A stretch of DNA of 64,000 bases. It comes from a bacterium (GTDB taxonomy: Bacteria > Patescibacteriota > Minisyncoccia > Phycocordibacterales > UBA918). The translations under genes were made by a program, and so were the position numbers. A model generated the notes under the pieces. That model did not search any database. It was not told the DNA's origin and saw only the letters and a program-made list of their open reading frames with translations. Below are positions 1 through 64,000 of this stretch, in pieces. The DNA lies in NCBI GenBank assembly GCA_043719295.1, contig JAYSUD010000006.1, forward strand, positions 17,318 through 81,317, read 5' to 3'. Positions within the stretch are counted from its first letter, which is position 1. The number at the start of each line of letters is the position of its first letter.

Positions 1-1662
1 TGTTTGCAAGATTTTTGCATCACTAAGTGATACTCCCGTTGGCAAAAATTCACTTGGTGTAGGTGGATTTACCCCAAACGCTCCTAAGTACAACATGTTT
101 GCAGCTAGGTATGCAGCGGGTGGATTTGGGTGAACAAAATCGGATGTCAACATATTTTCTGCAGTTTGTCCATCATCTCCGTTTCCATAGAGTTCGGTGA
201 ATTTTTTATAGGCTTCAGTATATGCCATACCAGAGGCTGCATAGCCTGCAGTATTTCTTTTCGCTGTTGCTGTATAAAATGTATGGGCATTAGAAGCAAC
301 TGTTTCTCCCTTACTAATACTAATCATATTATCAGGAGCCCAAATACCGTAGAGCATTACGTCAGTGCCGTTTTCTTTTGCAAGTGTTGCAAATAAATCG
401 GTATACTTTTCATAATCAGCTTGGCTACCACTAGTTAGTAGACCGTCGCCACTTTGCAACACGACCAAATCGTAATCTCCTGTCCTCAGAAGATTTTTTG
501 GATCCATAGCTGCTGGCTTACCTGCCCAATTCCATAGTTCACTCATTACTGATCCTCCTATGACTCCATAAGCACTACTTGCCCCAGCACTGTTACGTTG
601 AAGCATTCGCATAAATATACCTGAAGCACTATCAGCTCTTTCTCTACTTACAGCAGCAGTTGTATACGAATTCCCCACAAAGAGAACTTTTGGATTGGAT
701 TTGATTCCAGAAATACTGCCACTGCCAACAGTTCCACCGCCACCTGGGGTTGGTGTAGGCGTTGGAGTTCCGTTTGGTGTTGAATCACAGACATTTCCCA
801 AACCATCTTTATCCGTATCTGTCTGCGTTGCATTACTTATAGCTGGGCAGTTATCTACTGTATCGGCCACCTTGTCACCATCTGTATCTTTAGGCACAGT
901 ACCTATCGGTGGAGTTGTTGTCCCTGTAGGTAAAGGCCGGTAATCAGTATCACAAACGTTACCAATACCATCTTTGTCTTTATCCCATTGTCCTGCGTTT
1001 CTCACTTTTGGACAATTGTCTTTTACATCAACTACACCGTCACCATCTGTATCGGCTGTTGGACTTGGTACTGGAGTTCCGCTTGGGGTAGTGTCACATA
1101 CATTACCAACACCATCTCTGTCTGTATCAAGTTGGTCTGTATTACTTACAAGTTTACAGTTATCGATTGCATCAGCAACAGTGTCTCTGTCTGTATCAAC
1201 AATAGTGACGACGCTTGAGCCGGTTACTTTCAATCGATGTGTTACTGCCCATCCATCAGCACCTGTAGCAAAATTTACTTGTACCCAAGTAAAACCGCTG
1301 GCTGTCTGTGGATTTGAACCTATTACCACGCCCGTACTTCTAAGTAGCTGTGTTCCAACAAGTGTTCCTGAAAGACCAAATGAATTACGTACATTTACAT
1401 CTTGTATAGCTATCACCGTATCTCCAAGTTTTGGTGACGACAAATTTATTCCACCAGTGGTTGGAGTCGTTCCTGTTTGTACACCTTGTAGTTGTGCAAT
1501 AAGCGCAGTTAAATCATTAATTTGTTTTATAAGAGATTCTAAATTTACAGTTGCGGAATCTTGTACAGTTGCTGCTTTTACAGTAATACCTCCAAATAAA
1601 AAGATGGCAACTGCCAACAATATAACTACTTTTGTATGAAAAAACGGAATTGATTTTGACAT
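1..1662 (-). CDS. Giant secreted multidomain protein, paralog of the 1872..5528 gene. It is 3'-partial and runs off the left edge. It carries a signal peptide, an SH3b-like domain, TSP3 Ca-binding repeats and a C-terminal SGNH/GDSL-like hydrolase domain.
   Basis: This gene is absent from the ORF track because no stop lies in the window. Translating the minus strand from ATG 1662 gives MSKSIPFFHTKVVILLAVAIFLFGG...LTALIAQLQGV...VNVRNSFGL...GFTWVQVNFATGADGWAV. DTDxDGxGNxCD repeats follow, then ...LFVGNSYT...VLQSGD... The nucleotide sequence is clearly paralogous to 1872-3000. The plus-strand ORFs at 695..943 and 974..1639 are mirror artefacts of this gene. Confidence 0.75.
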   Translation of the reverse strand, partial: MSKSIPFFHTKVVILLAVAIFLFGGITVKAATVQDSATVNLESLIKQINDLTALIAQLQGVQTGTTPTTGGINLSSPKLGDTVIAIQDVNVRNSFGLSGTLVGTQLLRSTGVVIGSNPQTASGFTWVQVNFATGADGWAVTHRLKVTGSSVVTIVDTDRDTVADAIDNCKLVSNTDQLDTDRDGVGNVCDTTPSGTPVPSPTADTDGDGVVDVKDNCPKVRNAGQWDKDKDGIGNVCDTDYRPLPTGTTTPPIGTVPKDTDGDKVADTVDNCPAISNATQTDTDKDGLGNVCDSTPNGTPTPTPTPGGGGTVGSGSISGIKSNPKVLFVGNSYTTAAVSRERADSASGIFMRMLQRNSAGASSAYGVIGGSVMSELWNWAGKPAAMDPKNLLRTGDYDLVVLQSGDGLLTSGSQADYEKYTDLFATLAKENGTDVMLYGIWAPDNMISISKGETVASNAHTFYTATAKRNTAGYAASGMAYTEAYKKFTELYGNGDDGQTAENMLTSDFVHPNPPAAYLAANMLYLGAFGVNPPTPSEFLPTGVSLSDAKILQT

Positions 1663-1696
1663 AATGATATGTGACATATTAATAATATAAATATTC

Positions 1697-1737
1697 TAAA
1701 AACAGGGATAGCAGGCTGTGCCTGATATCCCTCCTAT
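1697..1737 (-). promoter_or_regulatory. Conserved 5' leader element of the giant-protein gene. On the mRNA strand an AGGAGGG box is followed by an interrupted hairpin (GGGAUA-CAGGC-aca-GCCUG-UAUCCC) and then UGUUUUUAG. This is a candidate attenuator.
   Basis: The hairpin plus U-tract lies about 45 nt upstream of ATG 1662. The same architecture recurs at 5562..5603 with a compensatory change in the inner stem. Confidence 0.5.
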
Positions 1738-1814
1738 CTTCAAATCATATACCCTACCAATAATTTATAACTGTGGCATGTGTGGATAAGTAAACTATAT
1801 CATTTTAATATTTT

Positions 1815-1855
1815 AAAAAAATTAATACCGCACGTAAGTGCGGTATTAATTTTCT
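1815..1855. terminator. Bidirectional rho-independent terminator downstream of the 1872..5528 gene. The stem is ATTAATACCGCAC-gtaa-GTGCGGTATTAAT (13 bp) with flanking A/T runs.
   Basis: A perfect inverted repeat lies immediately after the stop at 1872. Confidence 0.7.
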
Positions 1856-1871
1856 ACAGTACTTGAACTAA

Positions 1872-4800
1872 CTATTTATACCAACTACTATTTGTTTGGG
1901 TATTGTGCGACTTATGTGCCTCAATCGCAATCCCTTGAAGTATTTTTGCATCAGTAAGCGTCACCCCAGCAGGCAAAAACTCACTTGGTGTTGGTGGATT
2001 TACTCCAAAAGCTGCAAGATACATCATATTTGCTGCAAGGTATGCAGCAGGTGGAGCTGCATGAACACTATCGTACGTAAGCATTGTTTCAGCAGTTTGC
2101 CCATCATCACCTTTTCCATAGAGTTCAGTGAACTTCTTATGAGCCTGAGTATATGCCATACCCGCAGCTGCATAACCTGTATTATTACGGATTGCTGTTT
2201 TTTCATATCCTGCATCTAAAGCAGCTGCAACAGTGTCTCCTTTGCTGATACTGATAAGCTGATCAGGTGCCCATACTCCGTATAACATGACATCTGTGCC
2301 ATTTGCTTTTGCTAAATTAGCGAAGAGATCAGTGTGAATTTCATAACTACCAGGTACCGTACTTTGCAGAATATCATCTCCACTTTGTAGTACTAAAAGA
2401 TCATAGTCACCAGAGGCAAGTCGTGTTTTTGGATTATATTGTTCAGGTTTACCTGCCCAATTCCACAACTCACTCATAACTGACCCTCCGATTACAGACA
2501 AATCATGAGTTGCACCAGATGCCTTCTGCTTTAGCATGCGCATAAACAAACCTGAAGCACTGTTTTCACGGATTCCTCCAGGAGCTGCGTAGGTATATGA
2601 ATTACCAACGAAAAGTACTTTTGGATTGGTTTTAAGACCAGTAATACTACCTCCGATTACGGCTCCTCCATCTGGAACTGGTACTGGTGTTCCGTTTGGT
2701 GTAGCATCACACGCATTTCCGATACCATCTTTATCAGTATCTGCTTGTGTTACGTTACTTACAATTACACAATTATCTGTTGCATCGGCAATAGAGTCCC
2801 CATCTGTATCTTTCGGTGCAGTTACCACAGGCGGGGTTGTCGTAGCGACAGTACGATAATCAGGGTCACATACGTTACCAATACCATCTTTGTCCTTATC
2901 CCATTGTCCTACATTCCGCACTGTTGGACAGTTGTCATTAGTATCAAGCACTCCATCAGCATCGGTATCGGCTGTTGGGCTTGGTACAACTGATGATGTT
3001 AATTTGCCCAAAAGCTCTAATTCCATTGCTTGAACCCTCGCTGACCCTGAGGTACCTTGTACAGTCACTTTCACATACCGTCCGGTAGTTTTAATTGAGC
3101 GCTCAAACCACGCCATGCCATATGCATTAGAAGCAGTAAATATTTTTCCATATGCAGCCCCAGCGGTTGATTTAGATTCAAAACTCCAAGTCTTCGAGTG
3201 CCAAGTACCGTTGGTGTCGCCAAAAATTCGAGTAGAGGTAAGATCATAATTTGCACCAAGGTCAAACTCTACCCAAAAGGTTTCACTTACTTCTGAACCC
3301 GCTGAACATCCAAGCGTCACAGCTGTACATCCGTCAAATAAATTATCAGTTATATGATCTTTTTCGAAGTTATTTGATGATGCAATTATTTTCGATGCAC
3401 TGAGCAAATTACTTGGATTTGCACTTGGGGGAAGCGTGACCGTACCATTTGGAGTTGCATCACAAACATTTCCAATCTTGTCACCATCGGTATCAAGTTG
3501 ATTGCTATTGCTTACAAGCACACAATTATCTATAGAATCTGCAACAGTATCTTTGTCTGTATCGGTGACTGTTCCTCCAGTTGTGCTTGTTTTACTTATA
3601 CGTGTAGTAACTACCCAACCATCTGTTCCATTTGCAAAATTAACCTGCACCCACGTGTAACCACTTGCTGTCTGTGAAACAGAACTGATCACGGTACCAG
3701 TACTTCCTAAAGGTTGAGAACCAAGGATGCTTGCAGTAAGTCCATATGAACTACGTACATTAACTTCACTGATAGCAGTAATAGTATCGCCGAGTTTGAT
3801 TAAAGCAGTTGGCACTTCGCCGCCTGTTGTTCCACCACCGGTTGTTGCACCAGGTGTTGGAGTAGCTCCATATAACGCAGTGTCTTTATAATTAGGATAC
3901 TTACCTTCAATCGAAATAGCTCGAGGAGGCCAGTTGCTTAAACCTGTATTTGAGAGAAGTGGTCGTTTTGGTGCACTTGCAGAATTGTAGCTAAACGGAC
4001 TTCCTGCGCCTTTTGCAAAAACTTTTCCAGCTTCATTGAGTTCAAGGTCAGTAACGTTGGCAACCATGCCCGCATTCCAATTTTTAAGGAGCTTACTAAA
4101 TGAGTCAGAATCACTCGCAGCTATACTCATCATGACATTGTTGTTCATGACAATATTTCTGGCTGTCATGAAGGCAGTTTTTGCTGCACCTTTAAGCGTT
4201 TGAGATTCGTCACTAATTGATACACCGTTCTCTTTTGTAAAGGCATTTGTGTACCCAATTATATTGTCATGAACTTCAATATTTTTAAGTGCTAGTTCTG
4301 GCTTATTAGCTGTACCATTATTTTCAATTTCATTAAGACCAATTGATGGAGCGGCAATAAGATTATTAGTACTTATGTTTTCATATCCTCCTGAATAAAT
4401 GAATGTGTTATGGTGCACTTTAGCATTTTGCATATCACCAATTGAAATACCTTTCGGATTGGTTGAATACACAACGTTGTTAAAGTACTGGAAATCTCTA
4501 ACAAAATCGCCTGCTTGACCAGCATTTCCACGACCAAACATATTTTGCATATGACTCGCACCCGCTTCAAGGAATACGTTATTACTCATTACAACTCGCT
4601 CAATACTTTCGTCAGTACCAGCAATATAGTATTGAATACCATCTACATGATCACCGTCAGTTGCTCCCGCCTTTAATTGACTTCGATGAACCCCCATAGG
4701 TGTATTAAATTGATTGTTATCAATCAACACGTCTTGACTACCCACAATCCTCATAAAATCTGAACGGACGTGGTGAATATGAGAGTTCTTAAGAGTTACG

Positions 4801-5528
4801 TGATCAGACTCTGAAGAAACTAGATTAATGATGTAATCAGCCATATCAACAGTGTCAAATGTTACATATGATGAATCAAATACATGTACTCCTCCACCAT
4901 AGGGATAGTTTGAAATTGGCACATCACGACTCGTTGTTTCTGAAGCCAGTACTCCTTCTGTTGATTTGAGTACATGTCCACGAAATACCGTACCGGAAAA
5001 AGTAATATTTTTACTATTTCGTATAGTCACCATCGGGCTACCATATCCACGTCCCACCTCATTGTCGGTGATTTTTACATTTTCAATACGAAGTCCTGTA
5101 CTACCCGTGACCTGAAAATTCTTTGTAAGAATTACAGCTGGATTGCTCGCAACCGCTGAACGAATGATTACTGGATTCGTCGCAGAGAAAACTCGGTTGG
5201 TAACAGAATATCTTTCTCCCAGAGCATCGAGGTCATATGTACCCGGAGAAAGTGCAATAATATCTCCTGACACTGCCTTTTTTAGAGCTGCATCAAATTC
5301 AGCTACAGTTGCTACAGTTTGTGTCCCAAGAACCTGGGGGACACCCTGAAGTTGCGCAATGAGTGCCTTTAGTTCTACAATCTGTTTTGCAATTTGTTCA
5401 AGGCCAGCAACCGAAATGTCACGTGCCACTGATGCCTCTGCATTTGAAATAGTATTTCCAAATAGCAGGACTGTAATTATTGAAAGTGTGAGTACTTTTG
5501 TATATAAAAATGAGATTGTTTTCAACAT
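1872..5528 (-). CDS. Giant secreted multidomain surface protein of 1219 aa. It carries a signal peptide, an SH3b-like domain, a right-handed beta-helix, a discoidin (F5/8 type C)-like domain, TSP3 Ca-binding repeats and a C-terminal SGNH/GDSL-like hydrolase domain.
   Basis: ORF 1872..5630. The likely start is MLKTISFLY at 5528, followed by a hydrophobic signal peptide. Recognisable motifs: LKALIAQLQGV; VNVRSSYGL...GYTWVQVNFANGTDGWVV (SH3b-like); repeated NN..H.N beta-helix turns; DTDGDKIGNVCD, DKDKDGIGNVCD and DTDKDGIGNACD (TSP3); and LFVGNSYT...DLLVLQSGDD (SGNH). Confidence 0.8.
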   Translation of the reverse strand: MLKTISFLYTKVLTLSIITVLLFGNTISNAEASVARDISVAGLEQIAKQIVELKALIAQLQGVPQVLGTQTVATVAEFDAALKKAVSGDIIALSPGTYDLDALGERYSVTNRVFSATNPVIIRSAVASNPAVILTKNFQVTGSTGLRIENVKITDNEVGRGYGSPMVTIRNSKNITFSGTVFRGHVLKSTEGVLASETTSRDVPISNYPYGGGVHVFDSSYVTFDTVDMADYIINLVSSESDHVTLKNSHIHHVRSDFMRIVGSQDVLIDNNQFNTPMGVHRSQLKAGATDGDHVDGIQYYIAGTDESIERVVMSNNVFLEAGASHMQNMFGRGNAGQAGDFVRDFQYFNNVVYSTNPKGISIGDMQNAKVHHNTFIYSGGYENISTNNLIAAPSIGLNEIENNGTANKPELALKNIEVHDNIIGYTNAFTKENGVSISDESQTLKGAAKTAFMTARNIVMNNNVMMSIAASDSDSFSKLLKNWNAGMVANVTDLELNEAGKVFAKGAGSPFSYNSASAPKRPLLSNTGLSNWPPRAISIEGKYPNYKDTALYGATPTPGATTGGGTTGGEVPTALIKLGDTITAISEVNVRSSYGLTASILGSQPLGSTGTVISSVSQTASGYTWVQVNFANGTDGWVVTTRISKTSTTGGTVTDTDKDTVADSIDNCVLVSNSNQLDTDGDKIGNVCDATPNGTVTLPPSANPSNLLSASKIIASSNNFEKDHITDNLFDGCTAVTLGCSAGSEVSETFWVEFDLGANYDLTSTRIFGDTNGTWHSKTWSFESKSTAGAAYGKIFTASNAYGMAWFERSIKTTGRYVKVTVQGTSGSARVQAMELELLGKLTSSVVPSPTADTDADGVLDTNDNCPTVRNVGQWDKDKDGIGNVCDPDYRTVATTTPPVVTAPKDTDGDSIADATDNCVIVSNVTQADTDKDGIGNACDATPNGTPVPVPDGGAVIGGSITGLKTNPKVLFVGNSYTYAAPGGIRENSASGLFMRMLKQKASGATHDLSVIGGSVMSELWNWAGKPEQYNPKTRLASGDYDLLVLQSGDDILQSTVPGSYEIHTDLFANLAKANGTDVMLYGVWAPDQLISISKGDTVAAALDAGYEKTAIRNNTGYAAAGMAYTQAHKKFTELYGKGDDGQTAETMLTYDSVHAAPPAAYLAANMMYLAAFGVNPPTPSEFLPAGVTLTDAKILQGIAIEAHKSHNTQTNSSWYK

Positions 5529-5561
5529 GGTGATATGTAATTGTATTGATAATTTTCTAAC

Positions 5562-5603
5562 TAAAAACGGGGATAACCAGCTTAGCCGGATACCCCCTCC
5601 TAT
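5562..5603 (-). promoter_or_regulatory. Second copy of the conserved leader hairpin plus U-tract. On the mRNA strand it reads AUAGGAGGGGGUAUCC-GGCU-aag-CUGG-UUAUCCCCGUUUUUAG. This is a candidate attenuator.
   Basis: The position and structure match 1697..1737. The inner stem differs by a compensatory pair: CAGGC/GCCUG versus CCGGC/GCUGG. Confidence 0.5.
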
Positions 5604-5702
5604 ACAGACATCATATACCTCAACTTGCATTTAAATTTCATCTCTTGTGGATAACAAATAGTTCGAATCTGTACCTATATAAGTTAAGTATGTACAAAAA
5701 GT

Positions 5703-5748
5703 GACCGGTGCACTTTCCCTCCTGTAACAGAGCTCAAGTGCACCGGTC
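5703..5748 (-). terminator. Terminator-like hairpin with a 13-bp perfect stem, GACCGGTGCACTT/AAGTGCACCGGTC. Its loop carries CCCTCC on the plus strand and AGGAGGG on the minus strand. On the minus strand it is followed by ACTTTTTGT.
   Basis: The stem is a perfect inverted repeat. It sits between the divergent genes 5528(-) and 5809(+). Confidence 0.4.
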
Positions 5749-5808
5749 TATTAAGATACCCAACACCTTCAACACATTCATGTTTTTTATCTATATAATA
5801 AGTACGCA

Positions 5809-6921
5809 ATGAAGCAACATTCGTTTCTACTGATATTTTTATTTATAGTATTTTGTAGTACTGATTTTACGTATGCTGTTGAACCTAATGCGGGAATTGT
5901 ACAAGGGCTTTGGTATGGCAAAGAAAAAATATTTGCAGATGAAACCGTACGTATGTATGTGGCAATTCGAAACTACACGGAAAGTGACTTAACGGGCACA
6001 GTTGAGTTTTTTGATGGCGATAAACGAATTGAACGGAGGTCAGTTACTGCACTTGATGGACGTATTATTGAAAGTTGGGCAGATTGGACACCAAGCTATG
6101 GTACACATAGCTTAAAAGCAACACTCTCACGAATTGAACTTTCTAAAGTTGGATCTACAACACAAGAGGTAACGGTGACATCGTCACTTGCAGAAGATAC
6201 TGTTTTTGTTGACTACGATACTGATGGTGACAATATTGGTAATGAAACTGATAGTGATGATGATGGGGATACTATCACTGATATACAAGAAAAAAAGGAT
6301 GGCACTAATCCACTAGTTAAACAAAAAGTTATCCAACCACAGAGCACAAGTAATAGTTCAAATGAAAATGAAGGTAATTTAAATTCCTCAGCGGAAAGTA
6401 CTGATACTTCCGACAATACGGCCACACGTTCAGGTCTAAACAATCGCTTAAATACCAGCTCATCAAACTCCCCCCAAGGTCTTGAACAGTATCTTGCACC
6501 AAGCCCAGCAGAGACGGCACTTGGAACCGTAACCAACTACATTACAGAAACAAAAACGAATCTTGATACGTATCGAGAAAATCGAAATGCAAAAATTGAA
6601 GCATCTCTTGCCTCTTCAACAAAAATTGAAGTAAACAATGATGGCTTTGGTGCAATCACGCGAACTGACACAAAGGACACCAGGAATTCTTCAGTGACTA
6701 TTCCTAAAATTGAAGGTGAAGGTTTCTTTGACAAGCTTTTTACTTTCATAGGAAGTATCGCAACAAAGCTCTACACCTTTATCCTCGCTACACTCTCATT
6801 TATCCTGGCGCATCCCATTTTTATACAACTTGGCCTTTTACTTCTCATACTCTTTGGCCTCATAAAACTAGCTTCAAAATTCGGCCGTCGTCCGAGCCTT
6901 AAAAAACAAAAAACAAACTAG
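5809..6921 (+). CDS. Secreted protein of 370 aa with a TSP3-like Ca-binding repeat, a Ser/Thr/Asn-rich region and a C-terminal transmembrane anchor with a basic tail.
   Basis: N-terminal signal MKQHSFLLIFLFIVFCS; DYDTDGDNIGNETDSDDDGD; C-terminal hydrophobic helix LGLLLLILFGLIKLASKFGRRPSLKKQK. Confidence 0.7.
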   Translation: MKQHSFLLIFLFIVFCSTDFTYAVEPNAGIVQGLWYGKEKIFADETVRMYVAIRNYTESDLTGTVEFFDGDKRIERRSVTALDGRIIESWADWTPSYGTHSLKATLSRIELSKVGSTTQEVTVTSSLAEDTVFVDYDTDGDNIGNETDSDDDGDTITDIQEKKDGTNPLVKQKVIQPQSTSNSSNENEGNLNSSAESTDTSDNTATRSGLNNRLNTSSSNSPQGLEQYLAPSPAETALGTVTNYITETKTNLDTYRENRNAKIEASLASSTKIEVNNDGFGAITRTDTKDTRNSSVTIPKIEGEGFFDKLFTFIGSIATKLYTFILATLSFILAHPIFIQLGLLLLILFGLIKLASKFGRRPSLKKQKTN

Positions 6922-6946
6922 TACGATATATCGTACTAGTTTGTTT
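6911..6946. terminator. Perfect 36-bp palindrome, AAACAAACTAGTACGATA|TATCGTACTAGTTTGTTT, followed by TTTTT. It acts as a bidirectional terminator between convergent genes. Its core TAGTACGATATATCGTACTA recurs at 8930.
   Basis: Perfect inverted repeat that overlaps the stop codon of the 5809..6921 gene. Confidence 0.7.
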
Positions 6947-6991
6947 TTTAGATACAGACTACTTTTCCAAGTATCTGTTTATTTCACTTAT

Positions 6992-7837
6992 TTATTCTAC
7001 AGGTTCATGAGTATGATCATCATGACCATCGTACTCAGGAATCCAGGTTACGTGTGTAAATACCATTTCACCTGAAACAGCTTTTCGTGCATAGAGTGAC
7101 GGATTATTTTTTGCATCACGTTTCACTACTTCGCCCCATGTTGATGGTTTACTGTGACCAGTTTCTTTTTCAACACTTTCCGACAGGGTTTTTGCTCCAC
7201 TGTTACTTGATAACGCAGCTGTTTTTGTATATGAATCAAACGTATCTAGGTGTGCGTAGATTGCTGCAAGCTGCTCATAATCATGGGCATCAGGACGCTG
7301 ATTCGGAACAGGATTGTATGAGTAATCCATACAAGTACCCTTTGTAGTATTGAAGTCCTCATCATTGTGACCTAAACCAAGAGTGTGACCAATTTCTTGA
7401 CACACTACAGCCTTCCGCCACGCAACGGTGTTGTATGTTGAGGTATTGTAATAAGTATCATTAAGCTTTACGGTACCTTTTGTTATATGATCACCACTTA
7501 CCCATATTTCTGCTATACCAAGCCAGCCGTTTGACCCATAGGCATCATTACAAACCTCAACCATTCCATTAACACCAAGACAACTTCGTGAACGCTTTTG
7601 TGCTTTTAACGCAAAATCAACTACTGGCGATTTGTTCCAATCAACCACAGCGGCCTTCATAGAAGACTGCCATTGATAGGACATACTATTTTTCACTTGA
7701 ATGGTAAACGTTGGTGTAGTGCGAGCCCAGTGATAATTTCCCCATGCGTGATTTGCAAACGCATACGAAGCAAAAAAGAATAAACATACAGTACTTACTA
7801 TCGCAACAACTGACACTCGTTTAATTGTTAAAACCAT
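6992..7837 (-). CDS. Secreted zinc metalloprotease of the metzincin/matrixin type.
   Basis: The likely start is MVLTIKRVSVVAIVSTVCLFFFA, a signal peptide. The zinc site is VVCQEIGHTLGLGHNDEDF, matching HExxHxxGxxH. Confidence 0.75.
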   Translation of the reverse strand: MVLTIKRVSVVAIVSTVCLFFFASYAFANHAWGNYHWARTTPTFTIQVKNSMSYQWQSSMKAAVVDWNKSPVVDFALKAQKRSRSCLGVNGMVEVCNDAYGSNGWLGIAEIWVSGDHITKGTVKLNDTYYNTSTYNTVAWRKAVVCQEIGHTLGLGHNDEDFNTTKGTCMDYSYNPVPNQRPDAHDYEQLAAIYAHLDTFDSYTKTAALSSNSGAKTLSESVEKETGHSKPSTWGEVVKRDAKNNPSLYARKAVSGEMVFTHVTWIPEYDGHDDHTHEPVE

Positions 7838-8072
7838 GGTAATTACTTGAATAATAATTTTACTACTATACCATAGAAAACCTATTTTGTCACGCATTTT
7901 TCAACTTTATGCTCAAATATATGGGTATTTTCAATTTTTTTAAAGAAAATTTACTCAAAAAGACCCGTCTACTTATCCTTTGCAGGACTATTATTAGAGA
8001 TATTATATTTTGGATTTCAAAGAAAACTATATTTCCCTTCAAAAATCTGTTCTTTTGGTTAACACATTGAAG

Positions 8073-8093
8073 CCGCACCTGTGGGGTGCGGCC
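8073..8093 (-). terminator. GC-rich hairpin, GCCGCACC-tgtgg-GGTGCGGC, immediately downstream of the stop of the 8105..8770 gene.
   Basis: An 8-bp GC stem, but with a weak U-tract. Confidence 0.35.
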
Positions 8094-8104
8094 TGTCTTA
8101 TATT

Positions 8105-8770
8105 TCACATCATCAGGTCTAGCGCCATTTTCTTGGAGATACCCTTTTTGTAGTCTCTGAATCCACCAATTTGGTGAACAAAGCCGTCTGGTGTAACCAA
8201 GCAATTTTCTAAGGCTTTTGTATTTGCACCATCATCATCAATGGAAAGAACATTCACCTGTGTCCCTGTGGAATAAAGTGTGTCACGCAATTCCCGACAT
8301 CGTTTTTGATCACCAGCAACAGGTCCTTCATCTGTTGAGATATCTAAGACTCGCCGTAATGTTGTTTTTTCTTTTTTGCTAAAGTAGCGAAGTACCTCTT
8401 TGTGGAAAGTCCTTCCACCACCAAAAGTTTCAGTTGGCGCGCTTGCGATGAGTTCTTCACCGAGAGACATAAAGTCATCAACATTCAGCATCTGCATAGA
8501 AAAGAGTGGGAGGACGGTGTCAGCCCAAACAAATACAGATACCAAGGGTCGATACGGCAACCATGATTCTTGTATAACCGGCATCGCCAGGGCTTCAACA
8601 TGACCTCGAAGTTGTACCAAAAAATGATTGGTAAATTTTTGAAACATACTTGAGGAACAATCCAACAACAAACAAAGCTCTACCTCAACTTTTGTTGAAG
8701 CTTTAAGAACAAATGGTACACACAAACTTCCGGCACCTAAACTAAACGACCTTCTGTTCATACCCGACAT
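8105..8770 (-). CDS. vWA-like domain protein carrying the MIDAS motif DxSxS (DUF1194-like), with an N-terminal Tat-like RR motif.
   Basis: The likely start is MSGMNRRSFSLGAGSL at 8770. The protein contains LLLDCSSSM. Confidence 0.55.
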   Translation of the reverse strand: MSGMNRRSFSLGAGSLCVPFVLKASTKVEVELCLLLDCSSSMFQKFTNHFLVQLRGHVEALAMPVIQESWLPYRPLVSVFVWADTVLPLFSMQMLNVDDFMSLGEELIASAPTETFGGGRTFHKEVLRYFSKKEKTTLRRVLDISTDEGPVAGDQKRCRELRDTLYSTGTQVNVLSIDDDGANTKALENCLVTPDGFVHQIGGFRDYKKGISKKMALDLMM

Positions 8771-8929
8771 TTTAGTACCTCTCGTTTCTAAATTGTTATG
8801 GCAGTGTGCCCATTGATAATGTAAACCCACAGACATCAACCGTCAAGCAATAAGTTCTGAAATTCAAAAACAATCTTCTCGCTAGGGTACTCCTAAGATT
8901 TTTTAGGTAAAAAACTTAACAAGTCCCCG

Positions 8930-8957
8930 AAAATAGTACGATATATCGTACTATTTC
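8930..8957. repeat. Perfect 28-bp palindrome, GAAATAGTACGATA|TATCGTACTATTTC. This is the second copy of the TAGTACGATATATCGTACTA core.
   Basis: It shares an identical 20-bp core with 6911..6946. It lies in the divergent intergenic region between 8770(-) and 9158(+). Confidence 0.7.
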
Positions 8958-9157
8958 TTCAAAGTTGTACCCATGACAGTACATAGGCAAGGTCTATGTA
9001 GTCACGTTTCTATTTATTAGCAGCAGACGCATTTTGCCTAGGTGGAGCTATTTGAGGGGAGTTGTAAGATTAGACCCATAGACGCATCTCCAACATTCGC
9101 TTTGCCCAGAGGTTTAGATGCTTGTGGTATCATTTTTATATTAAATTAAAATTACAT

Positions 9158-10378
9158 ATGCATCTCAAAAAATACTTTTTATTGTCACTATTGCTATCGA
9201 CTTGCTTTTTAAGCACTCAAGGACGCTTAGCAAATGCACAGATGCCAAGCACAACAAGTCAGCCTGAAATTAACTCACAGATCATTACAGAACTCTTGGC
9301 ACAGCTATATGATCTACAAGAACAATTGAAGAATCTGCTGAAATACGAAGATGGCAAACCTTTGAATACTGTTACAGAGATTATTGGACCTAAAACAGTC
9401 ACTGTTGGTGAATACACTACTTGGAAATTTGTTACAAAAGATAAAGATCCTGAAAATTCAAGTCCTGTAATGATAGATTGGGGCGACGGAATGACATCAG
9501 CCACTGGTTCAGGACATACCTATAGTGCACCTGGAACCTATACTATAGTTGCAACACATCATGACGGTAATGGTATGGCAGCTAGTCTTTCATTTAAAGT
9601 TAAGGTAACTCCTAACGTTAGTACGGGTTCTCTCACGGCTTGGGGGAATAAACTTGTAAGTAATAAATCTCTGATCCCAAAAAATCAATTTCGCTCGTAT
9701 TTTTTTGATACAAAAAGCTTTAAAGTTGTATCTGCATCAGAAGTTGTAGACCAGCCATTTTTCTTTTATCCTAATGATTCATTCAGTATCAGGATAAGTG
9801 ATCAATTTCAAGAACACACACTTGGTGCATATTGGGTAGGTTCATTCTCGTACCCTAAGGACACAACAGTATATCTTGATTTTTCTGACCCTCAGTGGGA
9901 TACCGTTCGATTTATAATTGACGGAAAAACAGTCATTGAAAGTAGCCGACGTGATACAAATTTAAAATCACACCCAATTAAACTTAAAAAAGGTATCCAC
10001 ATCATCGAAGTTGAGTACAAGGTAAACTGGCACGCTGGTTTTTTCAGAGCAAAAGTAGGTACTAATGATCCAAACTACGTAGACATAAAAACAGCACAAG
10101 TAGCAGCTCGTGCTATTGCAGGAAAGAGTGCCGTTATGGTATCTCTAAAGGAATACAGTTCTGGGAACACGCTCACAGGGATTACTCCAGTCTCTATTTC
10201 CAATACTGTTACATCGAAGATTCTTGATTTATCTTCATATGAGGCCACTCTATGGGATGTGCAAGGAGCTAATACTAAAGGTGTAAAGGCTATTATTCTC
10301 TCTTCGTTCGCTGGTGCAGCTGATGTAATCAATGCAGATACGATACCAATTTTCAGAACAAGAAATTATTCTGAGTAA
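9158..10378 (+). CDS. Secreted PKD-domain plus PA14-domain protein.
   Basis: The start is MHLKKYFLLSLLLSTCFLS, a signal peptide. The PKD-like segment is VMIDWGDGMTSATGSGHTYSAPGTYTIVATHHDGNG. The PA14-like segment is YWVGSF...IIDGKTVIES...GIHIIEVEYKVNWHAGFFRAKV. Confidence 0.65.
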   Translation: MHLKKYFLLSLLLSTCFLSTQGRLANAQMPSTTSQPEINSQIITELLAQLYDLQEQLKNLLKYEDGKPLNTVTEIIGPKTVTVGEYTTWKFVTKDKDPENSSPVMIDWGDGMTSATGSGHTYSAPGTYTIVATHHDGNGMAASLSFKVKVTPNVSTGSLTAWGNKLVSNKSLIPKNQFRSYFFDTKSFKVVSASEVVDQPFFFYPNDSFSIRISDQFQEHTLGAYWVGSFSYPKDTTVYLDFSDPQWDTVRFIIDGKTVIESSRRDTNLKSHPIKLKKGIHIIEVEYKVNWHAGFFRAKVGTNDPNYVDIKTAQVAARAIAGKSAVMVSLKEYSSGNTLTGITPVSISNTVTSKILDLSSYEATLWDVQGANTKGVKAIILSSFAGAADVINADTIPIFRTRNYSE

Positions 10379-10440
10379 TTATCTTTAAGTCTAAGTTCAG
10401 TAGATCTCAAATTTGAATAGTGCGTTCAGTAGATAAGAAA

Positions 10441-10466
10441 AAAGACCCTTTCGGGTCTTTTTTCTT
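10441..10466. terminator. Bidirectional rho-independent terminator, AAGACCC-tttc-GGGTCTT plus TTTTT.
   Basis: A hairpin with a T-run after the stop at 10378. An A-run on the opposite side serves the minus-strand rpsG. Confidence 0.75.
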
Positions 10467-10473
10467 TGGAATT

Positions 10474-10585
10474 TTAGAATTGGATGCAGGGCGAGGCGTG
10501 CAAAGAAATTTTTGTGAGCCGTACGAATAGTACGGTGAACAAAAATTTCTGTAGTACAACGAAGCGATGCGCCGATTCTGGAATT
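10474..10585. repeat. Family A structured repeat, copy 1. Its core hairpin is GAAATTTTTGT-gagc-CGTAC-gaata-GTACG-gtga-ACAAAAATTTC.
   Basis: About 100 bp, homologous to 11241-11345. It shares its core with 15843-, 18285- and 41708-. The ORF 10397..10660(-) is an artefact of this repeat. Confidence 0.7.
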
Positions 10586-10586
10586 T

Positions 10587-11060
10587 CTACCAAGCGAAGT
10601 GGGCGAAAGCTCGGTTAGCTTCAGCCATCTTGTGTGTATCTTCCTTCTTCTTGACCGCATTTCCTTCTTCTTTTGCTGCCATCATGATTTCTTTAGCAAG
10701 TGCCTTGAACATTGGAACTCCTTTTTGACCGCGTGCTGCAGTGATTATCCATCGGAGGGCCAACGCATGACGTCGTTCAGGTCGTACTTCTCGTGGTACT
10801 TGGTAGTTTGCTCCACCTACACGCCGCGAACGTACTTCCATCTGTGGACCTGCATTTTTAAGTGCTGTATCAAATACTACCAATGGGTCTCCCCCTCCCT
10901 CTTTTGCATTTTTGATTTCTTCAAATGCTGCGTATACAATTTTTCGAGCTGTTTCTTTTTGGCCTCGCATCATCACATAGTTGATGAGCTTTTCTACTTC
11001 CGTTGATGCAAACCTGATGTCAGGCTGCACAACGTTTCGATTTTTAATTGGTCGTCTCAC
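10587..11060 (-). CDS. rpsG: 30S ribosomal protein S7.
   Basis: [17 protein letters not shown]...[19 protein letters not shown]...[12 protein letters not shown], a full-length S7 match. Confidence 0.92.
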
Positions 11061-11240
11061 AATATTGTTTCTTAATTTGAGTAATAATTAAGAATGAGAA
11101 ATATGGCATTCCACACTTTCATTCTTCGCATATTTTGATGCCGAAGGTTTCCCTTGCATCTCGTCCGTTATCTATAGCGAATATAGACTATTTATTTGTA
11201 ATCTGCTGGTTGGTATATCTAAAGCTCACAATTCTTTTTA

Positions 11241-11345
11241 AATTGGATGAGTTGCGCGAAGCACAAGGAAATTTTTGCGACACGTACGTTGTAGTACGTA
11301 GAGCAGAAATTTTCGTAGTGCGACAAAGCAAACCGCCAATTTTAG
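11241..11345. repeat. Family A structured repeat, copy 2, lying in the rpsL-rpsG intergenic region.
   Basis: AATTGGATG...GAAATTTTTGCGACACGTACGTTGTAGTACGTAGAGCAGAAATTTTC... aligns with 10474-10585. Confidence 0.7.
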
Positions 11346-11350
11346 AAGAA

Positions 11351-11764
11351 TTATTTCGCTTTAGGCATCTTTGCTCCGTACCGAGATCTCCCCCGTCGTC
11401 GCGCATCTACCCCTGTTGAGTCGTACTTTCCACGAACAATGGTGTATTGCACACCAATGTCTTTTACCTGTCCACCACGCACCAAGACCACAGAGTGCTC
11501 TTGTAGTGTGTGACCAATACCTGGGATGTATGCAGTAATTTCCTGACCGTTTGAAAGTCGAACACGCGCAATCTTTCGAATCGCTGAGTTCGGCTTACGT
11601 GGAGTCTTTGTAGTTACTCTCGTACATACCCCACGCTTGAATGGCGAGTTGTATTTGTTTGGCTTGTTTTCAATTGAGTTGAAACCAAGTTGTAGTGAAC
11701 CAGTCTTAGACTTGTTCGCTTTTGTACGTCGGGGTGTCTTTGTTAATTGATTTATTGTTACCAT
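11351..11764 (-). CDS. rpsL: 30S ribosomal protein S12.
   Basis: The start is [25 protein letters not shown]. The C-terminus is ...[41 protein letters not shown]. Confidence 0.92.
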
Positions 11765-11900
11765 AAAGCCCGCATACTGTACTACAAAGCACGATTTCTG
11801 CAAGTCTCTCTACCTGTTTTTTAGTTCTTAATATTGAGTATTGTCACAATATACGCAAAAACACCCTAAACGGGTGTTTTTAGACACACTAATTACAAAA

Positions 11901-12962
11901 TTAGTTAGAAATCTGTATTTTGTTTGTTACAAAATTTGCTGCAGGTTTAAATTGAACCTGTTTTAAACCTACAGTACTTGGAGTTGCTGCCCAATTAAGT
12001 GCACCTAACTGTAACTGGTACATCCCCGCTACAGTTGGATCAAATACTGCGGTAAGTGTGAAGGATGCAGTCTCACCTTCGTTGATAACAAAGAAATTGC
12101 CACTTTTATCTGCAGTAGAATCTAAAGTAGCTGTTCTTGAACCAGGTCGTGATTCTTTCCCATCTCCTTGAGAAATACTGTATCCAACTCCCCAAACTGC
12201 GGAAGCCCCAGCAATACCGCCATCAATTGTAGTTTGCGGTACATATACGTCAGAATCATTTGCAGTAATCTCAAACTTTGCGGTAAACCGTCCAGCATCA
12301 TCTGTCGCGGTTGATGCGCTATTTGTTACCACAACTGCTTCGTTTCCTAGTGATTTAAAAACTGGTCCGGTAGTAGCAACTGGTACAGTTGTTGATCCTG
12401 TAGACTTAATTTGTGCTATCCGTGCTTTGATTTGTGCAGATTTAGCTTGCAACTCAACAATTTTAGCGTCAACTTCTTTTTGTGAAGCCATAAGACGTGC
12501 AAGTTCGTTACCTTTACAATCACTACTTTTTGAACCACTTAGTTCTGCACCTTTACTGACACTCTCTTTAGTAAGTTTTGAACTCATAAGTCGGCATTCA
12601 GGACGAAGTGGCTTCAGGTACCCATTTGCACTACTACTTGCTGACGTACTCTTCACTGAAGGAACTTCAATTTTTTGAGCACCACCAAGTATGCTTATTT
12701 GATTTCTTAAAGCAGCAATTTGTATCTGTAATTCTTGTGCTGTGGTGCCTGTAGTTACACCCTTAACTTCACCTTGTGGAGCAAGTTTAGAAAGCAACGA
12801 AGACACTATCATTGAAGCATTAGTAAGTTGGTTCTCCATTTTGGCTAGCCTCTGTATATCTGCAGCGTGTGCCGATACTACAGAAGAGGCAAAAATTGCA
12901 ATGCTCATCCCTACAGCAATAAATGCCTGCTTATTAATTAGATTTGTAAAAACTGTATTCAT
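11901..12962 (-). CDS. Secreted coiled-coil protein of 353 aa, function unknown.
   Basis: Signal peptide MNTVFTNLINKQAFIAVGMSIAIFASSVVSAHA. Heptad-like segments IQIAALRNQISILGG and AQIKARIAQIK. Confidence 0.6.
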   Translation of the reverse strand: MNTVFTNLINKQAFIAVGMSIAIFASSVVSAHAADIQRLAKMENQLTNASMIVSSLLSKLAPQGEVKGVTTGTTAQELQIQIAALRNQISILGGAQKIEVPSVKSTSASSSANGYLKPLRPECRLMSSKLTKESVSKGAELSGSKSSDCKGNELARLMASQKEVDAKIVELQAKSAQIKARIAQIKSTGSTTVPVATTGPVFKSLGNEAVVVTNSASTATDDAGRFTAKFEITANDSDVYVPQTTIDGGIAGASAVWGVGYSISQGDGKESRPGSRTATLDSTADKSGNFFVINEGETASFTLTAVFDPTVAGMYQLQLGALNWAATPSTVGLKQVQFKPAANFVTNKIQISN

Positions 12963-13000
12963 ATTTAATATATAAACTTTTTCTATTTGATAAAACTTTT

Positions 13001-13034
13001 AACAACAAAAAAGGGACGCCCTAACGGGCGCCCT
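13001..13034 (-). terminator. Terminator for the M50 protease gene, GGGCGCCC-gtta-GGGCGTCCC plus TTTTTTGTTGTT on the minus strand.
   Basis: A GC hairpin plus U-run downstream of the stop at 13121. Confidence 0.6.
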
Positions 13035-13120
13035 CCGTATGAATACAATATCGTACTTCAATGACTACACAATGTGCGTATGGTGGATAAGTAACAATCA
13101 TCTTTATGCACAAAGCTTTT

Positions 13121-13762
13121 CTACCCACTAATTCCCGTCAGGAGAGAAACAACGTTTGATACAAAACCGAAAAATGGAGTTGCAAATACTTGGAGGAAAA
13201 TAAAGATAAACGCGAACATTGCGAATATGCCGTATTGTTCAATCCACATTGTAAACTCTTTATATTTTTGTTGTAGCTTGTACGGCAGTACTGCCATTAA
13301 AATCTTTGATCCATCAAGTGGTGGGATAGGGAGCATGTTAAACAACGCAAGAAGGATATTGATATAGACAATATACCAAGCCATCTGTACAAACGAAGTA
13401 CCAAGGTTCAATACTTCTGCAGAACGGATAATGACAGAAAAGATTACTGCTAAAAATACATTCACTGCAGGTCCTGCAATTGCAACCAGAGCCTCTCCCC
13501 ATTTTTGATTTCGAAGATTGTACGGGTTGTACGGAACCGGTTTTGCCCACCCAAAGAGTATCCCCGCGTTACTAATGATCAAAAGTGCCGGCAAAATAAT
13601 AGATCCAAGGAGGTCGATGTGTACTAATGGATTTGGTGATAGGCGCCCTTGAAGTCGTGCAGTTGGGTCACCAAGTGCATTAGCGGCGTATCCATGTGCC
13701 ATTTCGTGAAGAATAATAGAAACAATCAAAGCAATAATCCCAAATATCTGTGTAATATCCAT
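13121..13762 (-). CDS. Site-2 protease family membrane metalloprotease (peptidase M50).
   Basis: MDITQIFGIIALIVSIILHEMAHGYAA carries HExxH inside a transmembrane helix. The protein has multiple transmembrane segments. Confidence 0.75.
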   Translation of the reverse strand: MDITQIFGIIALIVSIILHEMAHGYAANALGDPTARLQGRLSPNPLVHIDLLGSIILPALLIISNAGILFGWAKPVPYNPYNLRNQKWGEALVAIAGPAVNVFLAVIFSVIIRSAEVLNLGTSFVQMAWYIVYINILLALFNMLPIPPLDGSKILMAVLPYKLQQKYKEFTMWIEQYGIFAMFAFIFIFLQVFATPFFGFVSNVVSLLTGISG

Positions 13763-13937
13763 AATGGGTATCAGTATACACCATCTTAATATTCACCAAA
13801 TTCCTAGAGTATGTTCAAAAAGTTCAGAGACGACGCGAGCAAATGAAGAAATGTGAGACATATTCAATATATGGTGAATGTTTCTGAACGCAGCGCAACG
13901 ATGTATGTGGGATTTTTGCACATACTCTAAGAGGGGC

Positions 13938-13965
13938 TTGCAATATGGGGCATAAATGCTAGTAT
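13938..13965 (+). promoter_or_regulatory. Sigma-70-like promoter for rpmB, with -35 TTGCAA, a 16-bp spacer and -10 TAGTAT.
   Basis: The hexamers lie about 25-50 bp upstream of ATG 13988. Confidence 0.45.
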
Positions 13966-13987
13966 AGCGGGACTCAAAAACAACTAT

Positions 13988-14230
13988 ATGGCAAAAGTAT
14001 GTGAAATTACGGGCAAGAAGACCCAAATCGGTGGAAAATACAGTAACCGCGTTCGTGCGACACAGTTTAATCCGTGCGGAAAAGTAAAGCGACAAGTAAA
14101 CCTCCACAAGAAACGAATCTATGTTGCAGAGCTCGATACAACCGTTACTATCAAAGTTTCAACAAAAGGACTTCGAACAATTGCAAAGAACGGAGCATAC
14201 GCAACACTCAAAAAAGCTGCCCTTATCTAA
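13988..14230 (+). CDS. rpmB: 50S ribosomal protein L28.
   Basis: MAKVCEITGKKTQIGGKYSNRVRATQFNPCGKVKRQVNLHKKRIYV... Confidence 0.85.
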   Translation: MAKVCEITGKKTQIGGKYSNRVRATQFNPCGKVKRQVNLHKKRIYVAELDTTVTIKVSTKGLRTIAKNGAYATLKKAALI

Positions 14231-14339
14231 ACTAGAAGACAAAAATCGGAGCTACATGCTCCGGTTTTTTGTATGTGTTGAATCGTCAAAATAGAGTATA
14301 GTTCAAAAGTGATTAATAAATGCACATATTTTGAGCAAA

Positions 14340-15221
14340 TCATTTCTGCCAAACAGTTTCTCCATCTGACAGCATCGTAATAGTTCCCTCTTTTGCAGTT
14401 TCTAGTATTTGAACTCGCTTATTAAAAAGTAAATCAGTTACTTCTATATGTGGGTGACCATACGAATTATCTTTGCCTGCTGAAACAATGGCAAACTTGG
14501 GTTGCACTTCATCGAGATAGAGTTCCGAAGTTGAGGTTCGTGAACCATGGTGGCCAAGTTTGAGTACGTCACTTTTTAGACTTTCTCCTTCTGTAAGGAC
14601 TAAATATTCCTCAATACTTTTTGGCGAATCTCCCGTAAACATGAACGTACTACTTCCATAAAGTAGCTGAAATACAATAGATGAAGTGTTGCTTTCCATG
14701 TTGGTTGGGTCTGAATCTGGAAAAAGTATTTGTAGTGTTGTAGAGGCATCAAGATGGAGTGTTTGTCCGCGTCGAGCAATAAGAATCTCTGCCCCTTCTC
14801 TAGTTTTAAGTTTGGTATACGATTCTGAAGTCGCTGTATCTCCTTTATTTTCAGTGGTGAGAATTTTTAAAACTTTATACCGCTTAAGCACATCAATCAA
14901 TCCTCCAATATGGTCTTTATCAGGATGTGTACCGACGACAATATCGATGGTTCTGTCAAAAAAATTCATTTCCGAACTGAGCCTTCGCAATACCGTTGCG
15001 TCCTTTCCTCCATCAACAAGCACCTGTACCCCAGAAGGCGTTTCAATTAACGCTGCATCACCCTGTCCCACATCAAGAAAATGAACTTGGAGATACGGAC
15101 TTGTTTTTGATTCAAGAAGTGGAAAAGTAGCATGGCTATAGGGTAAAAACCATACCATAGAGGCACAGGCAAGGAGTACCAAAATAACCATGAGCCGCAT
15201 GCGTACAATACTGTCCTTCAT
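14340..15221 (-). CDS. MBL-fold metallo-hydrolase matching the C-terminal beta-lactamase-like domain of ComEC/Rec2, encoded here as a separate gene.
   Basis: HFLDVGQGDAALIETPSGVQVLVDGG...VVGTHPDKDHIGGL...LKLGHHGSRTS. It also has an N-terminal transmembrane helix. Confidence 0.75.
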   Translation of the reverse strand: MKDSIVRMRLMVILVLLACASMVWFLPYSHATFPLLESKTSPYLQVHFLDVGQGDAALIETPSGVQVLVDGGKDATVLRRLSSEMNFFDRTIDIVVGTHPDKDHIGGLIDVLKRYKVLKILTTENKGDTATSESYTKLKTREGAEILIARRGQTLHLDASTTLQILFPDSDPTNMESNTSSIVFQLLYGSSTFMFTGDSPKSIEEYLVLTEGESLKSDVLKLGHHGSRTSTSELYLDEVQPKFAIVSAGKDNSYGHPHIEVTDLLFNKRVQILETAKEGTITMLSDGETVWQK

Positions 15222-15270
15222 ATGCTACTAATGATACACTCTATTTATTATTACAAACTAACATTGCTGT

Positions 15271-15843
15271 ATGTACGAACTAAAAAAATTTGAAATTGGA
15301 ACACTTGACGGAATTTCAGAACAAACAATACAAGAACACCTTGGGTTATACGCCGGGTATGTAAAACATGTCAATTTGATCCAAGAAAAAATTGTAGAGA
15401 TGAAAGAAGATAGTGAAAAAAATGCATACGCACTTGCTGAAGTGCAACGACGACTCGGATTTGAATTTGGGGGGATGAAAAATCATGAAGCCTATTTTGC
15501 TCAATTTGAAGGTGGTGCACATGCGATACCTCAAGGGAAACTTAGTGACATGATTGCTACACAATGGGGTTCATACGAATTGTTTTTAGCACAATGTAAA
15601 GCAACCGCCCTTACACGAGGCATCGGGTGGGTAATGCTCTACAGTGACTCACAATCTAATCAACTTGTCCTGACGTGGGTTGATGAGCAACACATTGGAC
15701 AACTGCCTGATGTAAAAATTGTGCTTGCACTTGATATGTGGGAACACTCATACATGCTTGATTATGCACCAAGTAAAAAGAAGGAATACATTGAAGCTTT
15801 TTTCAAAAACTTGAATTGGGAAGTAGTTGCAAGTCGAGTATAA
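15271..15843 (+). CDS. Fe/Mn superoxide dismutase family protein.
   Basis: C-terminal DMWEHSYMLDYAPSKKKEYIEAFFKNLNWEVV resembles the SOD motif DVWEHAYY...NWD. The N-terminus is SOD-like. Confidence 0.7.
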   Translation: MYELKKFEIGTLDGISEQTIQEHLGLYAGYVKHVNLIQEKIVEMKEDSEKNAYALAEVQRRLGFEFGGMKNHEAYFAQFEGGAHAIPQGKLSDMIATQWGSYELFLAQCKATALTRGIGWVMLYSDSQSNQLVLTWVDEQHIGQLPDVKIVLALDMWEHSYMLDYAPSKKKEYIEAFFKNLNWEVVASRV

Positions 15844-15975
15844 ATTGGAACCTGCAAAAACGGCACACTTCTTCGTTGTGCTGCACAAAATACTCCTCAC
15901 CGTACTATGCGTACGACTCGTCTTATTTTGCTTGCACGTCTCGAATTGCACTCGTTTTTTTCAGGTCCTATCGAA
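15843..15975. repeat. Family A structured repeat, long copy 3. Its core is CACAAAATACTCCTCACCGTACTATGCGTACGACTCGTCTTATTTTG.
   Basis: About 87% identical over roughly 110 bp to 18285-18400. The ORFs 15748..15951(-) and 18177..18377(-) translate alike (MQFET.K.N.TSRT.STVRSILCSTTKKCA) and are artefacts of this repeat. Confidence 0.75.
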
Positions 15976-15991
15976 ATTTGCAGATGGACAC

Positions 15992-16025
15992 AAAAAAAAT
16001 GGCTCCGCTGGAGCCATTTTTTTGT
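15992..16025. terminator. Bidirectional terminator, AAAAAAATGGCTCC-gct-GGAGCCATTTTTTT.
   Basis: A perfect stem with A and T runs, lying between sod(+) and the 16037..16627(-) gene. Confidence 0.8.
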
Positions 16026-16036
16026 TGGAAACTATT

Positions 16037-16627
16037 TTATACAACTGCTGTTGGGGCACTTGCTTCTGCTTGAAGTTCCTTGTAAATCTTAATTGATGCA
16101 AACCAAGTAACAATAAGCATTACTACTGCTCCAATAATAAAGAAGAGTAACCCAAGGAGCACGAGAAGCCCTGACACGAGCGTGAAGAAAAATAACTTCC
16201 ATTTATACCCATTTGTAAGTGCACTACTTGCCTTTAATGCTTCAAGTGGTCGCATTCCTTTGTCTATCACGTAGAACTCTGCAAACATCCAACGAATACA
16301 CAGGTAGATTCCAGGGACAATGAAACAAAGGGTACCTAAAATTATAAAGAGTGCTTTGATGACACTTAAAAAAGCGAAGTATACCCACCGTTGATCAATG
16401 GTAAATATATCGTCAAAAATAAGTGTCCCGCCGTTATAGTGCTTGAAAAGGAGTGCAAAATAACCTCCAAATACAATATACGAAAGTGCAGTTACTAACG
16501 CCCCACTACCACTTGCAGCTGCAAATAGTCCGAAGGTTGCTAATGTCAGTCCAAGCAAATACCACGGACGTTTCATGAATAATGTCCATCCAGCCCCAAT
16601 TGATTCAAATATTTTAATGTTTTTCAT
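16037..16627 (-). CDS. Polytopic membrane protein (DUF975-like), function unknown.
   Basis: It has 5-6 predicted transmembrane helices and no catalytic motif. Confidence 0.55.
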   Translation of the reverse strand: MKNIKIFESIGAGWTLFMKRPWYLLGLTLATFGLFAAASGSGALVTALSYIVFGGYFALLFKHYNGGTLIFDDIFTIDQRWVYFAFLSVIKALFIILGTLCFIVPGIYLCIRWMFAEFYVIDKGMRPLEALKASSALTNGYKWKLFFFTLVSGLLVLLGLLFFIIGAVVMLIVTWFASIKIYKELQAEASAPTAVV

Positions 16628-16669
16628 TACCTGTAAGTATATGATGTGTTACGCTCTTCGTACATATCC

Positions 16670-18292
16670 TCACCTGAAGAAAATTGGGGTATCATTAAAA
16701 GTCGATTTCAATGTAACGGGAACAAGCGTTTGTTCTTCAACGACAGTCCAGTCATGACTTTTTGAAATTAGCGGACGGCCTGGTCTCGAGGCTTTTACAT
16801 ACAATCTCCACAGAATGAGTGCATACAGGAAATACACAATGACAACGACGTAAAATGGAAATGCCGGAACAACGTAGCTTGCAAACGGAAGTTTTGCAAA
16901 GACCTCTGCTATTAAAATGATGTATGCCAAAGACATGTATGCCATATATCCAACTAACGAAGAGAGTGTGGTGCTTATAAAGCCAACCATCCCAGTAATA
17001 AAGATAAGCACCATTGCAACGGGAACCATTGGTAATACTAAGAGATTAACAAATACAGCAACCACTGAAAGTTGCCCCATTTGATACAAAAGGATTGGGG
17101 TAATAAAAATCTGCGTTGCTAACGTTGCAGTGAGAAACTCTCGTAACTTAAACCATGTGGGCATAAACCTAACATAGAAGGCAAGATGTGGTGACACGAG
17201 AATGAGACCTAGGGTTGCAATAAACGAAAACTGAAATCCAACATCGTACACCAGAAGGTACGGATTCAAAATGAGCATGAAAAAACCGGTAAGCACTAAT
17301 GCTCGTAAAACAACATACGTTCTTTCAGTCGCCTGAGAAAGCAATAGTAACAATGCCATCGCACTTGCTCGCATAACTGTTGGAGAAAGTCCAACCAGTA
17401 TCGCAAACAACAAAATTGAAAGTGCCCCACATACCAAACGTAACCGCATAGGTAAAAATAAAGCAAGTAGATACATTACAAACAAAACTACTAACATGAT
17501 GTTGTACCCTGAGAGCACCACAATGTGAATAATGCCAGTTGTTCTAAATGATGCTTCAATATCTTTTCCGAGTGCTTGTTTTACTCCAAGAAGCAGTCCT
17601 TCTCCAAGTCCTGCGTACGGTTCTGGTAACACCGCCTCAATATTACGCATGAACAAATGTTTAAATTCAAGAATATTTTTTAAAATAACACTCGCCTGAT
17701 TTTGTTCTATCACCGTAACTTTTGCAAAAGAAACTACGTAGTGTACGCCGCGCGCATTAAGATACCCTTGGTAGTTAAAGGTTCTTCCAATATCAGTTTC
17801 AAATGAAGTGGGCTTTGCGAGCTTCCCTGTAAAAGAAACTTTGTCTCCGTATGAAACGTCAACGTATCTATCGGTTGTCACCAAAAGAAGTTCGTTATTT
17901 ACTTTCACATAGAGATGCTGGGAAGAGGCTCGAATATCGGGTTCACGAACAATGATTCCCTCTTCTGACAGAACTGTATCGAGCTGTGATTGATAGTGCG
18001 GATTTTCTTCAAAGTGTACTTCTCTATCCATTCGAAGAAGCCCTAAAGAGAAGGAGCAAAGGCACAGTGATAAAAGTAAGAGCAGTGAAGCGGCACGTGT
18101 ATTTTTTTTCTTTAAAGACACCAAACAAAGTGCGAGACCTATACAAAAAATCCACAGTATCCAAGGTAGACCGATACTAAAAAATGAGCGTATGAAAATC
18201 CCTAGAGTAAAACCAACAATGACCCCGTAGATAGGCACTGTCTGCATCAATACAAGTGTAACAGAAATAATTAGGACTTTTGGAAATGGCAC
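16670..18292 (-). CDS. comEC: ComEC/Rec2 DNA-uptake channel protein, carrying the DUF4131-like and competence domains but no MBL domain.
   Basis: ...LLLGVKQALGKDIEASFRTTGIIHIVVLSGYNIMLV... is the competence-domain signature. The protein has many transmembrane helices. The track start is GTG 18292. Confidence 0.75.
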   Translation of the reverse strand: MPFPKVLIISVTLVLMQTVPIYGVIVGFTLGIFIRSFFSIGLPWILWIFCIGLALCLVSLKKKNTRAASLLLLLSLCLCSFSLGLLRMDREVHFEENPHYQSQLDTVLSEEGIIVREPDIRASSQHLYVKVNNELLLVTTDRYVDVSYGDKVSFTGKLAKPTSFETDIGRTFNYQGYLNARGVHYVVSFAKVTVIEQNQASVILKNILEFKHLFMRNIEAVLPEPYAGLGEGLLLGVKQALGKDIEASFRTTGIIHIVVLSGYNIMLVVLFVMYLLALFLPMRLRLVCGALSILLFAILVGLSPTVMRASAMALLLLLSQATERTYVVLRALVLTGFFMLILNPYLLVYDVGFQFSFIATLGLILVSPHLAFYVRFMPTWFKLREFLTATLATQIFITPILLYQMGQLSVVAVFVNLLVLPMVPVAMVLIFITGMVGFISTTLSSLVGYMAYMSLAYIILIAEVFAKLPFASYVVPAFPFYVVVIVYFLYALILWRLYVKASRPGRPLISKSHDWTVVEEQTLVPVTLKSTFNDTPIFFR

Positions 18293-18400
18293 ACTTCTTT
18301 GTTGTACTGCATAAAATGCTCCTCACCGTACTACGCGTACGACTCGTCGCATTATATTTGTACGTCTCGAATTGCACTCATTTCCAAAAGTCCTAATAAA
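18285..18400. repeat. Family A structured repeat, long copy 4. It is a direct repeat of 15843-15975, and the two copies flank the comEC plus membrane-protein segment.
   Basis: GGCACACTTCTTTGTTGTACTGCATAAAATGCTCCTCACCGTACTACGCGTACGACTCGTC...TTGCACTC. A terminator-like hairpin follows at 18402-18432 (GGCCCCGA-acgtaatg-TCGGGGCC). Confidence 0.75.
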
Positions 18401-18802
18401 GTTGGCCCCGAACGTAATGTCGGGGCCATTTTCATGATAAGGGAACCCTACCATTGCACGCTATTGTTTTCACACTAGCGCGCGTGAACGCAATATGGTC
18501 AACATGGATGACGGGGGTGTTGCAGACAGGTGCGTTTTCGCCTCGAATCCACAGCATTCCGTTTTGCCTCACTGATCCGACGACCATTGGTGGTGCCGAT
18601 AAGTTTCATGAGGAATCTCCTTGTTACCGAGTCATCATTAAAATGAAAACATAAAAAGCCAGGACTCGGGGAACTGGCCTACTCGTACGATACCTGTATA
18701 CGTGTTCTTCGTCAATACAGCGAAAGTGCAGATACAAAAAACCGCTCGTTTAAAAAATAAACGGCGGCTGGTGCGGGAGCGAATTCCCCCGCACCATATA
18801 CT

Positions 18803-19210
18803 TCACGCGAAGACTGATTCGGCCTCTGTTCGTACAACCGCTTGGCGGATGCCGAGCTTCCCGATGGTTTGTTGAGGAGTTCGCAACAAGGGAAGAATAC
18901 GAAGTCCGCCTTCTTCGGAAACTGCAAACCCATTCATCGTCGCTCGCTGACCCTTAGTAAGCGGACTGAGTTTGAGTGTTTCTACTCCAAGCCTACAAAC
19001 CACTTCAACTTTCCATCGCTTGATTTTACAAAAATCGGCAGGATGAACCTTGCCACATACCATCATCGGAACAGCGACAGACTCGGTCCCTTTGATGTAA
19101 TAGCTGAAGTAGAAACCCTTCTTGTCCTGTGTCATTGTGGACAGTGAGGGCAAATTCCAAGTCAAAACTTGACCTGCAGCAAAACTCGGGTCAAACGGTA
19201 GTGTTTTCAA
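18803..19210 (-). CDS. Hypothetical protein of 135 aa, lying in a compositionally atypical, GC-richer stretch.
   Basis: This is the longest ORF in 18.4-19.28 kb and no motif was recognised. An overlapping ORF in another frame means it could be a gene remnant. Confidence 0.3.
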   Translation of the reverse strand: MKTLPFDPSFAAGQVLTWNLPSLSTMTQDKKGFYFSYYIKGTESVAVPMMVCGKVHPADFCKIKRWKVEVVCRLGVETLKLSPLTKGQRATMNGFAVSEEGGLRILPLLRTPQQTIGKLGIRQAVVRTEAESVFA

Positions 19211-19282
19211 AAGACTCTCCCATACTTGCTTGTTTCACCGAGCGTCTATAAAATTCTCGGCGCAAATAGAGTACAAGTCTAA

Positions 19283-19696
19283 CTACATTGCGTCAAGAGC
19301 TTCGTTTACCAACCGGTCTGCTTCTTTGTTTTCATTTCGCGAGACATGGATAAAATCAACTCGATTGTACTCCGTTACAAGTGTCTTTGCTGTATCAAAA
19401 TAGGTTTTTAAGGTTGCATCTTTAACTTTATACTCTCCAAGCATCTGTCGTTGCACCAGCTGACTATCAAGTTTTAAAGTTACATCAACACCCTTAGTGT
19501 CCGAAACTATAGTACTTAAAATTTCAAGTGCACGGACAATAGCTTGATACTCTGCAACGTTGTTTGTTGTATTTCCAATATACTCACCATGTTCACGAAC
19601 AACTCCACCCTTTGCATCAAGAATATATACTCCAATTGCAGCGGGCCCTGGATTGCCGCGCGCACCTCCATCAGTAAATACCGTAACTTTTTCCAT
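19283..19696 (-). CDS. rnhA: Ribonuclease HI.
   Basis: VTVFTDGGARGNPGPAAIGVYI...NNVAEYQAIVRALE... Confidence 0.85.
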   Translation of the reverse strand: MEKVTVFTDGGARGNPGPAAIGVYILDAKGGVVREHGEYIGNTTNNVAEYQAIVRALEILSTIVSDTKGVDVTLKLDSQLVQRQMLGEYKVKDATLKTYFDTAKTLVTEYNRVDFIHVSRNENKEADRLVNEALDAM

Positions 19697-19724
19697 AATT
19701 AGAGAATACTATACCATTAAAGTA

Positions 19725-19753
19725 AATTTCGGCCGCCCCAGTATTCTAGGGGC
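19725..19753. terminator. GC hairpin, CGGCCGCCCC-agtattcta-GGGGCGGCCG, with a 10-bp stem.
   Basis: A perfect GC stem lying between rnhA and the small ORF 19765..19977. Confidence 0.45.
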
Positions 19754-19764
19754 GGCCGAGGTGA

Positions 19765-19977
19765 TTACATGTGCTTAAGAACATCTTTGAGGGAAGGAGT
19801 GATTTCAACCGGTGGTGCTTTACCAATGACAATCTTTCCATCTGCACAAAGGGTGATCTTAAGATTGCCTTTGGATAACTTAATGTACAGCGACCCGTCT
19901 GGCTTTCTGTAGATGTCTGCCTTAGTTTTTGCAAACTCAAACAGTCCTACGAAACGATCGGCCACTTGGGTACTCAA
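19765..19977 (-). CDS. Hypothetical small protein of 70 aa.
   Basis: ORF only; the MSTQVADRFVGLFEFAKTKADIYRK sequence gave no recognised motif. Confidence 0.3.
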   Translation of the reverse strand: MSTQVADRFVGLFEFAKTKADIYRKPDGSLYIKLSKGNLKITLCADGKIVIGKAPPVEITPSLKDVLKHM

Positions 19978-20084
19978 CCTTTTGAGGGAGGGCTTCCCCC
20001 TATCACTGTACTTAAGTTCTATAGCTCTGATTGGGATAATTTTCTCCTTTTTGTTTTGATCTTGGAAGGTAGTATCGCTTACTT

Positions 20085-21794
20085 CTATAAAATGTCAACA
20101 ATTCGCAAACGCGTTTGCATCCGTCCCATAAAAAATGATTGCTCTACGTGTGCATAGAGATTAATCCGTTCACCTGCTTTCGGTACTTTTTTAAAGTCCT
20201 CAGGTTTCATAAAAAAAGCTATTGCCTCACCCGCTTGTCCGTCAGTATCAAAAATTAATTTTGTATGCTCTTTTACTTTCCCAAACGCTGCAACTGACTT
20301 TGGGGAAACATTTTCAAACAGGTACAATGGCTTAGGGTTTTTCATACCAAAAGGGGCGATACTTTTTTGCTCCTTAAGAAATCCATGGGTAATATCTGAA
20401 AGTGATAGTTCTGCATCAACTACAACATCTTGATGTACCATTGCCTTCTCGCCTAGTGCAGTAAATGCAACATTAAGAGCCTCACCAAGCGTATGAATAT
20501 GTGTATCACTAACACCAAAACCTCCCGACATATGGTGTCCCCCATAGTGTTCAAGAAACGGCGCCACTTCGTCCATGAGTGCAACTATACTAACGCTACC
20601 ATTTGAACGACACGAACCTTTGATGATCCCATTTCCATCTTTACCCCATACAAACGCTGGTTTGTTGTATTCTTCAGCAAGTTTATTTGCTACGAGCCCA
20701 ACAAGCGACGGTCGCCAAAGCGGATTCCCCATAAATAAAACTTCAGGAATTTCTGACATACTTAACATGCGTCTGTGCACCTCTTTAGTCATTGAAGCCA
20801 CGATTCCTTTTCGCTCATTGTTCAGTTTTTCAAGATGTAACACCAACGCCCCTGCTTCATTTTCATCTTTAGTTGATAACATTAAAAATGCATCCTCAGG
20901 TGAATCCATACGGGAAGCGGCATTGATGCGGGGACCAATTGTAAATCCAATATCATCTTCAGTGAGGTACTCAATGTTTGCTTTTTGCGCTCGCAACAAA
21001 TGCTGTAATCCGAGCCGACGTGACTTTCGCAATACCTGCAATCCATAAAACGCCAAGGCTCTGTTTTCTCCTACAAGCGGAACCATATCTGCAATGGTTG
21101 CGAGCGCGACCATATCAAGTAACCATTTTTCTTGTCCGGCTTTAAGCACTAGAATTTTTTCTTCTGTACCTTTTATGATGAGTGCTTGCACAAGTTTGTA
21201 GATGACCCCACTTCCGCAGAGCCCATCAAATGGATAGGTGTCACCAATTTTTGGGTTTACAATCGCAAATGCATTTGGGAGTGTTTCTTTAGGTTCATGA
21301 TGATCAGTGATGATTACATCAACACCGAGCTCAATACTTTTTTGCGTCGCTTCAAAATCAGTAGTACCACAATCAATAGTAATAATGAGACCAACTCCCT
21401 CTTGTGCGAGCTTTATACTTGCGTCCACATTAAATCCAAATCCTTCATAATGACGATGGGGAATGTAATTTTGAAAATTTGTGTACCCGATGGTTTTGAA
21501 AAAATCATGGAGAACCACAGCACCTGGAATGCCGTCACAGTCGTAGTCACTATAAATTGCGACGCGTTCATTGTCACGGATTGCTTTCAAAATTCGAATC
21601 ACTGCTTTTTCCATGTCATGAAGTAAAAAAGGATCGTGCAAATGTTCTTCATACGAAGGGTTCAAAAAAGCTACTGCCTCATTTTTGGTTTTGATTCCTC
21701 GCGTGAACATGAGTTGTTGCAAGTATGGACTATAATTTTCAAGTTCTTTTCTTACATCTTCTGAGATTTCTGGAGCGAGTACGTACTTTGACAT
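20085..21794 (-). CDS. recJ: Single-stranded-DNA-specific exonuclease RecJ (DHH family).
   Basis: DYDCDGIPGAVVLHDFF...VIITDHHEP...; DHH and DHHA1 layout. Confidence 0.85.
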   Translation of the reverse strand: MSKYVLAPEISEDVRKELENYSPYLQQLMFTRGIKTKNEAVAFLNPSYEEHLHDPFLLHDMEKAVIRILKAIRDNERVAIYSDYDCDGIPGAVVLHDFFKTIGYTNFQNYIPHRHYEGFGFNVDASIKLAQEGVGLIITIDCGTTDFEATQKSIELGVDVIITDHHEPKETLPNAFAIVNPKIGDTYPFDGLCGSGVIYKLVQALIIKGTEEKILVLKAGQEKWLLDMVALATIADMVPLVGENRALAFYGLQVLRKSRRLGLQHLLRAQKANIEYLTEDDIGFTIGPRINAASRMDSPEDAFLMLSTKDENEAGALVLHLEKLNNERKGIVASMTKEVHRRMLSMSEIPEVLFMGNPLWRPSLVGLVANKLAEEYNKPAFVWGKDGNGIIKGSCRSNGSVSIVALMDEVAPFLEHYGGHHMSGGFGVSDTHIHTLGEALNVAFTALGEKAMVHQDVVVDAELSLSDITHGFLKEQKSIAPFGMKNPKPLYLFENVSPKSVAAFGKVKEHTKLIFDTDGQAGEAIAFFMKPEDFKKVPKAGERINLYAHVEQSFFMGRMQTRLRIVDIL

Positions 21795-21839
21795 ATTGGC
21801 TATGGTACCATGATGGAGTTATTGCTTATATATTCACAC

Positions 21840-22250
21840 ATGTCATCAATTTTCACCAAAATCATAAACCGCGAAATACCTGGTCATTTTATATATGAAG
21901 ACGAGTTTTGTGTCGCAATTTTAGATAAGTTCCCGGCAGTTAAAGGTCAGTCGTTGGTTATCCCAAAAAAAGACATTGATTATGCATTTGATCTTGACGA
22001 CGATTCATACATTCATCTTTTCCAAATTGCTAAAAAAATCGCAAAAGCTTCAGACCAAGCACTTAATGCAGTACGCACCTGCTTAGTAGTTGAAGGATTT
22101 GATGTCCCCCATGTGCATATTAAAATCTATCCAATGCAAGATACAAACGAAGCACTTGGTGCAATAATGCCTAGAGGAAAAGAAGCAAACGACGAGGATC
22201 TGGCTGTTGTAGCCATGCAAATTACAAAGGCGTTAGAAGAGATTGTCTAA
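21840..22250 (+). CDS. HIT-family (histidine triad) hydrolase.
   Basis: MSSIFTKIINREIPGHFIYEDEFCVAILD...VPHVHIKIYP is the HxHxH-type triad. Confidence 0.8.
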   Translation: MSSIFTKIINREIPGHFIYEDEFCVAILDKFPAVKGQSLVIPKKDIDYAFDLDDDSYIHLFQIAKKIAKASDQALNAVRTCLVVEGFDVPHVHIKIYPMQDTNEALGAIMPRGKEANDEDLAVVAMQITKALEEIV

Positions 22251-22270
22251 TTTCTTTAGCTTCCATCACG

Positions 22271-22297
22271 AAAAAACGGCCGAGGCCGTTTTTTTTG
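22271..22297. terminator. Bidirectional terminator, AAAAAACGGCC-ga-GGCCGTTTTTTTT.
   Basis: A hairpin with flanking A and T runs, lying between the HIT gene(+) and pgk(-). Confidence 0.8.
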
Positions 22298-22316
22298 TGA
22301 TGAGCAAGTTTAAGTG

Positions 22317-23462
22317 TTACGATTTTTGTGCTTTAAGCAAAGCGTCTAAGGCCGGAAGTGATCCAAGTTCCAAGAACGTAAGCATTGCTCCTCCTGCGGT
22401 TGAAAGAAAACTATATTGATCTTCGTTATGAAGTGACTCTATTGAGGCTACAGTATCACCTCCACCAATAACTGAATATGCATCTGACTTTGCAATTAAG
22501 TGTGCACAGGCAAGTGTCTGATCTTTGAACCCTCCTTCATAATTCCCCAATGGTCCATTCCACAAAATAGTTCCTGCATTTTGAATATAGGGTTCAAGCA
22601 TTGTGAGTGTCGCAGGGCCCGCATCTAAAATTGACTCAATTTTTTGTACAGCTTCAAGACTTGCAACTCTTTGACTCCCTTCAGTACTCACCACAACATC
22701 AGTTGGGAGTAGAATTTTAGGGTGTGTAAGAAGTGGACTGCTTTCTAGACTCATGTCTGACACTAGCGACGTTCCGACTTCATACCCTTTTGCTTTAAAG
22801 AAGTCATTAGCTAATGCACCAGCAATAAACACATGGTCATACAGAGCTAGGAACTTTTCTACCAATGGCATTTTTGTTTCAAACTTTGCTCCTCCGAGAA
22901 TAAACAGTGATGGTGAAACGGGTTGGAGTGCTTTTGATAATTCTTCATATTCATGTGCAAAGTTAATCCCAACGTATGAAGGTAATAAATCACAAATTGC
23001 ATGTAATGATGCATGCTCTCGATGCGAAGCGGCGAAATCATCATTAACAAAAATATCTGCAAGCGATGCAAGCTCTTGTGCAAACGGCACGTCATTTGAA
23101 AGCTCACGTTCGTCTTTTCGTACGTTCTCAAGTAAGAGTGCTTCACCATTTTGAAGTGTATTACGAAGTGAAGTTGTGGCTTCACCGGTAACTTCAGGCG
23201 AAAGTGTGACTTTTATACTTTTTTTAAGAATCTCAAACACAGGTGCAATACTTTGCGTACCATCTTTACCTAAGTGACTGCAAATAATAACCTTCGCCCC
23301 CTTCTCACATAAATACGTAATGGTCTCTAGACTTTGCGTGATACGAAATACGTCGAGCACAACTCCATCTTTTGTGGGTACGTTTAGTGCAGAACGCACA
23401 AACACAAACTTTCCTTCTAAATCTACAACGTCAGTAATGCGAGGTAAATTATGATGTTGCAT
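22317..23462 (-). CDS. pgk: Phosphoglycerate kinase.
   Basis: LEGKFVFVRSALNVP...GGGDTVASIE...; overlaps the tpiA stop. Confidence 0.88.
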   Translation of the reverse strand: MQHHNLPRITDVVDLEGKFVFVRSALNVPTKDGVVLDVFRITQSLETITYLCEKGAKVIICSHLGKDGTQSIAPVFEILKKSIKVTLSPEVTGEATTSLRNTLQNGEALLLENVRKDERELSNDVPFAQELASLADIFVNDDFAASHREHASLHAICDLLPSYVGINFAHEYEELSKALQPVSPSLFILGGAKFETKMPLVEKFLALYDHVFIAGALANDFFKAKGYEVGTSLVSDMSLESSPLLTHPKILLPTDVVVSTEGSQRVASLEAVQKIESILDAGPATLTMLEPYIQNAGTILWNGPLGNYEGGFKDQTLACAHLIAKSDAYSVIGGGDTVASIESLHNEDQYSFLSTAGGAMLTFLELGSLPALDALLKAQKS

Positions 23463-24243
23463 ACGTATCACTAATTTTAATAATTTGTGCGAACTCAAGA
23501 GATTTTAAACTCGCGCCTCCTACCAAGAAACCATCAGCTTTTCCTTCATATAACAAATTTTCTGCATTGTCAGCATTCACCGAACCCCCGTACAGTACTC
23601 TAACTTTAGACACAACACTTCTTCCAAAAAGATCAACCAGGCACTTCTGAATAAATAATTTCATTTCTTGTACATCTTCTGCTGTTGCATGTTTGTTTGT
23701 TCCAATTGCCCAAACAGGTTCATAGGCAAACACTAACCGATTAACGTGCACTTTTTTTAGAGTCGCACAGGCAGTTCGTAACTGCTCTTGGACTACATTG
23801 AAATAGTCTCCGTGGGTATCACGAACTGTTTCGCCAATACATACAACAGGAGTTAATCCAGCTTGCAAAACTGCTTCTGTCTTTTTACGAATTACTTCAT
23901 TTGTCTCACCATCTTTGCGTCGTTCACTGTGACCGACAATGACATATGAAACTCCAACGCTTTTAAGCATAGGAAGTGATGTCTCACCCGTATGTGCACC
24001 CTGTACCTCATAAGAAACGTCTTGCGCCCCAAGTGCCATACGAGTTTTTCCAACAATCTTTTGAAGACTTGTCAGATAGAGCGTGGGCGGCGCAATAACT
24101 ACTTGTGCATACGCATTTTTTGTTCCTATAGTTTTTTTAATGAGCGTTAAAAGTTGCGTAGCTTTTTCTACTGACTCTGGATTCATTTTCCAATTTCCGA
24201 TAATAAGTGGTATCTGCTTTTTTCCAAATGCTGTTTTTGCCAT
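23449..24243 (-). CDS. tpiA: Triose-phosphate isomerase.
   Basis: PLIIGNWKMN...VIAPPTLYL...GAQDVSYEVQGAHTGETS...VIVGHSERR. Confidence 0.9.
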   Translation of the reverse strand: MAKTAFGKKQIPLIIGNWKMNPESVEKATQLLTLIKKTIGTKNAYAQVVIAPPTLYLTSLQKIVGKTRMALGAQDVSYEVQGAHTGETSLPMLKSVGVSYVIVGHSERRKDGETNEVIRKKTEAVLQAGLTPVVCIGETVRDTHGDYFNVVQEQLRTACATLKKVHVNRLVFAYEPVWAIGTNKHATAEDVQEMKLFIQKCLVDLFGRSVVSKVRVLYGGSVNADNAENLLYEGKADGFLVGGASLKSLEFAQIIKISDTYATS

Positions 24244-24325
24244 TGTTAAAAATTGTACCATGAAGGTCTAGAACAGACTTCTAATCGTCAAGCTGCGCTC
24301 TTTGGTTAATTAGCCTAAATCGAGA

Positions 24326-24487
24326 TGGAACTTCGCCATTGTCGTTACATCAGATTGAGTAAGTTAAGCGTTCGAGAGTTCCCATTTTCTGCTGAACTTA
24401 CTGTAGAACACGGCTAACGCCGAGGTTCTACAGTAAGTTCTGGGTCAGCAGCAGAAAATCGGAACGAACTTCGCCATTGTCGCTACG
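24326..24487. repeat. Family B structured repeat. A roughly 35-bp imperfect hairpin (CTGCTGAACTTACTGTAGAAC...GTTCTACAGTAAGTTCTGGGTCAGCAG, with a CCCAG bulge) is flanked by direct GAACTTCGCCATTGTCG(T/C)TAC boxes.
   Basis: It is homologous, in inverted orientation, to the elements at 39647-39895. Confidence 0.7.
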
Positions 24488-24496
24488 CTCTGTGGC

Positions 24497-25894
24497 TCAG
24501 TTCACTTCGCGCCATTCGATAAACTCATAGGTATCAGAAGTCTCAGGCGTCAACGGTGGTGGATCCGATACAAGATCTCTATCGTATGAATTGTATCGAG
24601 TGTTAAAACCTGAAGTATACACACCTAAATTATTTACCCATTTTGTACCTTCACGTCCATTTGAAACAATAGTGCCATTTATGGTCAGAGAATTACGTTT
24701 AATATATGCTCGCCAAGAAGCGGGTATAGATGTATCGAAATGATTACGTCCAAAGTGACCTAATTGCGCCATAAAAATACCGTTAAGAGTCATATTATCA
24801 GGAACCTCCAAACCAATGAGTACATCATACTCCCCTATTGCAAGTAATCCTGAATTCGCGTCTGCGTATGTAATATTATTGTTCAATATTATTGACGGAT
24901 CTCTTCCAACTGTGTCGACATCAGCAACCGCAAGAGTGACCTTACCTTTTACAACTCCTTCAAGCCATACTTGATCCTCAACATAAATAACTGCACACCC
25001 AGTTGGAATTGGGTAATTTCCAAGTAACGTAGTCCCATTAAGAATATGCATATAGCGACCCCATGCGTATCCGTTTGGCTCATTATGCTTGCTGTTCACT
25101 CTACGTACATCATACGTACCATTTGATTTAAAAATAATATGGTATCCAGATCTTCCTGAAGGGCCAAAATATCTTCCACCTGCATTTTGTGCTTTATATT
25201 GCATATCCGCTAAATCAACCGTAATACCAGTGAAGTTAATTGGGGTCGAAGGATATGACCATAAATCAAAATTTGCTCCTGCGCCAAATACACCTGCTCT
25301 AGTAGTAGTTGGAGTGCATCCAAAACTTGGTGTACATGACCAGGTTTCTTGACCACTGGTTACGGTTGAGTTATTGGTTCCATCCATGCGGATTCCCCCA
25401 TTGGAGTGGTAGGGTCCTACAATCACTCTGTCAGCCCCTGCCCACACATTAGAGTTTATAATGTATGCGTATTCAGCTACAGTTGGCTGCGCATACCGAC
25501 CATACACCGTACGTCCATAGTTTGGCTCAGCATAGGTTTTCCCTGTTGAAACTATATCAACCGCATATGTTTCTCCACATGCACTTGAACTTGCAACCGT
25601 GAGTGAATATTCTCCAATTGGTCCACCCTCAGGATCAGAATATACACCAACATACGGCCCTGCAACTCCAGTGCCGTTTGTTACATTGCCAGGGTTATGG
25701 GCTAAAAACCATTTGTAATAATTTAATCCTGCTTCTGCAATATCAATAGCTTGCTCTCTATGGTAGTTGATAATCTGTGATCTGTGTTGCGTTACGATAA
25801 AGCTGATAAATGCAGCAATCATCGTGAGAAAAATTGATCCAAATACTAAAATAAGGACTAACAGATACCCATGATGTTGTTTATATGTTTGCAT
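24497..25894 (-). CDS. Type IV pilus minor component (PilX-like) with an N-terminal transmembrane anchor.
   Basis: N-terminal hydrophobic segment GYLLVLILVFGSIFLTMIAAF. It is the last gene of the pilB-pilC-pseudopilin operon. Confidence 0.5.
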   Translation of the reverse strand: MQTYKQHHGYLLVLILVFGSIFLTMIAAFISFIVTQHRSQIINYHREQAIDIAEAGLNYYKWFLAHNPGNVTNGTGVAGPYVGVYSDPEGGPIGEYSLTVASSSACGETYAVDIVSTGKTYAEPNYGRTVYGRYAQPTVAEYAYIINSNVWAGADRVIVGPYHSNGGIRMDGTNNSTVTSGQETWSCTPSFGCTPTTTRAGVFGAGANFDLWSYPSTPINFTGITVDLADMQYKAQNAGGRYFGPSGRSGYHIIFKSNGTYDVRRVNSKHNEPNGYAWGRYMHILNGTTLLGNYPIPTGCAVIYVEDQVWLEGVVKGKVTLAVADVDTVGRDPSIILNNNITYADANSGLLAIGEYDVLIGLEVPDNMTLNGIFMAQLGHFGRNHFDTSIPASWRAYIKRNSLTINGTIVSNGREGTKWVNNLGVYTSGFNTRYNSYDRDLVSDPPPLTPETSDTYEFIEWREVN

Positions 25895-26520
25895 TATAAG
25901 TTGTCTTTTAGATTACGTAATGCCGCAGCACTTCTGAGCATAAATTGCCCAGGATCACGAACAGGATCAACGTTCACAATTATTTGTGCTCCTACATATA
26001 CTATATCAGTAACAGTACTCGTTGGAGTCCTAAGTTTTCCTGTATTGTCGTAATAGAAAAAAGTTGAAGTTGCCTGATTCAGATTCTGCACATAGTTTGA
26101 AAGGAGATATGTTGCCTCAGCTGTTGTTGAATATACTGGGGGATTCCCGACAGCCCCATACACACGTTTAGTAAGTCGTGTCGTAGTTGATAGCTCGTAT
26201 TCAACATACTCAACACTATCGTCTCTATCAATATCACTATAAAAACCAATTTTGTGGGGTTGCATAATGGCAAGTGGAAAAGTACCATCATCTGCGAACG
26301 TCATTTCTCGAATATCACGAATGAGTGCATCCATACCTTTTCGTGCATTATCTACCTGTGATGACTGAGCAATTGAATACGCATTATGTCGATAGAATGT
26401 CAGGATACTTTGCGTAAGTGCCAACATAACTACTGTAAAAATTCCTAATACAACTACAGTCTCTACAAGAGTAAATCCAGAAGTGTTTTGTCTGTATAAA
26501 TTTTTAATAGTCATACACAT
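25894..26520 (-). CDS. Prepilin-type N-terminal cleavage/methylation domain protein (minor pilin or pseudopilin).
   Basis: MCMTIKNLYRQNTSG|FTLVETVVVLGIFTVVM is a class III signal. Confidence 0.7.
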   Translation of the reverse strand: MCMTIKNLYRQNTSGFTLVETVVVLGIFTVVMLALTQSILTFYRHNAYSIAQSSQVDNARKGMDALIRDIREMTFADDGTFPLAIMQPHKIGFYSDIDRDDSVEYVEYELSTTTRLTKRVYGAVGNPPVYSTTAEATYLLSNYVQNLNQATSTFFYYDNTGKLRTPTSTVTDIVYVGAQIIVNVDPVRDPGQFMLRSAAALRNLKDNL

Positions 26521-26521
26521 A

Positions 26522-28279
26522 TTATGAACTTACAAGAGTCACTATAATTGATTCAGTCCCATCAACAGTAAGCGCTGTTTGTGTCTGACTTACATATCCA
26601 AATGCTGTAACCGTAAGGTCATAGTCAATAGCTGATGTTAACCCACTATTAAATATACTTTGACCACACGAAGAGGTTATTTTTGTTTGATTAAAACCGC
26701 CTCGACTTAATTGTACAGATGCGTTAGGAATATCATTACCCGCAGTATCTATAACTGATACACGAAATGAATACGTCGTCGCTGGAGCGAGTGTGAGTGT
26801 GAGTGTTTCGGTTACTCCAGGAGCTAGTGCATACGGAATATTTTTACATGACTCTGCAACGTCGTATGCTGGATTTGAAACTAGCACATCATACACATCC
26901 CACTCCAAAGAAGGGAGTAAGATCGCTCCACTTCCATTGGTGGTAACAGAATTGGTATATTTATATACAGGAGTTGCTCCATTTGTACCTATCCTTTTTG
27001 TCCCCGTTATTGTGAGAGGAATACCCGCAAGTTCAGTTTTGGATTGTGTGTAAGCTACCTTCCATGACGCAAGCGTAGGAGTTGTCACTGAGCTTGAACT
27101 ATACAAAGAGGTGCCAATAGCAATGGAAGGATATGTACTTACATCAAGTGATGCAAGTGATACTGTGCCCAAGTCAAAACCAGCAGTGTTCCCAGGAAGG
27201 ACTGCATCAGGGATAAGAAGTGGAGATGAAGTCCCTGTTCTGCTATACACATGGACTCTCAGAGACGTTCCTGCTGGAGTAGTCCCTTCTGTTGAAAATG
27301 TATCCCATGAGGATAGTGGACTTGGTGTAATGGTATTTGAAAGAATAGTCCCTTTTGGACTATAGCTACTTGGTCCACCCGACAACAGTACATCTCCAGA
27401 AGACAACACTATGTTACTTGTAGTTGCAACAGCACTTGCATCAATGAAGGTGTCCACAAAAGAATCTGTACTTGGCACTGCCATAGTTTGTATTGCAAGA
27501 GAACTTAATCTATCAATCTGAAAATTCATTGTAGACACTTGGCTTTCAAGTACCGCAACATGGGGTGTTATTGGGTTTGGGTTGGTAGTTGAGGAGTTGT
27601 ATGTTTGATCAACTGAATAGCCGACGTTGGAGACAGTAATCTGATAACCCCCATTTGCAGGTGCCCCGGAAAAAAAAGCAATCCCGTCGATGTTTGTATA
27701 CCGAGTTGTATCTATGGTAGTGGTTCCCGTATTATTATAAACACGAACCGCTGCACCAGATACAGGTAACACTGCAGCATCAAATACATTAACCACCAAG
27801 GTACCTCCTCCGGCTGTTGTCTCAATACCTCGAGGAATAATATTTGAAAGAAGTGATATGGTTTTAATTACTCCTTTTTGATCCCAACTATATGAGACTT
27901 TAGCAAGCTTATAATCAGCCAAAATAGCGTTGCTGTCTGAAGCGCCACTACCATCTTTTGGATCATCAACATACCCAATTAAAATCCGTTCTGTATAGGT
28001 TACTCCGTTAAGTGTTTTTGTTGCAGTCTGTGGAATGAGTCCATTGGGGATACCACTAATAGTTCCAACACTATCGTATGGAAGCGAACGGATATATTCC
28101 ATTCTTTCATTTGCCAAAGATACAGCACCTGCTTGAGCTTTAGAAGAACCAATGAGTGTCGATATTGTTTGCAGTGCTGAAAAGATTCCACCAAATACCA
28201 AAAGCATCAAAGCAGCAGCAAACACAACTTCAATGAGTGTCATCCCGCGCTTATTATATCCTTGGTGACAAGATGCCAT
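26522..28279 (-). CDS. Large pseudopilin or pilus-tip protein with a prepilin-type N-terminus.
   Basis: ...NKRG|MTLIEVVFAAALMLLVFGG..., followed by a 585-aa Ser/Thr-rich beta-rich region. Confidence 0.65.
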   Translation of the reverse strand: MASCHQGYNKRGMTLIEVVFAAALMLLVFGGIFSALQTISTLIGSSKAQAGAVSLANERMEYIRSLPYDSVGTISGIPNGLIPQTATKTLNGVTYTERILIGYVDDPKDGSGASDSNAILADYKLAKVSYSWDQKGVIKTISLLSNIIPRGIETTAGGGTLVVNVFDAAVLPVSGAAVRVYNNTGTTTIDTTRYTNIDGIAFFSGAPANGGYQITVSNVGYSVDQTYNSSTTNPNPITPHVAVLESQVSTMNFQIDRLSSLAIQTMAVPSTDSFVDTFIDASAVATTSNIVLSSGDVLLSGGPSSYSPKGTILSNTITPSPLSSWDTFSTEGTTPAGTSLRVHVYSRTGTSSPLLIPDAVLPGNTAGFDLGTVSLASLDVSTYPSIAIGTSLYSSSSVTTPTLASWKVAYTQSKTELAGIPLTITGTKRIGTNGATPVYKYTNSVTTNGSGAILLPSLEWDVYDVLVSNPAYDVAESCKNIPYALAPGVTETLTLTLAPATTYSFRVSVIDTAGNDIPNASVQLSRGGFNQTKITSSCGQSIFNSGLTSAIDYDLTVTAFGYVSQTQTALTVDGTESIIVTLVSS

Positions 28280-28285
28280 AAATAT

Positions 28286-29512
28286 TTAAATTGCATCGGC
28301 AATTGAGTAGATTGGGGCAATCATTGCAAGCGCAAAGAAGCCAACAGTACCTCCGATAACAACCATCAAAAGTGGTTCAATAATAGTTGAAAGATCTTTG
28401 GTCTTGTGCTCAACTTCAGTTTCATAGAAAACTGCAAGTTCTTTAAGCATGTTTGAGATTTGTCCCGTCTCTTCTCCCACGGCAATCATCTCTCCAACAA
28501 GAATCGGATACAGGTCTCTACGCTCAATAAAGGTTTCAGAGAGTGGTGTTCCCTTTTCGACTCTTCGTCCCGCTTCAGCAATAATTTTTTTGTAGTAATA
28601 GTTTTGGACAACATCTTCCGTAATAGCAAGCGAACGAAGTACATCAACGCCTGATGATAACAACGACGACAGTGTACGAGCCATTGATGCTGCATTTGCT
28701 TCCTTTGCAATCTTTCCAATAATTGGCAAGCGCACCACAAGCCAAGAAGTAACTCTTTTTCCAATTTTGGTATGAAGTGCATATATGAACCCAAAAATGA
28801 AACCAAACATCGAGCTAAGTGCTACAACAGTATGTTCAGTCATAAATTCACTTGCGGCGATAAGTGCCTTGGTTGTGGCAGGTAACTCTGAACCAAGACT
28901 TTTAAAGGTTCCTGTAATAGACGGCATCACGTAGATCATCATTAAAATTCCAATACCGAACATAATAACAATGACGATAGTGGGGTAGATCATGGCGCCC
29001 TTGATTTTCTTTTTAAGTGACGATGCACGCTCCATCTGAACACTCAATATTTGTAAAGTATCAGAAAGCGAACCACTCTCTTCACCGGCACGCACCATTG
29101 CCACATACAAATCGTTAAAAGTTTTTGGAAACTCTGCAAGGGCTTCATTAAATTGATCACCTTTGGTGATACGTGCTTGAATCTGCTTTAAAATACCTCT
29201 TAAGCGAGGATTTGTACTTTGCCGTTCAATAACAGAAAGTGCGCGTGACAACGGGAGTCCTGCAATAAGCATTGAACCCAAGTTACGAGTAACCATCACA
29301 AGTTCGTCTTGTTTAACCCGACTGAGATAATAGTTAACTTTTTCAATATCAAAGTAGCGTTGTATAGAGAAACCCTTTCCTTCATCAATTGAGGAAACGG
29401 TATGCCCTTCTTTCCGTGCAATCTCATACACTGCAAAACGATCAGTTGCTTCAACCGTCTTAGTTATTTTCAAACCGTCTGTGGTTTCACCTTGGTATGT
29501 AAATTTTCCCAT
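28286..29512 (-). CDS. pilC: Type IV pilus assembly platform protein PilC (GspF family).
   Basis: It has two T2SS-F repeats and transmembrane helices, and sits immediately downstream of the PilB ATPase. Confidence 0.8.
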   Translation of the reverse strand: MGKFTYQGETTDGLKITKTVEATDRFAVYEIARKEGHTVSSIDEGKGFSIQRYFDIEKVNYYLSRVKQDELVMVTRNLGSMLIAGLPLSRALSVIERQSTNPRLRGILKQIQARITKGDQFNEALAEFPKTFNDLYVAMVRAGEESGSLSDTLQILSVQMERASSLKKKIKGAMIYPTIVIVIMFGIGILMMIYVMPSITGTFKSLGSELPATTKALIAASEFMTEHTVVALSSMFGFIFGFIYALHTKIGKRVTSWLVVRLPIIGKIAKEANAASMARTLSSLLSSGVDVLRSLAITEDVVQNYYYKKIIAEAGRRVEKGTPLSETFIERRDLYPILVGEMIAVGEETGQISNMLKELAVFYETEVEHKTKDLSTIIEPLLMVVIGGTVGFFALAMIAPIYSIADAI

Positions 29513-29520
29513 TGATTTTA

Positions 29521-31275
29521 CTATTCGTTAATAACACGCAACACTTCTTCAATACTCGTGAGTCCTCGTGACGCTTTATAAATTCCATCTTCAAGCATCG
29601 TAAGCATCCCTTCTTTTTTGGCTTGCGTTTCAATATCGTCTGCAGTAGCGTTCGCCATAACCATATCTTTAAGTGTTGGAGTCATCGGCAACACTTCATG
29701 AATGCCCGCGCGGCCCTTGTATCCATCATCTTGAGCAGTTGTCCCAGCAACAGGTCGATAAAATGGAATTGAATTCCACGAAGTTCCCGCTTTCACAATT
29801 CCTTCTTCAACCATTGTTGCTAAAATTTTATCGAGGTCAGCATGTTTACCAAGCTCTGTTTTTTCAGTTGCACTTAACGTATATGCTTCTTTTGTTTCAG
29901 TAAGTTTCCGCACCAAACGTTGCCCAACTGCTACACGCAATGTTGAAACCAAGAGAAATGATTCAACTCCCATATCCATCAATCGCGCTACCGTACCTGA
30001 AGAAGAGTTCGTGTGGACCGTTGCAAGCACCATGTGCCCGGTAAGGGCTGCATTAATTGCCAAGTTTGCTGTTTCTTGATCACGAATCTCTCCAATCATG
30101 ATGATATCGGGGTCTTGTCGCATTAACGATCGCAAGCCAGAGGCAAACGTGAAACCTATTTCAGGCTTGACCTGTGTCTGATTGATACGAGGCATCTGAT
30201 ATTCAATTGGGTCTTCAATAGTTGAGATATTTACCTCTGGCGTATTAAGAAGGTCCAAGACTGTATAGAGCGTTGTAGTTTTTCCACTCCCTGTTGGACC
30301 GGTAACCAAAATAATACCGGTTGTTTGCTTCATGGCATTATGCAAACGCTCAAGCGTAGTCCCGTGGAATCCTGCACCTTCAAGGGTAAAACCGGAGCGA
30401 TTTTCTCGGAGTAACCGCATTACTACCTTTTCACCAAAGAAAATAGGGAGCATTGAAACTCTAAATGAAACTTTTTGTCCGTCCATCTCCATTTTAAATC
30501 TTCCATCTTGAGGAAGTCGCTTTTGATCAAGCTTTAAATTTGAAAGCACTTTAAGTCGCGCAACAATAGTTGATGACGCATGTTTTGGAAGCGTCATGGT
30601 ATCGTGCAAAATACCGTCAATACGATAGCGAACCAAAACTTCGTTCTCCATTGGTTCAATATGAATATCAGAAGCACCTTGAATAATTGCATGACGTAAC
30701 AACGTGTCTACAATGCGTACTACCGGCAGGTCTTCTGCCATTTTTTTTAAGTCAGCTTCAGTAGCTTCTTCACCGGATTCAGTTTGAATAACCTTTAACG
30801 CTGAGGTCTCCTTCATGATGATGTCGCCGAACTCATCTTTAAGTGTCTTTTGGTACTGTCGCAATGCTTCACGCATTGATTCGCTGTCAGTAAGGCGAGG
30901 AAAGATCTTAAGTCCAACTTTTTTCTTAATGAAGTCAATTGCCGGTAAGTCAGCAGTATCAAGCATTGCAACTTCAAGAGAATCAGCATTCTTCTTATAC
31001 GCGATAATGTTGTGGTTACGCGCTACTGGTTCAGGAATGATTGAAAGTATTTCAAAATCTACTTTAATACCTTTAAGTGACACAAAGGGAATTCCGAGCA
31101 CATATGACTCTACGCGTCGCATGTCGTCTTCAGTCATATGTCCTCCTGCAATCAAAGCTTCTGCAAGGGTTCTTTTTTCTTCTTTGGCAACTTTTTCTGA
31201 CGCAACCAAATCAGCTTTCGGAACTAATCCCGAATCAATTACAAACCGTTTCAATTGTTCATCTTGTATACGCAT
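29521..31275 (-). CDS. pilB: Type IV pilus assembly ATPase PilB (GspE family).
   Basis: Walker A LVTGPTGSGKTTTLY; His-box and Asp-box present; N-terminal GSPII-like domain. Confidence 0.88.
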   Translation of the reverse strand: MRIQDEQLKRFVIDSGLVPKADLVASEKVAKEEKRTLAEALIAGGHMTEDDMRRVESYVLGIPFVSLKGIKVDFEILSIIPEPVARNHNIIAYKKNADSLEVAMLDTADLPAIDFIKKKVGLKIFPRLTDSESMREALRQYQKTLKDEFGDIIMKETSALKVIQTESGEEATEADLKKMAEDLPVVRIVDTLLRHAIIQGASDIHIEPMENEVLVRYRIDGILHDTMTLPKHASSTIVARLKVLSNLKLDQKRLPQDGRFKMEMDGQKVSFRVSMLPIFFGEKVVMRLLRENRSGFTLEGAGFHGTTLERLHNAMKQTTGIILVTGPTGSGKTTTLYTVLDLLNTPEVNISTIEDPIEYQMPRINQTQVKPEIGFTFASGLRSLMRQDPDIIMIGEIRDQETANLAINAALTGHMVLATVHTNSSSGTVARLMDMGVESFLLVSTLRVAVGQRLVRKLTETKEAYTLSATEKTELGKHADLDKILATMVEEGIVKAGTSWNSIPFYRPVAGTTAQDDGYKGRAGIHEVLPMTPTLKDMVMANATADDIETQAKKEGMLTMLEDGIYKASRGLTSIEEVLRVINE

Positions 31276-31464
31276 ACCAAAAAAGAACTCTTATAGTACG
31301 CAACAAACTTCAATCATTTGCATACGTACTACCTTATAAAAAACATCCCTGTTCTTAAGCATAAGTATACAGCATGAAACTTTTTTCTTACCCTCACACA
31401 TGTTTAAAAACAACATGAGATACATGTCTCACTTAGAAATATAAATCTTTACAAATAACACATC

Positions 31465-31745
31465 TAGAGGTACAGTAGATGAACTTACTGATATGCGCGA
31501 CTCGGATACGAGCCGCGCATAACTTTTAAGAAAATAAGAAGACTGAGGCTATAACAGAGGTGAAAAAGTGCTACAGCACTTTTTCAAGACCTTGCCTAGC
31601 ATTTTCGAAGAAAATAGTGGCAAGGTGTACCTCTACATATTAAAAGAAATAGACGTAGCATTAGAAACTGAATTGACGTAATTCTAAAATTGCATTAGGA
31701 ATAGCAATTTTAGAAAGCCTCGTTCTTTCTAAATTGCTACGCTCA
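31465..31745 (+). promoter_or_regulatory. Highly structured region upstream of nusA. A 9-bp enclosing stem (TAGAGGTAC/GTACCTCTA) surrounds three hairpins. Two mutually exclusive leader hairpins lie downstream at 31684-31712 and 31702-31740.
   Basis: H1 ATGCGCGACTCG-gata-CGAGCCGCGCAT; H2 GAAAAAGTGCT-aca-AGCACTTTTTC; H3 CCTTGCC...ATTTTC-gaa-GAAAAT...GGCAAGG; leader hairpins CTAAAATTGC...GCAATTTTAG versus TAGCAATTTTAGAAAG-cctcgtt-CTTTCTAAATTGCTAC. Confidence 0.5.
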
Positions 31746-31759
31746 TAAGAAAAACGGGC

Positions 31760-33148
31760 ATGTTAGACCTAAAAGTAATTCACTCAGTATTAGCTGAGAT
31801 GGAAGAGGAGCGAGGAATTTCTCGCGAAAAGATGATGGACGCCATTGAACAGGCATTAGCTACTGCATACAAAAAAGAATACGGAAAACGAGGACAAATT
31901 GTCCGCGCTAATTTTGATATTGAATCAGGTGCAACTCTTTTTAATCAGATTAAAATTGTAGTTGACGAATCAATGCTTAAAAGTGACGAAGATCAAGATG
32001 ATGAAGCTGACCGCAATGATAAAGATGACAATTCTGGTATTACTGATCTTACAAAAAAAGTTCGTTTTGATCCTGAAAAGCACATCATGCTTGATACCGC
32101 AAAGATGATCAAAAAAGAGGTGTCGCTTGGAGAAGAACTTGTATTCCCACTTGAAAGTAAAGACGACTTTGGAAGAATTGCTGCACAAACAGCAAAGCAA
32201 GTGATTATCCAAAAGATTCGTGAGGCAGAGAAAGAATCAGCAATGACTGAGTTCGGACAAAAAGAAGGCGACATTATTATGGGACACGTACAGCGGTTTG
32301 AACGAGGGAACCTCTATGTTGACCTTGGACGTGTAACGGGTGTTATGCCGTACGACGAACAAATCCCTGGAGAGCGATTTAAACCAGGAGAACGCATTCG
32401 TGCACTATTGCTTACCGTTGATGAAACACCACGGGGTATTTTCCTTAAACTCTCACGAGCACATGCAAACTTCCTCGCAAGTTTGTTTACTATCGAAACT
32501 CCAGAGCTACAAAACGGTGCAGTAGAAATTAAATCAATTGCGCGAGAAGCGGGGGCACGAAGTAAAATTGCAGTATTTGCCCATGATCAGCACATTGATC
32601 CTGTTGGATCACTTGTAGGACAACGTGGTGTTCGCGTTTCAACCGTAATGTCGGAACTTGGAGGTGAGAAAATTGACATCATTGAATGGAGTGAGGACCC
32701 CGTAACGTTTATCGAAGATGCACTGTCTCCAGCACAAGTGTTAAAGGTAACTATTCAAACTGAACCAAATGAAGAAAATCCAAGCGATAACCGAGGTCAT
32801 GCAACCGTTGAAGTGGCAAACGACCAACAATCACTTGCAATTGGACGAGGAGGACAAAATGTTCGCCTTGCTGCCAAGTTAACTGGCTGGAAAATCGATA
32901 TTGTCTCCGTTGGAGGACCAAAAGAAGAAGAAACTATTGCGTCAATAGAGGCTAAAGCAGATGAGGACGTACTTGAACGAGAAGATGCAACCACCACAAA
33001 GCCAGAACTTCCTACCTCAGATGATACAGAGACTACTGATCGAGATGCGCTTGATCTAGGAGAGACCAGTGAAACTGATACACCTGAAGAGGCAGAGGGT
33101 GGAGTTGTAGAAGACAAGAAAGATGGAAGCGCAGATGTGACAGCATAA
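31760..33148 (+). CDS. nusA: Transcription termination/antitermination factor NusA, with an acidic C-terminal extension.
   Basis: N-terminal domain, S1 domain (GDIIMGHVQRFERGNLYVDLG) and KH domains. No rimP upstream and no infB downstream. Confidence 0.88.
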   Translation: MLDLKVIHSVLAEMEEERGISREKMMDAIEQALATAYKKEYGKRGQIVRANFDIESGATLFNQIKIVVDESMLKSDEDQDDEADRNDKDDNSGITDLTKKVRFDPEKHIMLDTAKMIKKEVSLGEELVFPLESKDDFGRIAAQTAKQVIIQKIREAEKESAMTEFGQKEGDIIMGHVQRFERGNLYVDLGRVTGVMPYDEQIPGERFKPGERIRALLLTVDETPRGIFLKLSRAHANFLASLFTIETPELQNGAVEIKSIAREAGARSKIAVFAHDQHIDPVGSLVGQRGVRVSTVMSELGGEKIDIIEWSEDPVTFIEDALSPAQVLKVTIQTEPNEENPSDNRGHATVEVANDQQSLAIGRGGQNVRLAAKLTGWKIDIVSVGGPKEEETIASIEAKADEDVLEREDATTTKPELPTSDDTETTDRDALDLGETSETDTPEEAEGGVVEDKKDGSADVTA

Positions 33149-33167
33149 AAGAGTCTTTTGCAGACAA

Positions 33168-33205
33168 TAAAAATGGACGGTCACAAAGTGACCGTCCATT
33201 TTTAT
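33168..33205 (+). terminator. nusA terminator, AAAAATGGACGGTCAC-aaa-GTGACCGTCCATTTTT with a 16-bp perfect stem.
   Basis: A perfect hairpin plus T-run 20 bp after the stop. Confidence 0.85.
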
Positions 33206-33217
33206 ATGTTTACCATA

Positions 33218-33250
33218 ACAAAAGGCGCAACCGAAATTGCGCCCATTTTG
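33218..33250 (-). terminator. Terminator for the 33280..33738 gene, GGCGCAA-tttcgg-TTGCGCC plus U-run on the minus strand.
   Basis: A 7-bp stem with a T-run on the minus strand. Confidence 0.6.
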
Positions 33251-33279
33251 CGAAAAACACATCTGTCGTATTCTTCGCT

Positions 33280-33738
33280 TCATTCCACAAGGTCAGGGAA
33301 CTCTTCCTGCAATGTTTTCCACATTGCCTCTTCGAGTTCATTTTTCCTTTGGTAGTACCGCCTCCAGTGTTCATTCTCCCCTTTAGAACGAATCCAGAAT
33401 GCCTTAATCTGATCTTGAAAATTGGCTTGTACGAGGCACAAGAGCGGGCGCAACTGCTTATGAGCCTGATTGATACGGTTCAGTGAACATGTCTTGGAAA
33501 TACCAAAAAGTCTACCAATCCGCTCATGCGTAAAGTCTTCCCCATGGCGTGCACGAAGCATTGCGGGAAAGGGATTTTTCAGTTCCGCAACTGCAACATC
33601 GATAATCCTTTGTTGGTCATCAGTGACCACAATGCTCGCCAGAATTGCTTCATGCGAGTGACGGTTTTCGTAGCTGTAACCATCAAACCTAAAAACTCCG
33701 ATGACCAATTTTTTGTAAAATGTTGTTGTGTCGGGCAT
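33280..33738 (-). CDS. Small DNA-binding protein with a sigma-70 region-4-like HTH.
   Basis: HERIGRLFGISKTCSLNRINQAHKQLR resembles a region-4 HTH. It is divergent from fic. Confidence 0.5.
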   Translation of the reverse strand: MPDTTTFYKKLVIGVFRFDGYSYENRHSHEAILASIVVTDDQQRIIDVAVAELKNPFPAMLRARHGEDFTHERIGRLFGISKTCSLNRINQAHKQLRPLLCLVQANFQDQIKAFWIRSKGENEHWRRYYQRKNELEEAMWKTLQEEFPDLVE

Positions 33739-33863
33739 TTCTCTCTCCAGAGCTTTTATGCAAGCGCATCGCGTGCATTTCTACCTAAAACTATAACAAA
33801 AAAAAACGAAATGTCAAGGCCACAAATTAGTCACAATTAAAGCTCTTTTACTGGGACAATACT

Positions 33864-33933
33864 TATTCATGCCAAAACTGTGTATTATTCGTGCCAATTT
33901 GGCATGAATAATGGTATACTTTGGCACGAATAA
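33864..33933. promoter_or_regulatory. Operator-like array of four TTATTC(A/G)TGCCAA half-sites arranged as direct, direct, inverted, inverted. It overlaps the fic promoter and start codon and contains an extended -10, TGGTATACT.
   Basis: Half-sites at 33864-33876, 33885-33897, 33899-33911 (inverted) and 33921-33933 (inverted). The central 27 bp form a near-perfect palindrome. Confidence 0.55.
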
Positions 33934-33940
33934 TTACTAT

Positions 33941-34984
33941 ATGTTTACAATTACACCTAGACAACAACTCATCATTGAACAAATAAAACTAAGGTCTGCA
34001 ATTTCTTTTTCTGAGTTATTTACAATAATTGGAGCAGGCACCAGTGAACGTACCCTCAAACGTGATTTAGCCGAACTAGTAGAAGCTAAAGTTTTAACAA
34101 CAGATGGCGGAGGACGTTCTCTTGTGTATCGTCTTCCGCTCATAGGGCGTATATTTTTACCAATTGATGCTGCTAGCTACAGTGCCGAAGAACCTGACCG
34201 ACGCAGTGGTGCCCTAACCTCTTATCAATTTGATGTGTGGAACAATTGGCCAGCGACTTTATTTTCAAAAAATGAACTATCTCATCTTTGGAATAATACT
34301 GATATCTATCAAACTCGGGTAGCCACTCAGTCACCCGACATTAAAGCGAAAGAACTCGAACGATTTGTAATTGAACTGTCATGGAAATCTTCTCGTATTG
34401 AAGGCAACACGTATACCCTTCTTGATACCGAACTACTACTCCGTGAAGGGATTGCTTCTAAAACAAATACGCCTGAAGAAACAACTATGATAGTGAACCA
34501 CAAAATTGCTTTTGATTTTGTATTAGAACAAGCCACAGCAAACACACCTCTGACAAGAGGTTTTATAGAACAGGTACACACTCTCTTAATGACTGACCTA
34601 TTAAAGGATACTGGTCTACGTAAAAATGCCGTTGGTATCACTGGCTCTACATACCGACCGCTTGATAATCAATTCCAAATTGGAGAAGCATTAGATCATT
34701 GTATTGCTCGTGTAAATAAATGTGAGACGGGTTTCGACAAAGCTCTAACCGCCCTTGTTGGCATTAGTTACATTCAACCTTTTGTTGATGGTAATAAACG
34801 GACAGCCCGTCTGGTTACAAATGCCGTATTACTCACGCACAAGCTAGCACCATTATCGTACCGTAACGTTGATGAAGTCCTCTACCGCGCCTCACTTTTG
34901 GCTTTTTATGAACAATTATCTGTACTGCCAATGAAACAAATTTTTATCGAGCAATATGTGTTCGCGAGTGAACATTATTCGTAA
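33941..34984 (+). CDS. fic: Fic/Doc family protein, a putative AMPylase.
   Basis: Fic motif IQPFVDGNKRTARL matches HPFx[DE]GNGR. An alternative ATG lies at 33911. Confidence 0.8.
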   Translation: MFTITPRQQLIIEQIKLRSAISFSELFTIIGAGTSERTLKRDLAELVEAKVLTTDGGGRSLVYRLPLIGRIFLPIDAASYSAEEPDRRSGALTSYQFDVWNNWPATLFSKNELSHLWNNTDIYQTRVATQSPDIKAKELERFVIELSWKSSRIEGNTYTLLDTELLLREGIASKTNTPEETTMIVNHKIAFDFVLEQATANTPLTRGFIEQVHTLLMTDLLKDTGLRKNAVGITGSTYRPLDNQFQIGEALDHCIARVNKCETGFDKALTALVGISYIQPFVDGNKRTARLVTNAVLLTHKLAPLSYRNVDEVLYRASLLAFYEQLSVLPMKQIFIEQYVFASEHYS

Positions 34985-35057
34985 CACCCCTATATGCTTG
35001 CAAGAATAGACCTCCTGTTCTACACTTTTGCCATTACTCAGTAGACACTACCTATAT

Positions 35058-35978
35058 ATGATTAACATTTTTGGACACGTATCACCGGACACTGATGCAA
35101 CAGGGAGCGCTATTATTTGGGCGTGGTACCTCAATACGCATACGGCTGATGAAGCAACTCCGTTTGTACTAGGACCCCTTAATAGCGAAACTGAATTTGT
35201 ACTTAACCATTTTAAAGTCGCAACTCCAGCACTTTTGGAAAAGGTTGGAGAGAGCGATAGCGTAGTTATTGTTGATACCAACAACCCGCAAGAACTTTTT
35301 TCAAATATCAACGAGGCAAACATTGTTGCAATTATTGATCACCACAAACTTGTAGGAGGAATCGAGACTAAAGTTCCAATTGACATCACCGTTCGTCCTT
35401 TAGCCTCTACTGCCTCAGTTATGTACGACCTTCTTGGAGCACATACTGAAAATCTTCCACGAGAAATTGCGGGCGTTATGCTTTCTTGTATTTTGTCTGA
35501 CACGCTTGCATTCCGAAGCCCAACCACCACTCCTCACGATAAAGACATTGCAGAAAAACTTGGAACGTACCTTGGTATTGATATACATGAATACGCAAGC
35601 TTGATGTTTGAAGCAAAGTCAGACATCTCAAGCTTTACTGATGCGGGCTTGGTAAAACTTGATAGTAAGAAGTTTGAAGTAGGAGAGAAGAACTTCCGTG
35701 TATCAGTTATAGAAACAACAAATCCAGAAACAGTACTTGCTCGTAAAGATGGAATCTTAAGCGCCATAGCAGAACTTGTTGCTGAAGAAGCTGATATTGA
35801 TGACGTACTGTTCTTTATTGTCGACATCTTAAAAGAGGAAGCTACCATCTTAACCTACAACGACCTCACCAAAGACATTATTGAGAAATCATTTAAAGTT
35901 ACCGTTACAGGTGATACAGAGATTCTGCCGGGGATTGTCTCAAGAAAAAAACAGATTCTACCAGCACTTACACTCTAG
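35058..35978 (+). CDS. ppaC: Manganese-dependent inorganic pyrophosphatase (family II, DHH).
   Basis: MINIFGHVSPDTDATGSAI...IIDHHK...; DHH and DHHA2 layout. Confidence 0.85.
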   Translation: MINIFGHVSPDTDATGSAIIWAWYLNTHTADEATPFVLGPLNSETEFVLNHFKVATPALLEKVGESDSVVIVDTNNPQELFSNINEANIVAIIDHHKLVGGIETKVPIDITVRPLASTASVMYDLLGAHTENLPREIAGVMLSCILSDTLAFRSPTTTPHDKDIAEKLGTYLGIDIHEYASLMFEAKSDISSFTDAGLVKLDSKKFEVGEKNFRVSVIETTNPETVLARKDGILSAIAELVAEEADIDDVLFFIVDILKEEATILTYNDLTKDIIEKSFKVTVTGDTEILPGIVSRKKQILPALTL

Positions 35979-35996
35979 AAACAACCCTGATGTGAA

Positions 35997-36033
35997 TAAA
36001 CCCCTTGTGGCCTATAGCCTCAAGGGGTTTATA
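35997..36033 (+). terminator. ppaC terminator, AAACCCCTTG-...-CAAGGGGTTT plus TAT.
   Basis: A 10-bp stem 20 bp after the stop. Confidence 0.65.
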
Positions 36034-36060
36034 CTATGTACTACAATAGACATACCTATT

Positions 36061-36666
36061 ATGAAATACACATCACTTCTCTGCTCTCACATAAAAGAAA
36101 CATTGGTTTTATTTTTTGTCTGCACTTTTTTTATAGCTACACTAGCAACTGCACAAACAGAAACCAGTTCATCAACAGCAGTATCCCTAGACAATTCTGA
36201 ACAATTTGTAGATCCAAAACCTGAAGAAGATAGAGAACAAACAAAACTATCGGGAGCAAAGCAAACACGGATTATTAATTTATGTGCGAACATTAGTAAC
36301 CGCTTTGAAGCAACACTCGCTAGACTTGAAAATATTACAAAAAGACTCGAGGCACGAATGCGGATTATGAATACACAAGGCCTTCAAGTTGATGATGCTG
36401 CAATACTGCTTCTTGAAGTTCAAACCACACTCAATACCGCCCGCGTTCAACTTGAAAATATTGATAGTGAGGTTTTTGCTGTTGCGACAGGAGATAACCC
36501 CCAGTCCTCATGGAAACAACTTCGTACGACATTCACAAAAACATACAAAACCATACAGCAAGCTCAAGAACAATTGAAAGAAGTGGTCATTCTCCTTAAA
36601 AATAGCACGGTACCCACAATACAAGAGGTGAACAGTACAACCACAACGGAAGCCAATAGTATATAA
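36061..36666 (+). CDS. Secreted coiled-coil protein, function unknown.
   Basis: Signal peptide MKYTSLLCSHIKETLVLFFVCTFFIATLATAQT. The helical region is rich in L, E, A and R. Confidence 0.55.
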   Translation: MKYTSLLCSHIKETLVLFFVCTFFIATLATAQTETSSSTAVSLDNSEQFVDPKPEEDREQTKLSGAKQTRIINLCANISNRFEATLARLENITKRLEARMRIMNTQGLQVDDAAILLLEVQTTLNTARVQLENIDSEVFAVATGDNPQSSWKQLRTTFTKTYKTIQQAQEQLKEVVILLKNSTVPTIQEVNSTTTTEANSI

Positions 36667-36676
36667 TAAAATTAAT

Positions 36677-37060
36677 ATGGCACTTAAACGAAGTATCAAA
36701 AAAGAAGAATTACAAATGCCCAAAGAGCAGTTTGGTGCACGCAATCACGAAGACGCTCCATCGTATCTTGGGATAGTACTTGGTGTATTGATTGTTATTC
36801 TCATCTGCATCCTCGGAGGACTCTATATGTGGAGCGAAGCACTCAAGAAAAATGAACTCAAACCAATTGTTCCCGAATCAAGCCGACCTACCGCAGAAGA
36901 AAACAACGAACCGGAAAGTACCAACGCTGAAGCGGAAGTAGAAGCACTCAACACACTAAGTCCTTCAAACGAACTTGAGGCAATTGAAGCCGACCTTCAA
37001 AATACACAAATCCCTGAACCAGAAACCGACCTAAACGCTGTAGATGCAACACTCGAGTAA
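36677..37060 (+). CDS. Single-pass membrane protein with an acidic C-terminal tail, function unknown.
   Basis: Transmembrane helix YLGIVLGVLIVILICILGGLYMW, followed by an E- and P-rich tail. Confidence 0.5.
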   Translation: MALKRSIKKEELQMPKEQFGARNHEDAPSYLGIVLGVLIVILICILGGLYMWSEALKKNELKPIVPESSRPTAEENNEPESTNAEAEVEALNTLSPSNELEAIEADLQNTQIPEPETDLNAVDATLE

Positions 37061-37072
37061 AGAGACGTTTCA

Positions 37073-37105
37073 AAAAAAGTGAGGCCAAAGGCCTCACTTT
37101 TTTAA
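37073..37105 (+). terminator. Rho-independent terminator, AAAAAAGTGAGGCC-aaa-GGCCTCACTTTTTT.
   Basis: A perfect 13-bp stem plus T6. Confidence 0.85.
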
Positions 37106-37189
37106 TGAGGAGGTCCTAAGGAGGATGTTTGCAATTTCTAGTATTTTACGTACACTAACCACCTATTATCAAGCGTAAAAAATGTTTCT

Positions 37190-38332
37190 ATGGACTTTGT
37201 ATCACAATTTAAAATAACTAAAGAACCAGGCTCACAAATCAAAATTGAGGGTGAAATTCCTTTTGCTGAACTTCAAAAGCACCGAGATAAAGCTATCAAG
37301 CATCTTGGAAAAAACATGGAGCTCCAAGGATTTCGTAAGGGAAACATTCCAGAAAAAATGGTGGAGGCGCAAGTTGGACCACTTGCCATACTTGAAGAAC
37401 AAGCTGAACGAGCGCTTGCACTTTGTTATCCCGAAGCGCTCAAGCACCATAAAATTGATGCGCTTGGATATCCCCAAATTACACTTACCAAAATTGCTGA
37501 AGGTAACCCCCTTTGCTTTACTGCCGTTGTTGCAGTACTTCCAGAGATTACGCTTCCTGACTTTAAAAAAATTGCTAAAGAAGCAAACACAACAAAAGAA
37601 TCAGACGAGGTAACTGAAGAAGAAGTTAATCAACAAATCAAAGATATTCTTCGCCAAAAACTCGCATATGAACGTCTCCAAGGAAAAGCTGCACAAACCC
37701 ATACACACGAAGACGGTACGGTACATGAAGGAGCGTCACACGATCATCACGAAGATGATGAGGAATCAAAAACACATGAAGAAGTGAAGGCGGTTAGTGA
37801 TACCGAGCTTCCAGAACTTACCGATGCATACGTAGCAACCCTTGGAACCGAGGGTCAGTTTACTACCGTTACTGATTTTAAAGCAAAAATTAAAGAACAT
37901 TTGGCTGTTGAGAAAAAGCAACAGGCGCACGGTGCGCATAGAGCAAAAATTACCGACAAGATTATTGAAGAGACCGTTGTTGACTTGCCTAAAGTACTCA
38001 TTGATTCTGAAATTGAACAGATGTTTGGCCAGATGAAAGAAGACCTCGACCGTGCTCACTTGAAAATTGACGATTACCTTGCACACATTAAAAAAACAAA
38101 AGAAGAGCTACATCAAGAATGGATGCCTGCTGCACAAAAGCGAGCAAAGCTACAACTGGTATTAAACGAGATTGCAAAGAAAGACAGCATCACACCTGAT
38201 CAAGCACAACTTGATGAACAAGTTGACCAACTCCTGAGTCAATACAAAGATGCCGACGAAATGCGTGTACGTGTGTACGTTACGTCAGTAATGACAAACG
38301 AAGCAGTAATGAAGATGCTCGAACAAGCATAA
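37190..38332 (+). CDS. tig: Trigger factor. At 380 aa it is short and may lack a canonical PPIase insert.
   Basis: N-terminal ribosome-binding domain with the GFRKGNIP signature, plus C-terminal arm-like helices. Confidence 0.75.
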   Translation: MDFVSQFKITKEPGSQIKIEGEIPFAELQKHRDKAIKHLGKNMELQGFRKGNIPEKMVEAQVGPLAILEEQAERALALCYPEALKHHKIDALGYPQITLTKIAEGNPLCFTAVVAVLPEITLPDFKKIAKEANTTKESDEVTEEEVNQQIKDILRQKLAYERLQGKAAQTHTHEDGTVHEGASHDHHEDDEESKTHEEVKAVSDTELPELTDAYVATLGTEGQFTTVTDFKAKIKEHLAVEKKQQAHGAHRAKITDKIIEETVVDLPKVLIDSEIEQMFGQMKEDLDRAHLKIDDYLAHIKKTKEELHQEWMPAAQKRAKLQLVLNEIAKKDSITPDQAQLDEQVDQLLSQYKDADEMRVRVYVTSVMTNEAVMKMLEQA

Positions 38333-38478
38333 AACTCAGCTTTTTTAAGAAGAGACATGACGACATATCAAAACCTCAGGCCTATGGTCTGAGGTTTTGA
38401 TATGTTGTGCAGGAAACTATACAAAAGAACTATTATCTTGTAGTCTTTCAGTCGGTTCGCATACGTAAGGGGAGAGTT

Positions 38479-38910
38479 ATGCAATATGTTCTTGTTGCTG
38501 TAGAGCAACTCAATCAGGCAATTGTAAAGTGGCGTGCACAAATTCGTTTTTTTCTTTCAGGGATACTCAGTGATATTGTCTACTATGTATTCTATATATT
38601 CGGCCCAATGGTGTATGGTCCGCACTATCTCTTTGCATCACTTACAGGCTTCATCGCGTATTGGGGAATGAATTTCTTTTTAATGCGTACATGGACTTTC
38701 AAGAGTACCGGTAATGCAAGAAAAGAAATGGGACAGCACTTATTGCTCCACATTGGGTGCCAGACCTTATCAATGTGTGGTTTATATATCCTTATTGAGA
38801 AATTTGGATGGCATTATATTCTTGCGCAAGTACCTATGGCACTGATGTACTTTTGCATCAACTATTTTTTCTCGGTAAAAATATTTAGAAACGATAGTAC
38901 GAAAGACTGA
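38479..38910 (+). CDS. GtrA-family membrane protein.
   Basis: MQYVLVAVEQLNQAIV...; four transmembrane helices with a GtrA-like layout. Confidence 0.55.
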   Translation: MQYVLVAVEQLNQAIVKWRAQIRFFLSGILSDIVYYVFYIFGPMVYGPHYLFASLTGFIAYWGMNFFLMRTWTFKSTGNARKEMGQHLLLHIGCQTLSMCGLYILIEKFGWHYILAQVPMALMYFCINYFFSVKIFRNDSTKD

Positions 38911-39026
38911 CCCTCCCGACAGTGTCGGTGGGGTCACACTTGTTTATTGCTACTTAATTTCTTTTTTACTCAATTTCTGGTACATTAGCACAAGTGGCAG
39001 TTACGATAGTAATTTAATTTTGATAT

Positions 39027-39626
39027 ATGGAAAAACATTCGCACATTAACGATTTTCTGGTACCGATGGTAGTAGAGAAGACACAAGGTGGCGAGCGGGC
39101 GTATGATATTTTTTCAAGACTCTTGAAAGAACGAATCATTTTCGTCACAGGACCTATTGAAGATCATATGGCCAACTTGGTTGTGGCACAGCTCTTATTC
39201 TTGGAATCGGAAGATCCGAAAAAAGATATTTCCTTATATATTAACTCTCCGGGAGGAAGTGTGTCAGCAGGATTAGGCATTGTCGATACTATGAACCACA
39301 TCAAACCTGATGTTTCGACAGTTTGTGTAGGTCTTGCAGCGTCAATGGGTTCAATCATTCTCTCACAAGGAGCAAAAGGAAAGCGGTATGCACTCACAAA
39401 TGCAGAAGTTATGATTCACCAACCATGGGGTGGAGCACAAGGACAGGCAAGTGATATTGAAATCACTGCTCGACATATCCTTAAAACACGTGAACGATTA
39501 AACAAAATGTTAGCAAAAGCCTCAGGAAAAACTCTTGCTGAAATTGAAAAAGACACCGACCGAGACTTCTTCATGGATGCCGTAGAAGCAAAGAAATATG
39601 GGCTTATAGATGAAGTACATAGATGA
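39027..39626 (+). CDS. clpP: ATP-dependent Clp protease proteolytic subunit.
   Basis: [35 protein letters not shown]...[18 protein letters not shown] carries the Ser-His-Asp triad context. Confidence 0.92.
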
Positions 39627-39646
39627 AGTAAGTAAACGAGCGTAGC

Positions 39647-39895
39647 GACTATTACGAACTTCGTTCCAAGTTTTTGTTGTTGACCCAGAACATAGTTATA
39701 TGCAATGTTGCTTTGCATAAAACTATGTTCAACAAAAACTTCTGGAACAACTACTCGAACGCAAGATACACTCAGCGACTCATAGCACTCAAGCTTTTGT
39801 AGCGACAATGGCGAACTTCCGTCCCGGTTTCCGCGCTGACCGAGAACGCTAGTGTAGAACCTCAGCGTTAGCTGTGTTCTACACTAACGTTCAGC
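39647..39895. repeat. Two tandem Family B structured repeats. Each has a GTAGCGAC...CGAACTTC box followed by a roughly 25-bp hairpin carrying a CC(C/G)AG bulge.
   Basis: 39647-39750: box, then GTTGTTGACCCAGAACATAGTT...AACTATGTTCAACAA. 39804-39892: GTAGCGACAATGGCGAACTTC, then CGCTGACCGAGAACGCTAGTGTAGAAC...GTTCTACACTAACGTTCAGCG. Confidence 0.7.
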
Positions 39896-40007
39896 GAAAA
39901 CCGCTGGACGTCTCCAAAACCAAAATTAACTCTATCTCCTGGAACTCTCCAACGCCGACATAACCCTGCACGTCCTAGCTACACTAACAACCGCTACAAA
40001 TACAACT

Positions 40008-40047
40008 AAAAGACCAAGAGAGGCTAAGTCCTTCTTGGTCTTTTTTC
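40008..40047 (+). terminator. Terminator, AGACCAAGA-...-TCTTGGTCT plus TTTTTT, ending the clpP transcription unit.
   Basis: Hairpin plus T6. Confidence 0.7.
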
Positions 40048-40143
40048 TACCTCTTCCTTTAGTGCTTAGAGTCTGCTAAAGTGCATGTAACAGTATCCTC
40101 TGGAACCAACTTTCCATACTGTTTTATTACTTAGAAAAACCCT

Positions 40144-41670
40144 ATGCCCTTGATAACGTTAGCTGCATTAATTGCAGCATTACTTATCGGCATTGCTTTT
40201 GGATACTACCTTCGATACCTCCACGCCCTCTCGAAGAAAGCATCTATTGAACTTGAAATAAAAGAAAAAGCGCTAGAAGCAGACGAAAAAGCGCTTAAAA
40301 TTATTGAAAAAGCGGAAGCGAAAGCCGAAAAGATTGCTGAAGAAGCAAAACAAGAACTAAAAGAAAAGGAAGATAAGAACAAACACAAAGAAGAGCGTTT
40401 GGAGAAAAAAGAAGAACTTCTTGATGAACGACAAATTAGCCTCGACTCAGAGAAAGAAGCAGTCCGTTCAAAAATTGAAGAAGTTAAAAACTTGAAGACT
40501 CGCCTTGACGAACGTAAAGGTGAACTTGATGTGAAACTTGAAGAAGTAGCTTCACTCTCACAAGAAGAAGCATTTTTGATGGTTGTAGATCGCATGACCA
40601 TTGAACGGGCACAAGACCTATCAGTTCGTGTCCAAAAACTATCATTTGCAGGAGAAGAAGCGTTTGAAGCAAAGGCTCAAAACATTTTACTTGCAGCAAT
40701 GCATCGGGTTGGTAACAACATGCCGAGTAACGTGATGACTTCAAACGTTGAACTTCCAAGTGATGACCTTAAAGGTAAAGTCATTGGTAAAGAAGGGCGA
40801 AACGTTCGTGCATTTGAACGTGCAACAGGTGTTGATGTGCTCATTGATGAGACTCCAGGATACATAACTTTGTCATCGTTTGATCCGATTCGCCGTGAGA
40901 TTGCAAGAACCGCACTTGAAGCACTCTTAAAAGACGGTCGTATTCAACCAGCAAAAATTGAAGAGGCTGTTGAAGAAGCGAGAAAAGAAGTGTCAGCAAT
41001 GGTTCGAAAAACGGGAGAGAAAGCAGCGTATGAAGCAAACGTGCCAAACCTCCACCCCGATTTACTTACCATCTTGGGACGCCTCCACTTCCGAACGAGT
41101 TATAGTCAAAATGTGCTTGCTCACTCAGTTGAGATGGCACATATGGCAGCAATTATCGCAGAAGAAGTTGGAGCGGACGTTGCTGTGGCAAGAGCTGGCG
41201 CACTCCTTCACGATATTGGAAAGACGGTAAGTCACGAGGTCCAAGGAACGCACGTTGAAATCGGTATTCGTATCCTTCAGAAATATGACGTCGATGAAAA
41301 GGTAATCCTTGCTATGCGTGCACACCATGAGGAATATCCGTACGAGACACCAGAATCAATCATTGTCCAAGTATGTGATGCATTGTCAGGTAGTAGACCA
41401 GGAGCCCGACGTGACTCAATTGAAAATTATATCAAACGTCTAACTGAACTTGAGGCTATAGCGACGAGTATTACTGGGGTTGATAAAGCATTTGCAATTG
41501 CAGCAGGTCGAGAGATACGCGTTCTTGTGAACCCTGAAGTACTTTCAGACTTTGACAGTACAACGTTAGCGCGCACTATCGCTATGAATATTGAAGCACA
41601 ATTGCGATACCCCGGTGAGATTAAGGTGCATGTTATTAGAGAGACACGAGTAGTTTCATACGCCCGATAG
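40144..41670 (+). CDS. rny: Ribonuclease Y.
   Basis: N-terminal transmembrane helix, coiled coil, KH domain (GKVIGKEGRNVRAFERATGVD) and HD domain (LLHDIGK). Confidence 0.9.
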   Translation: MPLITLAALIAALLIGIAFGYYLRYLHALSKKASIELEIKEKALEADEKALKIIEKAEAKAEKIAEEAKQELKEKEDKNKHKEERLEKKEELLDERQISLDSEKEAVRSKIEEVKNLKTRLDERKGELDVKLEEVASLSQEEAFLMVVDRMTIERAQDLSVRVQKLSFAGEEAFEAKAQNILLAAMHRVGNNMPSNVMTSNVELPSDDLKGKVIGKEGRNVRAFERATGVDVLIDETPGYITLSSFDPIRREIARTALEALLKDGRIQPAKIEEAVEEARKEVSAMVRKTGEKAAYEANVPNLHPDLLTILGRLHFRTSYSQNVLAHSVEMAHMAAIIAEEVGADVAVARAGALLHDIGKTVSHEVQGTHVEIGIRILQKYDVDEKVILAMRAHHEEYPYETPESIIVQVCDALSGSRPGARRDSIENYIKRLTELEAIATSITGVDKAFAIAAGREIRVLVNPEVLSDFDSTTLARTIAMNIEAQLRYPGEIKVHVIRETRVVSYAR

Positions 41671-41707
41671 ACGTTTTCTAAGACCTCATCTACTTTGTTG
41701 GACTGCA

Positions 41708-41752
41708 GAAATTTTTCCTCACCGTACGCCATGTACGGCTCGCAAAAATTTC
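41708..41752. repeat. Family A core hairpin, copy 5, GAAATTTTTCCTCACCGTACGCCATGTACGGCTCGCAAAAATTTC.
   Basis: It has the same CCGTAC-N5-GTACGG core and AAATTTTT/AAAAATTT outer arms as the copies at 10505 and 11268. Confidence 0.65.
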
Positions 41753-41805
41753 ATTGTCCGCCGCGTATCTGAAGCCTTATAAAACGTCTATACAATATGA
41801 ATACA

Positions 41806-41842
41806 CAAAAAACAGGAGAGACTTTGTCTCTCCTGTTTTTTG
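41806..41842. terminator. Bidirectional terminator, AAAAAACAGGAGAGAC-ttt-GTCTCTCCTGTTTTTT.
   Basis: A perfect 16-bp stem lying between rny(+) and the 41854(-) gene. Confidence 0.85.
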
Positions 41843-41853
41843 TTGTTCTCAAA

Positions 41854-42417
41854 TTACTCTAGCTTCGTTGCAACTACAAACGTTGTGTAGTTGTATTTCA
41901 AGTCCTGTATTGATTCTTCAAGGATATCTAGTCCATAGAGCGTTGCGCATCCTCGCGAGGCTATAACTGCAGTTGTATCAGGAAGTATGCCCGACGCTAA
42001 ATCGCTTGCCGCTTGTGCAGTGTCAGCATACGGCACAATGTCAGCATTACCCCACATACGTTTGATGTACATTCGACATTGTTTAATCGCCTGATCGTGT
42101 GATGAGATGGAGGTTACATGTGACGCAGTTGTTCCTTTCTTCACCAAGAGCATGTGATGCACATCAAGTTCAAACATTTTTTCAATAGCAAATGTATGTT
42201 TTGCCATGGCATACACAGCCTCAAGTACGATACCACCATTTGAATTTTCAATCGGGAAAATAGCCTTATTGCAGGCCCCTGTTTCAAGTGCCGACAGAAC
42301 AGCTTCGGCAGTAATAAGCGGAACTATCTCTCCTTGCTCTATATGTTCATTTTTAATATACGTTTCTCCCGCTTTCTCAGAGAAACTTCCCCGTGCACCC
42401 ATAACTCCAATCTTCAT
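41854..42417 (-). CDS. Prephenate dehydratase, PDT domain only with no ACT domain.
   Basis: MKIGVMGARGSFSE...FPIENSNGGIV... It is only 188 aa. Confidence 0.7.
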   Translation of the reverse strand: MKIGVMGARGSFSEKAGETYIKNEHIEQGEIVPLITAEAVLSALETGACNKAIFPIENSNGGIVLEAVYAMAKHTFAIEKMFELDVHHMLLVKKGTTASHVTSISSHDQAIKQCRMYIKRMWGNADIVPYADTAQAASDLASGILPDTTAVIASRGCATLYGLDILEESIQDLKYNYTTFVVATKLE

Positions 42418-42568
42418 ACAAAACACATTAGTTTACTAATACAGAACTATTACATATTTAATTTTTCAACACAAATTACTATTCATATCTCCAAATATAC
42501 GTTTCAAGAATGAGGAAATTAAAAAACTGAAAAATAACTACAACACACAAAGTTATCTTTACAAGTCG

Positions 42569-42596
42569 TTGCAGGTATAAAACCTTACTATATAAT
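42569..42596 (+). promoter_or_regulatory. Sigma-70-like promoter for hup, with -35 TTGCAG, a 16-bp spacer and -10 TATAAT.
   Basis: The hexamers lie about 90 bp upstream of ATG 42689. Confidence 0.5.
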
Positions 42597-42688
42597 GTTT
42601 CTAAGCCAAATAATAAGGCAGGGCATCAGAAAGAAGAACTGATGCAAAAAGTATTTTTACTCACCATTTAGAATAATAATGGATTCAT

Positions 42689-42961
42689 ATGAACAAGGCA
42701 GATATCATCAACAAAGTACATGAAGAACTAGGTATCACAAAAACTGATGCTGAAAAAGCAGTTGAGACCGTATTATCAAGTATCGTTGATACACTTGTTT
42801 CAGGACAAGAAGTATCTATCGCTGGACTAGGTATTTTCTCAGCTAAGATGCGAAATGCACGAACAGCACGAAATCCACGAACAGGTGAGGCAATCGAGGT
42901 ACCCGCAATGCGCGTTCCAAAATTCCGAGCTGCAAAGGCGCTCAAGGACGCAGTAAAATAG
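42689..42961 (+). CDS. hup: DNA-binding protein HU.
   Basis: MNKADIINKVHEELGITKTDAEKAVE...RNPRTGEAIEVPAMRVPKFRAAKALKDAV. Confidence 0.9.
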   Translation: MNKADIINKVHEELGITKTDAEKAVETVLSSIVDTLVSGQEVSIAGLGIFSAKMRNARTARNPRTGEAIEVPAMRVPKFRAAKALKDAVK

Positions 42962-42978
42962 TCTTATCTTACTGATAT

Positions 42979-43010
42979 AAAAAGCTCGCAATTATAGTGC
43001 GAGCTTTTTA
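42979..43010 (+). terminator. hup terminator, AAAAGCTCGCA-attatag-TGCGAGCTTTTT.
   Basis: Hairpin plus T-run 18 bp after the stop. Confidence 0.8.
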
Positions 43011-43235
43011 TATGCTTGATTATGAAGATACGTAATACACACACAATAATAGAGTACTTAAAGCTACATGCTATACTGTATAGGTAGCGGAGGTAATAAC
43101 GCTATGAGGATACGCAAAGAGTAAAATCTTGCTATTCCCATCACAAAACAAGAAGCCCTTTAGCCGGGGCTTTTTGTTTTCCCAATTAACTTAAAATCTC
43201 CAGTCATTTTTGCTATACTTTAAAAAGATTTTTGT

Positions 43236-43754
43236 ATGAAAACAAAAGGATTCACATTAATTGAGCTACTTGTTGTTATTGCTATCATTGGAATACTCGC
43301 AAGCGTTATACTCGCAAGCTTAGACGCTGCACGGGTCAAGGCAAGGGATGTTAAACGTATTGGTGATGCACGTGCAGTATTGCAAGCTCTTGAACTATAT
43401 TATTTGGATAATGGCCATTACCCCTGTAGTGGATTTAGTTATTCTAATAATCCTAATTTTTTGTCTGTACTTGTAAGTGGCAATTATCTCTCTGAAAGAG
43501 TCACCGATCCTATAAATACCGGCGGGAATATTTACGGGTATACTTCATTAAAAGATAACGTTCCCGGTAGTCAATGTGGTAAATATGCTCTTTTTACATA
43601 CGATGTTGAATCCTCTCCAGGTCAATGTATCCAAGACGGGCAATTTGTTAGCGCAACGCATTGTCATATCCCCTGGCCAACACCACTACCTTGTGGTGAT
43701 CCATGGATGGATAACGATAATTTAACAACGTGTACTACGTTATCTATTAATTAA
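43236..43754 (+). CDS. pilA: Type IV major pilin with a prepilin N-terminal methylation motif.
   Basis: MKTKG|FTLIELLVVIAIIGILASVIL; contains C-terminal Cys residues. Confidence 0.8.
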   Translation: MKTKGFTLIELLVVIAIIGILASVILASLDAARVKARDVKRIGDARAVLQALELYYLDNGHYPCSGFSYSNNPNFLSVLVSGNYLSERVTDPINTGGNIYGYTSLKDNVPGSQCGKYALFTYDVESSPGQCIQDGQFVSATHCHIPWPTPLPCGDPWMDNDNLTTCTTLSIN

Positions 43755-43755
43755 C

Positions 43756-43947
43756 ATGAAACAAAATACACTACTCAATTTGATTATAAAAAACTCATTT
43801 GGAATAATCCGTACTACAGAACAAGCTACTAAATTTTTATTGGTGATAACGGCAATACTAGTTTGTACATCTATTTTTATACTGACAAGGTCAGGAGCTG
43901 TAGAAAACGAGAACCCGCATTATAAGTCTCAAAACGTTAGGGAGTAG
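43756..43947 (+). CDS. Hypothetical small membrane protein of 63 aa.
   Basis: ORF with a single hydrophobic helix, FLLVITAILVCTSIFIL. Confidence 0.3.
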   Translation: MKQNTLLNLIIKNSFGIIRTTEQATKFLLVITAILVCTSIFILTRSGAVENENPHYKSQNVRE

Positions 43948-43961
43948 TGCACTAAAAACTT

Positions 43962-44285
43962 TTATATACTTTCAAGCTGATATACATCAATAGAAACCTC
44001 TTCGTAGGGATGCACAGCCTTTATGGCTTCAACTACTTCTTTTAAAATATCTCGAGACAAAACTACTTCGATACGCTCTTCTTCAACTGTTTCAAGTTGA
44101 GCTATTTTTCCAATGTGTGGAGTTGCCCCTTCTGCAGGCTTAAAGCGCCCAGTAACCATTGAGGATATTGAGCAGAAGTCATAGTTTCCTAACTTCCCTG
44201 CTCTTGCGTTACCCATAGCATCACGCACAATGTCAGCATGTGAAAGTGGGACAGTAACGACGAGTTTTAGATCATTTGGTGACAT
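43962..44285 (-). CDS. Small conserved protein with an HPYEE motif. It may be PII-like/CutA-like or Nif3 C-terminal-like, but the fold is not established.
   Basis: KLVVTVPLSHADIVRDAMGNARAGKLGNYDFCSISS...AIKAVHPYEEVSIDVYQL. Confidence 0.45.
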   Translation of the reverse strand: MSPNDLKLVVTVPLSHADIVRDAMGNARAGKLGNYDFCSISSMVTGRFKPAEGATPHIGKIAQLETVEEERIEVVLSRDILKEVVEAIKAVHPYEEVSIDVYQLESI

Positions 44286-44361
44286 ATAGAGATAGTGTAG
44301 CAGACATGACGATGGCGGGGAATAAGTTCCCCGCCATAAATATTACCAAAAGCTTTACTCA

Positions 44362-44745
44362 TCATTCAACCAAAGGGCTGAGCAGACAAGCTATATTGCT
44401 CGGCTCCCATCTGCGCTTGTTCACCAGCGTTGCTTTGAACTCCGCACACAACACAGTCAGAGATGTACCGGTGATATCTCGATCACTTGCTGAGAACAGC
44501 GTAAACGGAATATGTAAGAACCTCGAATCCGCCCGAACGTCACAAAGTAACTGACCGCCTGTCATCTTCGGCATGTCGTAGTCAGAAATGATATACTCGG
44601 GAAGTTTGGGCATTTTGTTGCACAAAAGATTCCATGCAACTTGTCCATCTTTAGCAGAGACAACGTCGTGTCCGTCGCGCTTAAGTCGCATTGCGAGCCT
44701 TTCACGGATCTCACCCTCATCATCTACATGCAAAATCAAAGCCAT
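44362..44745 (-). CDS. Stand-alone response-regulator receiver domain protein (CheY-like).
   Basis: MALILHVDDEGEIRE...IISDYDMPKMTGGQLL... Confidence 0.65.
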   Translation of the reverse strand: MALILHVDDEGEIRERLAMRLKRDGHDVVSAKDGQVAWNLLCNKMPKLPEYIISDYDMPKMTGGQLLCDVRADSRFLHIPFTLFSASDRDITGTSLTVLCAEFKATLVNKRRWEPSNIACLLSPLVE

Positions 44746-44938
44746 AGTTATCTCCCTTTGATTCAAGTCACCATCCACTATTGTGGCGTGAGGAAACTAT
44801 ATACTTATATAAAAGTGTTTACAAGAGTGAGGGGAATCGGCCTCAAGTAAACAACCCAGAGGGACTTTTCGAGATATATGATTATGGTTTTCACTAATTC
44901 AGGCATTCTTCAGCTAAATAAGGTAGGATTAAAGGGTC

Positions 44939-45610
44939 ATGAAAATAGTCCTGGTTGAAGATAATCAGACTTTGCAAAAGAGTATTGCCAAAGTGCTGAT
45001 CGACAAAGGTCATCGTGTTCAGGTTTTTTCTGATGGTGAGTCAGCTTTGAAGTGGCTAATGGTAGAACACGAGACTGTGGACGTCTGCATTTTTGATTAC
45101 ATGCTACCCGAGCTCGATGGAGTGTCACTGACATCGCTCTTGCGAGCTGCCAATATAGCCATTCCGATACTGATGCTCACAGCACGAGACACACTCAGTG
45201 ACAAGGTCGCAGGACTTGAGAGTGGGGTAGATTACTATCTTACTAAACCATTCGAGTTTGACGAACTGCTTGTCTGTTTGAAGGTGTTATACCGTCGCCC
45301 ACTGACGTATCAAGTAGAAGAAGTTGAGATTGCGCCTTTGACCACGTGTAACTTACACAACCATAGCGTGTCGGTTGTAGGGAAGGACATACTCCTGACA
45401 CCAACCGAGTTTTTAATTTTAGAATATCTAATCAGACATCGAGGCATGCCGGTTTCGCAACACGAGTTGTATGAGCACGTATTTGATTTTGCTAAAGAAA
45501 ACTGGAGTAACACCATTGAGGTGCACATAAAGAATTTACGTAAAAAATTACAAATTAAAGAGTATGACAATCCCATCAAAACCCTTCGCGGAGTTGGCTA
45601 CACGTTATAA
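44939..45610 (+). CDS. OmpR-family response regulator.
   Basis: Receiver domain (DYMLPELDG...LMLTARD) and winged-helix domain (LTPTEFLILEYL...IEVHIKNLRKKL). Confidence 0.85.
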   Translation: MKIVLVEDNQTLQKSIAKVLIDKGHRVQVFSDGESALKWLMVEHETVDVCIFDYMLPELDGVSLTSLLRAANIAIPILMLTARDTLSDKVAGLESGVDYYLTKPFEFDELLVCLKVLYRRPLTYQVEEVEIAPLTTCNLHNHSVSVVGKDILLTPTEFLILEYLIRHRGMPVSQHELYEHVFDFAKENWSNTIEVHIKNLRKKLQIKEYDNPIKTLRGVGYTL

Positions 45611-46745
45611 GTTTGATGACTTTTTCCGAGCCCGCATCAGATTAACATTACTCTATACGTTAGTAATGACTTTGGTATTGCTCTTTTTTTCCATCTTTCT
45701 GTTTGTGCGAGTCGAACAGCAACTGATAAAACTTTCTGCCAATAGTGGTTCCTCACAATTTATTTCAAAAGAGAAAGCTGTTGCTATAGCAGAGTCACAG
45801 AGTCCTCAAGCACACGTAACTGACATTACAGAAGAGTCACTTCATGACAAGCTGGTCTACGTAGTTGAAATGTACCAAAACCAACAAGAGACAGATGTAT
45901 ATGTTGACCGTGTTACGGGACTTATTTTGTCATCTGCAGATGATGGCGAGGAAGTAGAAACATTTAATGACGTCTTAATAAATGACTTTGAGGAAAACCT
46001 ACTTTGGGCAAATGCAGTTGTTTTACTACTTACAATTTTTCTTAGCTATTTTTTAGCCGGAGCTACACTACGCCCAATCCAGAGGAAAATGAAGCAGCAA
46101 GAACAGTTTAGTCTCGATGTTGCTCACGAAATTCGCACACCACTATCTGCTATTACGGCAGCCGCCGACTCGGTGTTAATAAAAGAAGAGACGGTACCAA
46201 CCTATCAAGAGACACTACTAGACATCAAACGAGAAGCTAAACGTCTTAGTGGTCTCACTGAAGACTTGCTCGCTACTGCTACAGGCGCTAAGCGGACAGA
46301 ATTTGTAGTAGTTGACATACGTGAGGTTATTCATTGTGTGGTACATAGATTGGCGGGACAAGCGCATGAAAAAGATATCCGACTTGATTTGATGGTGGAA
46401 CAAGCGTTTTCGACTTTTGGTAATAAAATTATGCTGGAACGAATGATAGAAAACGTTGTGCATAATGCCATTAAATTTAGTCACAATGGAGGCATGGTGA
46501 AAATTATCCTCAAAGATAGAATGGTCAGTATTTCAGACTCTGGTATTGGTATGTCACCTGAAAACCAAGCTCACATTTTCGAACGTTTTTATAGTGCTGA
46601 TACTTCCCGCAATGAGTACAATAAAAACGGCGTCGGCCTCGGACTTTCAATTGTCCGCAAGATTGCTGATATCCATAAAATTGCCATTCACATTGACAGT
46701 GAGCAAAGTCACGGCACCGTATTCCAATTCTCATTTCTTCAGTAA
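45564..46745 (+). CDS. Sensor histidine kinase.
   Basis: H-box HEIRTPLSAI; HATPase region GGMVKIIL...DSGIGMS...GVGLGLSIV. It overlaps the response-regulator stop. Confidence 0.85.
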   Translation: MTIPSKPFAELATRYKFDDFFRARIRLTLLYTLVMTLVLLFFSIFLFVRVEQQLIKLSANSGSSQFISKEKAVAIAESQSPQAHVTDITEESLHDKLVYVVEMYQNQQETDVYVDRVTGLILSSADDGEEVETFNDVLINDFEENLLWANAVVLLLTIFLSYFLAGATLRPIQRKMKQQEQFSLDVAHEIRTPLSAITAAADSVLIKEETVPTYQETLLDIKREAKRLSGLTEDLLATATGAKRTEFVVVDIREVIHCVVHRLAGQAHEKDIRLDLMVEQAFSTFGNKIMLERMIENVVHNAIKFSHNGGMVKIILKDRMVSISDSGIGMSPENQAHIFERFYSADTSRNEYNKNGVGLGLSIVRKIADIHKIAIHIDSEQSHGTVFQFSFLQ

Positions 46746-46801
46746 GACTTCAGCTGTAATACGTAGACTTAATTAGTACATTTACTAATTAAAAATTATT
46801 T

Positions 46802-47392
46802 ATGGATCAAGTCTTTAATATTTCTCTGTACAGTCACGTTTTTGTATATTTGTTTTTAGATATAGTCACCATACTGATCTTTAGTTGGGGTATATATTTT
46901 AAGCGTTATTCTGACAGAGAAGGAGTGGTGACATACGTACTCTTCAATGTATTTGTGTTTGTTGTAGTAACTGCATTCTTGCATGCAAAAGAAGGCATAG
47001 ACGCTGGCTTTGGCTTTGGTTTATTTGCGGTTCTCTCACTTATTACACTCCGTAGTGAGACACTCACACGCACAAATATCACCTTCTTCTTCGGGAGTCT
47101 CTCCATTGCCCTCATTAATGCACTTTCACTAGAAAGTCTGGTTGTGGTCTTACTCCTTAACGGTATAATTCTGGCTTCGACTTGGATTATTGACCATCCA
47201 CATCTCTTAAGTGGCGTACAAAATATGAAGATAGTACTTGACCATATTCCAGCAGGCTTGTTGGATACTAATCCAGTGACACTTACTGAGCTCAGTGAGT
47301 CCCTTGGTGTACAGGTACTTACCTACACGGTTATAAACATTAACCAGGTAAAGGACACAGTAAAACTTGAAATTGCGTATAAAAAAATATGA
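46802..47392 (+). CDS. DUF4956-like membrane protein.
   Basis: It has 4-5 transmembrane helices and a conserved C-terminal region. It lies next to a VTC-domain gene, which is the typical pairing. Confidence 0.55.
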   Translation: MDQVFNISLYSHVFVYLFLDIVTILIFSWGIYFKRYSDREGVVTYVLFNVFVFVVVTAFLHAKEGIDAGFGFGLFAVLSLITLRSETLTRTNITFFFGSLSIALINALSLESLVVVLLLNGIILASTWIIDHPHLLSGVQNMKIVLDHIPAGLLDTNPVTLTELSESLGVQVLTYTVININQVKDTVKLEIAYKKI

Positions 47393-48195
47393 ATCCCGTT
47401 ACACACCTTGAAACATTTGAATCACTCTCTCTAGAGGCACTTGATGCAAAGGCTGACATGCTCACTCGTATGGACAACAAGTATATCGTACGCGGGCGAC
47501 TCTCCACAAAATGCATAGAAAAGCTGCAGAGGGAATTTGATGTCCTTGCTATTGATAGACACCGCTTTTTCCAGTACCACTCAATATACTTCGATACCAA
47601 CTTACTTTGTTTCAACGAGTATAAAAAAGGCAAGCGTCAAAGATTTAAAGCGCGAACACGTGTCTACCAAGACACTAAAAACCTTGCTTTTTTTGAAATC
47701 AAACTCAGCGGGAAAGGATCTCAAACTGCCAAGTTTAGAATTCGTTGTAATACTGCTGAACATGGCACCTTGCCCCCTCATTTTCTGAACTTTTTGAAGG
47801 AAACATATCGCACACAATATAAAAAAGAGTTCACTCATACGTTGACTCCCGTTGTTTCAACTTCTTATAAACGAGTGACCTTGGTTGCAAAGAAGGGCGG
47901 GGAGCGTCTGACAATCGATTTTGATCTCGTGTTTACTGTCGAGGGTGAAGTTATACCGTTACCACATGATTTTTCAATTTGCGAGACAAAATCAAAAAAT
48001 GGTAATGGTCTGGCAGATAAAATCCTCCACGCAGAACGTATTCATCCTGTACTTGGATGTTCAAAGTTTGGACTTGCAATGGCTTTAAGTGGTAAGGTAA
48101 ACCGCTACAATAAATTCCTTCCAATACTGAAAAAACATCTTAAGGAAAGATTGCGGGAAATCTCCCAAAAATCCTTACATGTCCAACCACGTTAA
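47389..48195 (+). CDS. VTC-domain (CYTH-like, polyphosphate-polymerase-like) protein.
   Basis: ...MDNKYIVRGRL...FFEIKLSGKGSQTAKFRI...ICETKSKNG...; the bacterial VTC domain is normally found with DUF4956. Confidence 0.55.
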   Translation: MNPVTHLETFESLSLEALDAKADMLTRMDNKYIVRGRLSTKCIEKLQREFDVLAIDRHRFFQYHSIYFDTNLLCFNEYKKGKRQRFKARTRVYQDTKNLAFFEIKLSGKGSQTAKFRIRCNTAEHGTLPPHFLNFLKETYRTQYKKEFTHTLTPVVSTSYKRVTLVAKKGGERLTIDFDLVFTVEGEVIPLPHDFSICETKSKNGNGLADKILHAERIHPVLGCSKFGLAMALSGKVNRYNKFLPILKKHLKERLREISQKSLHVQPR

Positions 48196-48445
48196 ACCCG
48201 TTGAGAAAAAGAGAATCGAGTTGGTTGAGCCCGAAACAGAAGATGGTACTGATGCAGATGACGAGGTGGAAGAAAACTCGCTTTTAAGGAAGATGGCGGC
48301 GAAGGTGACAAAATCCAAGGTAACGGAAAAGAGGGTAAGAATAACAACTTGCTCCAAGTACGCCTTTTGGAACTTTTGTAACAGCTCATCGCACTCTTGC
48401 AAAGTCGATAGTATCGACACTTTGGTGCAAAACAAAAACTCCTAA
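48179..48445 (+). CDS. Hypothetical small protein of 88 aa that overlaps the end of the VTC gene.
   Basis: ORF only. The sequence is Lys/Glu-rich. Confidence 0.25.
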   Translation: MSNHVKPVEKKRIELVEPETEDGTDADDEVEENSLLRKMAAKVTKSKVTEKRVRITTCSKYAFWNFCNSSSHSCKVDSIDTLVQNKNS

Positions 48446-48462
48446 CCAGGAGTTTTTGTTTT
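48433..48462 (+). terminator. Terminator, AAAAACTCCT-aacc-AGGAGTTTTT plus GTTTT.
   Basis: Hairpin plus T-run at the end of the TCS-DUF4956-VTC transcription unit. Confidence 0.75.
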
Positions 48463-48527
48463 CTTGTTAATTGGACTTATCACTGTTTGTGAGGTATTCA
48501 AGCCTCCCAGTCGCGTCTCACTAGTAT

Positions 48528-48690
48528 GTGCGGGTGAGAGGAATATCGAAACTTACAGTTTCAACTATAACCCCACCCCCAACCCACATCACCTATACAA
48601 ATAACCACCACCCTCCCTCAATCTTCAGTATTCTATCCTCTGTGCGCACTACGAATTCATTCCTCGTCTAGAATGAGGTTGTGTATTTTA
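48528..48690. repeat. tRNA-Gly 3'-end-derived element R3, the degenerate copy. Its left terminus is GTGCGGGTGAGAGGAATATCGAAACTTACAGTTTCA. It contains a 69-nt G-free tract.
   Basis: Its left end matches the reverse complement of the tRNA-Gly 3' end plus the shared CTTACAG(C/T)TTCA box. Confidence 0.55.
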
Positions 48691-48966
48691 TGACTCAAGC
48701 AACTATTCGCGCTTTTACGCGCATGACGTTGATACGTGTTTACGAGTGTCTCAGGCAGTACAACGGTATCTAGGTACCAGAAGCTGTATCGAGATCACTC
48801 AGATTCGTAGCGCACACAGAAGGCAGGACTCTTGATTGATAGGGTGTATTAGTGATGACCATTTTCCACATGACAATTGCATACGCCGTATGTAATGAAG
48901 GCTTCCCTTTTAATCAAATTTGTAGTATTGTGCTTTTATAAGAGATGTTCATTCAGGAGAATCACG

Positions 48967-49281
48967 ATGTCATCATACATCCCTACTCCACACCAAGTCG
49001 AAGTGGCTCAAATTCTTATCGCCGAACTGAAGAATCTTGACTCACAAAAAATAAATCGTCTGGGTACGTTACGCGATCTTTGTCTTTCTATCATGAGAGA
49101 ACAAATGGACGGACTCGGAATAAGGCGCGTCAAGAAAATTGAGAAAATGGTGACAGATGATTCATTCGATCATGAACTGCTCAACATCTTCATTGGAATG
49201 CGCAACGACCAACGTGATGACGATAATGAGATAACAAGAGGGATGTTTAATCGGATCCAAGTAGCTCTTGGTCTGACTTGA
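48967..49281 (+). CDS. Hypothetical protein of 104 aa.
   Basis: The AGGAGA Shine-Dalgarno sequence lies 7 nt before ATG 48967 (MSSYIPTPHQVEVAQILIAELKNLD...). The track ORF starts at 48877. Confidence 0.5.
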   Translation: MSSYIPTPHQVEVAQILIAELKNLDSQKINRLGTLRDLCLSIMREQMDGLGIRRVKKIEKMVTDDSFDHELLNIFIGMRNDQRDDDNEITRGMFNRIQVALGLT

Positions 49282-49374
49282 CGGGGAAGTAACGGCTCAG
49301 TTTTTTCTTCATTGTTGGAAGCCCGTTTGGGTCTCGCATGCTTGCGGGGCCCTTTTTTTATATTTAAAAAATTG

Positions 49375-49510
49375 CTGTGCGGGTGAGAGGAATCGAAGCT
49401 TACAGCTTCAGTACACCTTTTGGTTATTTCTTTTCGTTCCTCAAGAAATTGATCAAAAGGTCTTCGATTCCTCACGTAACCTGATACTATCAGGTTACTT
49501 CACCCGCACA
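49375..49510. repeat. tRNA-Gly 3'-end-derived MITE-like element R2. Its inverted termini are GTGCGGGTGAGAGGAATCGAAG ... CTTCGATTCCTCAC-[hairpin]-TTCACCCGCACA.
   Basis: On the tRNA strand the last 24 nt equal the tRNA-Gly 3' end plus its trailer. Internal inverted repeats CCTTTTG...CAAAAGG and GTAACCTGATA/TATCAGGTTAC are present. Confidence 0.7.
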
Positions 49511-49603
49511 CTATGTTCCAACAAAAAAGTTCCTTAAGGGGACTTTTTTGGGAACATATCTGTGCACCTTGTGGGACGATGTTAGAGAAGTTTTAAATCT
49601 GAC

Positions 49604-50071
49604 CTAACCTCTCACTAGATCAAAAAGCTCATTACACTCCTCTCTCATAAACTCTTCAAATAGTTCAAGTTTCGGGTCCCCTGCTTCGAGCACCGCTTTA
49701 CACTTCATATTAATTTGTCGCCATGAAAATCTTTCTGTAGCATGCCCTTCTGCATCTTCAATCGTTGCTCCAAACACAATCCCCCCCATACGTGCCCATA
49801 TTGCAGCTGAAGCACACATCGGACACGGTTCATGTGTTGTATATAAAACCATACCACTCAAGCGTCGCGTCTGTAATTTTGCACAAGCGTTTCTTATTGC
49901 AACTATTTCACCATGAACAGTTGGGTCATTTTCATGTTTCAGATTAGTTGTTCCCACTGAAATAATCTTTCCGTCTTTTTCTATTACAGCACCAAGTGCA
50001 TAGTCACCGTTCTTTGCAGATTCTTTAGCTGCTTCTATAGCTGCCTCCATCATTTTCTGGTTTGGTTTCAT
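49604..50071 (-). CDS. Nucleoside/tRNA-specific deaminase (TadA-like, CDA fold).
   Basis: The start is MKPNQKMMEAAIEAAK. Motifs: DPTVHGEIVAIRNA and HEPCPMCASAAIWARMGG (H[AG]E...PCxxC). The track ORF extends upstream through repeat R1. Confidence 0.8.
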   Translation of the reverse strand: MKPNQKMMEAAIEAAKESAKNGDYALGAVIEKDGKIISVGTTNLKHENDPTVHGEIVAIRNACAKLQTRRLSGMVLYTTHEPCPMCASAAIWARMGGIVFGATIEDAEGHATERFSWRQINMKCKAVLEAGDPKLELFEEFMREECNELFDLVRG

Positions 50072-50090
50072 TAGCACAAGTATAACAAAA

Positions 50091-50222
50091 GGGTGAGAGG
50101 AATCGAAGCTTACAGCTTCAGTACAGGTTGTCAGTATTTTAGTTCGCTTCGCTCTTAAACTACCAGGCAACCTTTTCGATTCCTCACGAAAGTGCGTCAA
50201 AGCACTTTCTTCACTCCGCACA
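50091..50222. repeat. tRNA-Gly 3'-end-derived MITE-like element R1. It has the same architecture as R2 but a different inserted hairpin, GAAAGTGC-gtcaa-GCACTTTC.
   Basis: GGGTGAGAGGAATCGAAGCTTACAGCTTCAGTACA...TTTTCGATTCCTCACG-hairpin-TTCACTCCGCACA. It also supplies a TGTTATACT extended -10 for the deaminase gene. Confidence 0.7.
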
Positions 50223-50227
50223 GCAAC

Positions 50228-50259
50228 AACAGAAAAACCGTCCCTAAGGACGGCTTTTC
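50228..50259 (-). terminator. Terminator directly after tRNA-Gly, AAAGCCGTCC-ttag-GGACGGTTTT plus TCTGTTGTTG on the minus strand.
   Basis: A perfect 10-bp stem 8 nt past the tRNA 3' end. Confidence 0.75.
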
Positions 50260-50269
50260 ATGTTGGCTG

Positions 50270-50340
50270 TGCGGGTGAGAGGAATCGAACCCCCGACTAC
50301 TGCTTGGAAGGCAGTCGTTTTACCACTAAACCACACCCGC
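50270..50340 (-). tRNA. tRNA-Gly (anticodon TCC).
   Basis: Manual cloverleaf: acceptor GCGGGTG/CACCCGC; D arm GTTT-AGTGGTA-AAAC; anticodon arm ACTGC-CTTCCAA-GCAGT; T arm GGGGG-TTCGATT-CCTCT; discriminator A. No CCA is encoded. Confidence 0.85.
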
Positions 50341-50416
50341 GTGTGAGTACGTAACGTGCGACATAATAGCACTTATTCCTGCAGATTTCTAGCCTCGTTT
50401 GCTATACTCACTGTAC

Positions 50417-51496
50417 ATGGACTTTCTTTCACAACTTGTATCGGTACTACTTGGCTCATATCTTGCCTTTACTAATACACTTGCGCTCTATATTGAAGAG
50501 GCACTTCCTTCATATCTCTCTTCTACAACATCCCGGGAAGTTGCCTATACTGATCCACAACTTATACCAATTGTTTCAAAAACTCCGTTTACAAGTATCC
50601 CCGATATTCTGCTTAAAAATAATGCCTACCAAAAAGCTTCAATTGTTGAAAGTATTGATCCCGTAACTGCACCTGCTACAGCGCTTGAAGCTTTGGTCAA
50701 TATTTACTGTACGTACAAAACAGACAAGTATATTAAAACAACTACAGGTACGGGATTTTTTATTGATACCAATGGAGTTATTTTAACCAATGCCCATGTA
50801 GCTCAGTTTCTCCTACTTGAAGGACTTGAAGGTCAAGCAGACTGTATTATCCGAACGGGCAATCCTGCAACTGCAGCGTATGAAGCAGACTTACTTTACA
50901 TCCCGCCTACGTGGGTAAAAGAGCATGCACAGATGATAAATGACGTTACTCCAAAAGGAACAGGTGAGCGGGATTATGCACTCTTGTATGTCACTTCGGC
51001 ACTTGAAGGAAAACCTATGCCTGCACAATTTAAAGCACTCCCTTTTGAGACAGCTCCACTACCAATACGTGCAAATAATACAGAAGTTTTTGCAACGGGA
51101 TACCCTGCAGAATCAATGCTTAAAGAAGGGATTAACGGCCCACTTATTCCAAAACAAGCAACAACCACCATTACTGAACTCATGACGTTTGGATCAAACC
51201 TTGTTGATATTTTTACCATAAAAGGTTCAGCTATTGGTGAGCATGGTTCTTCAGGAGGGCCCGTGGTAAACATGGAAGGTAAAACTATCGGCATTATTAG
51301 TACCAAAGGTGATGATGAACGGTTTGGTAAAGGAAGTTTACGAGCAGTTTCACTTGCGTACATCAATAGAACTATTAAAGAAGAAACAGGTTTTGAACTG
51401 TATCAAAACATGAGTGGCAATCTCCCTTATCGTGCACAACTTTTTAAAGAGACCATAACTCCTTTTCTTCAAAGGATACTGCAAGCAGAGCTGTAG
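50417..51496 (+). CDS. Secreted trypsin-like serine protease (S1C family, HtrA-like protease domain, no PDZ domain seen).
   Basis: Signal peptide; GTGFFIDTNGVILTNAHV (His region)...GSSGGPVVNMEGKTIGIIS (Ser region). Confidence 0.8.
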   Translation: MDFLSQLVSVLLGSYLAFTNTLALYIEEALPSYLSSTTSREVAYTDPQLIPIVSKTPFTSIPDILLKNNAYQKASIVESIDPVTAPATALEALVNIYCTYKTDKYIKTTTGTGFFIDTNGVILTNAHVAQFLLLEGLEGQADCIIRTGNPATAAYEADLLYIPPTWVKEHAQMINDVTPKGTGERDYALLYVTSALEGKPMPAQFKALPFETAPLPIRANNTEVFATGYPAESMLKEGINGPLIPKQATTTITELMTFGSNLVDIFTIKGSAIGEHGSSGGPVVNMEGKTIGIISTKGDDERFGKGSLRAVSLAYINRTIKEETGFELYQNMSGNLPYRAQLFKETITPFLQRILQAEL

Positions 51497-51503
51497 GACA
51501 GAA

Positions 51504-51536
51504 CAAACGCGCAACTTTGAGGTTGCGCGTTTCTTG
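51504..51536. terminator. Hairpin AAACGCGCAAC-tttgag-GTTGCGCGTTT.
   Basis: An 11-bp perfect stem lying between convergent genes. Confidence 0.65.
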
Positions 51537-51553
51537 ATGTTAAGAAAAGTATA

Positions 51554-51838
51554 TTATTCCCAAGACCAAGGATGACTTGTCAAAGCGGCATAATCTTCAT
51601 GGGCCAAAGAAAGTGCATCTCTATGGAGCAAAGACCCACGACGATGCAAATACAAATCCATGAGATGCCCATCTATTTCAGTAAAATCTTTCTCATGATT
51701 TCTCCATGCGAGATAGAGGCTACATACTCCGAGTTCTTGCAATCTCTTTGTAAACCATGATACGTCTCTTACTTCAACTGAAGCTACACAGTTAAGTAAC
51801 TGCGGGAATGGATGATTCCCTTTTGAAACAAACGTCAT
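51554..51838 (-). CDS. Hypothetical protein of 94 aa.
   Basis: GGAGGG lies 8 nt before ATG 51838 (MTFVSKGNHPFPQLL...). A faint Vsr/DUF559-like stretch (AWRNHEKDF) is not conclusive. Confidence 0.45.
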   Translation of the reverse strand: MTFVSKGNHPFPQLLNCVASVEVRDVSWFTKRLQELGVCSLYLAWRNHEKDFTEIDGHLMDLYLHRRGSLLHRDALSLAHEDYAALTSHPWSWE

Positions 51839-52252
51839 TTCTTTCTCCCTCTGTTTTTTTCTTCCCATCCATATCACCTGACATGGCGGATATATTTCGA
51901 ACGCCTCATTGCGGTCCGAGTGCAAAGAGGAATTTATTTCCTTACTCTCTGTACTCAAACGACAAACAAAAGACCCGATGGTTCCCTGAGGAAACATCGG
52001 GTCATTTTGAGTTTATAATTTCTACACCTTCAAAACAACACGAGTTTCCTTGCTTCTAAACCAGAAATAGAATGGTGTTGTTGTTGAATATGTCCGTTGC
52101 ATATTTCATTTATATCGCATCCCTAAAAAAGAGTCAATTAATTACTTTGTTTGTGCCCATTGCAATTACGGAATTTTACTCTATAGTACAACCTTAATGT
52201 CAACCCAACAGGACGGGCAGAAATCCGTTCTTTATTTCGAAAGGGACTTCCA

Positions 52253-52885
52253 ATGATTGATTCGCTCACTGTCGTGTCACACCCGTTGGTGCAACACAAA
52301 CTCACGCTCATGCGTGAGAAAACAACTTGTACTTCTGAATTCCGTAGACTTCTACGGGAAATCAGCCAGCTTTTGGCGTACGAGGTCACTCGTGGACTGC
52401 CGATGACCACAAGACAAATTGAAACCCCGCTTGAGTTGATGGATGCTCCAACCCTTGGTGACAAGAAGTTGACTTTGGTTTCAATCTTGCGGGCAGGTAA
52501 CGGCCTTCTTGATGGAATCTTGGAACTTATTCCCACAGCAAAAGTAGGGTTCGTCGGCCTTTACCGTGATCCTGAAACGCTGCAACCGGTGCAGTACTAT
52601 TGTAAGCTGCCAGAGGGCTTGGCTGAATGTATCAATATCGTTGTTGATCCGATGCTAGCAACTGGCAATTCGTCGGTGGCTGCGGTGAACCTTTTAAAGA
52701 AGGCGGGCGCAAAAAACATCCGTTTTCTTTGTCTTCTGGCAGCGCCAGAAGGGATCAAACGTATGCAAGAGGAGCACCCGGACGTACCGATCGTCACAGC
52801 GGCGGTTGATAGTCACCTCAACGAGCACGGGTACATCGTTCCTGGTCTCGGGGATGCCGGCGATCGGATGTTTGGAACAAAATAA
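52253..52885 (+). CDS. upp: Uracil phosphoribosyltransferase.
   Basis: [12 protein letters not shown]...[11 protein letters not shown]...[10 protein letters not shown]...[17 protein letters not shown]. Confidence 0.92.
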
Positions 52886-52960
52886 AAACGCAAAAGGGCG
52901 GTGCTTACGCACCGCCCTCCCCACCCTACCGACTTGCATCCGCAGTCGGCTTTTTGTATT
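52885..52960. terminator. Back-to-back convergent terminators. GGGCGGTGC-ttac-GCACCGCCC serves the minus-strand gene, and CCGACT-...-AGTCGG plus TTTTTGTATTTTT serves upp.
   Basis: Two hairpins, each followed by a T-run on its own strand. Confidence 0.75.
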
Positions 52961-52974
52961 TTTAAAAATTAACT

Positions 52975-54504
52975 CTATTGCGCAACAGTTGGTTCTGTTG
53001 TTGTTGCAGTTACCGGAGCCACTTCAACTGTCCCTTCAACTTTGATTGGTTCGTTTGAGGTAAGGAAATCAATATCAGCTGCCATGTTTCGAGCTGATTC
53101 AACACTCGTTTTAGCTTGATCAATAGAACCTTTTTCTAGGAAAGTGGTTACTTTTTTTAACTCAGAGGTAACCTGTTTTTGTCCATAGGTTACTTTACTT
53201 GAAAGTCGTGAAGAAATACTTCGTGCAGTTACTTTTGCCTGGAGTGTTTGTGTCTCTTCAAACAAATTCATTACCTCTTGTACTTTTTCTTCAGTAGTCG
53301 GCACAACAGGAACTAAATCATTTATTTCAACATTTTCTCGTACATCAATATGAGAAAGGTAATTGAGTAGCTTTTGAATATCTGTTAGTGTAACTCGAAG
53401 TGATGCAACTGCTTCAGCTTCTTGGGCACTTTTCTCTTCATCAGTTTTCGCTGGTGCTACATCTGCAATCAAAGCAACATCGGTTGCTGTCATCATTGCA
53501 ATGTCATCGGTTCCAGTGGCTACAGTTTCTGCCACAGCAGAAACCGCGTCACTAGTTACAAGTGTCTTCTGTGACATTGAAAGTCCGAGAGCAACCACTT
53601 CTGCATCTGTAGAAACAGCTCTCCCTTCTTTAGTGGTAACTGCATACGCAACTTTGCGCTCAACGTCAGCAAGACGTCGTTCTACATCAGCTACCTGTGA
53701 TTGAGTTGCACCTTTTTTAACTGATTCAAACAATTCATATATTTTGGTCGATTCTTGCTCAACAGTTGCAAGTAATTTTTCATATGAAAGTGAAGATGCC
53801 GTTTGAGCAGTTTCAGCAGATGTTCTTGCTTTAGCAACTACATCTACAAGTGCAACAACTGAGTAGTCACCAGTCCCTTGCGTGTTTTCGTTCCCAATAT
53901 GCCCTTCAAGCACCTCAGACTGCACCGCGAGCGCTGACGCAAAGGCAATTGACGCTAGTTCAGCACCGTCACTATCTGTTTCTCGTAACTCCGCAATTTC
54001 TCGTTGTGCAGCGTCGGTGTGGGTTTGTACTGCTTCCGCTACTGCACTTTCTGCCTGTGGAGTTAATCGTCCCTCACTTGCAAGTAATCGTGCTTCAGAG
54101 ATTCGTCGTTCAAGACGTTGTGTTTCCCATTCTACTTTTGCATATGGTGAGAAGGCAAGTGTTGACCGCAACTCTTCATTAAATTGAACTTTAACTGGAT
54201 AGAGTGCATCACCAGGAACCGCCCGTTCAGCAAGCGCCGGAACTCCAAGTATTAAAAAGAATACAAATGCTCCTCCAAACGCTCGTGTGTATATTTTATT
54301 AAAAGTAAATGCATAGAAAGGTTCAGAAATGATCCCAACAGCCTTCGTGTTTTTTGAAAAAGTATTTTTAGTCACTACCATTTCTGGTGGAAGTGGATGA
54401 TACTCCATATAGGAAACAAGCCGAGCTTTAAGCTCTTCTTTTTCAGAAGCCCGCATTATGATGCGCTCCCCTTGTTTCTTAAATTGTTGACTAAACCGTT
54501 TCAT
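52975..54504 (-). CDS. Putative anti-sigma factor or sigma-associated membrane protein (DUF5667-like), with a long Ala/Thr/Glu-rich coiled region.
   Basis: It is translationally coupled downstream of the ECF sigma gene. It has one transmembrane helix (GGAFVFFLILGVPALA) and a low-complexity helical region. Confidence 0.5.
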   Translation of the reverse strand: MKRFSQQFKKQGERIIMRASEKEELKARLVSYMEYHPLPPEMVVTKNTFSKNTKAVGIISEPFYAFTFNKIYTRAFGGAFVFFLILGVPALAERAVPGDALYPVKVQFNEELRSTLAFSPYAKVEWETQRLERRISEARLLASEGRLTPQAESAVAEAVQTHTDAAQREIAELRETDSDGAELASIAFASALAVQSEVLEGHIGNENTQGTGDYSVVALVDVVAKARTSAETAQTASSLSYEKLLATVEQESTKIYELFESVKKGATQSQVADVERRLADVERKVAYAVTTKEGRAVSTDAEVVALGLSMSQKTLVTSDAVSAVAETVATGTDDIAMMTATDVALIADVAPAKTDEEKSAQEAEAVASLRVTLTDIQKLLNYLSHIDVRENVEINDLVPVVPTTEEKVQEVMNLFEETQTLQAKVTARSISSRLSSKVTYGQKQVTSELKKVTTFLEKGSIDQAKTSVESARNMAADIDFLTSNEPIKVEGTVEVAPVTATTTEPTVAQ

Positions 54505-54510
54505 TGTAAA

Positions 54511-55104
54511 TTATTTCTTTTTTGTGTTTTTTGTACGGACCGCAATTGCTTCTTTTTCTTTTGACTCAACCATTTGTCGAAGGAGTCGCAACGCTCGGTG
54601 TAACCGAACCGATACCACGTTTTCAGTCTCTTCAATGAGAACGCTTATCTCTTTTGGTCCCAGTTCATCGATAAACCGCAAGATGATAACTTCCTTGTAT
54701 ACATCAGGAAGTGTCTCTACAAGCCCAAAGACCTGCTTACCATCAAGTGTTGCTGCAAGTGACTCAACAGTGTTTGAAGACAGTTCGTCAAACGAACCTT
54801 CATCAATTCCATCAATTTCGAATAGTGCATCAAGTGAAGCTTCTTTAGTTTTGCGGTACTCATCAATAATCAAATTATTGAGTACTTTGTATAAAAAAGG
54901 TCTAAAAGACTCTACTTCATGCCCCTTTCGCACGTACGCCCATACTTTAGTATAGGTGTCGTGTACAACATCAATGGCTCGTTCTCTATCGCTTATACGT
55001 AAGAAAGCGTGCCGGAATAAGGCATCACTATACTCCTCGAAAGCTTTCAAAAAACGCTCTTCGTGGTCCCCTTTTATGCTGTCATTACTTGTAGGACTCT
55101 GCAT
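54511..55104 (-). CDS. ECF-type RNA polymerase sigma-70 factor.
   Basis: Region 2 is DVVHDTYTKVWAY. Region 4 is LPDVYKEVIILRFIDELGPKEISVLIEETENVVSVRLHRAL. Confidence 0.85.
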   Translation of the reverse strand: MQSPTSNDSIKGDHEERFLKAFEEYSDALFRHAFLRISDRERAIDVVHDTYTKVWAYVRKGHEVESFRPFLYKVLNNLIIDEYRKTKEASLDALFEIDGIDEGSFDELSSNTVESLAATLDGKQVFGLVETLPDVYKEVIILRFIDELGPKEISVLIEETENVVSVRLHRALRLLRQMVESKEKEAIAVRTKNTKKK

Positions 55105-55182
55105 GCAAGAACCATTATACGTGAAGACGTGAAGATTACCTGTTTCTTACTCACAAATGGAGCGAGAGTCGTAATTTGGCAA

Positions 55183-55246
55183 GATATTGAGCCAAATATA
55201 CTCAAAGAAAAGCTCGCTTTTAGTTTGAGTATATTTGGCTCAATAT
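55183..55246. repeat. 23/24-bp perfect inverted repeat, GATATTGAGCCAAATATACTCAAA ... TTTGAGTATATTTGGCTCAATAT, with a 17-nt loop. It lies upstream of the ECF sigma gene.
   Basis: Perfect arms. The ORFs 55063..55377(+) and 55074..55385(-) are mirror artefacts of this repeat. Confidence 0.7.
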
Positions 55247-55551
55247 GCAGGCTTCGCTTGCGCCAAGTTATGACCGAGCGGAATGCAGGGAGAACAAACT
55301 TTTCTGAACACCGCAGTGTGAAGAAAACGTTTTTACTGACAAAGAACTCTTTCTCCTTTTTAGGTATAAATCTGTAAAAATGCAAACTTTGTTTGCGTCC
55401 ATACTGATTTCCGAGCGGAGCGTAGATAGAACAAATTTGCTTGTTTCTAGCAAATTTTTACTCATAAAATCAAAATTATCCAATGGTTATGATCTCTATA
55501 CAAAAAACGAGCTCGGCCGGGAAAAATCCCTAGCCGAGCCCAAACAGGACC

Positions 55552-56391
55552 TTAGTCCCGAAGCATTTCATTCAATGCTGTCGCCGCGTCTGTCCCTTCG
55601 TCCCGATACTTCACGATGTAAGGACAGAGAAGGCCGTTCTTCGGATGGATGCCCATCATGACAACAGCCCGAGCGGGGACTTCGCCAAAAGTGATCGCAC
55701 CATCTTTGGTCCGATCAACAATCGGGGTATTCTTTCCGATAAACACCCCCATTGAAAGAACTGCTCCTTCGCGAACAATCACTCCTTCGACTACCTCGGA
55801 TCGTGCTCCGATGAAGCAGTTGTCCTCGATGATGGTCGGGTTGGCCTGCAGTGGTTCAAGAACCCCACCAATCCCAACTCCTCCAGACAAATGGCAGTTC
55901 TTACCAATTTGTGCACAAGAGCCAACCGTCGCCCACGTATCAACCATCGTGTTTTCACCGACATAAGCTCCGACGTTCACAAACGACGGCATCAGTACGA
56001 CATTCTTGCCAATAAATGCGGAGTGTCGCACGATAGACCCTGGCAATGCCCTGAAACCGGCTTCACGCCATCGCAGAGAACCCCACCCCAGGAATTTCGA
56101 TGGAACCTTGTCATACCAAGTTGAATCATCGTTCCCACCTTCAACCAATTTCATATCATTAAGCCTGAACGAAAGTAGAACAGCTTTCTTCGCCCAATCG
56201 TTCACGACCCAAATTATCTTGCCGTCTGCCCCTGGAAAAGGCTCTGCTATCCGCAGTTCGCCCCCATCAAGCATTTCTAAGACTTTTCGAATCAAAGCCT
56301 TTTCTGGCGTTTTTGCCGTTGTTGAACTGAGTTTGTCTTTGTTATTCCACATCTCGTTAATGGGCAGGCTAAACTCGTCATCTTTAAACAT
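55552..56391 (-). CDS. dapD: 2,3,4,5-tetrahydropyridine-2,6-dicarboxylate N-succinyltransferase.
   Basis: The N-terminal domain plus hexapeptide-repeat left-handed beta-helix (...[36 protein letters not shown]...) matches DapD. Confidence 0.8.
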
Positions 56392-56405
56392 AGGTTTCTC
56401 CTTCT

Positions 56406-56831
56406 TCAGGCCACCTCGGCCGATTTCCATTGAATCTCAACCACAATATCAAGGTTTCTGCCTTCAGTGGCCAAAACTGCATAGACGAAAGGATGTTTTC
56501 CGCCCTTCGATTCGATTGCTTGCTGGCACACTTTCTCACCCATATAACCCCGAAGGGCAAAATAAGCAACAGCGTCGATAGCAAGCTCAGTTGTTTCGTA
56601 GCGACCCTTGCCACGATACGCCATCATCGCCTCAACCCAAACGGCCGAACGATATTTTCCTTCGCCGACAGCATCGTTAAAAAAGACTTCACCATCAACG
56701 TACACTCGTACCTGTGCAATGCACACATCAGAAACAACTTCATAACCAAGTTGTTTAGCTGCAATATCACCATTTGATACAACTGCCCCTAACTCACCGT
56801 CAGGTACAAAGTTGAATCCCAAAAATGACAT
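56406..56831 (-). CDS. Hypothetical protein of 141 aa.
   Basis: ORF adjacent to dapD. The [32 protein letters not shown] sequence gave no recognised motif. Confidence 0.45.
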
Positions 56832-56949
56832 ATTTTACCCCTTCCCCTTTTCAAAACCCCACAACGGGGCGGGTCTATCCAAGTCGTACGCTATCACAAA
56901 AACCCTTGTCGAGCAACGAAACTACAGCTTCTTAATCTCCGCAATCAAT

Positions 56950-57897
56950 TCAGAAAATTTCTTTTAGAAAGGATTCAAAAATGTATTTTCTAGCCACTTC
57001 ACCATCAGCTGAAAATTTATGGTTGCTTTCTGGTAATGAAATGAGTTTAGATTTTGAATGTGCCATATGAAGGTCAAATGCACCCTTAAATGGACAGAGA
57101 ATATCATGTCGACCATGAACAATAACCATTGGGATATCTTTGATTTGAGGAATATCTCGCAATAATTGATTCTCTTTCAGAAAAAAAGAATTGGATTCGT
57201 AGTGCAAAAATATCTTTACCGAAGCAATATCTTCATCTTTTACGTCCACTGCTGTTGCATAAGATACATCAGAGGATGACGTCATGAGGTTGCCTTCCCA
57301 ATTTAAAACAGCAGCTACAATCTTTTTCTGTTCATCCATGTCCATAGTTTGCAGTTTCTCAAGAAGTACTTTTGAAGAATTAGATAAATCAGCTCCGTAT
57401 GCTGTTAGTTTTTCTTCTCGTTCTTTCCAAACATCTGGAAATAATACAGCAACTCCATCAGGTTTAGTAAAACTCCATTCAATTGCTATTTTATCAGCTA
57501 GAAAAATTGCACACAACAGTAAACCTTTTATCCGTGTAGGAAATGATTCTGCATACGCTAGTGCTAGTGTTGAACCCCAACTTCCTCCTGTGACAAACCA
57601 AGATTCAATACCTAAATGTTCTCTGAGCCGCTCCATATCTGCGACAAGTTTCTCTGTTGTATTATTTTCAATTTTACCTGCTGGAGTACTTTTGCCACAC
57701 CCACGCTGGTCAAATGTTATGACGTGATATATTTCCAAGTCAAAATTTTTTACATGTTTTGCTCTACTCTTTGATCCTGGTCCACCGTGCAATGAAATAA
57801 TTGTTTTACCGTTTGGGTTACCATATTGCGAAAAGGATACAGAATGTCCATCTTCTTTGGCTAAAAATCCTTCATTAAATGCTGTAGGGTTGTACAT
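56950..57897 (-). CDS. pip: Proline iminopeptidase (alpha/beta hydrolase).
   Basis: ISLHGGPGS...FDQRGCGKS...GGSWGSTLALAYA. Confidence 0.85.
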   Translation of the reverse strand: MYNPTAFNEGFLAKEDGHSVSFSQYGNPNGKTIISLHGGPGSKSRAKHVKNFDLEIYHVITFDQRGCGKSTPAGKIENNTTEKLVADMERLREHLGIESWFVTGGSWGSTLALAYAESFPTRIKGLLLCAIFLADKIAIEWSFTKPDGVAVLFPDVWKEREEKLTAYGADLSNSSKVLLEKLQTMDMDEQKKIVAAVLNWEGNLMTSSSDVSYATAVDVKDEDIASVKIFLHYESNSFFLKENQLLRDIPQIKDIPMVIVHGRHDILCPFKGAFDLHMAHSKSKLISLPESNHKFSADGEVARKYIFESFLKEIF

Positions 57898-57904
57898 AAT
57901 TCAA

Positions 57905-58828
57905 TTATAACCACTTATTTCGTTTAAACATATACACTACCCCCACAACCAAAAACACAATAACTAAAAGTACCATCCAAAATGCATACGGGTTGTCACC
58001 AAACGGTATTTGAACGTTCATACCAAACAACGACGCAACAATCGTCGGGACGGTAAGAATGATGGTCAAAATAGTGAGGGTTCGAATAGTCGTGTTTAGT
58101 TTGTTTGTTAAAATCGCCTCTGACGCAGAGCGTATATTCTGAATAGTCTTCAATACAGAGCGAGTAGAATCAACGAGCTGACTGTTTGCAATCATAAGGT
58201 CCTGCATGAGCTCCACATCTTCGTTATAGAGTTGCATAAAGTTGCCGGAGGTTACTTGTTGTAGCCATGCGTTAGTAGGCACAAGTGCAGTCACAATATC
58301 GTTCAGGTCATTTTCGAAATCTACAAGGCGTTCAATTTCACGAGAACCAATCTTCCGCAATCGCGCTCTGTCGCGTTGTACAAGTTTTCGGAAACGTACA
58401 AGTTCCTTTTCGTATGAGTTTGTAATACTATCCATAATCTGGATAAAAAACTTTGCCTTCTGGGTTGTAGTGATTGATTCTGTTCCTTCAATAAACCTTT
58501 TAAATTGGGGTACTTCACGAACTGCAAAGGTAAGCAAGAAGGATTCACCAATAACAATCAAAAGGGGTGCAGTTCCACTATCTTCTGTTTTTTCATCATA
58601 CGGATAGCGTGTAAAAAAGTAAGTCACTCCCCCGCCACGCTCCATACGTGGAACCTCGAAAAAGTCACGAGCGTCTTCAAGTACTGCATCATCAAGCGCA
58701 TACTCTTTCACAATCTGAGCAACTTCTTCGTCAGTTGGGGCAACCACATGTGTCCACACCCCCGTCCGAATCTCTTCAACAGTTTTTAGTTCTGTATCTT
58801 GAACGGTTTTGAAGTAATGAGTAATCAT
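57905..58828 (-). CDS. corA: Magnesium/cobalt transporter CorA.
   Basis: C-terminal transmembrane helices carrying the GMN motif (LFGMNVQIPFG). Confidence 0.85.
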   Translation of the reverse strand: MITHYFKTVQDTELKTVEEIRTGVWTHVVAPTDEEVAQIVKEYALDDAVLEDARDFFEVPRMERGGGVTYFFTRYPYDEKTEDSGTAPLLIVIGESFLLTFAVREVPQFKRFIEGTESITTTQKAKFFIQIMDSITNSYEKELVRFRKLVQRDRARLRKIGSREIERLVDFENDLNDIVTALVPTNAWLQQVTSGNFMQLYNEDVELMQDLMIANSQLVDSTRSVLKTIQNIRSASEAILTNKLNTTIRTLTILTIILTVPTIVASLFGMNVQIPFGDNPYAFWMVLLVIVFLVVGVVYMFKRNKWL

Positions 58829-58893
58829 GAAGCATGTAGTATAGCCATAGTAGCCTTATTTTACCAATAGTAACAATCTGTTACTATATTTGT

Positions 58894-59289
58894 ATGAAAT
58901 TTTACGTTGCAGGAAGATATAGTCATGAACCAAGTAGGCTACTAATTCAAGAAATGATTGCAAAACTTACTGAACTTGGACATGAATGTACTTTTAATTG
59001 GACTACAGGCCCTACATGTAAGCCTTATGAAGATAATCTAGCACTTACCAAAGAAATGACAATCAAAGCTACTGATGCTGTTTTAAAAGCAGAACAATTT
59101 ATCATGGTAAGTCACCCAGAAGGTACTGGCATGTATGTTGAATATGGACTTGCGCTAGCAGAAAACACGAGGACAGGAATTCCTAAGCTGTATCTCATTG
59201 GTGAATATCAAAATTGTTCAATGTTCAACTACCACCCAAATGTAATCTGGAAAAATTCTTTAGAAGAAATTTTGGAGGATTTGCAATAA
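58894..59289 (+). CDS. Nucleoside 2-deoxyribosyltransferase-like protein.
   Basis: N-terminal MKFYVAGRYS, about 130 aa, Rossmann-like. Confidence 0.45.
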   Translation: MKFYVAGRYSHEPSRLLIQEMIAKLTELGHECTFNWTTGPTCKPYEDNLALTKEMTIKATDAVLKAEQFIMVSHPEGTGMYVEYGLALAENTRTGIPKLYLIGEYQNCSMFNYHPNVIWKNSLEEILEDLQ

Positions 59290-59297
59290 TCAGAAAT

Positions 59298-59336
59298 ATA
59301 AAACACAAAACCCGGCCAATTTCCAAAGGCCGGGGT
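59298..59336 (-). terminator. Terminator for the 59366..59770 gene, CCCGGCC-tttggaaatt-GGCCGGG plus TTTTGTGTTTTAT on the minus strand.
   Basis: GC hairpin plus U-run. Confidence 0.65.
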
Positions 59337-59365
59337 GAAAAATCTATCGTGGATGAAAATATGGC

Positions 59366-59770
59366 TTATGTTTGCCGCCAAACGTGTACATGAACTTGGC
59401 CACGCGTAAGGAATCGTTTGAGATTCATGTGCATCTGCAGCACTAGATTCATAGCTTCATTCACAATACCTGGACCAAAGAACAAGAGCGCATCCTCACG
59501 GTCATCTTCATCAACCTCGAAGTCCCCTGTCCCATGGGCCGAAACCCGACGAAGAAGAAACACGGCCATACGGAGGTTGCTTACTGCAAGAACGACATCT
59601 TCTCCTCTTTCACCAACATCAATGGTGAAATGAGTCAGATGATGACTGAGTTCCTGAAGCATTGCTTCGTTTTCCCAATTGGTGTTTTGGAGATTGAATT
59701 TTACCCCAACCCGGGCAAAATTCGCCTCCATGTTTCCTTCAACAAGAGCGACGAGATGCGGTACAGTCAT
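59366..59770 (-). CDS. Hypothetical protein of 134 aa, encoded in a locally GC-richer (~48%) stretch.
   Basis: GGAGG lies 7 nt before ATG 59770 (MTVPHLVALVEGNMEANFARV...). No motif was recognised. Confidence 0.5.
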   Translation of the reverse strand: MTVPHLVALVEGNMEANFARVGVKFNLQNTNWENEAMLQELSHHLTHFTIDVGERGEDVVLAVSNLRMAVFLLRRVSAHGTGDFEVDEDDREDALLFFGPGIVNEAMNLVLQMHMNLKRFLTRGQVHVHVWRQT

Positions 59771-59973
59771 TCCAACCTCCAAAAATGTTGTGCATAGGTG
59801 CACGTATTCGGTACAATATCATTTTTGTAGAGAATTACAATACAGTATGTATTCGCATTTTTATTGAGTTGGTGGTATGATTTTGGTCGCGAATGAGTAG
59901 GGATACGGGGTGTATGCAAAGCATACAACCTTTCTTCGCTCGAACATCGTGTGTGGCAAGCAAGGCTTGCACA

Positions 59974-60031
59974 TTTGTTTGAAACTATATAAAACGAAAG
60001 TGAACTTTAGTTTTATATAGTTTCAAACAAA
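59974..60031. repeat. 22-bp perfect inverted repeat, TTTGTTTGAAACTATATAAAAC-(14 nt)-GTTTTATATAGTTTCAAACAAA, upstream of tRNA-Pro.
   Basis: Perfect arms and AT-rich. Confidence 0.7.
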
Positions 60032-60062
60032 TACCACTTCACACTCGACGTTACTCGCTCAT

Positions 60063-60133
60063 CGGGGTGTAGCATAGTGGTAGTGTACTCGGTTTGGGAC
60101 CGAGCGGTCAGGGTTCGATTCCCTGCTCCCCGA
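60063..60133 (+). tRNA. tRNA-Pro (anticodon TGG).
   Basis: Acceptor CGGGGTG/CTCCCCG with one U-U mismatch; anticodon arm CTCGG-TTTGGGA-CCGAG; T arm CAGGG-TTCGATT-CCCTG; discriminator A. Confidence 0.8.
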
Positions 60134-60137
60134 CTTC

Positions 60138-60186
60138 ACAATAAGAAAATCCCCAAAGGTGCTCCTTTGAGGATTTTCTTATTGTC
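60138..60186 (+). terminator. Long hairpin, ACAATAAGAAAATCC...GGATTTTCTTATTGT, after tRNA-Pro.
   Basis: A stem of about 20 bp. Confidence 0.65.
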
Positions 60187-60218
60187 GGCTGAAATTTCGG
60201 ACCTATATTCACACATTT

Positions 60219-60887
60219 TTATTCTTTTTTAAAAAATCGATTCCACACCAAAAGTCCAACCTCAAACAGAATCCAAATACCTATAATTTTTAATACCAGA
60301 ACAAAATCAAGAAGCAGTAATGCCGATTCCCCAAGTGAGTACACCAACACCCCCCAGAATGTATTCCAAATGACTACAGCTATAACCATTAACATTAAAA
60401 ATCTTTTGTACCTCAGCTGAAGAATCCCAGCTGCAGTTGAGGTAAATGAAGCAAGTCCAGGATTCCAAAATGTATAAAATATATACCGAGTATCATTTTT
60501 AACTATTTTTGCTTGTGCATTGGCAATGCCATTTTGCATCCCCAGTTTTAAGAAAATCCTATACCAGCCATATTTTCCAAACAAATAGTTTAGAGTATAG
60601 CCACTCAACATTCCAACACTCACAGCAACAACAGCCAAAAATGCATGAAAAGTATCTGGAGCGAGGGCAACACCCAGAAAAATGATGACACTCCCCGGAA
60701 AGTAAAAACCTACAAAAAGTAGGGCTTCAAGAAATGAGCCCACTACAATAAGTATCAAACCATATTGTGTTAGCCACTGTGTAACCACACCTGTCATCTC
60801 TACATCAGAAGGCAAATCGAGTAGCTTCCAGACAATAGTGAGCAGAGCAACTAACACAAACCAAAATAATGCTGGCTTAAGTCCCAT
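60219..60887 (-). CDS. DedA/VTT-family membrane protein.
   Basis: Polytopic membrane protein with a DedA-like layout, including YFPGSVIIFLG. Confidence 0.6.
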   Translation of the reverse strand: MGLKPALFWFVLVALLTIVWKLLDLPSDVEMTGVVTQWLTQYGLILIVVGSFLEALLFVGFYFPGSVIIFLGVALAPDTFHAFLAVVAVSVGMLSGYTLNYLFGKYGWYRIFLKLGMQNGIANAQAKIVKNDTRYIFYTFWNPGLASFTSTAAGILQLRYKRFLMLMVIAVVIWNTFWGVLVYSLGESALLLLDFVLVLKIIGIWILFEVGLLVWNRFFKKE

Positions 60888-61061
60888 ACAAACATGATAT
60901 CATGGGTAGCATATCTTTTACTCTGAGCTCAAAAAACAAATTTCTCTACAAAAGTTCGAGTTCGGATCTCGAACTTTTACATTTTAGTTCGTAATCATAC
61001 CTAATCTTAAAAAATACGGTAATATATTAGTATTGTGTAATTAATATATCCCCTACCATTC

Positions 61062-62033
61062 ATGGACTACCTTATTGCTTTTATACTTATTATTCTATCA
61101 GCGCTATTTTCAGGACTTACCCTTGGGCTGTTTACACTTGATAAGCACAGGTTGAAGCGACTAGCGACTCTTGGAGACAAGCACGCCGCACGTATTTATC
61201 CGCTTCGAGAAAATGGCAACAGATTACTGACAACACTTCTTCTTGGTAATGTGACCGTAAATACTATTCTAGCAATATACCTAGGCACTATGTTAAATGG
61301 CATGACTGCAGGTATTGTAGCAACGGGGCTCATTTTTGTATTTGGCGAAATCATCCCACAAGCAGCTTTTTCACGGCATGCACTTGCGTTTGGCTCATTT
61401 ACTGCGCCATTTGTGACGCTTGTATTATTTATTTTCTACCCTATTGCATACCCAATTTCAAGAATACTCGACAGAATACTTGGCGATGAACTCCCAAAAA
61501 CATATACAAAGGCTGAGTTTATGCACATTATCTCGGAACACGAAGATTCTGAACACAGCCCTATTGATGCTGATGAGGAGCGTATTGTCCACGGAGCACT
61601 ACAATTTTCTCACTTAAAGGTGACTGAGGTTATGACGTCAATTGAAAAGGTTGTTATGTTCAGTAGTGCACAGAAGCTAACTCAAACATTCTTTGATACC
61701 GTTGCAGAAGAAGGATATTCACGATATGTGGTATATAAAGAAAATAAAGAAAATATTGTCGGTATCTTATATGCAAAAGATCTCCTTGCTGAAGATGAGA
61801 ACATCACTATTGAGCAAACTGAAGAAGCATTTGAAACAAATTTCCTTAAAGTTCGAGATCAAGACCTTCTTGATGGTGTACTCACAAAAATGCTTAAAGC
61901 CAAAAAACACATTGCAGTTGTGTACACAAAGCACCATATCGCAGTTGGAGTTATTACCCTTGAAGATATTATTGAAGAGATAATCCAACAAGAAATTGAA
62001 GACGAGGACGACGCGGAGGACCAGATTACATAA
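61062..62033 (+). CDS. CNNM/CorC-family transporter with a DUF21 transmembrane domain and a CBS pair.
   Basis: N-terminal four-transmembrane DUF21 domain, followed by CBS-like repeats and an acidic C-terminus. Confidence 0.75.
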   Translation: MDYLIAFILIILSALFSGLTLGLFTLDKHRLKRLATLGDKHAARIYPLRENGNRLLTTLLLGNVTVNTILAIYLGTMLNGMTAGIVATGLIFVFGEIIPQAAFSRHALAFGSFTAPFVTLVLFIFYPIAYPISRILDRILGDELPKTYTKAEFMHIISEHEDSEHSPIDADEERIVHGALQFSHLKVTEVMTSIEKVVMFSSAQKLTQTFFDTVAEEGYSRYVVYKENKENIVGILYAKDLLAEDENITIEQTEEAFETNFLKVRDQDLLDGVLTKMLKAKKHIAVVYTKHHIAVGVITLEDIIEEIIQQEIEDEDDAEDQIT

Positions 62034-62062
62034 AGGACAGAGTGTCCTTTATGTACCAAACG

Positions 62063-62458
62063 TTACCCAGCAACGATATTTTCAATATAATTGACTGTTG
62101 CGTACTTTTCCTCTACCACCATACGCACTGCAACAACATCAATCTGCCAAGCGCCTTCATACGAACGATCACTAATCCAGGTTTCAATTGACTTCCCTAT
62201 CTGATGTAATTTAAATTGATGCACCTGTTCTTCAGGTCTCCACGTTCCACATGAAACTGCATACCGAAGTTTCTCTTTAGTTTCATATGAAACACTTTTT
62301 ACTTCTACAAAATGCACCATACCATCTTTTGATGCGACAATATCAAGTTCACCCCACTTGCGCCAATAGTTTATATCTAAAACAGTAAATCCCCTCTTTT
62401 TAAGATAATTTGCAGCAATTTTTTCACCGTAATCACCTATGACTTTTGTGTTTTTCAT
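62063..62458 (-). CDS. yraN: YraN-family (UPF0102) endonuclease.
   Basis: GDYGEKIAANYLKKRGFTVLDINYWRKWGELDIVASKDGMVHFVEVKS. Confidence 0.8.
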   Translation of the reverse strand: MKNTKVIGDYGEKIAANYLKKRGFTVLDINYWRKWGELDIVASKDGMVHFVEVKSVSYETKEKLRYAVSCGTWRPEEQVHQFKLHQIGKSIETWISDRSYEGAWQIDVVAVRMVVEEKYATVNYIENIVAG

Positions 62459-63448
62459 TTTATTGAATTAGATTTGCAGTATTTGTTCCATGTGGAACTG
62501 TAATAATGTTTCACGTGAAACGTTATCATTCTGTTATGTGCAAAGTTTTTCATGAAAATTGAGATTATAGTTATATTTTCAAGCATATTATATAAGACTA
62601 ACAAAATTGCAATTTTGTCCCTTATACACATATCCACTCGCTTATCCACTGTTTTTGACCTTTATGAACATCTGCTGGATGTATGAATTAAGCATGTATC
62701 TTTCAAAAACACTACATTGCAACCTATTAATGGTAGTTCCACATGAAACAACGAGCAAGATGGGGGAGTGTACAATGCAAAAAATGCCCCATAATGGGGC
62801 ATTTTTTAGTATTCAAACACGTCTTGATCACCCAGCCGGAACAGACCTTCATCTATTCGTTTCTGATCAAGAAAATGTCCTATAAATCCGACTGAACGGG
62901 GGATTATGAACAGAGCATTGAAGAACTCTATACCTAGGAGCTCTTGAATATGTTCCACGTCGAACATTTCTTTCTGCTCTAGATAGTCCAAAAACAATGC
63001 TGCTACAGTACCATCTACGTTTAATATAAGGTTATCCCGTTTTTTTGATGTTTCACGTGCAACTTCTTCGGCAAAGAGGAGGTATTTTGGATTTGCAATT
63101 GCAGATTTACCAAGTGCTATAAGTTCGGAAACTCGCGGGTCAGGTTTGTATACGGTGTATTTTTTGTGACCTATTCCTGCAATATATTCACGTTTCTTAC
63201 TGTAGAGCGCCACTAGCTCTTGCGGTGTTGTTCCATGTGAAACACTTTCAAACCACACTTTCCCCGCATTATTCATAGCTCCACCAAATCGATCACCGAT
63301 AGTGAGAATACCTGTTGCAAGAGCTGAACCCATATCACGTCCTGCCCTTGTAGTAATAATTGTATTTACTGCACCTGATACATGCGGTCCATGGTCAATC
63401 AATTCCGAGAATATTGTATCTGCAAACGCGACTGTTTCATGTGAAACG
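62243..63448. promoter_or_regulatory. Cluster of eight parS-like 16-bp palindromes with consensus tGTTyCAyrTGrAACa. They are candidate ParB binding sites and lie in yraN, the intergenic region and the citrate-lyase-like gene.
   Basis: Sites at 62243, 62279, 62484, 62507 (TGTTTCACGTGAAACg), 62735, 63049, 63229 (TGTTCCATGTGAAACA) and 63433. None is present elsewhere in the window. Confidence 0.7.
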
Positions 63449-64000
63449 CTATTCCGCTGTAGCACACGCATTAAAATACCTTCAGTAAAGCTTGAGGCTT
63501 TTTTCTCACGTGTGTACTTTGGTGCACTGAAATGCGTTGATTTTATTGTGGTACTTCGCAAGGTAAAGTCTCGTGCACCTATAACCTGTGCTTTTTCTTT
63601 TGAAAGGGAAGTAAACGCTGTCATGAAGTCTGCAAATGTTTCACAAACACTAACCCCAACAACTCGCAACGCCACCATCTTAGCTTGGGCAGTTTCATCT
63701 TCTGTTTTTGCAAGCGCTTTTGCATGTCCAAATTGAATTTTTTCATCTTTTGATTTAAATCGTCCAGCAATATATGCAACTATTGGCTTCGTTATTTTTT
63801 TGTCCTTTATAGCCTCTATGAGGTCGTATTCATCACGACCACCCAATTCTCCGAAGTAGACAATCTCTTTCGTCTGTGGGTCGTTTTGGGCCATTGTAAT
63901 CCATTGTAAGGGCGACGTGATAGGAAAGCGGTCGCCACCAAATGCAACTGCAAAACTAATTCCTGATCCAGCTGCCACAATCTGGTACATAAGCTCGTTA
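62806..64000 (-). CDS. ATP-citrate lyase / citryl-CoA-type protein, a succinyl-CoA-synthetase-alpha-like CoA-ligase domain fused to a citrate-synthase-like domain. It is 5'-partial.
   Basis: ...VAYIAGRFKS... is SCS-alpha-like. C-terminal ...FIIPRSVGFIGHFLDQKRIDEGLFR... is citrate-synthase-like. The ORF is open to the right window edge. Confidence 0.65.
   Translation of the reverse strand, partial: NELMYQIVAAGSGISFAVAFGGDRFPITSPLQWITMAQNDPQTKEIVYFGELGGRDEYDLIEAIKDKKITKPIVAYIAGRFKSKDEKIQFGHAKALAKTEDETAQAKMVALRVVGVSVCETFADFMTAFTSLSKEKAQVIGARDFTLRSTTIKSTHFSAPKYTREKKASSFTEGILMRVLQRNSVSHETVAFADTIFSELIDHGPHVSGAVNTIITTRAGRDMGSALATGILTIGDRFGGAMNNAGKVWFESVSHGTTPQELVALYSKKREYIAGIGHKKYTVYKPDPRVSELIALGKSAIANPKYLLFAEEVARETSKKRDNLILNVDGTVAALFLDYLEQKEMFDVEHIQELLGIEFFNALFIIPRSVGFIGHFLDQKRIDEGLFRLGDQDVFEY

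Follow-up and report, generated by a model that had tools for sequence, protein, structure and literature searches.

The window, by which we mean the whole 64-kb stretch of DNA analysed here, contains at one end two genes for secreted proteins on the minus strand, each preceded by a hairpin with a short U-run (Table 1). The gene 2 protein has a signal peptide, a beta-helix, an SH3-like domain, an F5/8-C domain and thrombospondin type 3 (TSP3) repeats, and its C-terminal domain of about 250 aa is also found in gene 1. Gene 1, for which the full length of 573 aa was obtained from a complete copy on another contig of the same genome (L007), encodes a signal peptide, an SH3-like domain, TSP3 repeats and the conserved C-terminal domain, and is a shorter paralog of gene 2 with 67% identity across the C-terminal half. 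An initial sequence-only reading had described both as giant-protein genes, which is appropriate at most for gene 2 (1218 aa) and not for gene 1 with its 573 aa. Given that an intrinsic terminator (1816-1848) lies between gene 2 and gene 1, each of the two genes has its own promoter and leader.

Table 1. Coordinates of the features around gene 1 and gene 2. Hairpins are given in the mRNA sense (minus strand).
Feature	Position	Strand	Details
Gene 1	1..1662	minus	3' end clipped by window start; ATG 1662-1660
U5 tract of copy 1	1698..1702	minus	after G1703; tail GUUUUUAG
Leader hairpin of gene 1 (copy 1)	1704..1732	minus	12-bp stem plus C-G closing pair
-10-like hexamer TATGAT of gene 1	1744..1749	minus	11 nt to A1732, 12 nt to invariant GGG
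Upstream box TTATCCACA of gene 1	1781..1789	minus	31 nt before -10 hexamer
Intrinsic terminator of gene 2	1816..1848	minus	stem 1823-1848, T-run 1816-1822; strong
Gene 2	1872..5528	minus	1218 aa; ATG 5528-5526
U5 tract of copy 2	5563..5567	minus	1 nt (G5568) past stem
Leader hairpin of gene 2 (copy 2)	5569..5597	minus	G·U pairs, one U·U mismatch, loop UAA
-10-like hexamer TATGAT of gene 2	5610..5615	minus	kept in all 7 leaders
Upstream box TTATCCACA of gene 2	5646..5654	minus	30 nt before -10 hexamer
Orphan terminator-like hairpin	5696..5748	minus	upstream of gene 2 promoter

The orphan hairpin (5703-5748; 13 bp, a 20-nt loop with ACAGGAGGGA, then ACUUUUUG) lies at a place without any minus-strand gene that it could terminate. 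It aligns with the gene 2 terminator at 1823-1848, to which it is homologous, and is probably the leftover of a tandem duplication; the homology suggests a duplicated unit made up of terminator, box, promoter, leader and gene. Downstream of gene 1, at a distance of 65 nt, there is a third paralog, P0009 (391 aa, L007 4539-5714), without a hairpin of its own, and the same pattern is present in L012, where a 586-aa gene is followed by P0008. In the loci that were read, genes with their own promoter region have the hairpin and closely trailing paralogs are without it.

Hairpin copies and their relatives

In copy 1 the stem extends from A1732-U1704 to C1720-G1716 with a single U1725·C1711 mismatch and the loop ACA (1719-1717), and the end of the stem is located 41-42 nt from the start codon in both copies. 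The sequence AUAGGAGGG is found at 1737-1729 in copy 1 and at 5603-5595 in copy 2. The 51-nt segments fold at -19.4 (copy 1) and -19.5 kcal/mol (copy 2), with z = -3.7 and z = -2.8, respectively, when compared with dinucleotide shuffles, and for the isolated stems the values are -17.3 and -18.1 kcal/mol. The hairpin and U5 tract that the sequence-only reading had placed ahead of both genes were thus recovered, with stems of 12-13 bp followed by a G and U5 in each copy, and the compensatory change it had reported between the copies is real (A1723-U1713 in copy 1, C-G in copy 2). A simple terminator scan missed both window copies, solely due to the internal mismatch. Two paralogous copies with one double change are, taken alone, weak evidence; with five further distinct versions found upstream of orthologous genes, the comparison of sequences makes a solid case for the hairpin.

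These versions came from a protein search, which gave five orthologs of gene 2 with 70-77% identity, and from a search with the C-terminal domain, which gave shorter family members. The hairpin was found about 45 nt before the start codon in every gene 2 ortholog examined (L001-L006), so that the absence from orthologous leaders that would count against the element was not seen, and it was also found ahead of the 586-aa gene, which resembles gene 1 (L012-L014). Besides this genome, the hairpin family spans five other metagenomes, and a scan of a genome collection identified one relative, a Candidatus Kaiserbacteria MAG with a leader identical to that of L004. On this basis the organism is a CPR/Parcubacteria bacterium similar to the Kaiserbacteria. 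At all the orthologous loci L001-L006 a small GFA-family gene (PF04828) is the divergent neighbour, and with a -10-like hexamer of its own that ends 6 nt from its start codon it is probably leaderless; the window has other genes in its place.

The two window copies and the five other versions were aligned as seven distinct leader sequences (A4). In a helix of 12 pairs, 96.4% of the cells are standard pairs, compared with 37-59% when the 3' partners were slid by 1-3 columns as a control, although the seven leaders share ancestry and such conservation counts are not independent. Six of the pairs are invariant, five vary on one side via G·U, and double changes occur in a single pair, which is U-A in five leaders, A-U in one and C-G in one. 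Nine G·U cells pair on the mRNA strand only and no cell favours the opposite strand; the covariance model described below scores 49-60 bits on the sense strand and 13-31 bits on the reverse strand. The sense-only G·U cells and the low reverse-strand scores speak for a hairpin in the RNA and against an operator in double-stranded DNA. When RNAalifold was run on complete leaders, which extended from the -10 region to the first 15 nt of the ORF, it gave the same 12 pairs and no other conserved structure. In shuffled alignments the observed covariation score was reached in 6 of 500 trials and the number of pairs with a change on both sides in 130 of 500. Since the seven sequences are related and a single pair has double changes, these covariation statistics are suggestive and not overwhelming. 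Selection on an RNA structure, which had been proposed from the two window copies, is well supported by the retention of the helix in seven distinct leaders, the U-A/A-U/C-G pair and the sense-only G·U cells. The outer arms GGGATA/TATCCC are nearly invariant with an arm spacing of 14-15 nt, and the loops of the seven versions are ACA, UAA, UGUU, GUUA, GAUA, GAUAA and AUU.

A covariance model (R1), a check suggested earlier for the two copies, was built from the seven leaders and used to search the window with filters off and then all fetched loci. In the window there were two matches only, copy 1 at 54 bits and copy 2 at 49.5 bits, with the next best match at 14 bits, and in the fetched loci the known copies of the relatives were recovered and no others. 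The hairpin is therefore neither a genome-wide repeat nor a general leader motif and is specific to this gene family. No hairpin was found in the available sequence of the distant relatives that share only the C-terminal domain, namely L015/L016 (a 2209-aa gene and P0011), L011 and L017/L018 (in L011, L017 and L018 the contig end cuts off the start of the upstream gene), which indicates that the element is confined to a narrow clade.

At gathering thresholds Rfam identified only two tRNAs in the window, and at E <= 10 the best match around the locus was toga_FSE with 23 bits compared with a gathering threshold of 40 (E = 0.3). A protein-pattern scan of JGI metagenomes gave no relatives, and a DNA-pattern scan of metagenomes for the hairpin followed by a T-run gave more than 120 matches, all of them unrelated generic terminators and none with the upstream box. 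The metagenome matches to the arm pattern are ordinary terminators, many of them bidirectional, and the arms of the hairpin fall within normal terminator sequence space. The element, which is not in Rfam, belongs to a familiar class of leader elements and is clade-restricted and lineage-specific. An unrelated hairpin, GGGATATTCGGTAGAACCGAATATCCCTATTTT, followed by the conserved ACATGGAGAATCAGCTATCTACTTCTGAACAAATGCTCCA, was seen in 11 marine metagenome contigs (L027, L031, L034, L047, L082, L084, L093, L096, L107, L122 and L138). It is located about 40-120 nt from the contig end in nearly all of them, the upstream DNA differs between them, and the hairpin resembles the border of a repeat present in multiple copies.

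Promoter elements, predicted 5' end and translation signals

All seven leaders contain a -10-like hexamer with the consensus TA(T/C)(A/G)(A/G/T)T, the end of which is 10-13 nt from the invariant GGG of the stem, and the stem begins 9-12 nt past the hexamer. A box with the consensus TT(A/G)TCC(A/C)CA is located 29-31 nt upstream of the hexamer in 7/7 leaders, and the 29-31 nt between the two are poorly conserved DNA. The box, at about -51..-43, is probably a transcription factor binding site. It was also observed that the box equals the DnaA-box consensus TTATCCACA exactly in three leaders and that it occurs twice in the 64-kb window, only at these two sites.

Among the window ORFs, 22/60 have a TAnnnT hexamer that ends 5-11 nt ahead of the start codon, clearly peaking at 6-9 nt, a pattern typical of leaderless mRNAs. 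Given this hexamer-to-start spacing of 6-9 nt at leaderless genes, the transcription start of the hairpin leaders is predicted 1-6 nt before the stem, and the hairpin would then form the extreme 5' end of the transcript. With the hairpin in this position no antiterminator could be encoded upstream of the stem. Downstream of the T-run there are about 40 nt of divergent, AU-rich and unstructured leader, and in the seven leaders (alignment A2, inspected by eye) no conserved TAnnnT was seen 5-11 nt before the ATG that would indicate a second promoter. Reiterative transcription on the G-run, as for pyrG, was considered and rejected, since the G-run lies 10-17 nt past the -10 hexamer and is too far away for a start.

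An SD-like 4-mer at -20..-4 was found in only 5 of the 60 non-overlapping window ORFs, and the organism appears from its sequence to be SD-less and largely leaderless. This would fit the loss of the anti-SD reported in many Parcubacteria, about half of which are without the anti-SD motif (PMC9297842). One exception in this SD-poor genome is a 36-aa ORF, MKLIGTTNGRRISEAKRNAVDSRRKRTCLQHPRHPC, at 18499-18609 (minus), located in a 500-nt gap upstream of comEC; it has a perfect AAGGAG at 18617-18621, at the right distance, and such a canonical SD is odd here.

The AGGAGG of the leaders is confined to this genome. All relatives have AUUGGGGG or AUGGGGG at this place, the orthologs reading UUGGGGG where this genome has AGGAGG. 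The suggestion that the hairpin sequesters an SD-like AGGAGG was accordingly not supported, given that the motif is not conserved in orthologs and that SD-like 4-mers are so rare among the genes.

Terminator features of the hairpin

With 12-13 bp, a loop of 3-5 nt and -17 to -19.5 kcal/mol, the hairpin has the stem-loop of an intrinsic terminator. The orthologous versions, which have 12-13 pairs and the tails ATTTTAGTTA and ATTTTTAAAA, pass a generic terminator scan, and the terminator-like shape described in the sequence-only reading therefore held up, with versions in orthologs called as terminators and a U-run conserved in position. A run of U4-5 is present in all seven leaders, in which the T-run begins 2-3 nt past TATCCC with a G or A separating the two. 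Its position is fixed in 7/7 leaders while the neighbouring leader sequence diverges; the chance of such a placement is 0.08 per sequence, calculated from independent base draws with the composition of the leader. The U-tail score is 2.3-2.4, compared with 3-5.5 for the real terminators in the window, and this weaker U-tail suggests partial termination.

Attenuation of the classical type, which had been offered as an explanation for the hairpin and U-tract, was not supported, as there is no conserved alternative structure (RNAalifold), only about 1-6 nt are predicted before the stem and no uORF is shared across the hairpin in the three leaders scanned. Attenuation by a leader peptide was rejected after a scan for uORFs in W1, W2 and L001, three of the seven leaders (W1, W2, L001, L002, L004, L005 and L012), in which the gene 2 leader had no ORF starting with ATG, GTG or TTG across the hairpin and the ORFs of W1 and L001 were in different frames. 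Among the 19 window proteins scanned, Pfam identified neither a NusG paralog nor a sigma factor nor an RNA-binding regulator, and the precomputed Pfam matches for the genes of the related loci, which cover these neighbourhoods, contained no NusG paralog. In total, neither an antiterminator structure nor a leader peptide nor a candidate factor was found in the leaders and neighbourhoods scanned.

Possible functions and related systems

The hairpin is a real control element of modest general significance. The reading that we favour, tentatively and with rather less than even confidence, is a promoter-proximal intrinsic terminator that is leaky or relieved by a factor, and that also caps the read-through mRNA as a protective 5' hairpin. 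It takes as its basis a hairpin at the RNA level, its conservation and sense-strand specificity, its fixed distances from the -10 hexamer and the U-run, and the absence of an alternative structure. From these features we infer the transcription start, termination, the control of read-through and stabilisation. The promoter, made up of the box at about -51..-43 and the -10-like hexamer, would direct transcription from a start a few nt before the stem, and the stem-loop would constitute the first 35-40 nt or so of the mRNA. The GC-based hairpin of 12-13 bp with its G or A and U4-5 would act as a sub-optimal intrinsic terminator, and only polymerases that read through, via leakiness or via a putative trans-acting factor, would make the unstructured, AU-rich and SD-less leader of about 45 nt together with the gene. 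The read-through mRNA would retain the 5' hairpin, which may hinder 5'-end-dependent decay.

An alternative that falls only a little short of this reading in probability is that the hairpin serves purely as a 5'-terminal mRNA stabiliser without any termination and blocks decay of the RppH, RNase J or RNase E type. On leaderless mRNAs the initiating ribosome would normally cover the 5' end, and this long-leadered mRNA would be exceptional, as such leaders are in an SD-poor and largely leaderless genome. In favour of this alternative, the stem at 9-12 nt past the -10-like hexamer would leave an unpaired tail of about 1-6 nt, the hairpin is the sole conserved structure in the leader, and the genes encode secreted and probably abundant surface proteins. 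The tight spacing to the -10 hexamer is a need of a 5'-protective hairpin and not of an attenuator, so that the near-5' position fits a pure stabiliser better. However, a stabiliser does not need the U-run, and yet the U-run is fixed in position in 7/7 leaders amid diverging sequence; a terminator requires a fixed U-run and a GC-rich stem base, and a stabiliser requires neither. In addition, the predicted tail of several copies is 4-6 nt, a length that is reportedly (Emory, Bouvet and Belasco, 1992) the upper limit for protection in E. coli. There is also precedent for protective 5' hairpins: stem-loops at the 5' end stabilise the ompA, papA and aprE mRNAs, and RppH requires a minimum of 2-3 unpaired 5' nt (PMC3997798).

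It is less probable that the terminator acts, in an SD-less and mostly leaderless CPR bacterium, as a dedicated on/off switch for the surface-protein family, with read-through only when a putative factor modifies RNA polymerase; such an antitermination system would be new for Patescibacteria. The putative factor could be loaded in a Q-like manner at TT(A/G)TCC(A/C)CA, or it could bind the GGGAUA/UAUCCC stem.

Only a slim chance is given to the view that GGGATA...TATCCC, perhaps together with the TATCC-containing box, is a DNA operator bound by a dimeric factor over the start site, the RNA hairpin being incidental. The nearly invariant outer arms and the presence of a third TATCC-like box at a fixed upstream distance agree with an operator. 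On the other hand, the nine G·U cells are A·C mismatches on the other strand with none reversed, the inner part changes (U-A, A-U, C-G) and stays self-complementary, which a spacer does not require, the arm spacing varies between 14 and 15 nt, and the U-run is strand-specific. Very unlikely indeed is a relic terminator that was copied in a tandem duplication and has no function of its own; although the duplicated unit seems to hold an upstream terminator, the orphan at 5703-5748 being homologous to that of gene 2, the hairpin is located downstream and not upstream of the conserved promoter elements, it persists in all the orthologs examined although the leader has otherwise diverged, and there are pairing-preserving changes. 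Control of translation by AGGAGG, through a sequestered or standby ribosome-binding site or a 30S-binding stabiliser of the STAB-SD type, is barely credible: AUAGGAGGG is present in both window copies, partly inside the 5' arm, and neither start codon adjoins an SD, but the orthologs carry AUUGGGGG or AUGGGGG, the motif is found 67-75 nt upstream of the start codon, an SD-like 4-mer precedes just 5/60 window genes and around half of the Parcubacteria have no anti-SD motif (PMC9297842), so this control appears largely refuted by the ortholog sequences.

Compared with known systems, the leaky terminator with a protective hairpin has its closest precedent, by analogy, in the glpD leader of B. subtilis, which combines a terminator with a role in mRNA stability (Glatz et al. 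1996, cited in PMC3997798). As in attenuators of the glpD type, there is a GC-based stem-loop with a U-run within the 5' leader, the hairpin is predicted to stay near the 5' end of the read-through mRNA, and it is conceivable that a trans-acting factor, and not a leader peptide, exerts the control. Unlike in these attenuators, no RAT-like antiterminator sequence or binding protein is identifiable here, the stem is only a few nt from the predicted start, and the U-tail has 4-5 U with an offset of 1-2 nt. The leaders also resemble those of E. coli ompA and papA and B. subtilis aprE in that a stable hairpin, here predicted at or close to the 5' end of the mRNA of a probably abundant exported protein, is followed by an unstructured AU-rich leader. 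They differ in that ompA, papA and aprE are without a conserved U-run and show no sequence similarity, and that aprE depends also on its ribosome-binding site, which this organism seemingly does not use.

A LoaP-type control, for which a search for a NusG paralog had been advised, agrees with the leaders in the general arrangement of a small leader hairpin and an intrinsic terminator before long genes. In the dfn leader controlled by LoaP, a hairpin with a UNCG loop is separate from a downstream NusA-dependent terminator and a loaP gene is located nearby (PMC12691694). In contrast, there is a single hairpin here instead of a separate hairpin and terminator, and none of the loops is UNCG, so the proposal was not sustained; no NusG paralog was found among the neighbours examined, and LoaP is known from Bacillota, Actinomycetota and Spirochaetota and not from the CPR. 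A likeness to the B. thuringiensis cryIIIA STAB-SD (Agaisse and Lereclus 1996, cited in PMC3997798), namely an SD-like AGGAGG far upstream of the start codon and, by prediction, close to the 5' end of the mRNA, applies to this genome only, whereas the SD-like sequence is absent from the orthologs and the genome is SD-poor. The similarity with phage lambda Q and tR', a conserved DNA box at fixed spacing within the promoter region and a terminator soon after the start, is purely architectural: no Q-like gene and no sigma-dependent pause element were identified here, and the box is upstream of the -35 location and not between -35 and -10.

The locus represents a compact cis-regulatory module, with a box, a -10-like hexamer, a terminator-shaped 5' hairpin and an SD-less leader, which precedes genes for secreted TSP3-repeat proteins with a plausible role at the cell surface or in host contact. 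To our knowledge, almost nothing is known about gene regulation in the CPR/Patescibacteria, which are uncultivated and host-dependent. A regulated terminator, if true, would point to a new antitermination factor in the CPR radiation, and a stabiliser, if true, would show how an organism of the leaderless type protects its rare leadered mRNAs. Elsewhere in the window, rpsL-rpsG (10587-11803, minus) is followed by unrelated secreted-protein genes and not by fusA. The S7 gene was also observed upstream of large surface-protein genes in L005 (1-29) and L015 (2329-2796), and rpsG next to surface-protein genes may be a conserved neighbourhood.

Follow-up and report, generated by a model that had tools for sequence, protein, structure and literature searches.

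Two linked questions are raised by the 64-kb window (the whole stretch of DNA that was analysed): why are rpsL and rpsG, which are normally tightly coupled, separated here by a long spacer, and what is the palindromic repeat that lies in this spacer and recurs elsewhere in the window? The original prediction described a family of five structured intergenic repeats of the MITE or REP kind, a classification that the present analysis supports. All five copies proved real and mutually alignable under a structure-aware model, lay at or around the predicted positions, and scored 104-143 bits with covariance models; the core CGTAC-N5/6-GTACG occurs five times in the window versus 0.04 times expected from shuffles. 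The list was incomplete, however, as the family-wide model detected exactly six copies (approximately one copy per 10 kb), the sixth being a diverged copy at 13801-13934 that scored 50-64 bits (Table 1). Its apical stem reads CATAT/ATATG in place of CGTAC/GTACG (CATAT-N5-ATATG) and is doubly compensated. Each window copy forms an imperfect hairpin of 120-133 nt, and the sequence predicted as a copy at 41708-41752, although genuine, covers no more than the apex of a hairpin whose full extent is 41666-41793. The outer arms AAATTTTT/AAAAATTT, predicted to be shared by all copies, are found in three of them and are absent from the copies at 15843 and 18285, in which the arm helix is AAAATAC/GTATTTT and AAAATGC/GCATT, respectively. 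Because the sequence differs in these two copies, the outer arms form a helix that covaries rather than a motif of fixed sequence.

Table 1. Copies of the element and neighboring features in the 64-kb window. For the copies, the strand is the structured (better-folding) one.
Feature	Position	Strand	Model match	Score and folding energy	Context
Copy 1	10470-10585	+	10462-10594	122.6 bits; -54.7 kcal/mol on + versus -31.3 on -	Read on the - strand, begins 1 nt past the rpsG stop (10587-10589, TAG); bidirectional terminator follows
Copy 2	11236-11347	+	11225-11358	104.4 bits	Within the 290-nt rpsL-rpsG spacer; read on the - strand, begins 3 nt past the rpsL stop (11351-11353, TAA); apical loop of 6 nt
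Copy 3	13805-13929	+	13801-13934	49.8 bits (64.5 with the family-wide model)	Diverged; between the divergent M50 peptidase gene (start 13762, -) and rpmB (13988, +)
Copy 4	15848-15968	-	15841-15974	112.8 bits; -46.0 versus -31.2 kcal/mol	On the + strand, begins 4 nt past the sodA stop (15841-15843, TAA); bidirectional terminator next
Copy 5	18270-18397	-	18267-18399	115.6 bits; -55.3 versus -43.3 kcal/mol	Minority orientation: structured strand is sense, ~20 nt upstream of the likely comEC start; preceded by a bidirectional terminator-like hairpin (18403-18428)
Copy 6	41666-41793	-	41663-41794	108.1 bits; -58.0 versus -40.6 kcal/mol	RNase Y stop (41668-41670, TAG) within the stem base; terminator next on the + strand
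rpsG (ribosomal protein S7)	10587-11060	-			Copies 1 and 2 on its two sides
rpsL (ribosomal protein S12)	11351-11761	-			Likely start ATG giving MVTINQL; listed ORF reaches 11803
Fe/Mn superoxide dismutase gene (sodA)	15271-15843	+			Stop codon abutted by copy 4
RNase Y gene	40144-41670	+			Stop codon in copy 6 stem
Bidirectional intrinsic-terminator-like hairpin	10437-10464				A-tract, GACCC-TTTC-GGGTC, T-tract; separates the PKD-domain ORF from copy 1
Bidirectional terminator-like hairpin	15992-16023				A8-TGGCTCC-GCT-GGAGCCA-T7; directly after copy 4
Terminator-like hairpin	18403-18428				Adjoins copy 5; scored on both strands
Bidirectional terminator-like hairpin	41806-41841				Directly after copy 6

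Two predictions on the arrangement of the copies fared less well. The copies at 15843 and 18285 are indeed direct repeats, with an identity of 83% over 115 nt (86% over 79 nt) instead of the predicted 87% over about 110 bp, but they do not bracket comEC as a unit, one abutting the stop codon of sodA and the other lying just ahead of comEC itself. Their identity to each other is 0.75 versus 0.74-0.75 to copies in other genomes. A composite transposon around comEC was thus rejected on the grounds of unrelated placements and no excess similarity between the flanking copies. Likewise, the rpsL-rpsG spacer has the predicted length (290 nt, 11061-11350) but is not peculiar to this genome, since the order rpsL-element-rpsG-element is common to at least four other genomes, whose genes are merely ~70-76% identical in DNA. 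The site is filled as in the window in L010, L040, L077, and L057, and the copy is absent in L001. The unannotated 353-aa ORF beside rpsL gave no Pfam match.

The hairpin was evaluated with an alignment of 88 copies obtained with MAFFT only. Compensatory double changes were detected at 28 of the 29 inner pairs, and 91.8% of the paired cells were complementary versus 68.6% in shuffled alignments. The covariation score was 0.57, as opposed to 0.16 in shuffles and 0.07-0.10 in slid controls, and none of 500 shuffles equalled the observed values on all five measures. The hairpin structure is therefore strongly supported by compensatory change. The unit is a palindrome from end to end (120-133 nt) with no ORF, and its most conserved part is the apex, a 6-bp stem (CGUAC/GUACG, closing pair G·U) with tandem G·A/A·G on its flanks and purine-rich internal loops beneath, while the basal 15-20 bp vary freely. 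The half-sites beside the apical palindrome are conserved yet asymmetric, with GAG on one side and TGA on the other.

The repeat also occurs outside the window. Model searches run after a pattern scan, with examination of the 8-kb blocks around matches, retrieved at least 166 more full-length copies from at least 109 loci in at least 59 other genomes, which brings the total to at least 172 copies in at least 60 genomes. Among the matches listed, the hosts were mostly Patescibacteria MAGs, together with Treponema vincentii and a few other lineages. At gathering thresholds, Rfam 15 matched just two tRNAs in the whole window, and an E-value scan of 10400-18500 matched no copy up to E = 5. BLAST of one copy gave no match in phages or plasmids, and pattern scans of IMG/VR gave zero matches, for which reason we consider that the element is not phage-borne. 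A full-text literature search found the family nowhere described. In short, the element is real, conserved, and REP/ERIC/MITE-like, and it was found in no catalogue.

Several regularities absent from the original prediction emerged from the wider set of copies, namely strict polarity, stop-codon anchoring, TA flanks, a conserved apex with a variable base, and an asymmetry between strands. For 125 of 152 copies, a gene transcribed toward the element lies on the same fixed side, and the model match overlaps at its end with the stop codon of this gene, with a modal offset of -7 (31 cases). The base of the hairpin reads TA|RRAC...GTYY|TA, its TAR often being the stop codon itself, so that the first purine of the element regenerates the stop. 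Consistent with this arrangement, stops of the abutting genes were TAA (66), TAG (29), and TGA (1), i.e., TAA or TAG in 95 of 96 cases, compared with 379 TAA, 173 TAG, and 100 TGA among other ORFs of the same loci. T and A were present at both flanks in 49-58%. The remaining 18% of copies have the opposite orientation and often lie just upstream of start codons. Most of the stop-anchored copies (83 of 125) are placed between co-directional genes, and the next start codon follows at a variable distance (less than 60 nt in 24 of these 83). The upstream genes are housekeeping genes, among which SSB (6 cases), S7 (5), S12 (5), FtsA (5), and LepA (4) recur, followed by MreB, GroEL, SecY, and ATP synthase. 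None of the approximately 28 tRNA genes in the loci was directly followed by a copy; a link to tRNA gene ends was thus rejected, and the association is with the ends of protein genes. Regions on the downstream, long-spacer side were heterogeneous and revealed no extra conserved module. Since most copies begin at the stop codon, the element would, judging by its position, be part of the mRNA, so that the 3' UTR or the intercistronic spacer would open with its ~130 nt.

Such a position invites comparison with transcription signals. Identity as an intrinsic terminator was rejected, since no U-tract or T enrichment follows the hairpin on either strand; a canonical terminator is found within 110 nt downstream for about 30% of copies versus 12% in the control. 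Like intrinsic (Rho-independent) terminators, the element is a hairpin at the 3' end of genes; unlike them, it is 4-5 times longer, AT-rich, devoid of a U-tract, and often inside operons, and the window copies sit upstream of separate canonical terminators. A promoter of its own for the structured strand was also rejected, as no positional -10/-35 signal was detected. A CIRCE-like operator and a SECIS or k-turn motif were also considered and dropped, their defining features being absent from the element.

Comparison between relatives showed that copies are gained or lost between related genomes, with four sites occupied in one genome but vacant in a relative. An additional copy in L055 is inserted exactly at a stop codon, flanked by TTAA...TTAA, and this is the one junction at which a TA duplication is clean; the junction of L060 versus L058 is compatible with TA, and the remaining filled/empty junctions are too diverged to be read. 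On the one hand, several orthologous copies are far better conserved than neutral sites, with identities of 0.92, 0.89, 0.84, and 0.80, when third codon positions of the adjacent genes are at ~0.5. On the other hand, some copies at orthologous sites are as unlike as random family members (0.53-0.55 for the window versus L010), and non-orthologous pairs reach 0.83-0.88 both within and between genomes. Copies of the same genome have a mean identity of 0.55 and a maximum of 0.86, no higher than between genomes, and on this ground concerted evolution within genomes was rejected. A non-systematic look through the 8-kb blocks identified no related autonomous element or transposase.

The explanation that we favor, with a probability of about 50%, is that of an old, polar, TA-flanked, non-autonomous palindromic insertion element, co-transcribed as a hairpin of the 3' UTR or intercistronic region and retained under selection. 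The element would have spread by TA-duplicating transposition supplied in trans and would have survived where its insertion is harmless, that is, at the stop codon. It would then have been retained because a cistron may benefit from a long hairpin at its 3' boundary, for example as a barrier to 3' exonucleases, a processing site for a double-strand RNase, or an insulator between cistrons. This cellular role is put forward by analogy only; roles of this kind are on record for ERIC, Correia/NEMIS, and REP elements.

ERIC/IRU elements of enterobacteria and vibrios are TA-flanked imperfect palindromes of ~127 bp that are located in transcribed intergenic regions and conserved across genera, and in Yersinia ERIC has orientation-dependent effects on mRNA stability. 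The present element resembles them in size, long imperfect hairpin, transcribed intergenic location, TA flanks, conservation across distant hosts, and a low signature of copy-to-copy bursts. It differs in showing no sequence similarity to them (blastn in 5,426 complete E. coli genomes gave no match), in having hosts of different phyla, and in being stop-anchored with 82% polarity, a conserved apex, and a variable base. The Correia/NEMIS elements of Neisseria are TA-duplicating MITEs of 100-155 bp which are co-transcribed, form hairpins, and are cut by RNase III. As TA-flanked miniature palindromes co-transcribed with their neighbors, they provide a plausible precedent for a function in RNA processing or stability. 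Nevertheless, Correia copies are highly similar to one another within a genome and carry 26-bp conserved terminal inverted repeats, whereas the termini of our element are weak and its copies ~55% identical. REP/BIME sequences, and REPINs with RAYT, are extragenic palindromes that form long hairpins in ssDNA or mRNA, and they share with our element frequent compensatory changes and long persistence (PMC3116915; PMC3733652). Clusters arising by insertion beside existing copies (L055, L015, and L057) are a further likeness. The REP unit, however, is of 20-40 bp with GTAG/CGTC tags, as opposed to 120-133 nt with TA|RRAC...GTYY|TA ends, and in REPINs conserved REPs form the base around a variable spacer, whereas here the center is conserved and the base variable.

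The favored explanation matters because Patescibacteria have tiny, streamlined genomes, and their RNA biology and mobile DNA are almost unstudied. A single 130-nt element fills a measurable share of the intergenic sequence, beside core genes such as rpsL, rpsG, ssb, ftsA, groEL, and secY, and landing on a stop codon and rebuilding it would suit mobile DNA in a genome with hardly any spare sequence. In practice, long spacers that look "unusual", such as rpsL-rpsG, are to be expected when genomes of these lineages are annotated, and the covariance model can mask or label them.

One property of the element is left unaccounted for by the favored explanation: the features of the folded strand are antisense to the abutting gene. 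One fixed strand folded worse in all 172 of the copies listed (median difference 12.7 kcal/mol), and for 125 of 152 copies the better-folding strand is the one opposite the coding strand of the abutting gene. It is this structured strand that bears the G·U wobbles, the tandem G·A pairs, and the purine-rich loops, with 249 G·T wobbles versus 45 A·C and 71% purines among unpaired bases, and the family model gives it 104-123 bits versus at most 16 on the other strand. Selection solely for a hairpin in the sense RNA would be expected to produce the opposite asymmetry. Transcription-linked mutation bias was rejected as the origin of the G·T excess, as the bias persists in copies of opposite orientation, and so was replication-strand bias, because GC skew in the window is uniformly negative yet copies point both ways. 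Snap-back synthesis of the second arm was rejected by reasoning, as it would erase the conserved mismatches and asymmetric loops.

The asymmetry raises the prospect, which we regard as unlikely, that the folded antisense (template) strand is itself the functional molecule, either as a one-way insulator or as an ssDNA site for a recombinase or nuclease. If so, the family would represent a new class of polar, stop-anchored elements acting opposite the mRNA. The insulator variant would halt antisense polymerases at the boundaries of essential genes, and the ssDNA-site variant would be attC-like, but placed among the core housekeeping genes of Patescibacteria and present in spirochaetes as well. 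The known attC sites are imperfect palindromes of 57-141 nt directly after an ORF, in which the folded template ("bottom") strand is functional. The likeness thus includes an imperfect palindrome after an ORF, structure conserved beyond sequence, and, as a resemblance only, a better-folding strand that is the template of the preceding ORF (125/152). Identity with attC was nonetheless dropped since defining features are lacking: the base reads TARRAC...GTYYTA with no RYYYAAC/GTTRRRY boxes, it is the apex rather than the base that is conserved, and neighbors are syntenic housekeeping genes (rpsL, rpsG, ssb, ftsA) with no cassettes, array, or integrase.

The purely selfish form of this idea, in which the folded antisense strand is the substrate of a hairpin-recognizing enzyme, such as a Y1/HUH transposase of the type that serves REP/REPIN-RAYT and IS200/IS605 or an integrase working on a single folded strand like that of integron attC, and the element has no host function, is doubtful. 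Orientation bias would arise as copies with an exposed or transcribed active strand were lost or harmful. The strand-specific structure of all 172 copies, whatever the direction of transcription, fits such a substrate, as do mismatches and purine loops conserved in the manner of known single-strand substrates, the gain and loss of sites between relatives, and the attC-like folding just described. Nevertheless, orthologous copies conserved well above third codon positions would be unexpected for a functionless passenger, and the ends, which are the usual cut sites of such enzymes, are poorly conserved and lack both REP tags and attC boxes. Orientation in the window tracks the gene and not the constant GC skew, and the non-systematic look through the 8-kb blocks yielded no candidate enzyme.

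A one-way barrier seems improbable to us, even if it would jointly explain stop anchoring, polarity, and better antisense folding. Here, the antisense RNA hairpin would stop or mark polymerases that enter a highly expressed gene from its 3' end, derived from convergent read-through or spurious promoters, and the weaker sense hairpin would let operon transcription pass. Highly expressed housekeeping genes are indeed found upstream, and in the three convergent cases of the window the element stands between a bidirectional terminator and the gene that would be protected. Yet the antisense strand has no U-tract after the hairpin, the 83 of 125 stop-anchored copies between co-directional genes have no obvious antisense source, and conserved, sequence-specific loops suggest recognition by a protein and not a generic roadblock.

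Three further explanations are all very unlikely. A small RNA gene, transcribed from its own promoter on the structured strand and acting in trans (e.g., titrating or guiding a protein), would agree with the covariation, the G·U pairs, tandem G·A, and A-rich loops of that strand, and the strand specificity of the model, but there is no promoter-like signal at a fixed upstream distance and no terminator after the structured strand, a terminator stands immediately upstream of it in three window copies, and less than 60 nt remain before the next start codon in 24 of the 83 co-directional cases. A double-stranded or cruciform DNA site, bound for instance by gyrase or a nucleoid protein where highly transcribed genes end (a proposal made for REP/BIME), suits a long palindrome capable of cruciform extrusion that follows highly expressed genes, but predicts neither the G·T versus A·C asymmetry nor the polarity, both of which are strong; the apical half-sites, moreover, are conserved without being symmetric (GAG versus TGA). 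A stop-codon hairpin that modulates translation termination, ribosome recycling, read-through, or coupling to the next cistron would account for a stop at or inside the stem base in most copies, its sharp modal offset, and the lack of copies after tRNA genes, but 18% of copies have the other orientation, often just before start codons, the distance to the next start is variable, the better-folding strand is not the translated one, and TA-targeted insertion plus selection explains the stop position equally well.

As regards the favored insertion element, its likeness to MITEs lies in a small, non-coding palindrome and in presence/absence polymorphism at orthologous sites, and it differs from them in showing no near-identical copies within a genome, as recent amplification would leave. 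The ends are weakly and the center strongly conserved, unlike a classical MITE, a pattern that goes against this explanation. Many conserved MITEs have been reported, without detail, in Spirochaetes (PMC11602168). The mismatch between transcribed and structured strands is a testable question, as Treponema vincentii OMZ 806 is cultivable; its complete chromosome carries three copies of the element in 8 kb.

The five stretches named in the original prediction are homologous, aligning over ~130 nt with a mean column identity of 71-72%. On its better-folding strand (hereafter the structured strand), every copy forms a single long imperfect hairpin (z-score -4 to -10), and the window contains five instances of the core CGTAC-N5/6-GTACG, for which dinucleotide-preserving shuffles give an expectation of 0.04. 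A covariance model trained on the five named copies retrieved a sixth, diverged copy (13801-13934) in which the apical stem CGTAC/GTACG is replaced by CATAT/ATATG, i.e., two compensated pairs. A second model, derived from 88 copies across many genomes, detected exactly six copies over the 64 kb, with the rest at noise level. Some details of the prediction had to be adjusted. The entry at 41708-41752 is a real copy but covers only the apex of a 128-nt hairpin (41666-41793); the proposed outer arms AAATTTTT/AAAAATTT are present as one covarying helix instead of a fixed motif; and the copies at 15843 and 18285, claimed to be about 87% identical, measured 83-86%.

Read on the structured strand from base to apex, the element is flanked by T-A on both sides and has a basal stem of ~15-20 bp that begins RRAC...GTYY and is otherwise wholly different between copies, yet paired. 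Above it are a covarying 3-bp helix (UUC/GAA), a purine-rich internal loop (AGGCG or CGAAG facing AAC(R)AAG), a variable 4-bp helix and an A/U-rich one of 8-10 bp, a symmetric loop 5'-GAG/UGA-3' in which a G·U pair accompanies tandem G·A/A·G, and a 6-bp apical stem around CGUAC/GUACG with a mostly U-rich terminal loop of 5-6 nt. This structure was tested on a MAFFT alignment of 88 copies fitted to no structure. Two-sided changes were found there in 28 of 29 predicted pairs, paired cells amounted to 91.8% versus 68.6% in shuffles, and the covariation score was 0.57 versus 0.16 in shuffles and 0.07-0.10 with the partners slid. Even the "invariant" apical stem covaries among copies of the same locus (CGTAC/GTACG, CGTGC/GCACG, GGGAC/GTCC(A)). 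Truncated copies consisting of the inner ~70 nt alone were also found. In one copy from another genome (L015:5867-5999), the apical domain is swapped for a perfect, GC-rich hairpin flanked on either side by T-tracts (a bidirectional terminator), which shows that the apex can be replaced while the outer helices stay.

The wider scan indicated that the family is not confined to the window. A 20-base degenerate pattern, searched in one genome per GTDB species, matched at least 109 loci, and covariance-model searches of those loci (8-kb blocks, labelled L) yielded at least 166 further non-overlapping full-length copies, for a total of at least 172 copies in at least 60 genomes, the window counted as one. 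Among the matches listed, almost all host labels were MAGs of Kaiserbacteria, Paceibacteria/Paceibacterota, Nomurabacteria, Zambryskiibacteria, Parcubacteria, "Patescibacteria group", and "Saccharibacteria". Matches outside Patescibacteria were likewise full-length: the complete chromosome of Treponema vincentii OMZ 806 holds three copies in 8 kb, among ABC-transporter, BspA-LRR, and scpA genes, and further carriers were one Treponema, two Clostridia, one Phascolarctobacterium, and one Oligoflexia MAG. The bins labelled Azotimanducaceae, Acidimicrobiales, and Methylomarinum contain contigs with Patescibacteria-like gene content (L040, L064, L073, and L088 (JBLHGD); L045 and L098 (JBLIMJ); L041 (CAYMPX)). 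Since they match the window at 71% identity across rpsL-rpsG, these contigs are probably Patescibacteria, mis-binned or mislabelled in public records. Among the matches listed, the closest similarity of the window was to such Patescibacteria contigs (70-76% over rpsL-rpsG). The element matched no Rfam family, nothing in IMG/VR by pattern scans, and nothing in phage, plasmid, and E. coli collections, and a full-text literature search found no description of the family.

Genes neighbouring the six copies in the window
Gene	Position	Strand	Identified by
rpsG	10587-11060	-	Pfam
rpsL	11351-11761	-	Pfam
M50 peptidase	13121-13762	-	Pfam
rpmB	13988-14230	+	read from sequence
Fe/Mn superoxide dismutase (sodA)	15271-15843	+	Pfam
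DUF975-like membrane protein	16037-16627	-	Pfam
ComEC channel domain	16670 to about 18250	-	Pfam
RNase Y (rny)	40144-41670	+	Pfam
prephenate dehydratase	41854-42426	-	Pfam

Four of the window copies start 0-4 nt beyond the stop codons of rpsG, rpsL, sodA, and rny. The rny stop codon (TAG) lies within the element stem, and a separate canonical bidirectional terminator follows the element in the gene direction in three of these four stop-anchored copies. The remaining two are reversed relative to them, one ~20 nt upstream of the likely comEC start and the other within the divergent M50/rpmB spacer. ComEC itself is seemingly split into separate ORFs on the same strand ~1.4 kb apart, a channel part (DUF4131 + Competence, 16670-18292) and a metallo-beta-lactamase part (14340-15221), with sodA and the DUF975-like gene in between.

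Across the loci, crude gene calls (longest non-overlapping ORFs of at least 90 aa) gave 152 copies with genes on both sides. Among the matches listed, 125 of the 152 have a gene on the 3' side of the structured strand that points towards the element; that is, the element lies just downstream of the gene with the structured strand antisense to it (83 between co-directional and 42 between convergent genes), and 27 have the opposite orientation. The end of the model match overlaps the stop codon, with a sharp mode at -7 (31 cases) and minor ones at -3 and -16/-17; with this offset, the stop codon coincides with the T-A-R of the outermost stem positions. Abutting genes end in TAA (66), TAG (29), or TGA (1), whereas the remaining ORFs of these loci have 379, 173, and 100, respectively. 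For copies in the minority orientation, that same end lies ~10-20 nt before a start codon, also in T. vincentii. On the other side of the element the distance is long and variable, with no common module among the loci. The genes ahead of the element, among the matches listed, are diverse housekeeping genes (SSB 6, S7 5, S12 5, FtsA 5, LepA 4, MreB 3, GroEL 3), and SecY and ATP synthase genes are also followed by it; the loci also contain ~28 tRNA genes, none with a copy immediately behind it.

Mean identity between copies was 0.55 both for pairs from one genome and for pairs at orthologous sites, and 0.52 for the remaining pairs, and for 137 of the 172 copies the nearest relative among the matches listed was in another genome. 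The matches listed thus show neither a recent burst nor concerted evolution. Constraint in place is visible in four orthologous pairs, judging from element identity versus identity at third codon positions of the neighbouring gene: L008/L033 (0.92 versus 0.50), L033/L047 (0.89 versus 0.51), L010/L001 (0.84 versus 0.52), and L035/L087 (0.80 versus 0.48). Other same-site pairs are no closer than random family members, so copies are also replaced or re-inserted; after rpsG and after rpsL alike, the copies of the window and L010 share 0.53-0.55, and the third codon positions share 0.52-0.54. Gain or loss was observed at four sites, each occupied in one genome but empty in a related one. Specifically, L055 has an additional copy, flanked by TTAA...TTAA, whose insertion point is precisely the stop codon of a gene with just one copy behind it in L046, and the comparison of L060 with L058 fits insertion at the stop codon's TA. 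Identities as high as 0.83-0.88, within and between genomes, are seen among non-orthologous copies whose flanks are unrelated. Tandem, head-to-head, and multi-copy clusters of up to five copies in 3 kb also occur (L055:5816-6084, L015:5727-5999, L057:5948-6234, L082:2087-4985), and this clustering suggests insertion beside or into existing copies.

The long rpsL-rpsG spacer, called unusual in the prediction, is no local peculiarity. The order rpsL-element-rpsG-element is common to the window, L010, L040, L077, and L057 (the last with one more, inverted copy); L001 has a copy after rpsG only, and the Clostridia MAG locus L080 reads rpsL-rpsG-element-fusA. This shared arrangement makes the long spacer a lineage trait. 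That the two genes are normally tightly coupled was an overstatement, given that the E. coli spacer is also structured (~100 nt). Because the window's spacer holds no terminator-like site, the element probably lies inside the rpsL-rpsG transcript. Within 9122-11060, no fusA follows rpsG, and its place is taken by a 418-aa convergent ORF that weakly matches a PKD domain. Directly upstream of rpsL is a 353-aa ORF (11901-12962) with no Pfam match; ORFs of exactly the same length lie near the same operon in L010 (6872-7933) and L057 (1008-2069).

In all 172 copies among the matches listed, the structured strand is more stably folded than the complementary one (mean -51.6 versus -38.8 kcal/mol; median difference -12.7), and the gap almost vanishes once G·U pairs are disallowed. 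On this strand G·T wobbles outnumber A·C in the model alignments (610 versus 118), in the unfitted alignment (249 versus 45, or 171 versus 44 minus one conserved G·U), and in the variable basal stem of stop-anchored copies (114 versus 34). Its unpaired positions are 43% A and 28% G, and the tandem G·A/A·G motif exists on this strand only. Yet for 82% of copies among the matches listed, this strand is the antisense one with respect to the mRNA. The bias persists in opposite-orientation copies and is therefore intrinsic to the element, which rules out a transcription-linked mutational artefact. It is also untied to replication direction, at least in the window, where GC skew is negative throughout and copies lie both ways, following their genes.

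The best-supported reading is that of an ancient, TA-flanked, non-autonomous palindromic element. It would insert at the TA of a TAA or TAG stop codon, its first purine would regenerate the stop, and, co-transcribed as a hairpin in the 3' UTR or between cistrons, it would be maintained by purifying selection. The analogy to ERIC, Correia/NEMIS, and REP elements leads us to infer a likely effect on mRNA 3'-end protection, processing, or cistron insulation. The element behaves like ERIC, Correia, and REPIN elements but falls outside all three groups: it shares no sequence similarity with any, lacks the GTAG/CGTC tag of REPs, and shows the inverse conservation, with a conserved apex and a variable base. 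Its stop-codon anchoring, cross-phylum distribution, and antisense-strand structure would surprise specialists.

The main rival holds that the element is selfish and that a single-strand-specific enzyme (REPIN/RAYT-like or attC-like) acts on its folded antisense strand, which accounts for the strand asymmetry but leaves conservation in place unaccounted for. More speculatively, the element could be a unidirectional block to antisense transcription, placed at the ends of genes; this would cover polarity, position, and asymmetry at once, although the element has no U-tract and operons offer no obvious internal source of antisense transcripts. A dedicated antisense RNA gene is unlikely, considering the absence of a promoter signal, the terminators immediately upstream in three window copies, and the <60 nt to the next start codon in 24 of the 83 co-directional cases. 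A cruciform or duplex-binding dimer would predict no asymmetry and so fails, an attC site is ruled out by missing R boxes and housekeeping neighbours, and the element is not an intrinsic terminator.

Other repeats were observed in the window. A second family, unrelated to family A and with no Rfam match at the gathering threshold, occupies two long intergenic gaps, as two tandem units at 24303-24504 and inverted units at 39624-39887; each unit contains a 16-bp hairpin that is nearly perfect (ACUUACUGUAGAACACGGCUAACGCCGAGGUUCUACAGUAAGU) and folds with z-scores of -4 to -5. Two long AT-rich palindromes (59973-60032 and 55184-55246) have arms of 28-29 nt that are 93-97% complementary, one of them just upstream of a tRNA gene (60063-60133). 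Almost identical 27-nt perfect palindromes (AAACTAGTACGATATATCGTACTAGTT) at the intergenic sites 6915-6941 and 8930-8956 flank the block 6992-8839 and could be operator or terminator sites, or unit ends. Finally, positions 1-5630 hold two giant ORFs (558+ and 1252 aa) with internal repeats of 120-300 nt at 60-82% identity, which look like surface or adhesin-type repeat proteins.

What the first reader, a model, noticed from the sequence alone, without database searches (positions are those of the whole stretch)
48480..50340. tRNA-Gly(TCC) followed by three ~135-180 bp elements whose inverted termini are copies of the tRNA 3' end, carrying a TadA-like deaminase and a small gene between them
On the tRNA strand each element ends with TTCGATTCCTCTCACCCGCACAGC, the exact last 24 nt of tRNA-Gly plus trailer. 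It begins with the reverse-complementary GCGGGTG...GTGAGGAATCGAA, and the two ends pair as 10-bp and 12-bp stems around internal hairpins. R1 and R2 carry different but equally perfect inserted hairpins at the same position (GTAACCTGATA/TATCAGGTTAC versus GAAAGTGC/GCACTTTC). R3 is degenerate and holds a 69-nt G-free tract. The result looks like tRNA-derived MITE-like elements, or nested att-site remnants from serial integration at the tRNA 3' end, although no integrase is present. R1 also donates the -35 and extended -10 (TGTTATACT) for an apparently leaderless deaminase mRNA. As far as I know this is not a described repeat family.
Basis: seen in the sequence. Interest (0 to 1): 0.65.

Follow-up and report, generated by a model that had tools for sequence, protein, structure and literature searches.

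The report
tRNA-end-matched hairpin modules in CPR bacteria
The three repeats next to tRNA-Gly belong to a large, apparently undescribed family of about 130-nt five-helix elements that sit just downstream of many different tRNA genes in Patescibacteria (CPR), each closed by a copy of its own tRNA's 3' end, and they mark spots where accessory genes such as this deaminase are inserted.

Summary
The repeats are real, but only one of the three is intact. They are not unique to this locus. A covariance model gave 172 hits in the fetched loci.

Of 119 copies that could be evaluated, 81 lie within 170 nt downstream of a same-strand tRNA gene. These tRNAs span 29 anticodons and 15 amino acids. No copy sits next to a tRNA on the opposite strand. 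Each copy's 3' arm repeats that tRNA's T-loop-to-discriminator sequence. Its 5' arm is the complement, interrupted by a hairpin. The interior (P4, GUAC, P5 with a UGUAA loop) is shared across all tRNA types.

Covariation is strong: 42 of 44 pairs show compensatory changes. Rfam, phage and plasmid collections and the paper library gave no match. No integrase, transposase or reverse transcriptase is linked to the elements.

In the window, the deaminase segment is an insertion into the 3' arm of the tRNA-proximal copy. A related genome has the uninterrupted junction.

The explanation I favour (about 0.4) is a miniature, gene-less integration module that folds as a single strand and mimics the tRNA gene's end, like integron attC or CTX-phage attP. 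Its main rival is a structured RNA. I rate it a new variant of a known kind, of high interest, with the mechanism unproven.

The parts
50270..50340 (-). tRNA-Gly(TCC). Its last 20-24 nt (TTCGATTCCTCTCACCCGCA + CAGC) form the sequence 'A' that the elements copy.
   Evidence: ARAGORN; Rfam tRNA model, 73 bits.
50363..50391 (-). Promoter-like site upstream of the tRNA (TAGAAA-17-TATTAT, with TG).
   Evidence: Consensus scan; a consensus match only.
50232..50259 (-). Spacer hairpin 1: an intrinsic-terminator-like stem-loop between the tRNA and the proximal element. Its flanks continue the inverted repeat of the tRNA end.
   Evidence: Terminator scan; sequence.
50089..50225 (-). It has the 5' arm GCTGTGCGGAGTGA, P2 (GAAAGTGC/GCACTTTC), P3, P4, GUAC and P5. 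The 3' arm is cut after ...TTCGATTCCTCTCACCC.
   Evidence: Covariance model 91.4 bits at 50089-50217; fold; 17-nt identity to the tRNA only.
49581..50088 (-). Inserted cargo segment. It carries the deaminase CDS (49604-50071, 155 aa) and a possible extended -10 (TGTTATACT) 7 nt before the ATG.
   Evidence: Pfam PF00383/PF14437. The segment is absent from the same arm-spacer junction in L135. Homolog contexts elsewhere lack the element.
49560..49580 (-). Diverged copy of the tRNA 3' end (ATCGTCCCACAAGGTGCACAG). Its last bases GCACAG continue into spacer 2 exactly as the intact 3' arm does in L135. This is the right-hand junction of the cargo.
   Evidence: Local alignment; comparison with L135.
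49512..49559 (-). Spacer hairpin 2 (ATATGTTCCCAAAAAAGTCCCC TTAAGG AACTTTTTTGTTGGAACAT), orthologous to the spacer between the two tandem copies in L135.
   Evidence: the repeat finder I7/I8/I14; L135 sequence.
49374..49512 (-). Middle element copy, the only intact one. P1 is 8 bp plus 3 bp of trailer. P2 is GTAACCTGATA/TATCAGGTTAC. P3 is GAGGAATCGAAG/CTTCGATTCCTC. P4, GUAC and P5 (GAAGC UGUAA GCUUC) follow, then the exact 24-nt tRNA end.
   Evidence: Covariance model 106.7 bits; fold z -9.2; exact 24-mer.
48967..49281 (+). Small ORF (104 aa) between the middle and distal copies, opposite strand, followed by a terminator at 49329-49352. Rare accessory gene.
   Evidence: Translation; no Pfam or PHROG match; one credible homolog (42% identity, E 9e-9) among 1.84 billion representatives; terminator.
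48529..48698 (-). Distal, degenerate copy. The 3' arm has a 2-nt insertion, P5 is kept as GAAAC/GUUUC, and P4 is replaced by a 69-nt tract (48559-48627) that is G-free on the + strand and G-rich on the tRNA-sense strand. A remnant of the P3 5' strand reads GAGGAATGAA.
   Evidence: Covariance model 17 bits, E 0.014; fold z about 0; G-free run.

Best explanation
The repeats are copies of a miniature, gene-less integration module specific for tRNA 3' ends. Call 'A' the tRNA's last 20-25 nt plus a few trailer bases. Each unit then reads: A, spacer hairpin, A' (the complement of A, split by hairpin P2), P4, GUAC, P5, A.

This is the product expected when a small circle carrying one A is joined to the tRNA gene by a crossover inside A, in a circle where A pairs with A' to make a stem that copies the duplex end of the tRNA gene. 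The two closest precedents are the folded single-stranded attP of CTX phage and integron attC sites.

The tRNA is regenerated with the element's spacer hairpin acting as its terminator. The second A is left downstream. That downstream A, held in the P1/P3 stem, then acts as a landing pad. Further units stack there to form tandem arrays, and accessory genes such as the deaminase insert there.

The recombinase is not encoded next to the elements, so it must act in trans. A host Xer-like tyrosine recombinase is the obvious candidate.

What is shown: the architecture, the matching to the local tRNA, the covariation, the arrays and the cargo junctions. What is inferred: the circular single-stranded intermediate, the crossover point and the enzyme.
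For: 1. Architecture and matching. In 81 of 119 evaluable copies the core lies within 170 nt downstream of a same-strand tRNA, and in none beside an opposite-strand tRNA. The tRNAs cover 29 anticodons. The 3' arm repeats that tRNA's T-loop-to-discriminator stretch, typically 21-25 nt and sometimes into the trailer.

2. The palindrome is centred on the tRNA side. The flank 5' of A' is more complementary to the tRNA's own trailer than to the sequence after the 3' arm (28 cases against 13, p = 0.002). This is expected if A, spacer and A' enter as one piece.

3. Selection acts on a single-strand fold, not on the sequence. 88.4% of cells are paired against 59% in shuffles. 42 of 44 pairs show double changes. 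The covariation score is 0.53, against 0.14 in shuffles and at most 0.11 in slid controls. The tRNA-sense strand folds better in 77 of 88 copies (p about 1e-13). C-GNA-G mini-hairpins cap P4 in 22 of 89 copies, against 2 of 89 for the reverse-complement motif.

4. Units are about 185 nt, too short to bend into a double-stranded circle. Identical tandem units occur in L074 and L129, and diverged tandems in L135, L011, L018 and L022.

5. Cargo sits inside or next to the 3' arm. The window deaminase segment interrupts ...CTCTCACCC|GCACAG..., which is continuous in L135. The same break point, with different downstream DNA, occurs in L009, L048 and L080. L022 has four copies separating accessory genes (MOSC-domain ORF and ORFs without a Pfam match), with Fic/RhuM and zeta-toxin genes flanking the array; three of the copies are preceded by a conserved variant of A.

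6. Presence is patchy at orthologous tRNA sites. L146 is filled and L151 empty. L135 has two copies and L138 none. tRNA-Gly(GCC) is filled in L043, L056 and L130 and empty in L147-L150. The P4/P5 interior has been swapped at otherwise conserved sites.

7. A terminator usually separates the tRNA from the element and leaves no room for a promoter. This argues against a dedicated transcript.

8. Weak context. The sense strand is the lagging-strand template in the window (negative GC skew throughout), and the genome encodes ComEC and type IV pilus competence genes.
Against: 1. No recombinase is identified. No integrase, transposase or reverse transcriptase appears among 103 first-downstream ORFs, among the Pfam families matched by 3 or more of 150 mid-size ORFs, or among the 10 recurrent ORF clusters checked. 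A crude motif screen of 691 ORFs found one Xer-like protein.

2. No free circle, empty-site read or phage or plasmid copy was seen.

3. If the crossover lay in the conserved T-loop, a move to a different tRNA would wreck that tRNA. How A and A' are retargeted to 29 anticodon types while sharing one core is therefore unexplained.

4. The G.T versus A.C bias is only about 2:1 outside P4a and is not significant overall (160 against 132). Single-stranded DNA and RNA cannot be told apart.

5. For the two good window copies the antisense fold is slightly more stable than the sense fold.

6. In about a third of cases no terminator separates the tRNA from the element, so those copies are probably co-transcribed.

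7. The filled and empty sites (L146 against L151) differ by a replacement, not a clean insertion.
Confidence: 0.4

Rival explanations
1. A structured non-coding RNA family. The element is transcribed, by read-through or together with the tRNA. It folds into P1-P5 with a closing helix that copies the acceptor stem, discriminator and T region of its tRNA. It might be trimmed by RNase P and RNase Z, receive CCA, and act as a tRNA-specific mimic, decoy, sponge or processing element.
For: Five helices show very strong covariation. Loop and junction motifs are conserved: P5 loop UGUAA in 87 of 96 copies, J4/5 GUACU, J3/4 GAAR, and P2 loops UGGGA or CUGC. The tRNA-sense strand folds better in 77 of 88 copies, with more G.U pairs. 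Orientation is strictly the same as the tRNA. In the short-spacer class no terminator lies between tRNA and element, and one follows the element instead. A subclass has gained an extra covarying mini-hairpin, as RNA families often do.
Against: In the majority class a good intrinsic terminator lies between the tRNA and the element, with no space for a promoter. The identity to the tRNA is at sequence level. It runs through the T-loop letters, which are base-paired in the element rather than forming a T-loop, and it often runs into the trailer. P1 often extends past the acceptor stem. Presence is patchy at orthologous sites, and many copies have truncated 3' arms with cargo inserted. ARAGORN and the Rfam tRNA model do not see the elements as tRNA-like. 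No mechanism explains why an RNA gene would always copy its neighbour.
Confidence: 0.25
2. Ordinary attachment-site debris. Conventional double-stranded integrative islands with tyrosine integrases have integrated serially at tRNA 3' ends, as in tycheposons and other tRNA islands. The repeats are attL/attR cores plus attP arm sequence, and the hairpins are incidental or are protein-binding dyads.
For: Direct repeats of partial tRNA flank cargo modules, and the copy farthest from the tRNA is the most decayed. This matches the described behaviour of serial integration (bioRxiv 10.1101/2020.12.28.424599, read). Genes beyond the element differ between relatives: deaminase, GrpB, RelB/YafQ.
Against: Most copies have no cargo at all and sit in housekeeping neighbourhoods. 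No integrases or integrase fragments are found. Protein-binding dyads conserve sequence, whereas here sequence is free and pairing is kept. One core is shared across 29 tRNA anticodon types, although tRNA-targeting integrases are normally tRNA-specific (own knowledge; also stated in the paper read).
Confidence: 0.15
3. A non-functional by-product. Fold-back (snap-back) repair at the tRNA terminator hairpin creates inverted duplications of the tRNA end. These then spread by unequal crossing-over and gene conversion, with no role of their own.
For: A continuous palindrome runs from the tRNA end and trailer, through the terminator loop, to the complement. Identical tandem duplications exist.
Against: This does not explain the shared P4-GUAC-P5 core at unrelated tRNAs, the fixed end of A' at the T-loop, the P2 branch, or the maintenance of pairing through hundreds of compensatory changes.
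Confidence: 0.1
4. A classical MITE mobilised by a DDE or HUH transposase encoded elsewhere in the genome.
For: The elements are short, gene-less, present in multiple copies, and have inverted termini.
Against: The termini differ from copy to copy and equal the local tRNA end. There is no target-site duplication outside the arms. Copies are never dispersed away from tRNA-end-like sequence and are never inverted relative to the tRNA. No transposase family recurs.
Confidence: 0.05

Closest known systems
Integron attC sites (cassette recombination sites)
   Same: Both are 60-140-nt imperfect inverted repeats. In both, structure is conserved rather than sequence, one strand folds, and two stem segments lead to a variable terminal structure with unpaired features on one arm only. 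Both separate small accessory genes in arrays next to a fixed docking site, and neither cassette encodes its own recombinase (own knowledge; PMC5027507, listed).
   Different: There is no RYYYAAC/GTTRRRY core. No intI, attI or Pc platform was found. The arms are a copy of the neighbouring tRNA's 3' end. Most copies carry no cargo. The interior has a conserved sequence core (GUAC, and P5 with a UGUAA loop). The host is Patescibacteria.
CTX-phage attP(+) and other Xer-dependent integrating elements (IMEX)
   Same: In both, two inverted segments of one strand pair to imitate the duplex chromosomal target, and a host recombinase acts in trans. Integration by one strand exchange followed by replication would give target-loop-complement ... 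target. That is the order seen here: A, hairpin, A' ... A (PMC3442271 and PMC3089051, listed; the order is my own derivation).
   Different: The target here is a tRNA 3' end, not dif. The unit is about 185 nt with no genes, not a phage. No Xer-site similarity was shown and no free form was seen.
tRNA-targeting genomic islands with partial-tRNA repeats (e.g. tycheposons) and integrase-less cis-mobilisable elements
   Same: Both show direct repeats of the tRNA 3' part flanking cargo, stacking at one tRNA with older material pushed outward, and variable accessory genes (bioRxiv 10.1101/2020.12.28.424599).
   Different: Those elements carry tRNA-specific integrases and have no inverted arm or conserved folded module. 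Here one module serves 29 anticodon types and no integrase is found.
Bacterial MITEs and REP/BIME-type palindromic repeats
   Same: Both are short, non-coding, hairpin-forming, multi-copy and intergenic.
   Different: Those have constant termini and dispersed sites. Here the termini are tRNA-specific, the position and orientation are fixed, and the fold is a five-helix structure.
tRNA-like RNA structures (viral 3' TLS, mascRNA, YrlA tRNA-like module, tmRNA TLD)
   Same: The closing helix has the acceptor-stem sequence and discriminator of a tRNA, continuous with a second stacked helix.
   Different: There is no T-loop/D-loop elbow, because the T-loop letters are base-paired. There is no anticodon-arm analogue. 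The element matches its neighbour tRNA at DNA-sequence level, including the trailer. tRNA models do not detect it.

Membership tests
tRNA / tRNA pseudogene | Cloverleaf with D, anticodon and T arms that tRNA models can detect | tested here: not met
   ARAGORN finds only tRNA-Gly and tRNA-Pro in the window. The Rfam tRNA model hits only the true tRNAs, even at E up to 10.
Any Rfam 15 family | Covariance-model match at or near the gathering score | tested here: not met
   No family overlaps the elements apart from chance microRNA-level hits far below gathering score.
MITE | Terminal inverted repeats that are the same in all copies | tested here: not met
   The arms equal the 3' end of whichever tRNA lies upstream, across 29 anticodons.
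MITE | Target-site duplication flanking the inverted repeats; dispersed insertion sites in either orientation | tested here: not met
   No direct repeat lies outside the arms. 96 of 119 copies lie downstream of a same-strand tRNA, and none lies beside an opposite-strand tRNA.
Integron attC | Inverse core RYYYAAC and core GTTRRRY at the two ends | tested here: not met
   The ends are tRNA acceptor-strand sequences, e.g. GCGGGTGA...TCACCCGCA.
Integron attC | Single-strand hairpin with conserved structure, variable sequence and asymmetric unpaired features | tested here: met
   Covariation in 42 of 44 pairs. The P2 branch sits on the 5' arm only. A strand asymmetry is present.
Integron attC | Adjacent intI integrase, attI and Pc platform | tested here: not met
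   No integrase family appears among ORFs next to the elements or in the window families shown. Whole genomes could not be searched.
tRNA-integrating island att sites (tycheposon-like) | Direct repeats of partial tRNA flanking cargo | tested here: met
   Window: the proximal 3' arm and the diverged copy at 49560-49580 flank the deaminase. L022: three of the four copies are preceded by a conserved variant of A, so that cargo between copies is flanked by a 3' arm and that variant.
tRNA-integrating island att sites (tycheposon-like) | Element-encoded, tRNA-specific integrase at one end | tested here: not met
   None found in the window region or in 133 loci.
CTX-type IMEX (folded single-stranded attP using host Xer) | Inverted segments that pair to mimic the chromosomal target; integrated order is target, loop, complement ... 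target | tested here: met
   The order A, hairpin, A' ... A is seen at 81 tRNAs. The palindrome is continuous on the tRNA side.
CTX-type IMEX (folded single-stranded attP using host Xer) | Target is dif; recombination by XerC/XerD; single-stranded replicative form exists | not testable with these tools
   No dif similarity is evident, and no free form was found in viral, phage or plasmid collections. Enzyme use needs experiments.
TadA (tRNA adenosine-34 deaminase), for the cargo gene | CDA-fold zinc deaminase with TadA-specific orthology | tested here: inconclusive
   The gene matches the general families PF00383 and PF14437. Homologs are named 'nucleoside deaminase' or TadA by different sources, and the closest named ones are DPANN archaeal.

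The most novel reading that the evidence does not exclude
Each element is made as a roughly 130-nt RNA that carries the acceptor stem and discriminator of one particular tRNA. It would be released by the tRNA-processing enzymes and given CCA. Patescibacteria would then hold a parallel set of tRNA-specific acceptor mimics for at least 15 amino acids. These might be charged, or might act as decoys or sensors for enzymes that read tRNA acceptor ends. A related radical reading is that the 185-nt unit moves as a single-stranded circle, DNA or RNA. That would make it the smallest known self-targeting mobile element.
Probability: 0.2. Interest if true: 0.9.

Novelty: new variant of a known kind. Interest (0 to 1): 0.75.

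Why it matters
Patescibacteria (CPR) make up a large share of bacterial diversity, have tiny genomes, and are thought to carry few mobile elements. How they gain accessory genes is poorly understood.

In the contigs examined, 81 of 168 tRNA genes are followed by a conserved, heavily covarying module built from that tRNA's own 3' end. Accessory genes sit in or beside its 3' arm, among them a deaminase whose nearest named relatives are DPANN archaeal, and toxin genes.

If the module is a folded attachment site, it would be an integron-like or CTX-like gene-capture system in a new phylum. It would use tRNA ends as docking sites and a recombinase acting in trans. If it is an RNA, it is a new large family of tRNA-end mimics.

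Either way there are practical consequences. It is a ready-made covariance model for annotating CPR genomes. It explains at least one gene-call error: the public 205-aa deaminase model starts inside the element. It also gives a defined sequence for recombination or RNA experiments.

Tried and rejected
1. Rfam at a permissive threshold over the region and at gathering threshold over the whole window: only the tRNAs matched.

2. Viral contigs, INPHARED phages and PLSDB plasmids: no copy.

3. A linked enzyme. Pfam on 103 first-downstream ORFs, on 10 recurrent ORF clusters and on 150 mid-size ORFs, plus a tyrosine-recombinase motif screen of 691 ORFs, found only housekeeping or accessory genes and one Xer-like protein 5 kb from an element.

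4. A roughly 220-aa protein with an HTH domain and a LAGLIDADG-like motif, whose gene abuts the 5' end of the tRNA in 9 element loci, looked like a partner. Unselected homologs sit in a fixed synteny (cupin, HTH gene, tRNA-Gly(GCC), UPF0102), and most of those tRNA-Gly sites lack the element. I rejected it as a partner.

5. The deaminase as a dedicated cassette gene. Its homologs in other genomes lie in ordinary contexts without the element.

6. Reading the P3/P4/P5 junction as a hammerhead-like core (CUGA..., GAA, GUA): the required CUGAUGA/GAAA pattern is not met, and Rfam ribozyme models are silent.

7. Reading the 5' arm as a retroviral-type primer-binding site: there is no CCA complement and no reverse transcriptase nearby.

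8. A clean empty-site comparison. L138 has only hairpins and no model hit. L151 against L146 differs by a replacement of the terminator region, so exact insertion boundaries could not be defined.

9. G.T against A.C counts to separate RNA from DNA and fix the strand: only a weak signal.

10. Six searches for a prior description of such an element (a seventh failed on a term error) found none.
Full report
**Naming.** I name the three window copies by position. The proximal copy is 50089-50225, next to the tRNA. The middle copy is 49374-49512. The distal copy is 48529-48698. All three lie on the minus strand, the same strand as tRNA-Gly(TCC) at 50270-50340. 'A' stands for the tRNA's T-loop-to-discriminator sequence plus a few trailer bases, and A' for its complement.

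**1. The observation.**
- The 17-mer GGGTGAGAGGAATCGAA occurs three times in the window against 0.04 expected. The repeat finder recovers the direct and inverted arms.
- Only the middle copy carries the exact 24-nt tRNA end.
- The proximal copy shares 17 nt. Its 3' arm stops after ...CTCTCACCC, and its 5' arm has one extra base (GCGGAGTGA).
- The distal copy is degenerate. Its P4 is replaced by the 69-nt G-free tract, which is real and is the longest such run in the window.
- The middle and proximal copies fold far better than shuffled sequence. The distal copy does not.
- The proposed deaminase promoter is not found by the consensus scan. The tRNA promoter and the terminator between the tRNA and the proximal copy are found.

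**2. The elements are not local.**
- A core pattern taken from the two good copies found 13 loci in a one-genome-per-species collection. Eleven are titled Parcubacteria, Patescibacteria, Paceibacterota/Paceibacteria, Taylorbacteria, Zambryskibacteria or Kaiserbacteria MAGs, and two are titled Saccharibacteria MAGs.
- A covariance model with 131 positions and 44 pairs scores the middle copy at 106.7 bits, the proximal at 91.4 and the distal at 17. It gives 96 + 76 hits in the fetched loci, including copies that lack the exact search pattern.
- Rfam has no matching family. Phage and plasmid collections have no copy. Six searches for a prior description found none.

**3. The key regularity.**
- Of 119 exact-core copies with enough upstream sequence, 81 lie within 170 nt downstream of a same-strand tRNA gene. 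Fifteen lie 171-1200 nt downstream, in arrays. Twenty-three have no same-strand tRNA within 1.2 kb. None is next to an opposite-strand tRNA.
- The tRNAs cover 29 anticodons and 15 amino acids. In these contigs 81 of 168 tRNA genes carry an element.
- The element's 3' arm is a direct repeat of the last 20-21 nt of whichever tRNA lies upstream, often plus a few trailer bases.
- The 5' arm is the complement of that sequence, split by a hairpin (P2) at a slightly variable position.
- The interior is common to all tRNA types. It consists of junction GAAR, a long bipartite hairpin P4, GUACU, and a 5-bp hairpin P5 with loop UGUAA.
- A subclass has an extra covarying mini-hairpin inside the T-loop copy.

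**4. A fold is under selection.**
- On the model alignment of 96 copies, 88.4% of cells pair against 59% in shuffles. 42 of 44 pairs show changes on both sides. The covariation score is 0.53, against 0.14 for shuffles and at most 0.11 for slid controls. The alignment is fitted to the model, which inflates these values somewhat.
- The raw sequences show entirely different P2 and P4 sequences with the pairing kept.
- The tRNA-sense strand folds better than its complement in 77 of 88 copies, by a mean of 5 kcal/mol (p about 1e-13). The two good window copies go slightly the other way.
- G.T exceeds A.C clearly in P2 (27 against 7) and in upper P4 (35 against 14), but not overall (160 against 132).
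- P4 is often capped by C-GNA-G, in 22 of 89 copies against 2 of 89 for the reverse-complement motif. From my own knowledge, GCGAAGC-type GNA mini-hairpins are a hallmark of very stable DNA hairpins. This is a hint, not a test.

**5. DNA-level history.**
- The tRNA end and trailer, the spacer hairpin and the 5' arm form one continuous palindrome. Its tRNA-side pairing reaches further than the pairing with the 3' arm (28 against 13 cases, p = 0.002).
- In the majority class the spacer hairpin is a good intrinsic terminator with no room for a promoter. In the short-spacer class a small GNA-type loop joins the tRNA directly to the 5' arm, and a terminator follows the element.
- Identical 185-nt tandem units occur in L074 and L129. 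Diverged tandems occur in L135, L011 and L018.
- Presence is patchy at orthologous sites. Among relatives found through the neighbouring protease gene, L135/L136 (75% protein identity) have two tandem copies. L138/L139 (71%) have none that the model detects.
- tRNA-Arg(TCG) is filled in L144 and L146 and empty in L151. tRNA-Gly(GCC) is filled in L043, L056 and L130 and empty in L147-L150.
- At orthologous sites the spacer, 5' arm and P2 stem can be about 90% identical while P4/P5 is of a different type. This holds for the window middle copy against the second copy in L135, and for the window proximal copy against L001 and L074. The interior has therefore been exchanged.

**6. The cargo.**
- In L135 the first copy's 3' arm runs straight into the next spacer...CTCTCACCCGCACAGATATGTTCCCAAAAAAGTCCCC....
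- In the window the same sequence is split. The left side is ...CTCTCACCC, at 50089. The right side, GCACAGATATGTTCCC..., resumes within 49560-49580.
- Between them lie about 508 bp that contain only the deaminase gene.
- The deaminase is therefore an insertion into the 3' arm of the proximal copy, or has been deleted in L135.
- The same break point (CACCC|), with unrelated downstream DNA, occurs in L009, L048 and L080.
- L022 carries four co-oriented copies in 9.5 kb with no tRNA. Between the copies lie a MOSC-domain ORF and ORFs without a Pfam match; Fic/RhuM and zeta-toxin genes flank the array. Three of the four copies are preceded by a conserved variant of the tRNA end (CCAACTCCA..GGCGCAC) and a spacer hairpin; the fourth follows the first copy's 3' arm directly.
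- Genes beyond the element at tRNA-Gly(TCC) differ between relatives: deaminase here, GrpB in L135, RelB/YafQ in L138.
- Apart from tiny contigs at 81-83% identity, the deaminase's nearest homologs are 65-73% identical. Many are labelled DPANN archaeal nucleoside deaminases, and they lie in ordinary contexts without the element.
- The public gene model (205 aa) starts inside the proximal copy and is probably too long.
- The small ORF has one credible homolog among 1.84 billion representative proteins.

**7. No enzyme in cis.**
- No integrase, transposase or reverse transcriptase appears among 103 first-downstream ORFs, the 10 recurrent ORF clusters checked, or the families shared by 3 or more of 150 mid-size ORFs. 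A motif screen of 691 ORFs finds a single Xer-like protein.
- A gene encoding an HTH domain and a LAGLIDADG-like motif, which abuts the tRNA 5' end in nine loci, is a syntenic resident unrelated to element presence.
- The window is a housekeeping chromosomal region. It includes ComEC and type IV pilus genes.

**8. Interpretation.**
- The order A, hairpin, A' (with P2), P4, P5, A is what integration of a small circle bearing one A would produce, if A pairs with A' into a stem that imitates the duplex end of the tRNA gene and one crossover occurs inside A.
- CTX phage integrates its folded single strand at dif in this way (PMC3442271). Integron attC sites are a second precedent for structure-defined, strand-specific recombination sites that separate accessory cassettes (PMC5027507).
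- This reading accounts for several findings: the matching of both arms to the local tRNA, the palindrome centred on the tRNA side, the element-borne terminator, the second terminator after the element, the tandem arrays, the 185-nt unit size, the single-strand covariation, the cargo at the 3' arm, and the lack of a local recombinase.
- It leaves open which enzyme acts, whether the strand is DNA or RNA, and how both arms are retargeted among 29 tRNA anticodon types while sharing one core.
- The main rival is a transcribed structured RNA that mimics its tRNA's acceptor end. That rival explains the conserved loops and orientation as well. It fits poorly with the upstream terminators, the sequence-level identity running into the trailer, the patchy presence and the truncated arms.
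- Plain att debris, repair scars and classical MITEs each fail on the shared covarying core or on the tRNA-specific termini.

**9. Verdict.** It belongs to a widespread, apparently undescribed family of tRNA-end-matched folded modules in Patescibacteria, associated with insertion of accessory genes. I rate it a new variant of a known kind (single-strand-folded or tRNA-targeted integration sites), with interest 0.75. My confidence in the favoured mechanism is about 0.4.

Noticed in passing
window 31555-31687 (+): Weak model hit (18.8 bits). It has a P2-like hairpin (AAAAAGTGC-TACA-GCACTTTTT), a P4-like hairpin and GTAC, closed by AGAGGT/ACCTCT. It has no tRNA-derived arms and no P5. It lies in a 420-nt intergenic region upstream of ORF 31760-33148. 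It may be a relic or a related structure.
   Followed up: partly
L027, L033, L043, L056, L060, L090, L107, L112, L130; unselected homologs in L144-L151: A gene for a roughly 220-aa protein with an N-terminal HTH and one LAGLIDADG-like motif (LFxAGxxLYxxEGxK) ends 0-50 nt (0-18 nt in eight of nine loci) before, or overlaps, the 5' end of tRNA-Gly(GCC), Tyr, Trp or Arg(TCG). The family is widespread in Patescibacteria and sits in the synteny cupin, HTH gene, tRNA-Gly, UPF0102. Its C-terminal domain has no Pfam match. It is not tied to the element.
   Followed up: yes
window 49604-50221 (-): The public gene model for the deaminase is 205 aa (P0121). It starts at a GTG inside the proximal element. 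The 155-aa ATG start at 50071 matches the length of all homologs, so the public model looks over-extended.
   Followed up: partly
window 49604-50071 (-): Outside tiny contigs, the deaminase's closest relatives (65-73% identity) are mostly labelled DPANN archaea (Nanoarchaeota, Woesearchaeota, Pacearchaeota, Altiarchaeota). This suggests gene exchange between CPR bacteria and DPANN archaea.
   Followed up: no
window 48559-48627: The 69-nt G-free run is G-rich on the tRNA-sense strand (GGGAGGGTGGTGG...GGGTTGGGGGTGGGG). It replaces P4 of the distal copy and could form a G-quadruplex.
   Followed up: no
L019, L020, L032, L039, L042, L046, L060, L068, L075, L083, L087, L093, L099, L103, L105, L106, L111: A subclass of the element has a 13-15-nt covarying mini-hairpin (GCG-TAAT-CGC, ATG-TACT-CAT or GTG-TAAT-CAC) inserted inside the T-loop copy, between P5 and the P3 3' strand.
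   Followed up: no
window 60063-60200: tRNA-Pro(TGG) has no element, only a terminator. The terminator stem reaches 4 nt into the acceptor 3' strand (CCGA/TCGG). A related contig (L017) has a half-degenerate element at the same tRNA type.
   Followed up: partly
L022 1-9480: An accessory island with four element copies and no tRNA gene. It includes RhuM/Fic, MOSC and zeta-toxin genes and several ORFs without a family.
   Followed up: partly
window 48967-49281 (+): The small ORF is nearly an orphan. It has one credible homolog (42% identity, E 9e-9) in 1.84 billion representative proteins.
   Followed up: yes
L138 3534-3822 (-): At the orthologous tRNA-Gly(TCC) site of a 71%-identity relative the model finds nothing. 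Several unrelated perfect hairpins still follow the terminator, one with AGGT...ACCT ends like P4. This may be a very old relic or a different module. RelB/YafQ lies beyond.
   Followed up: partly
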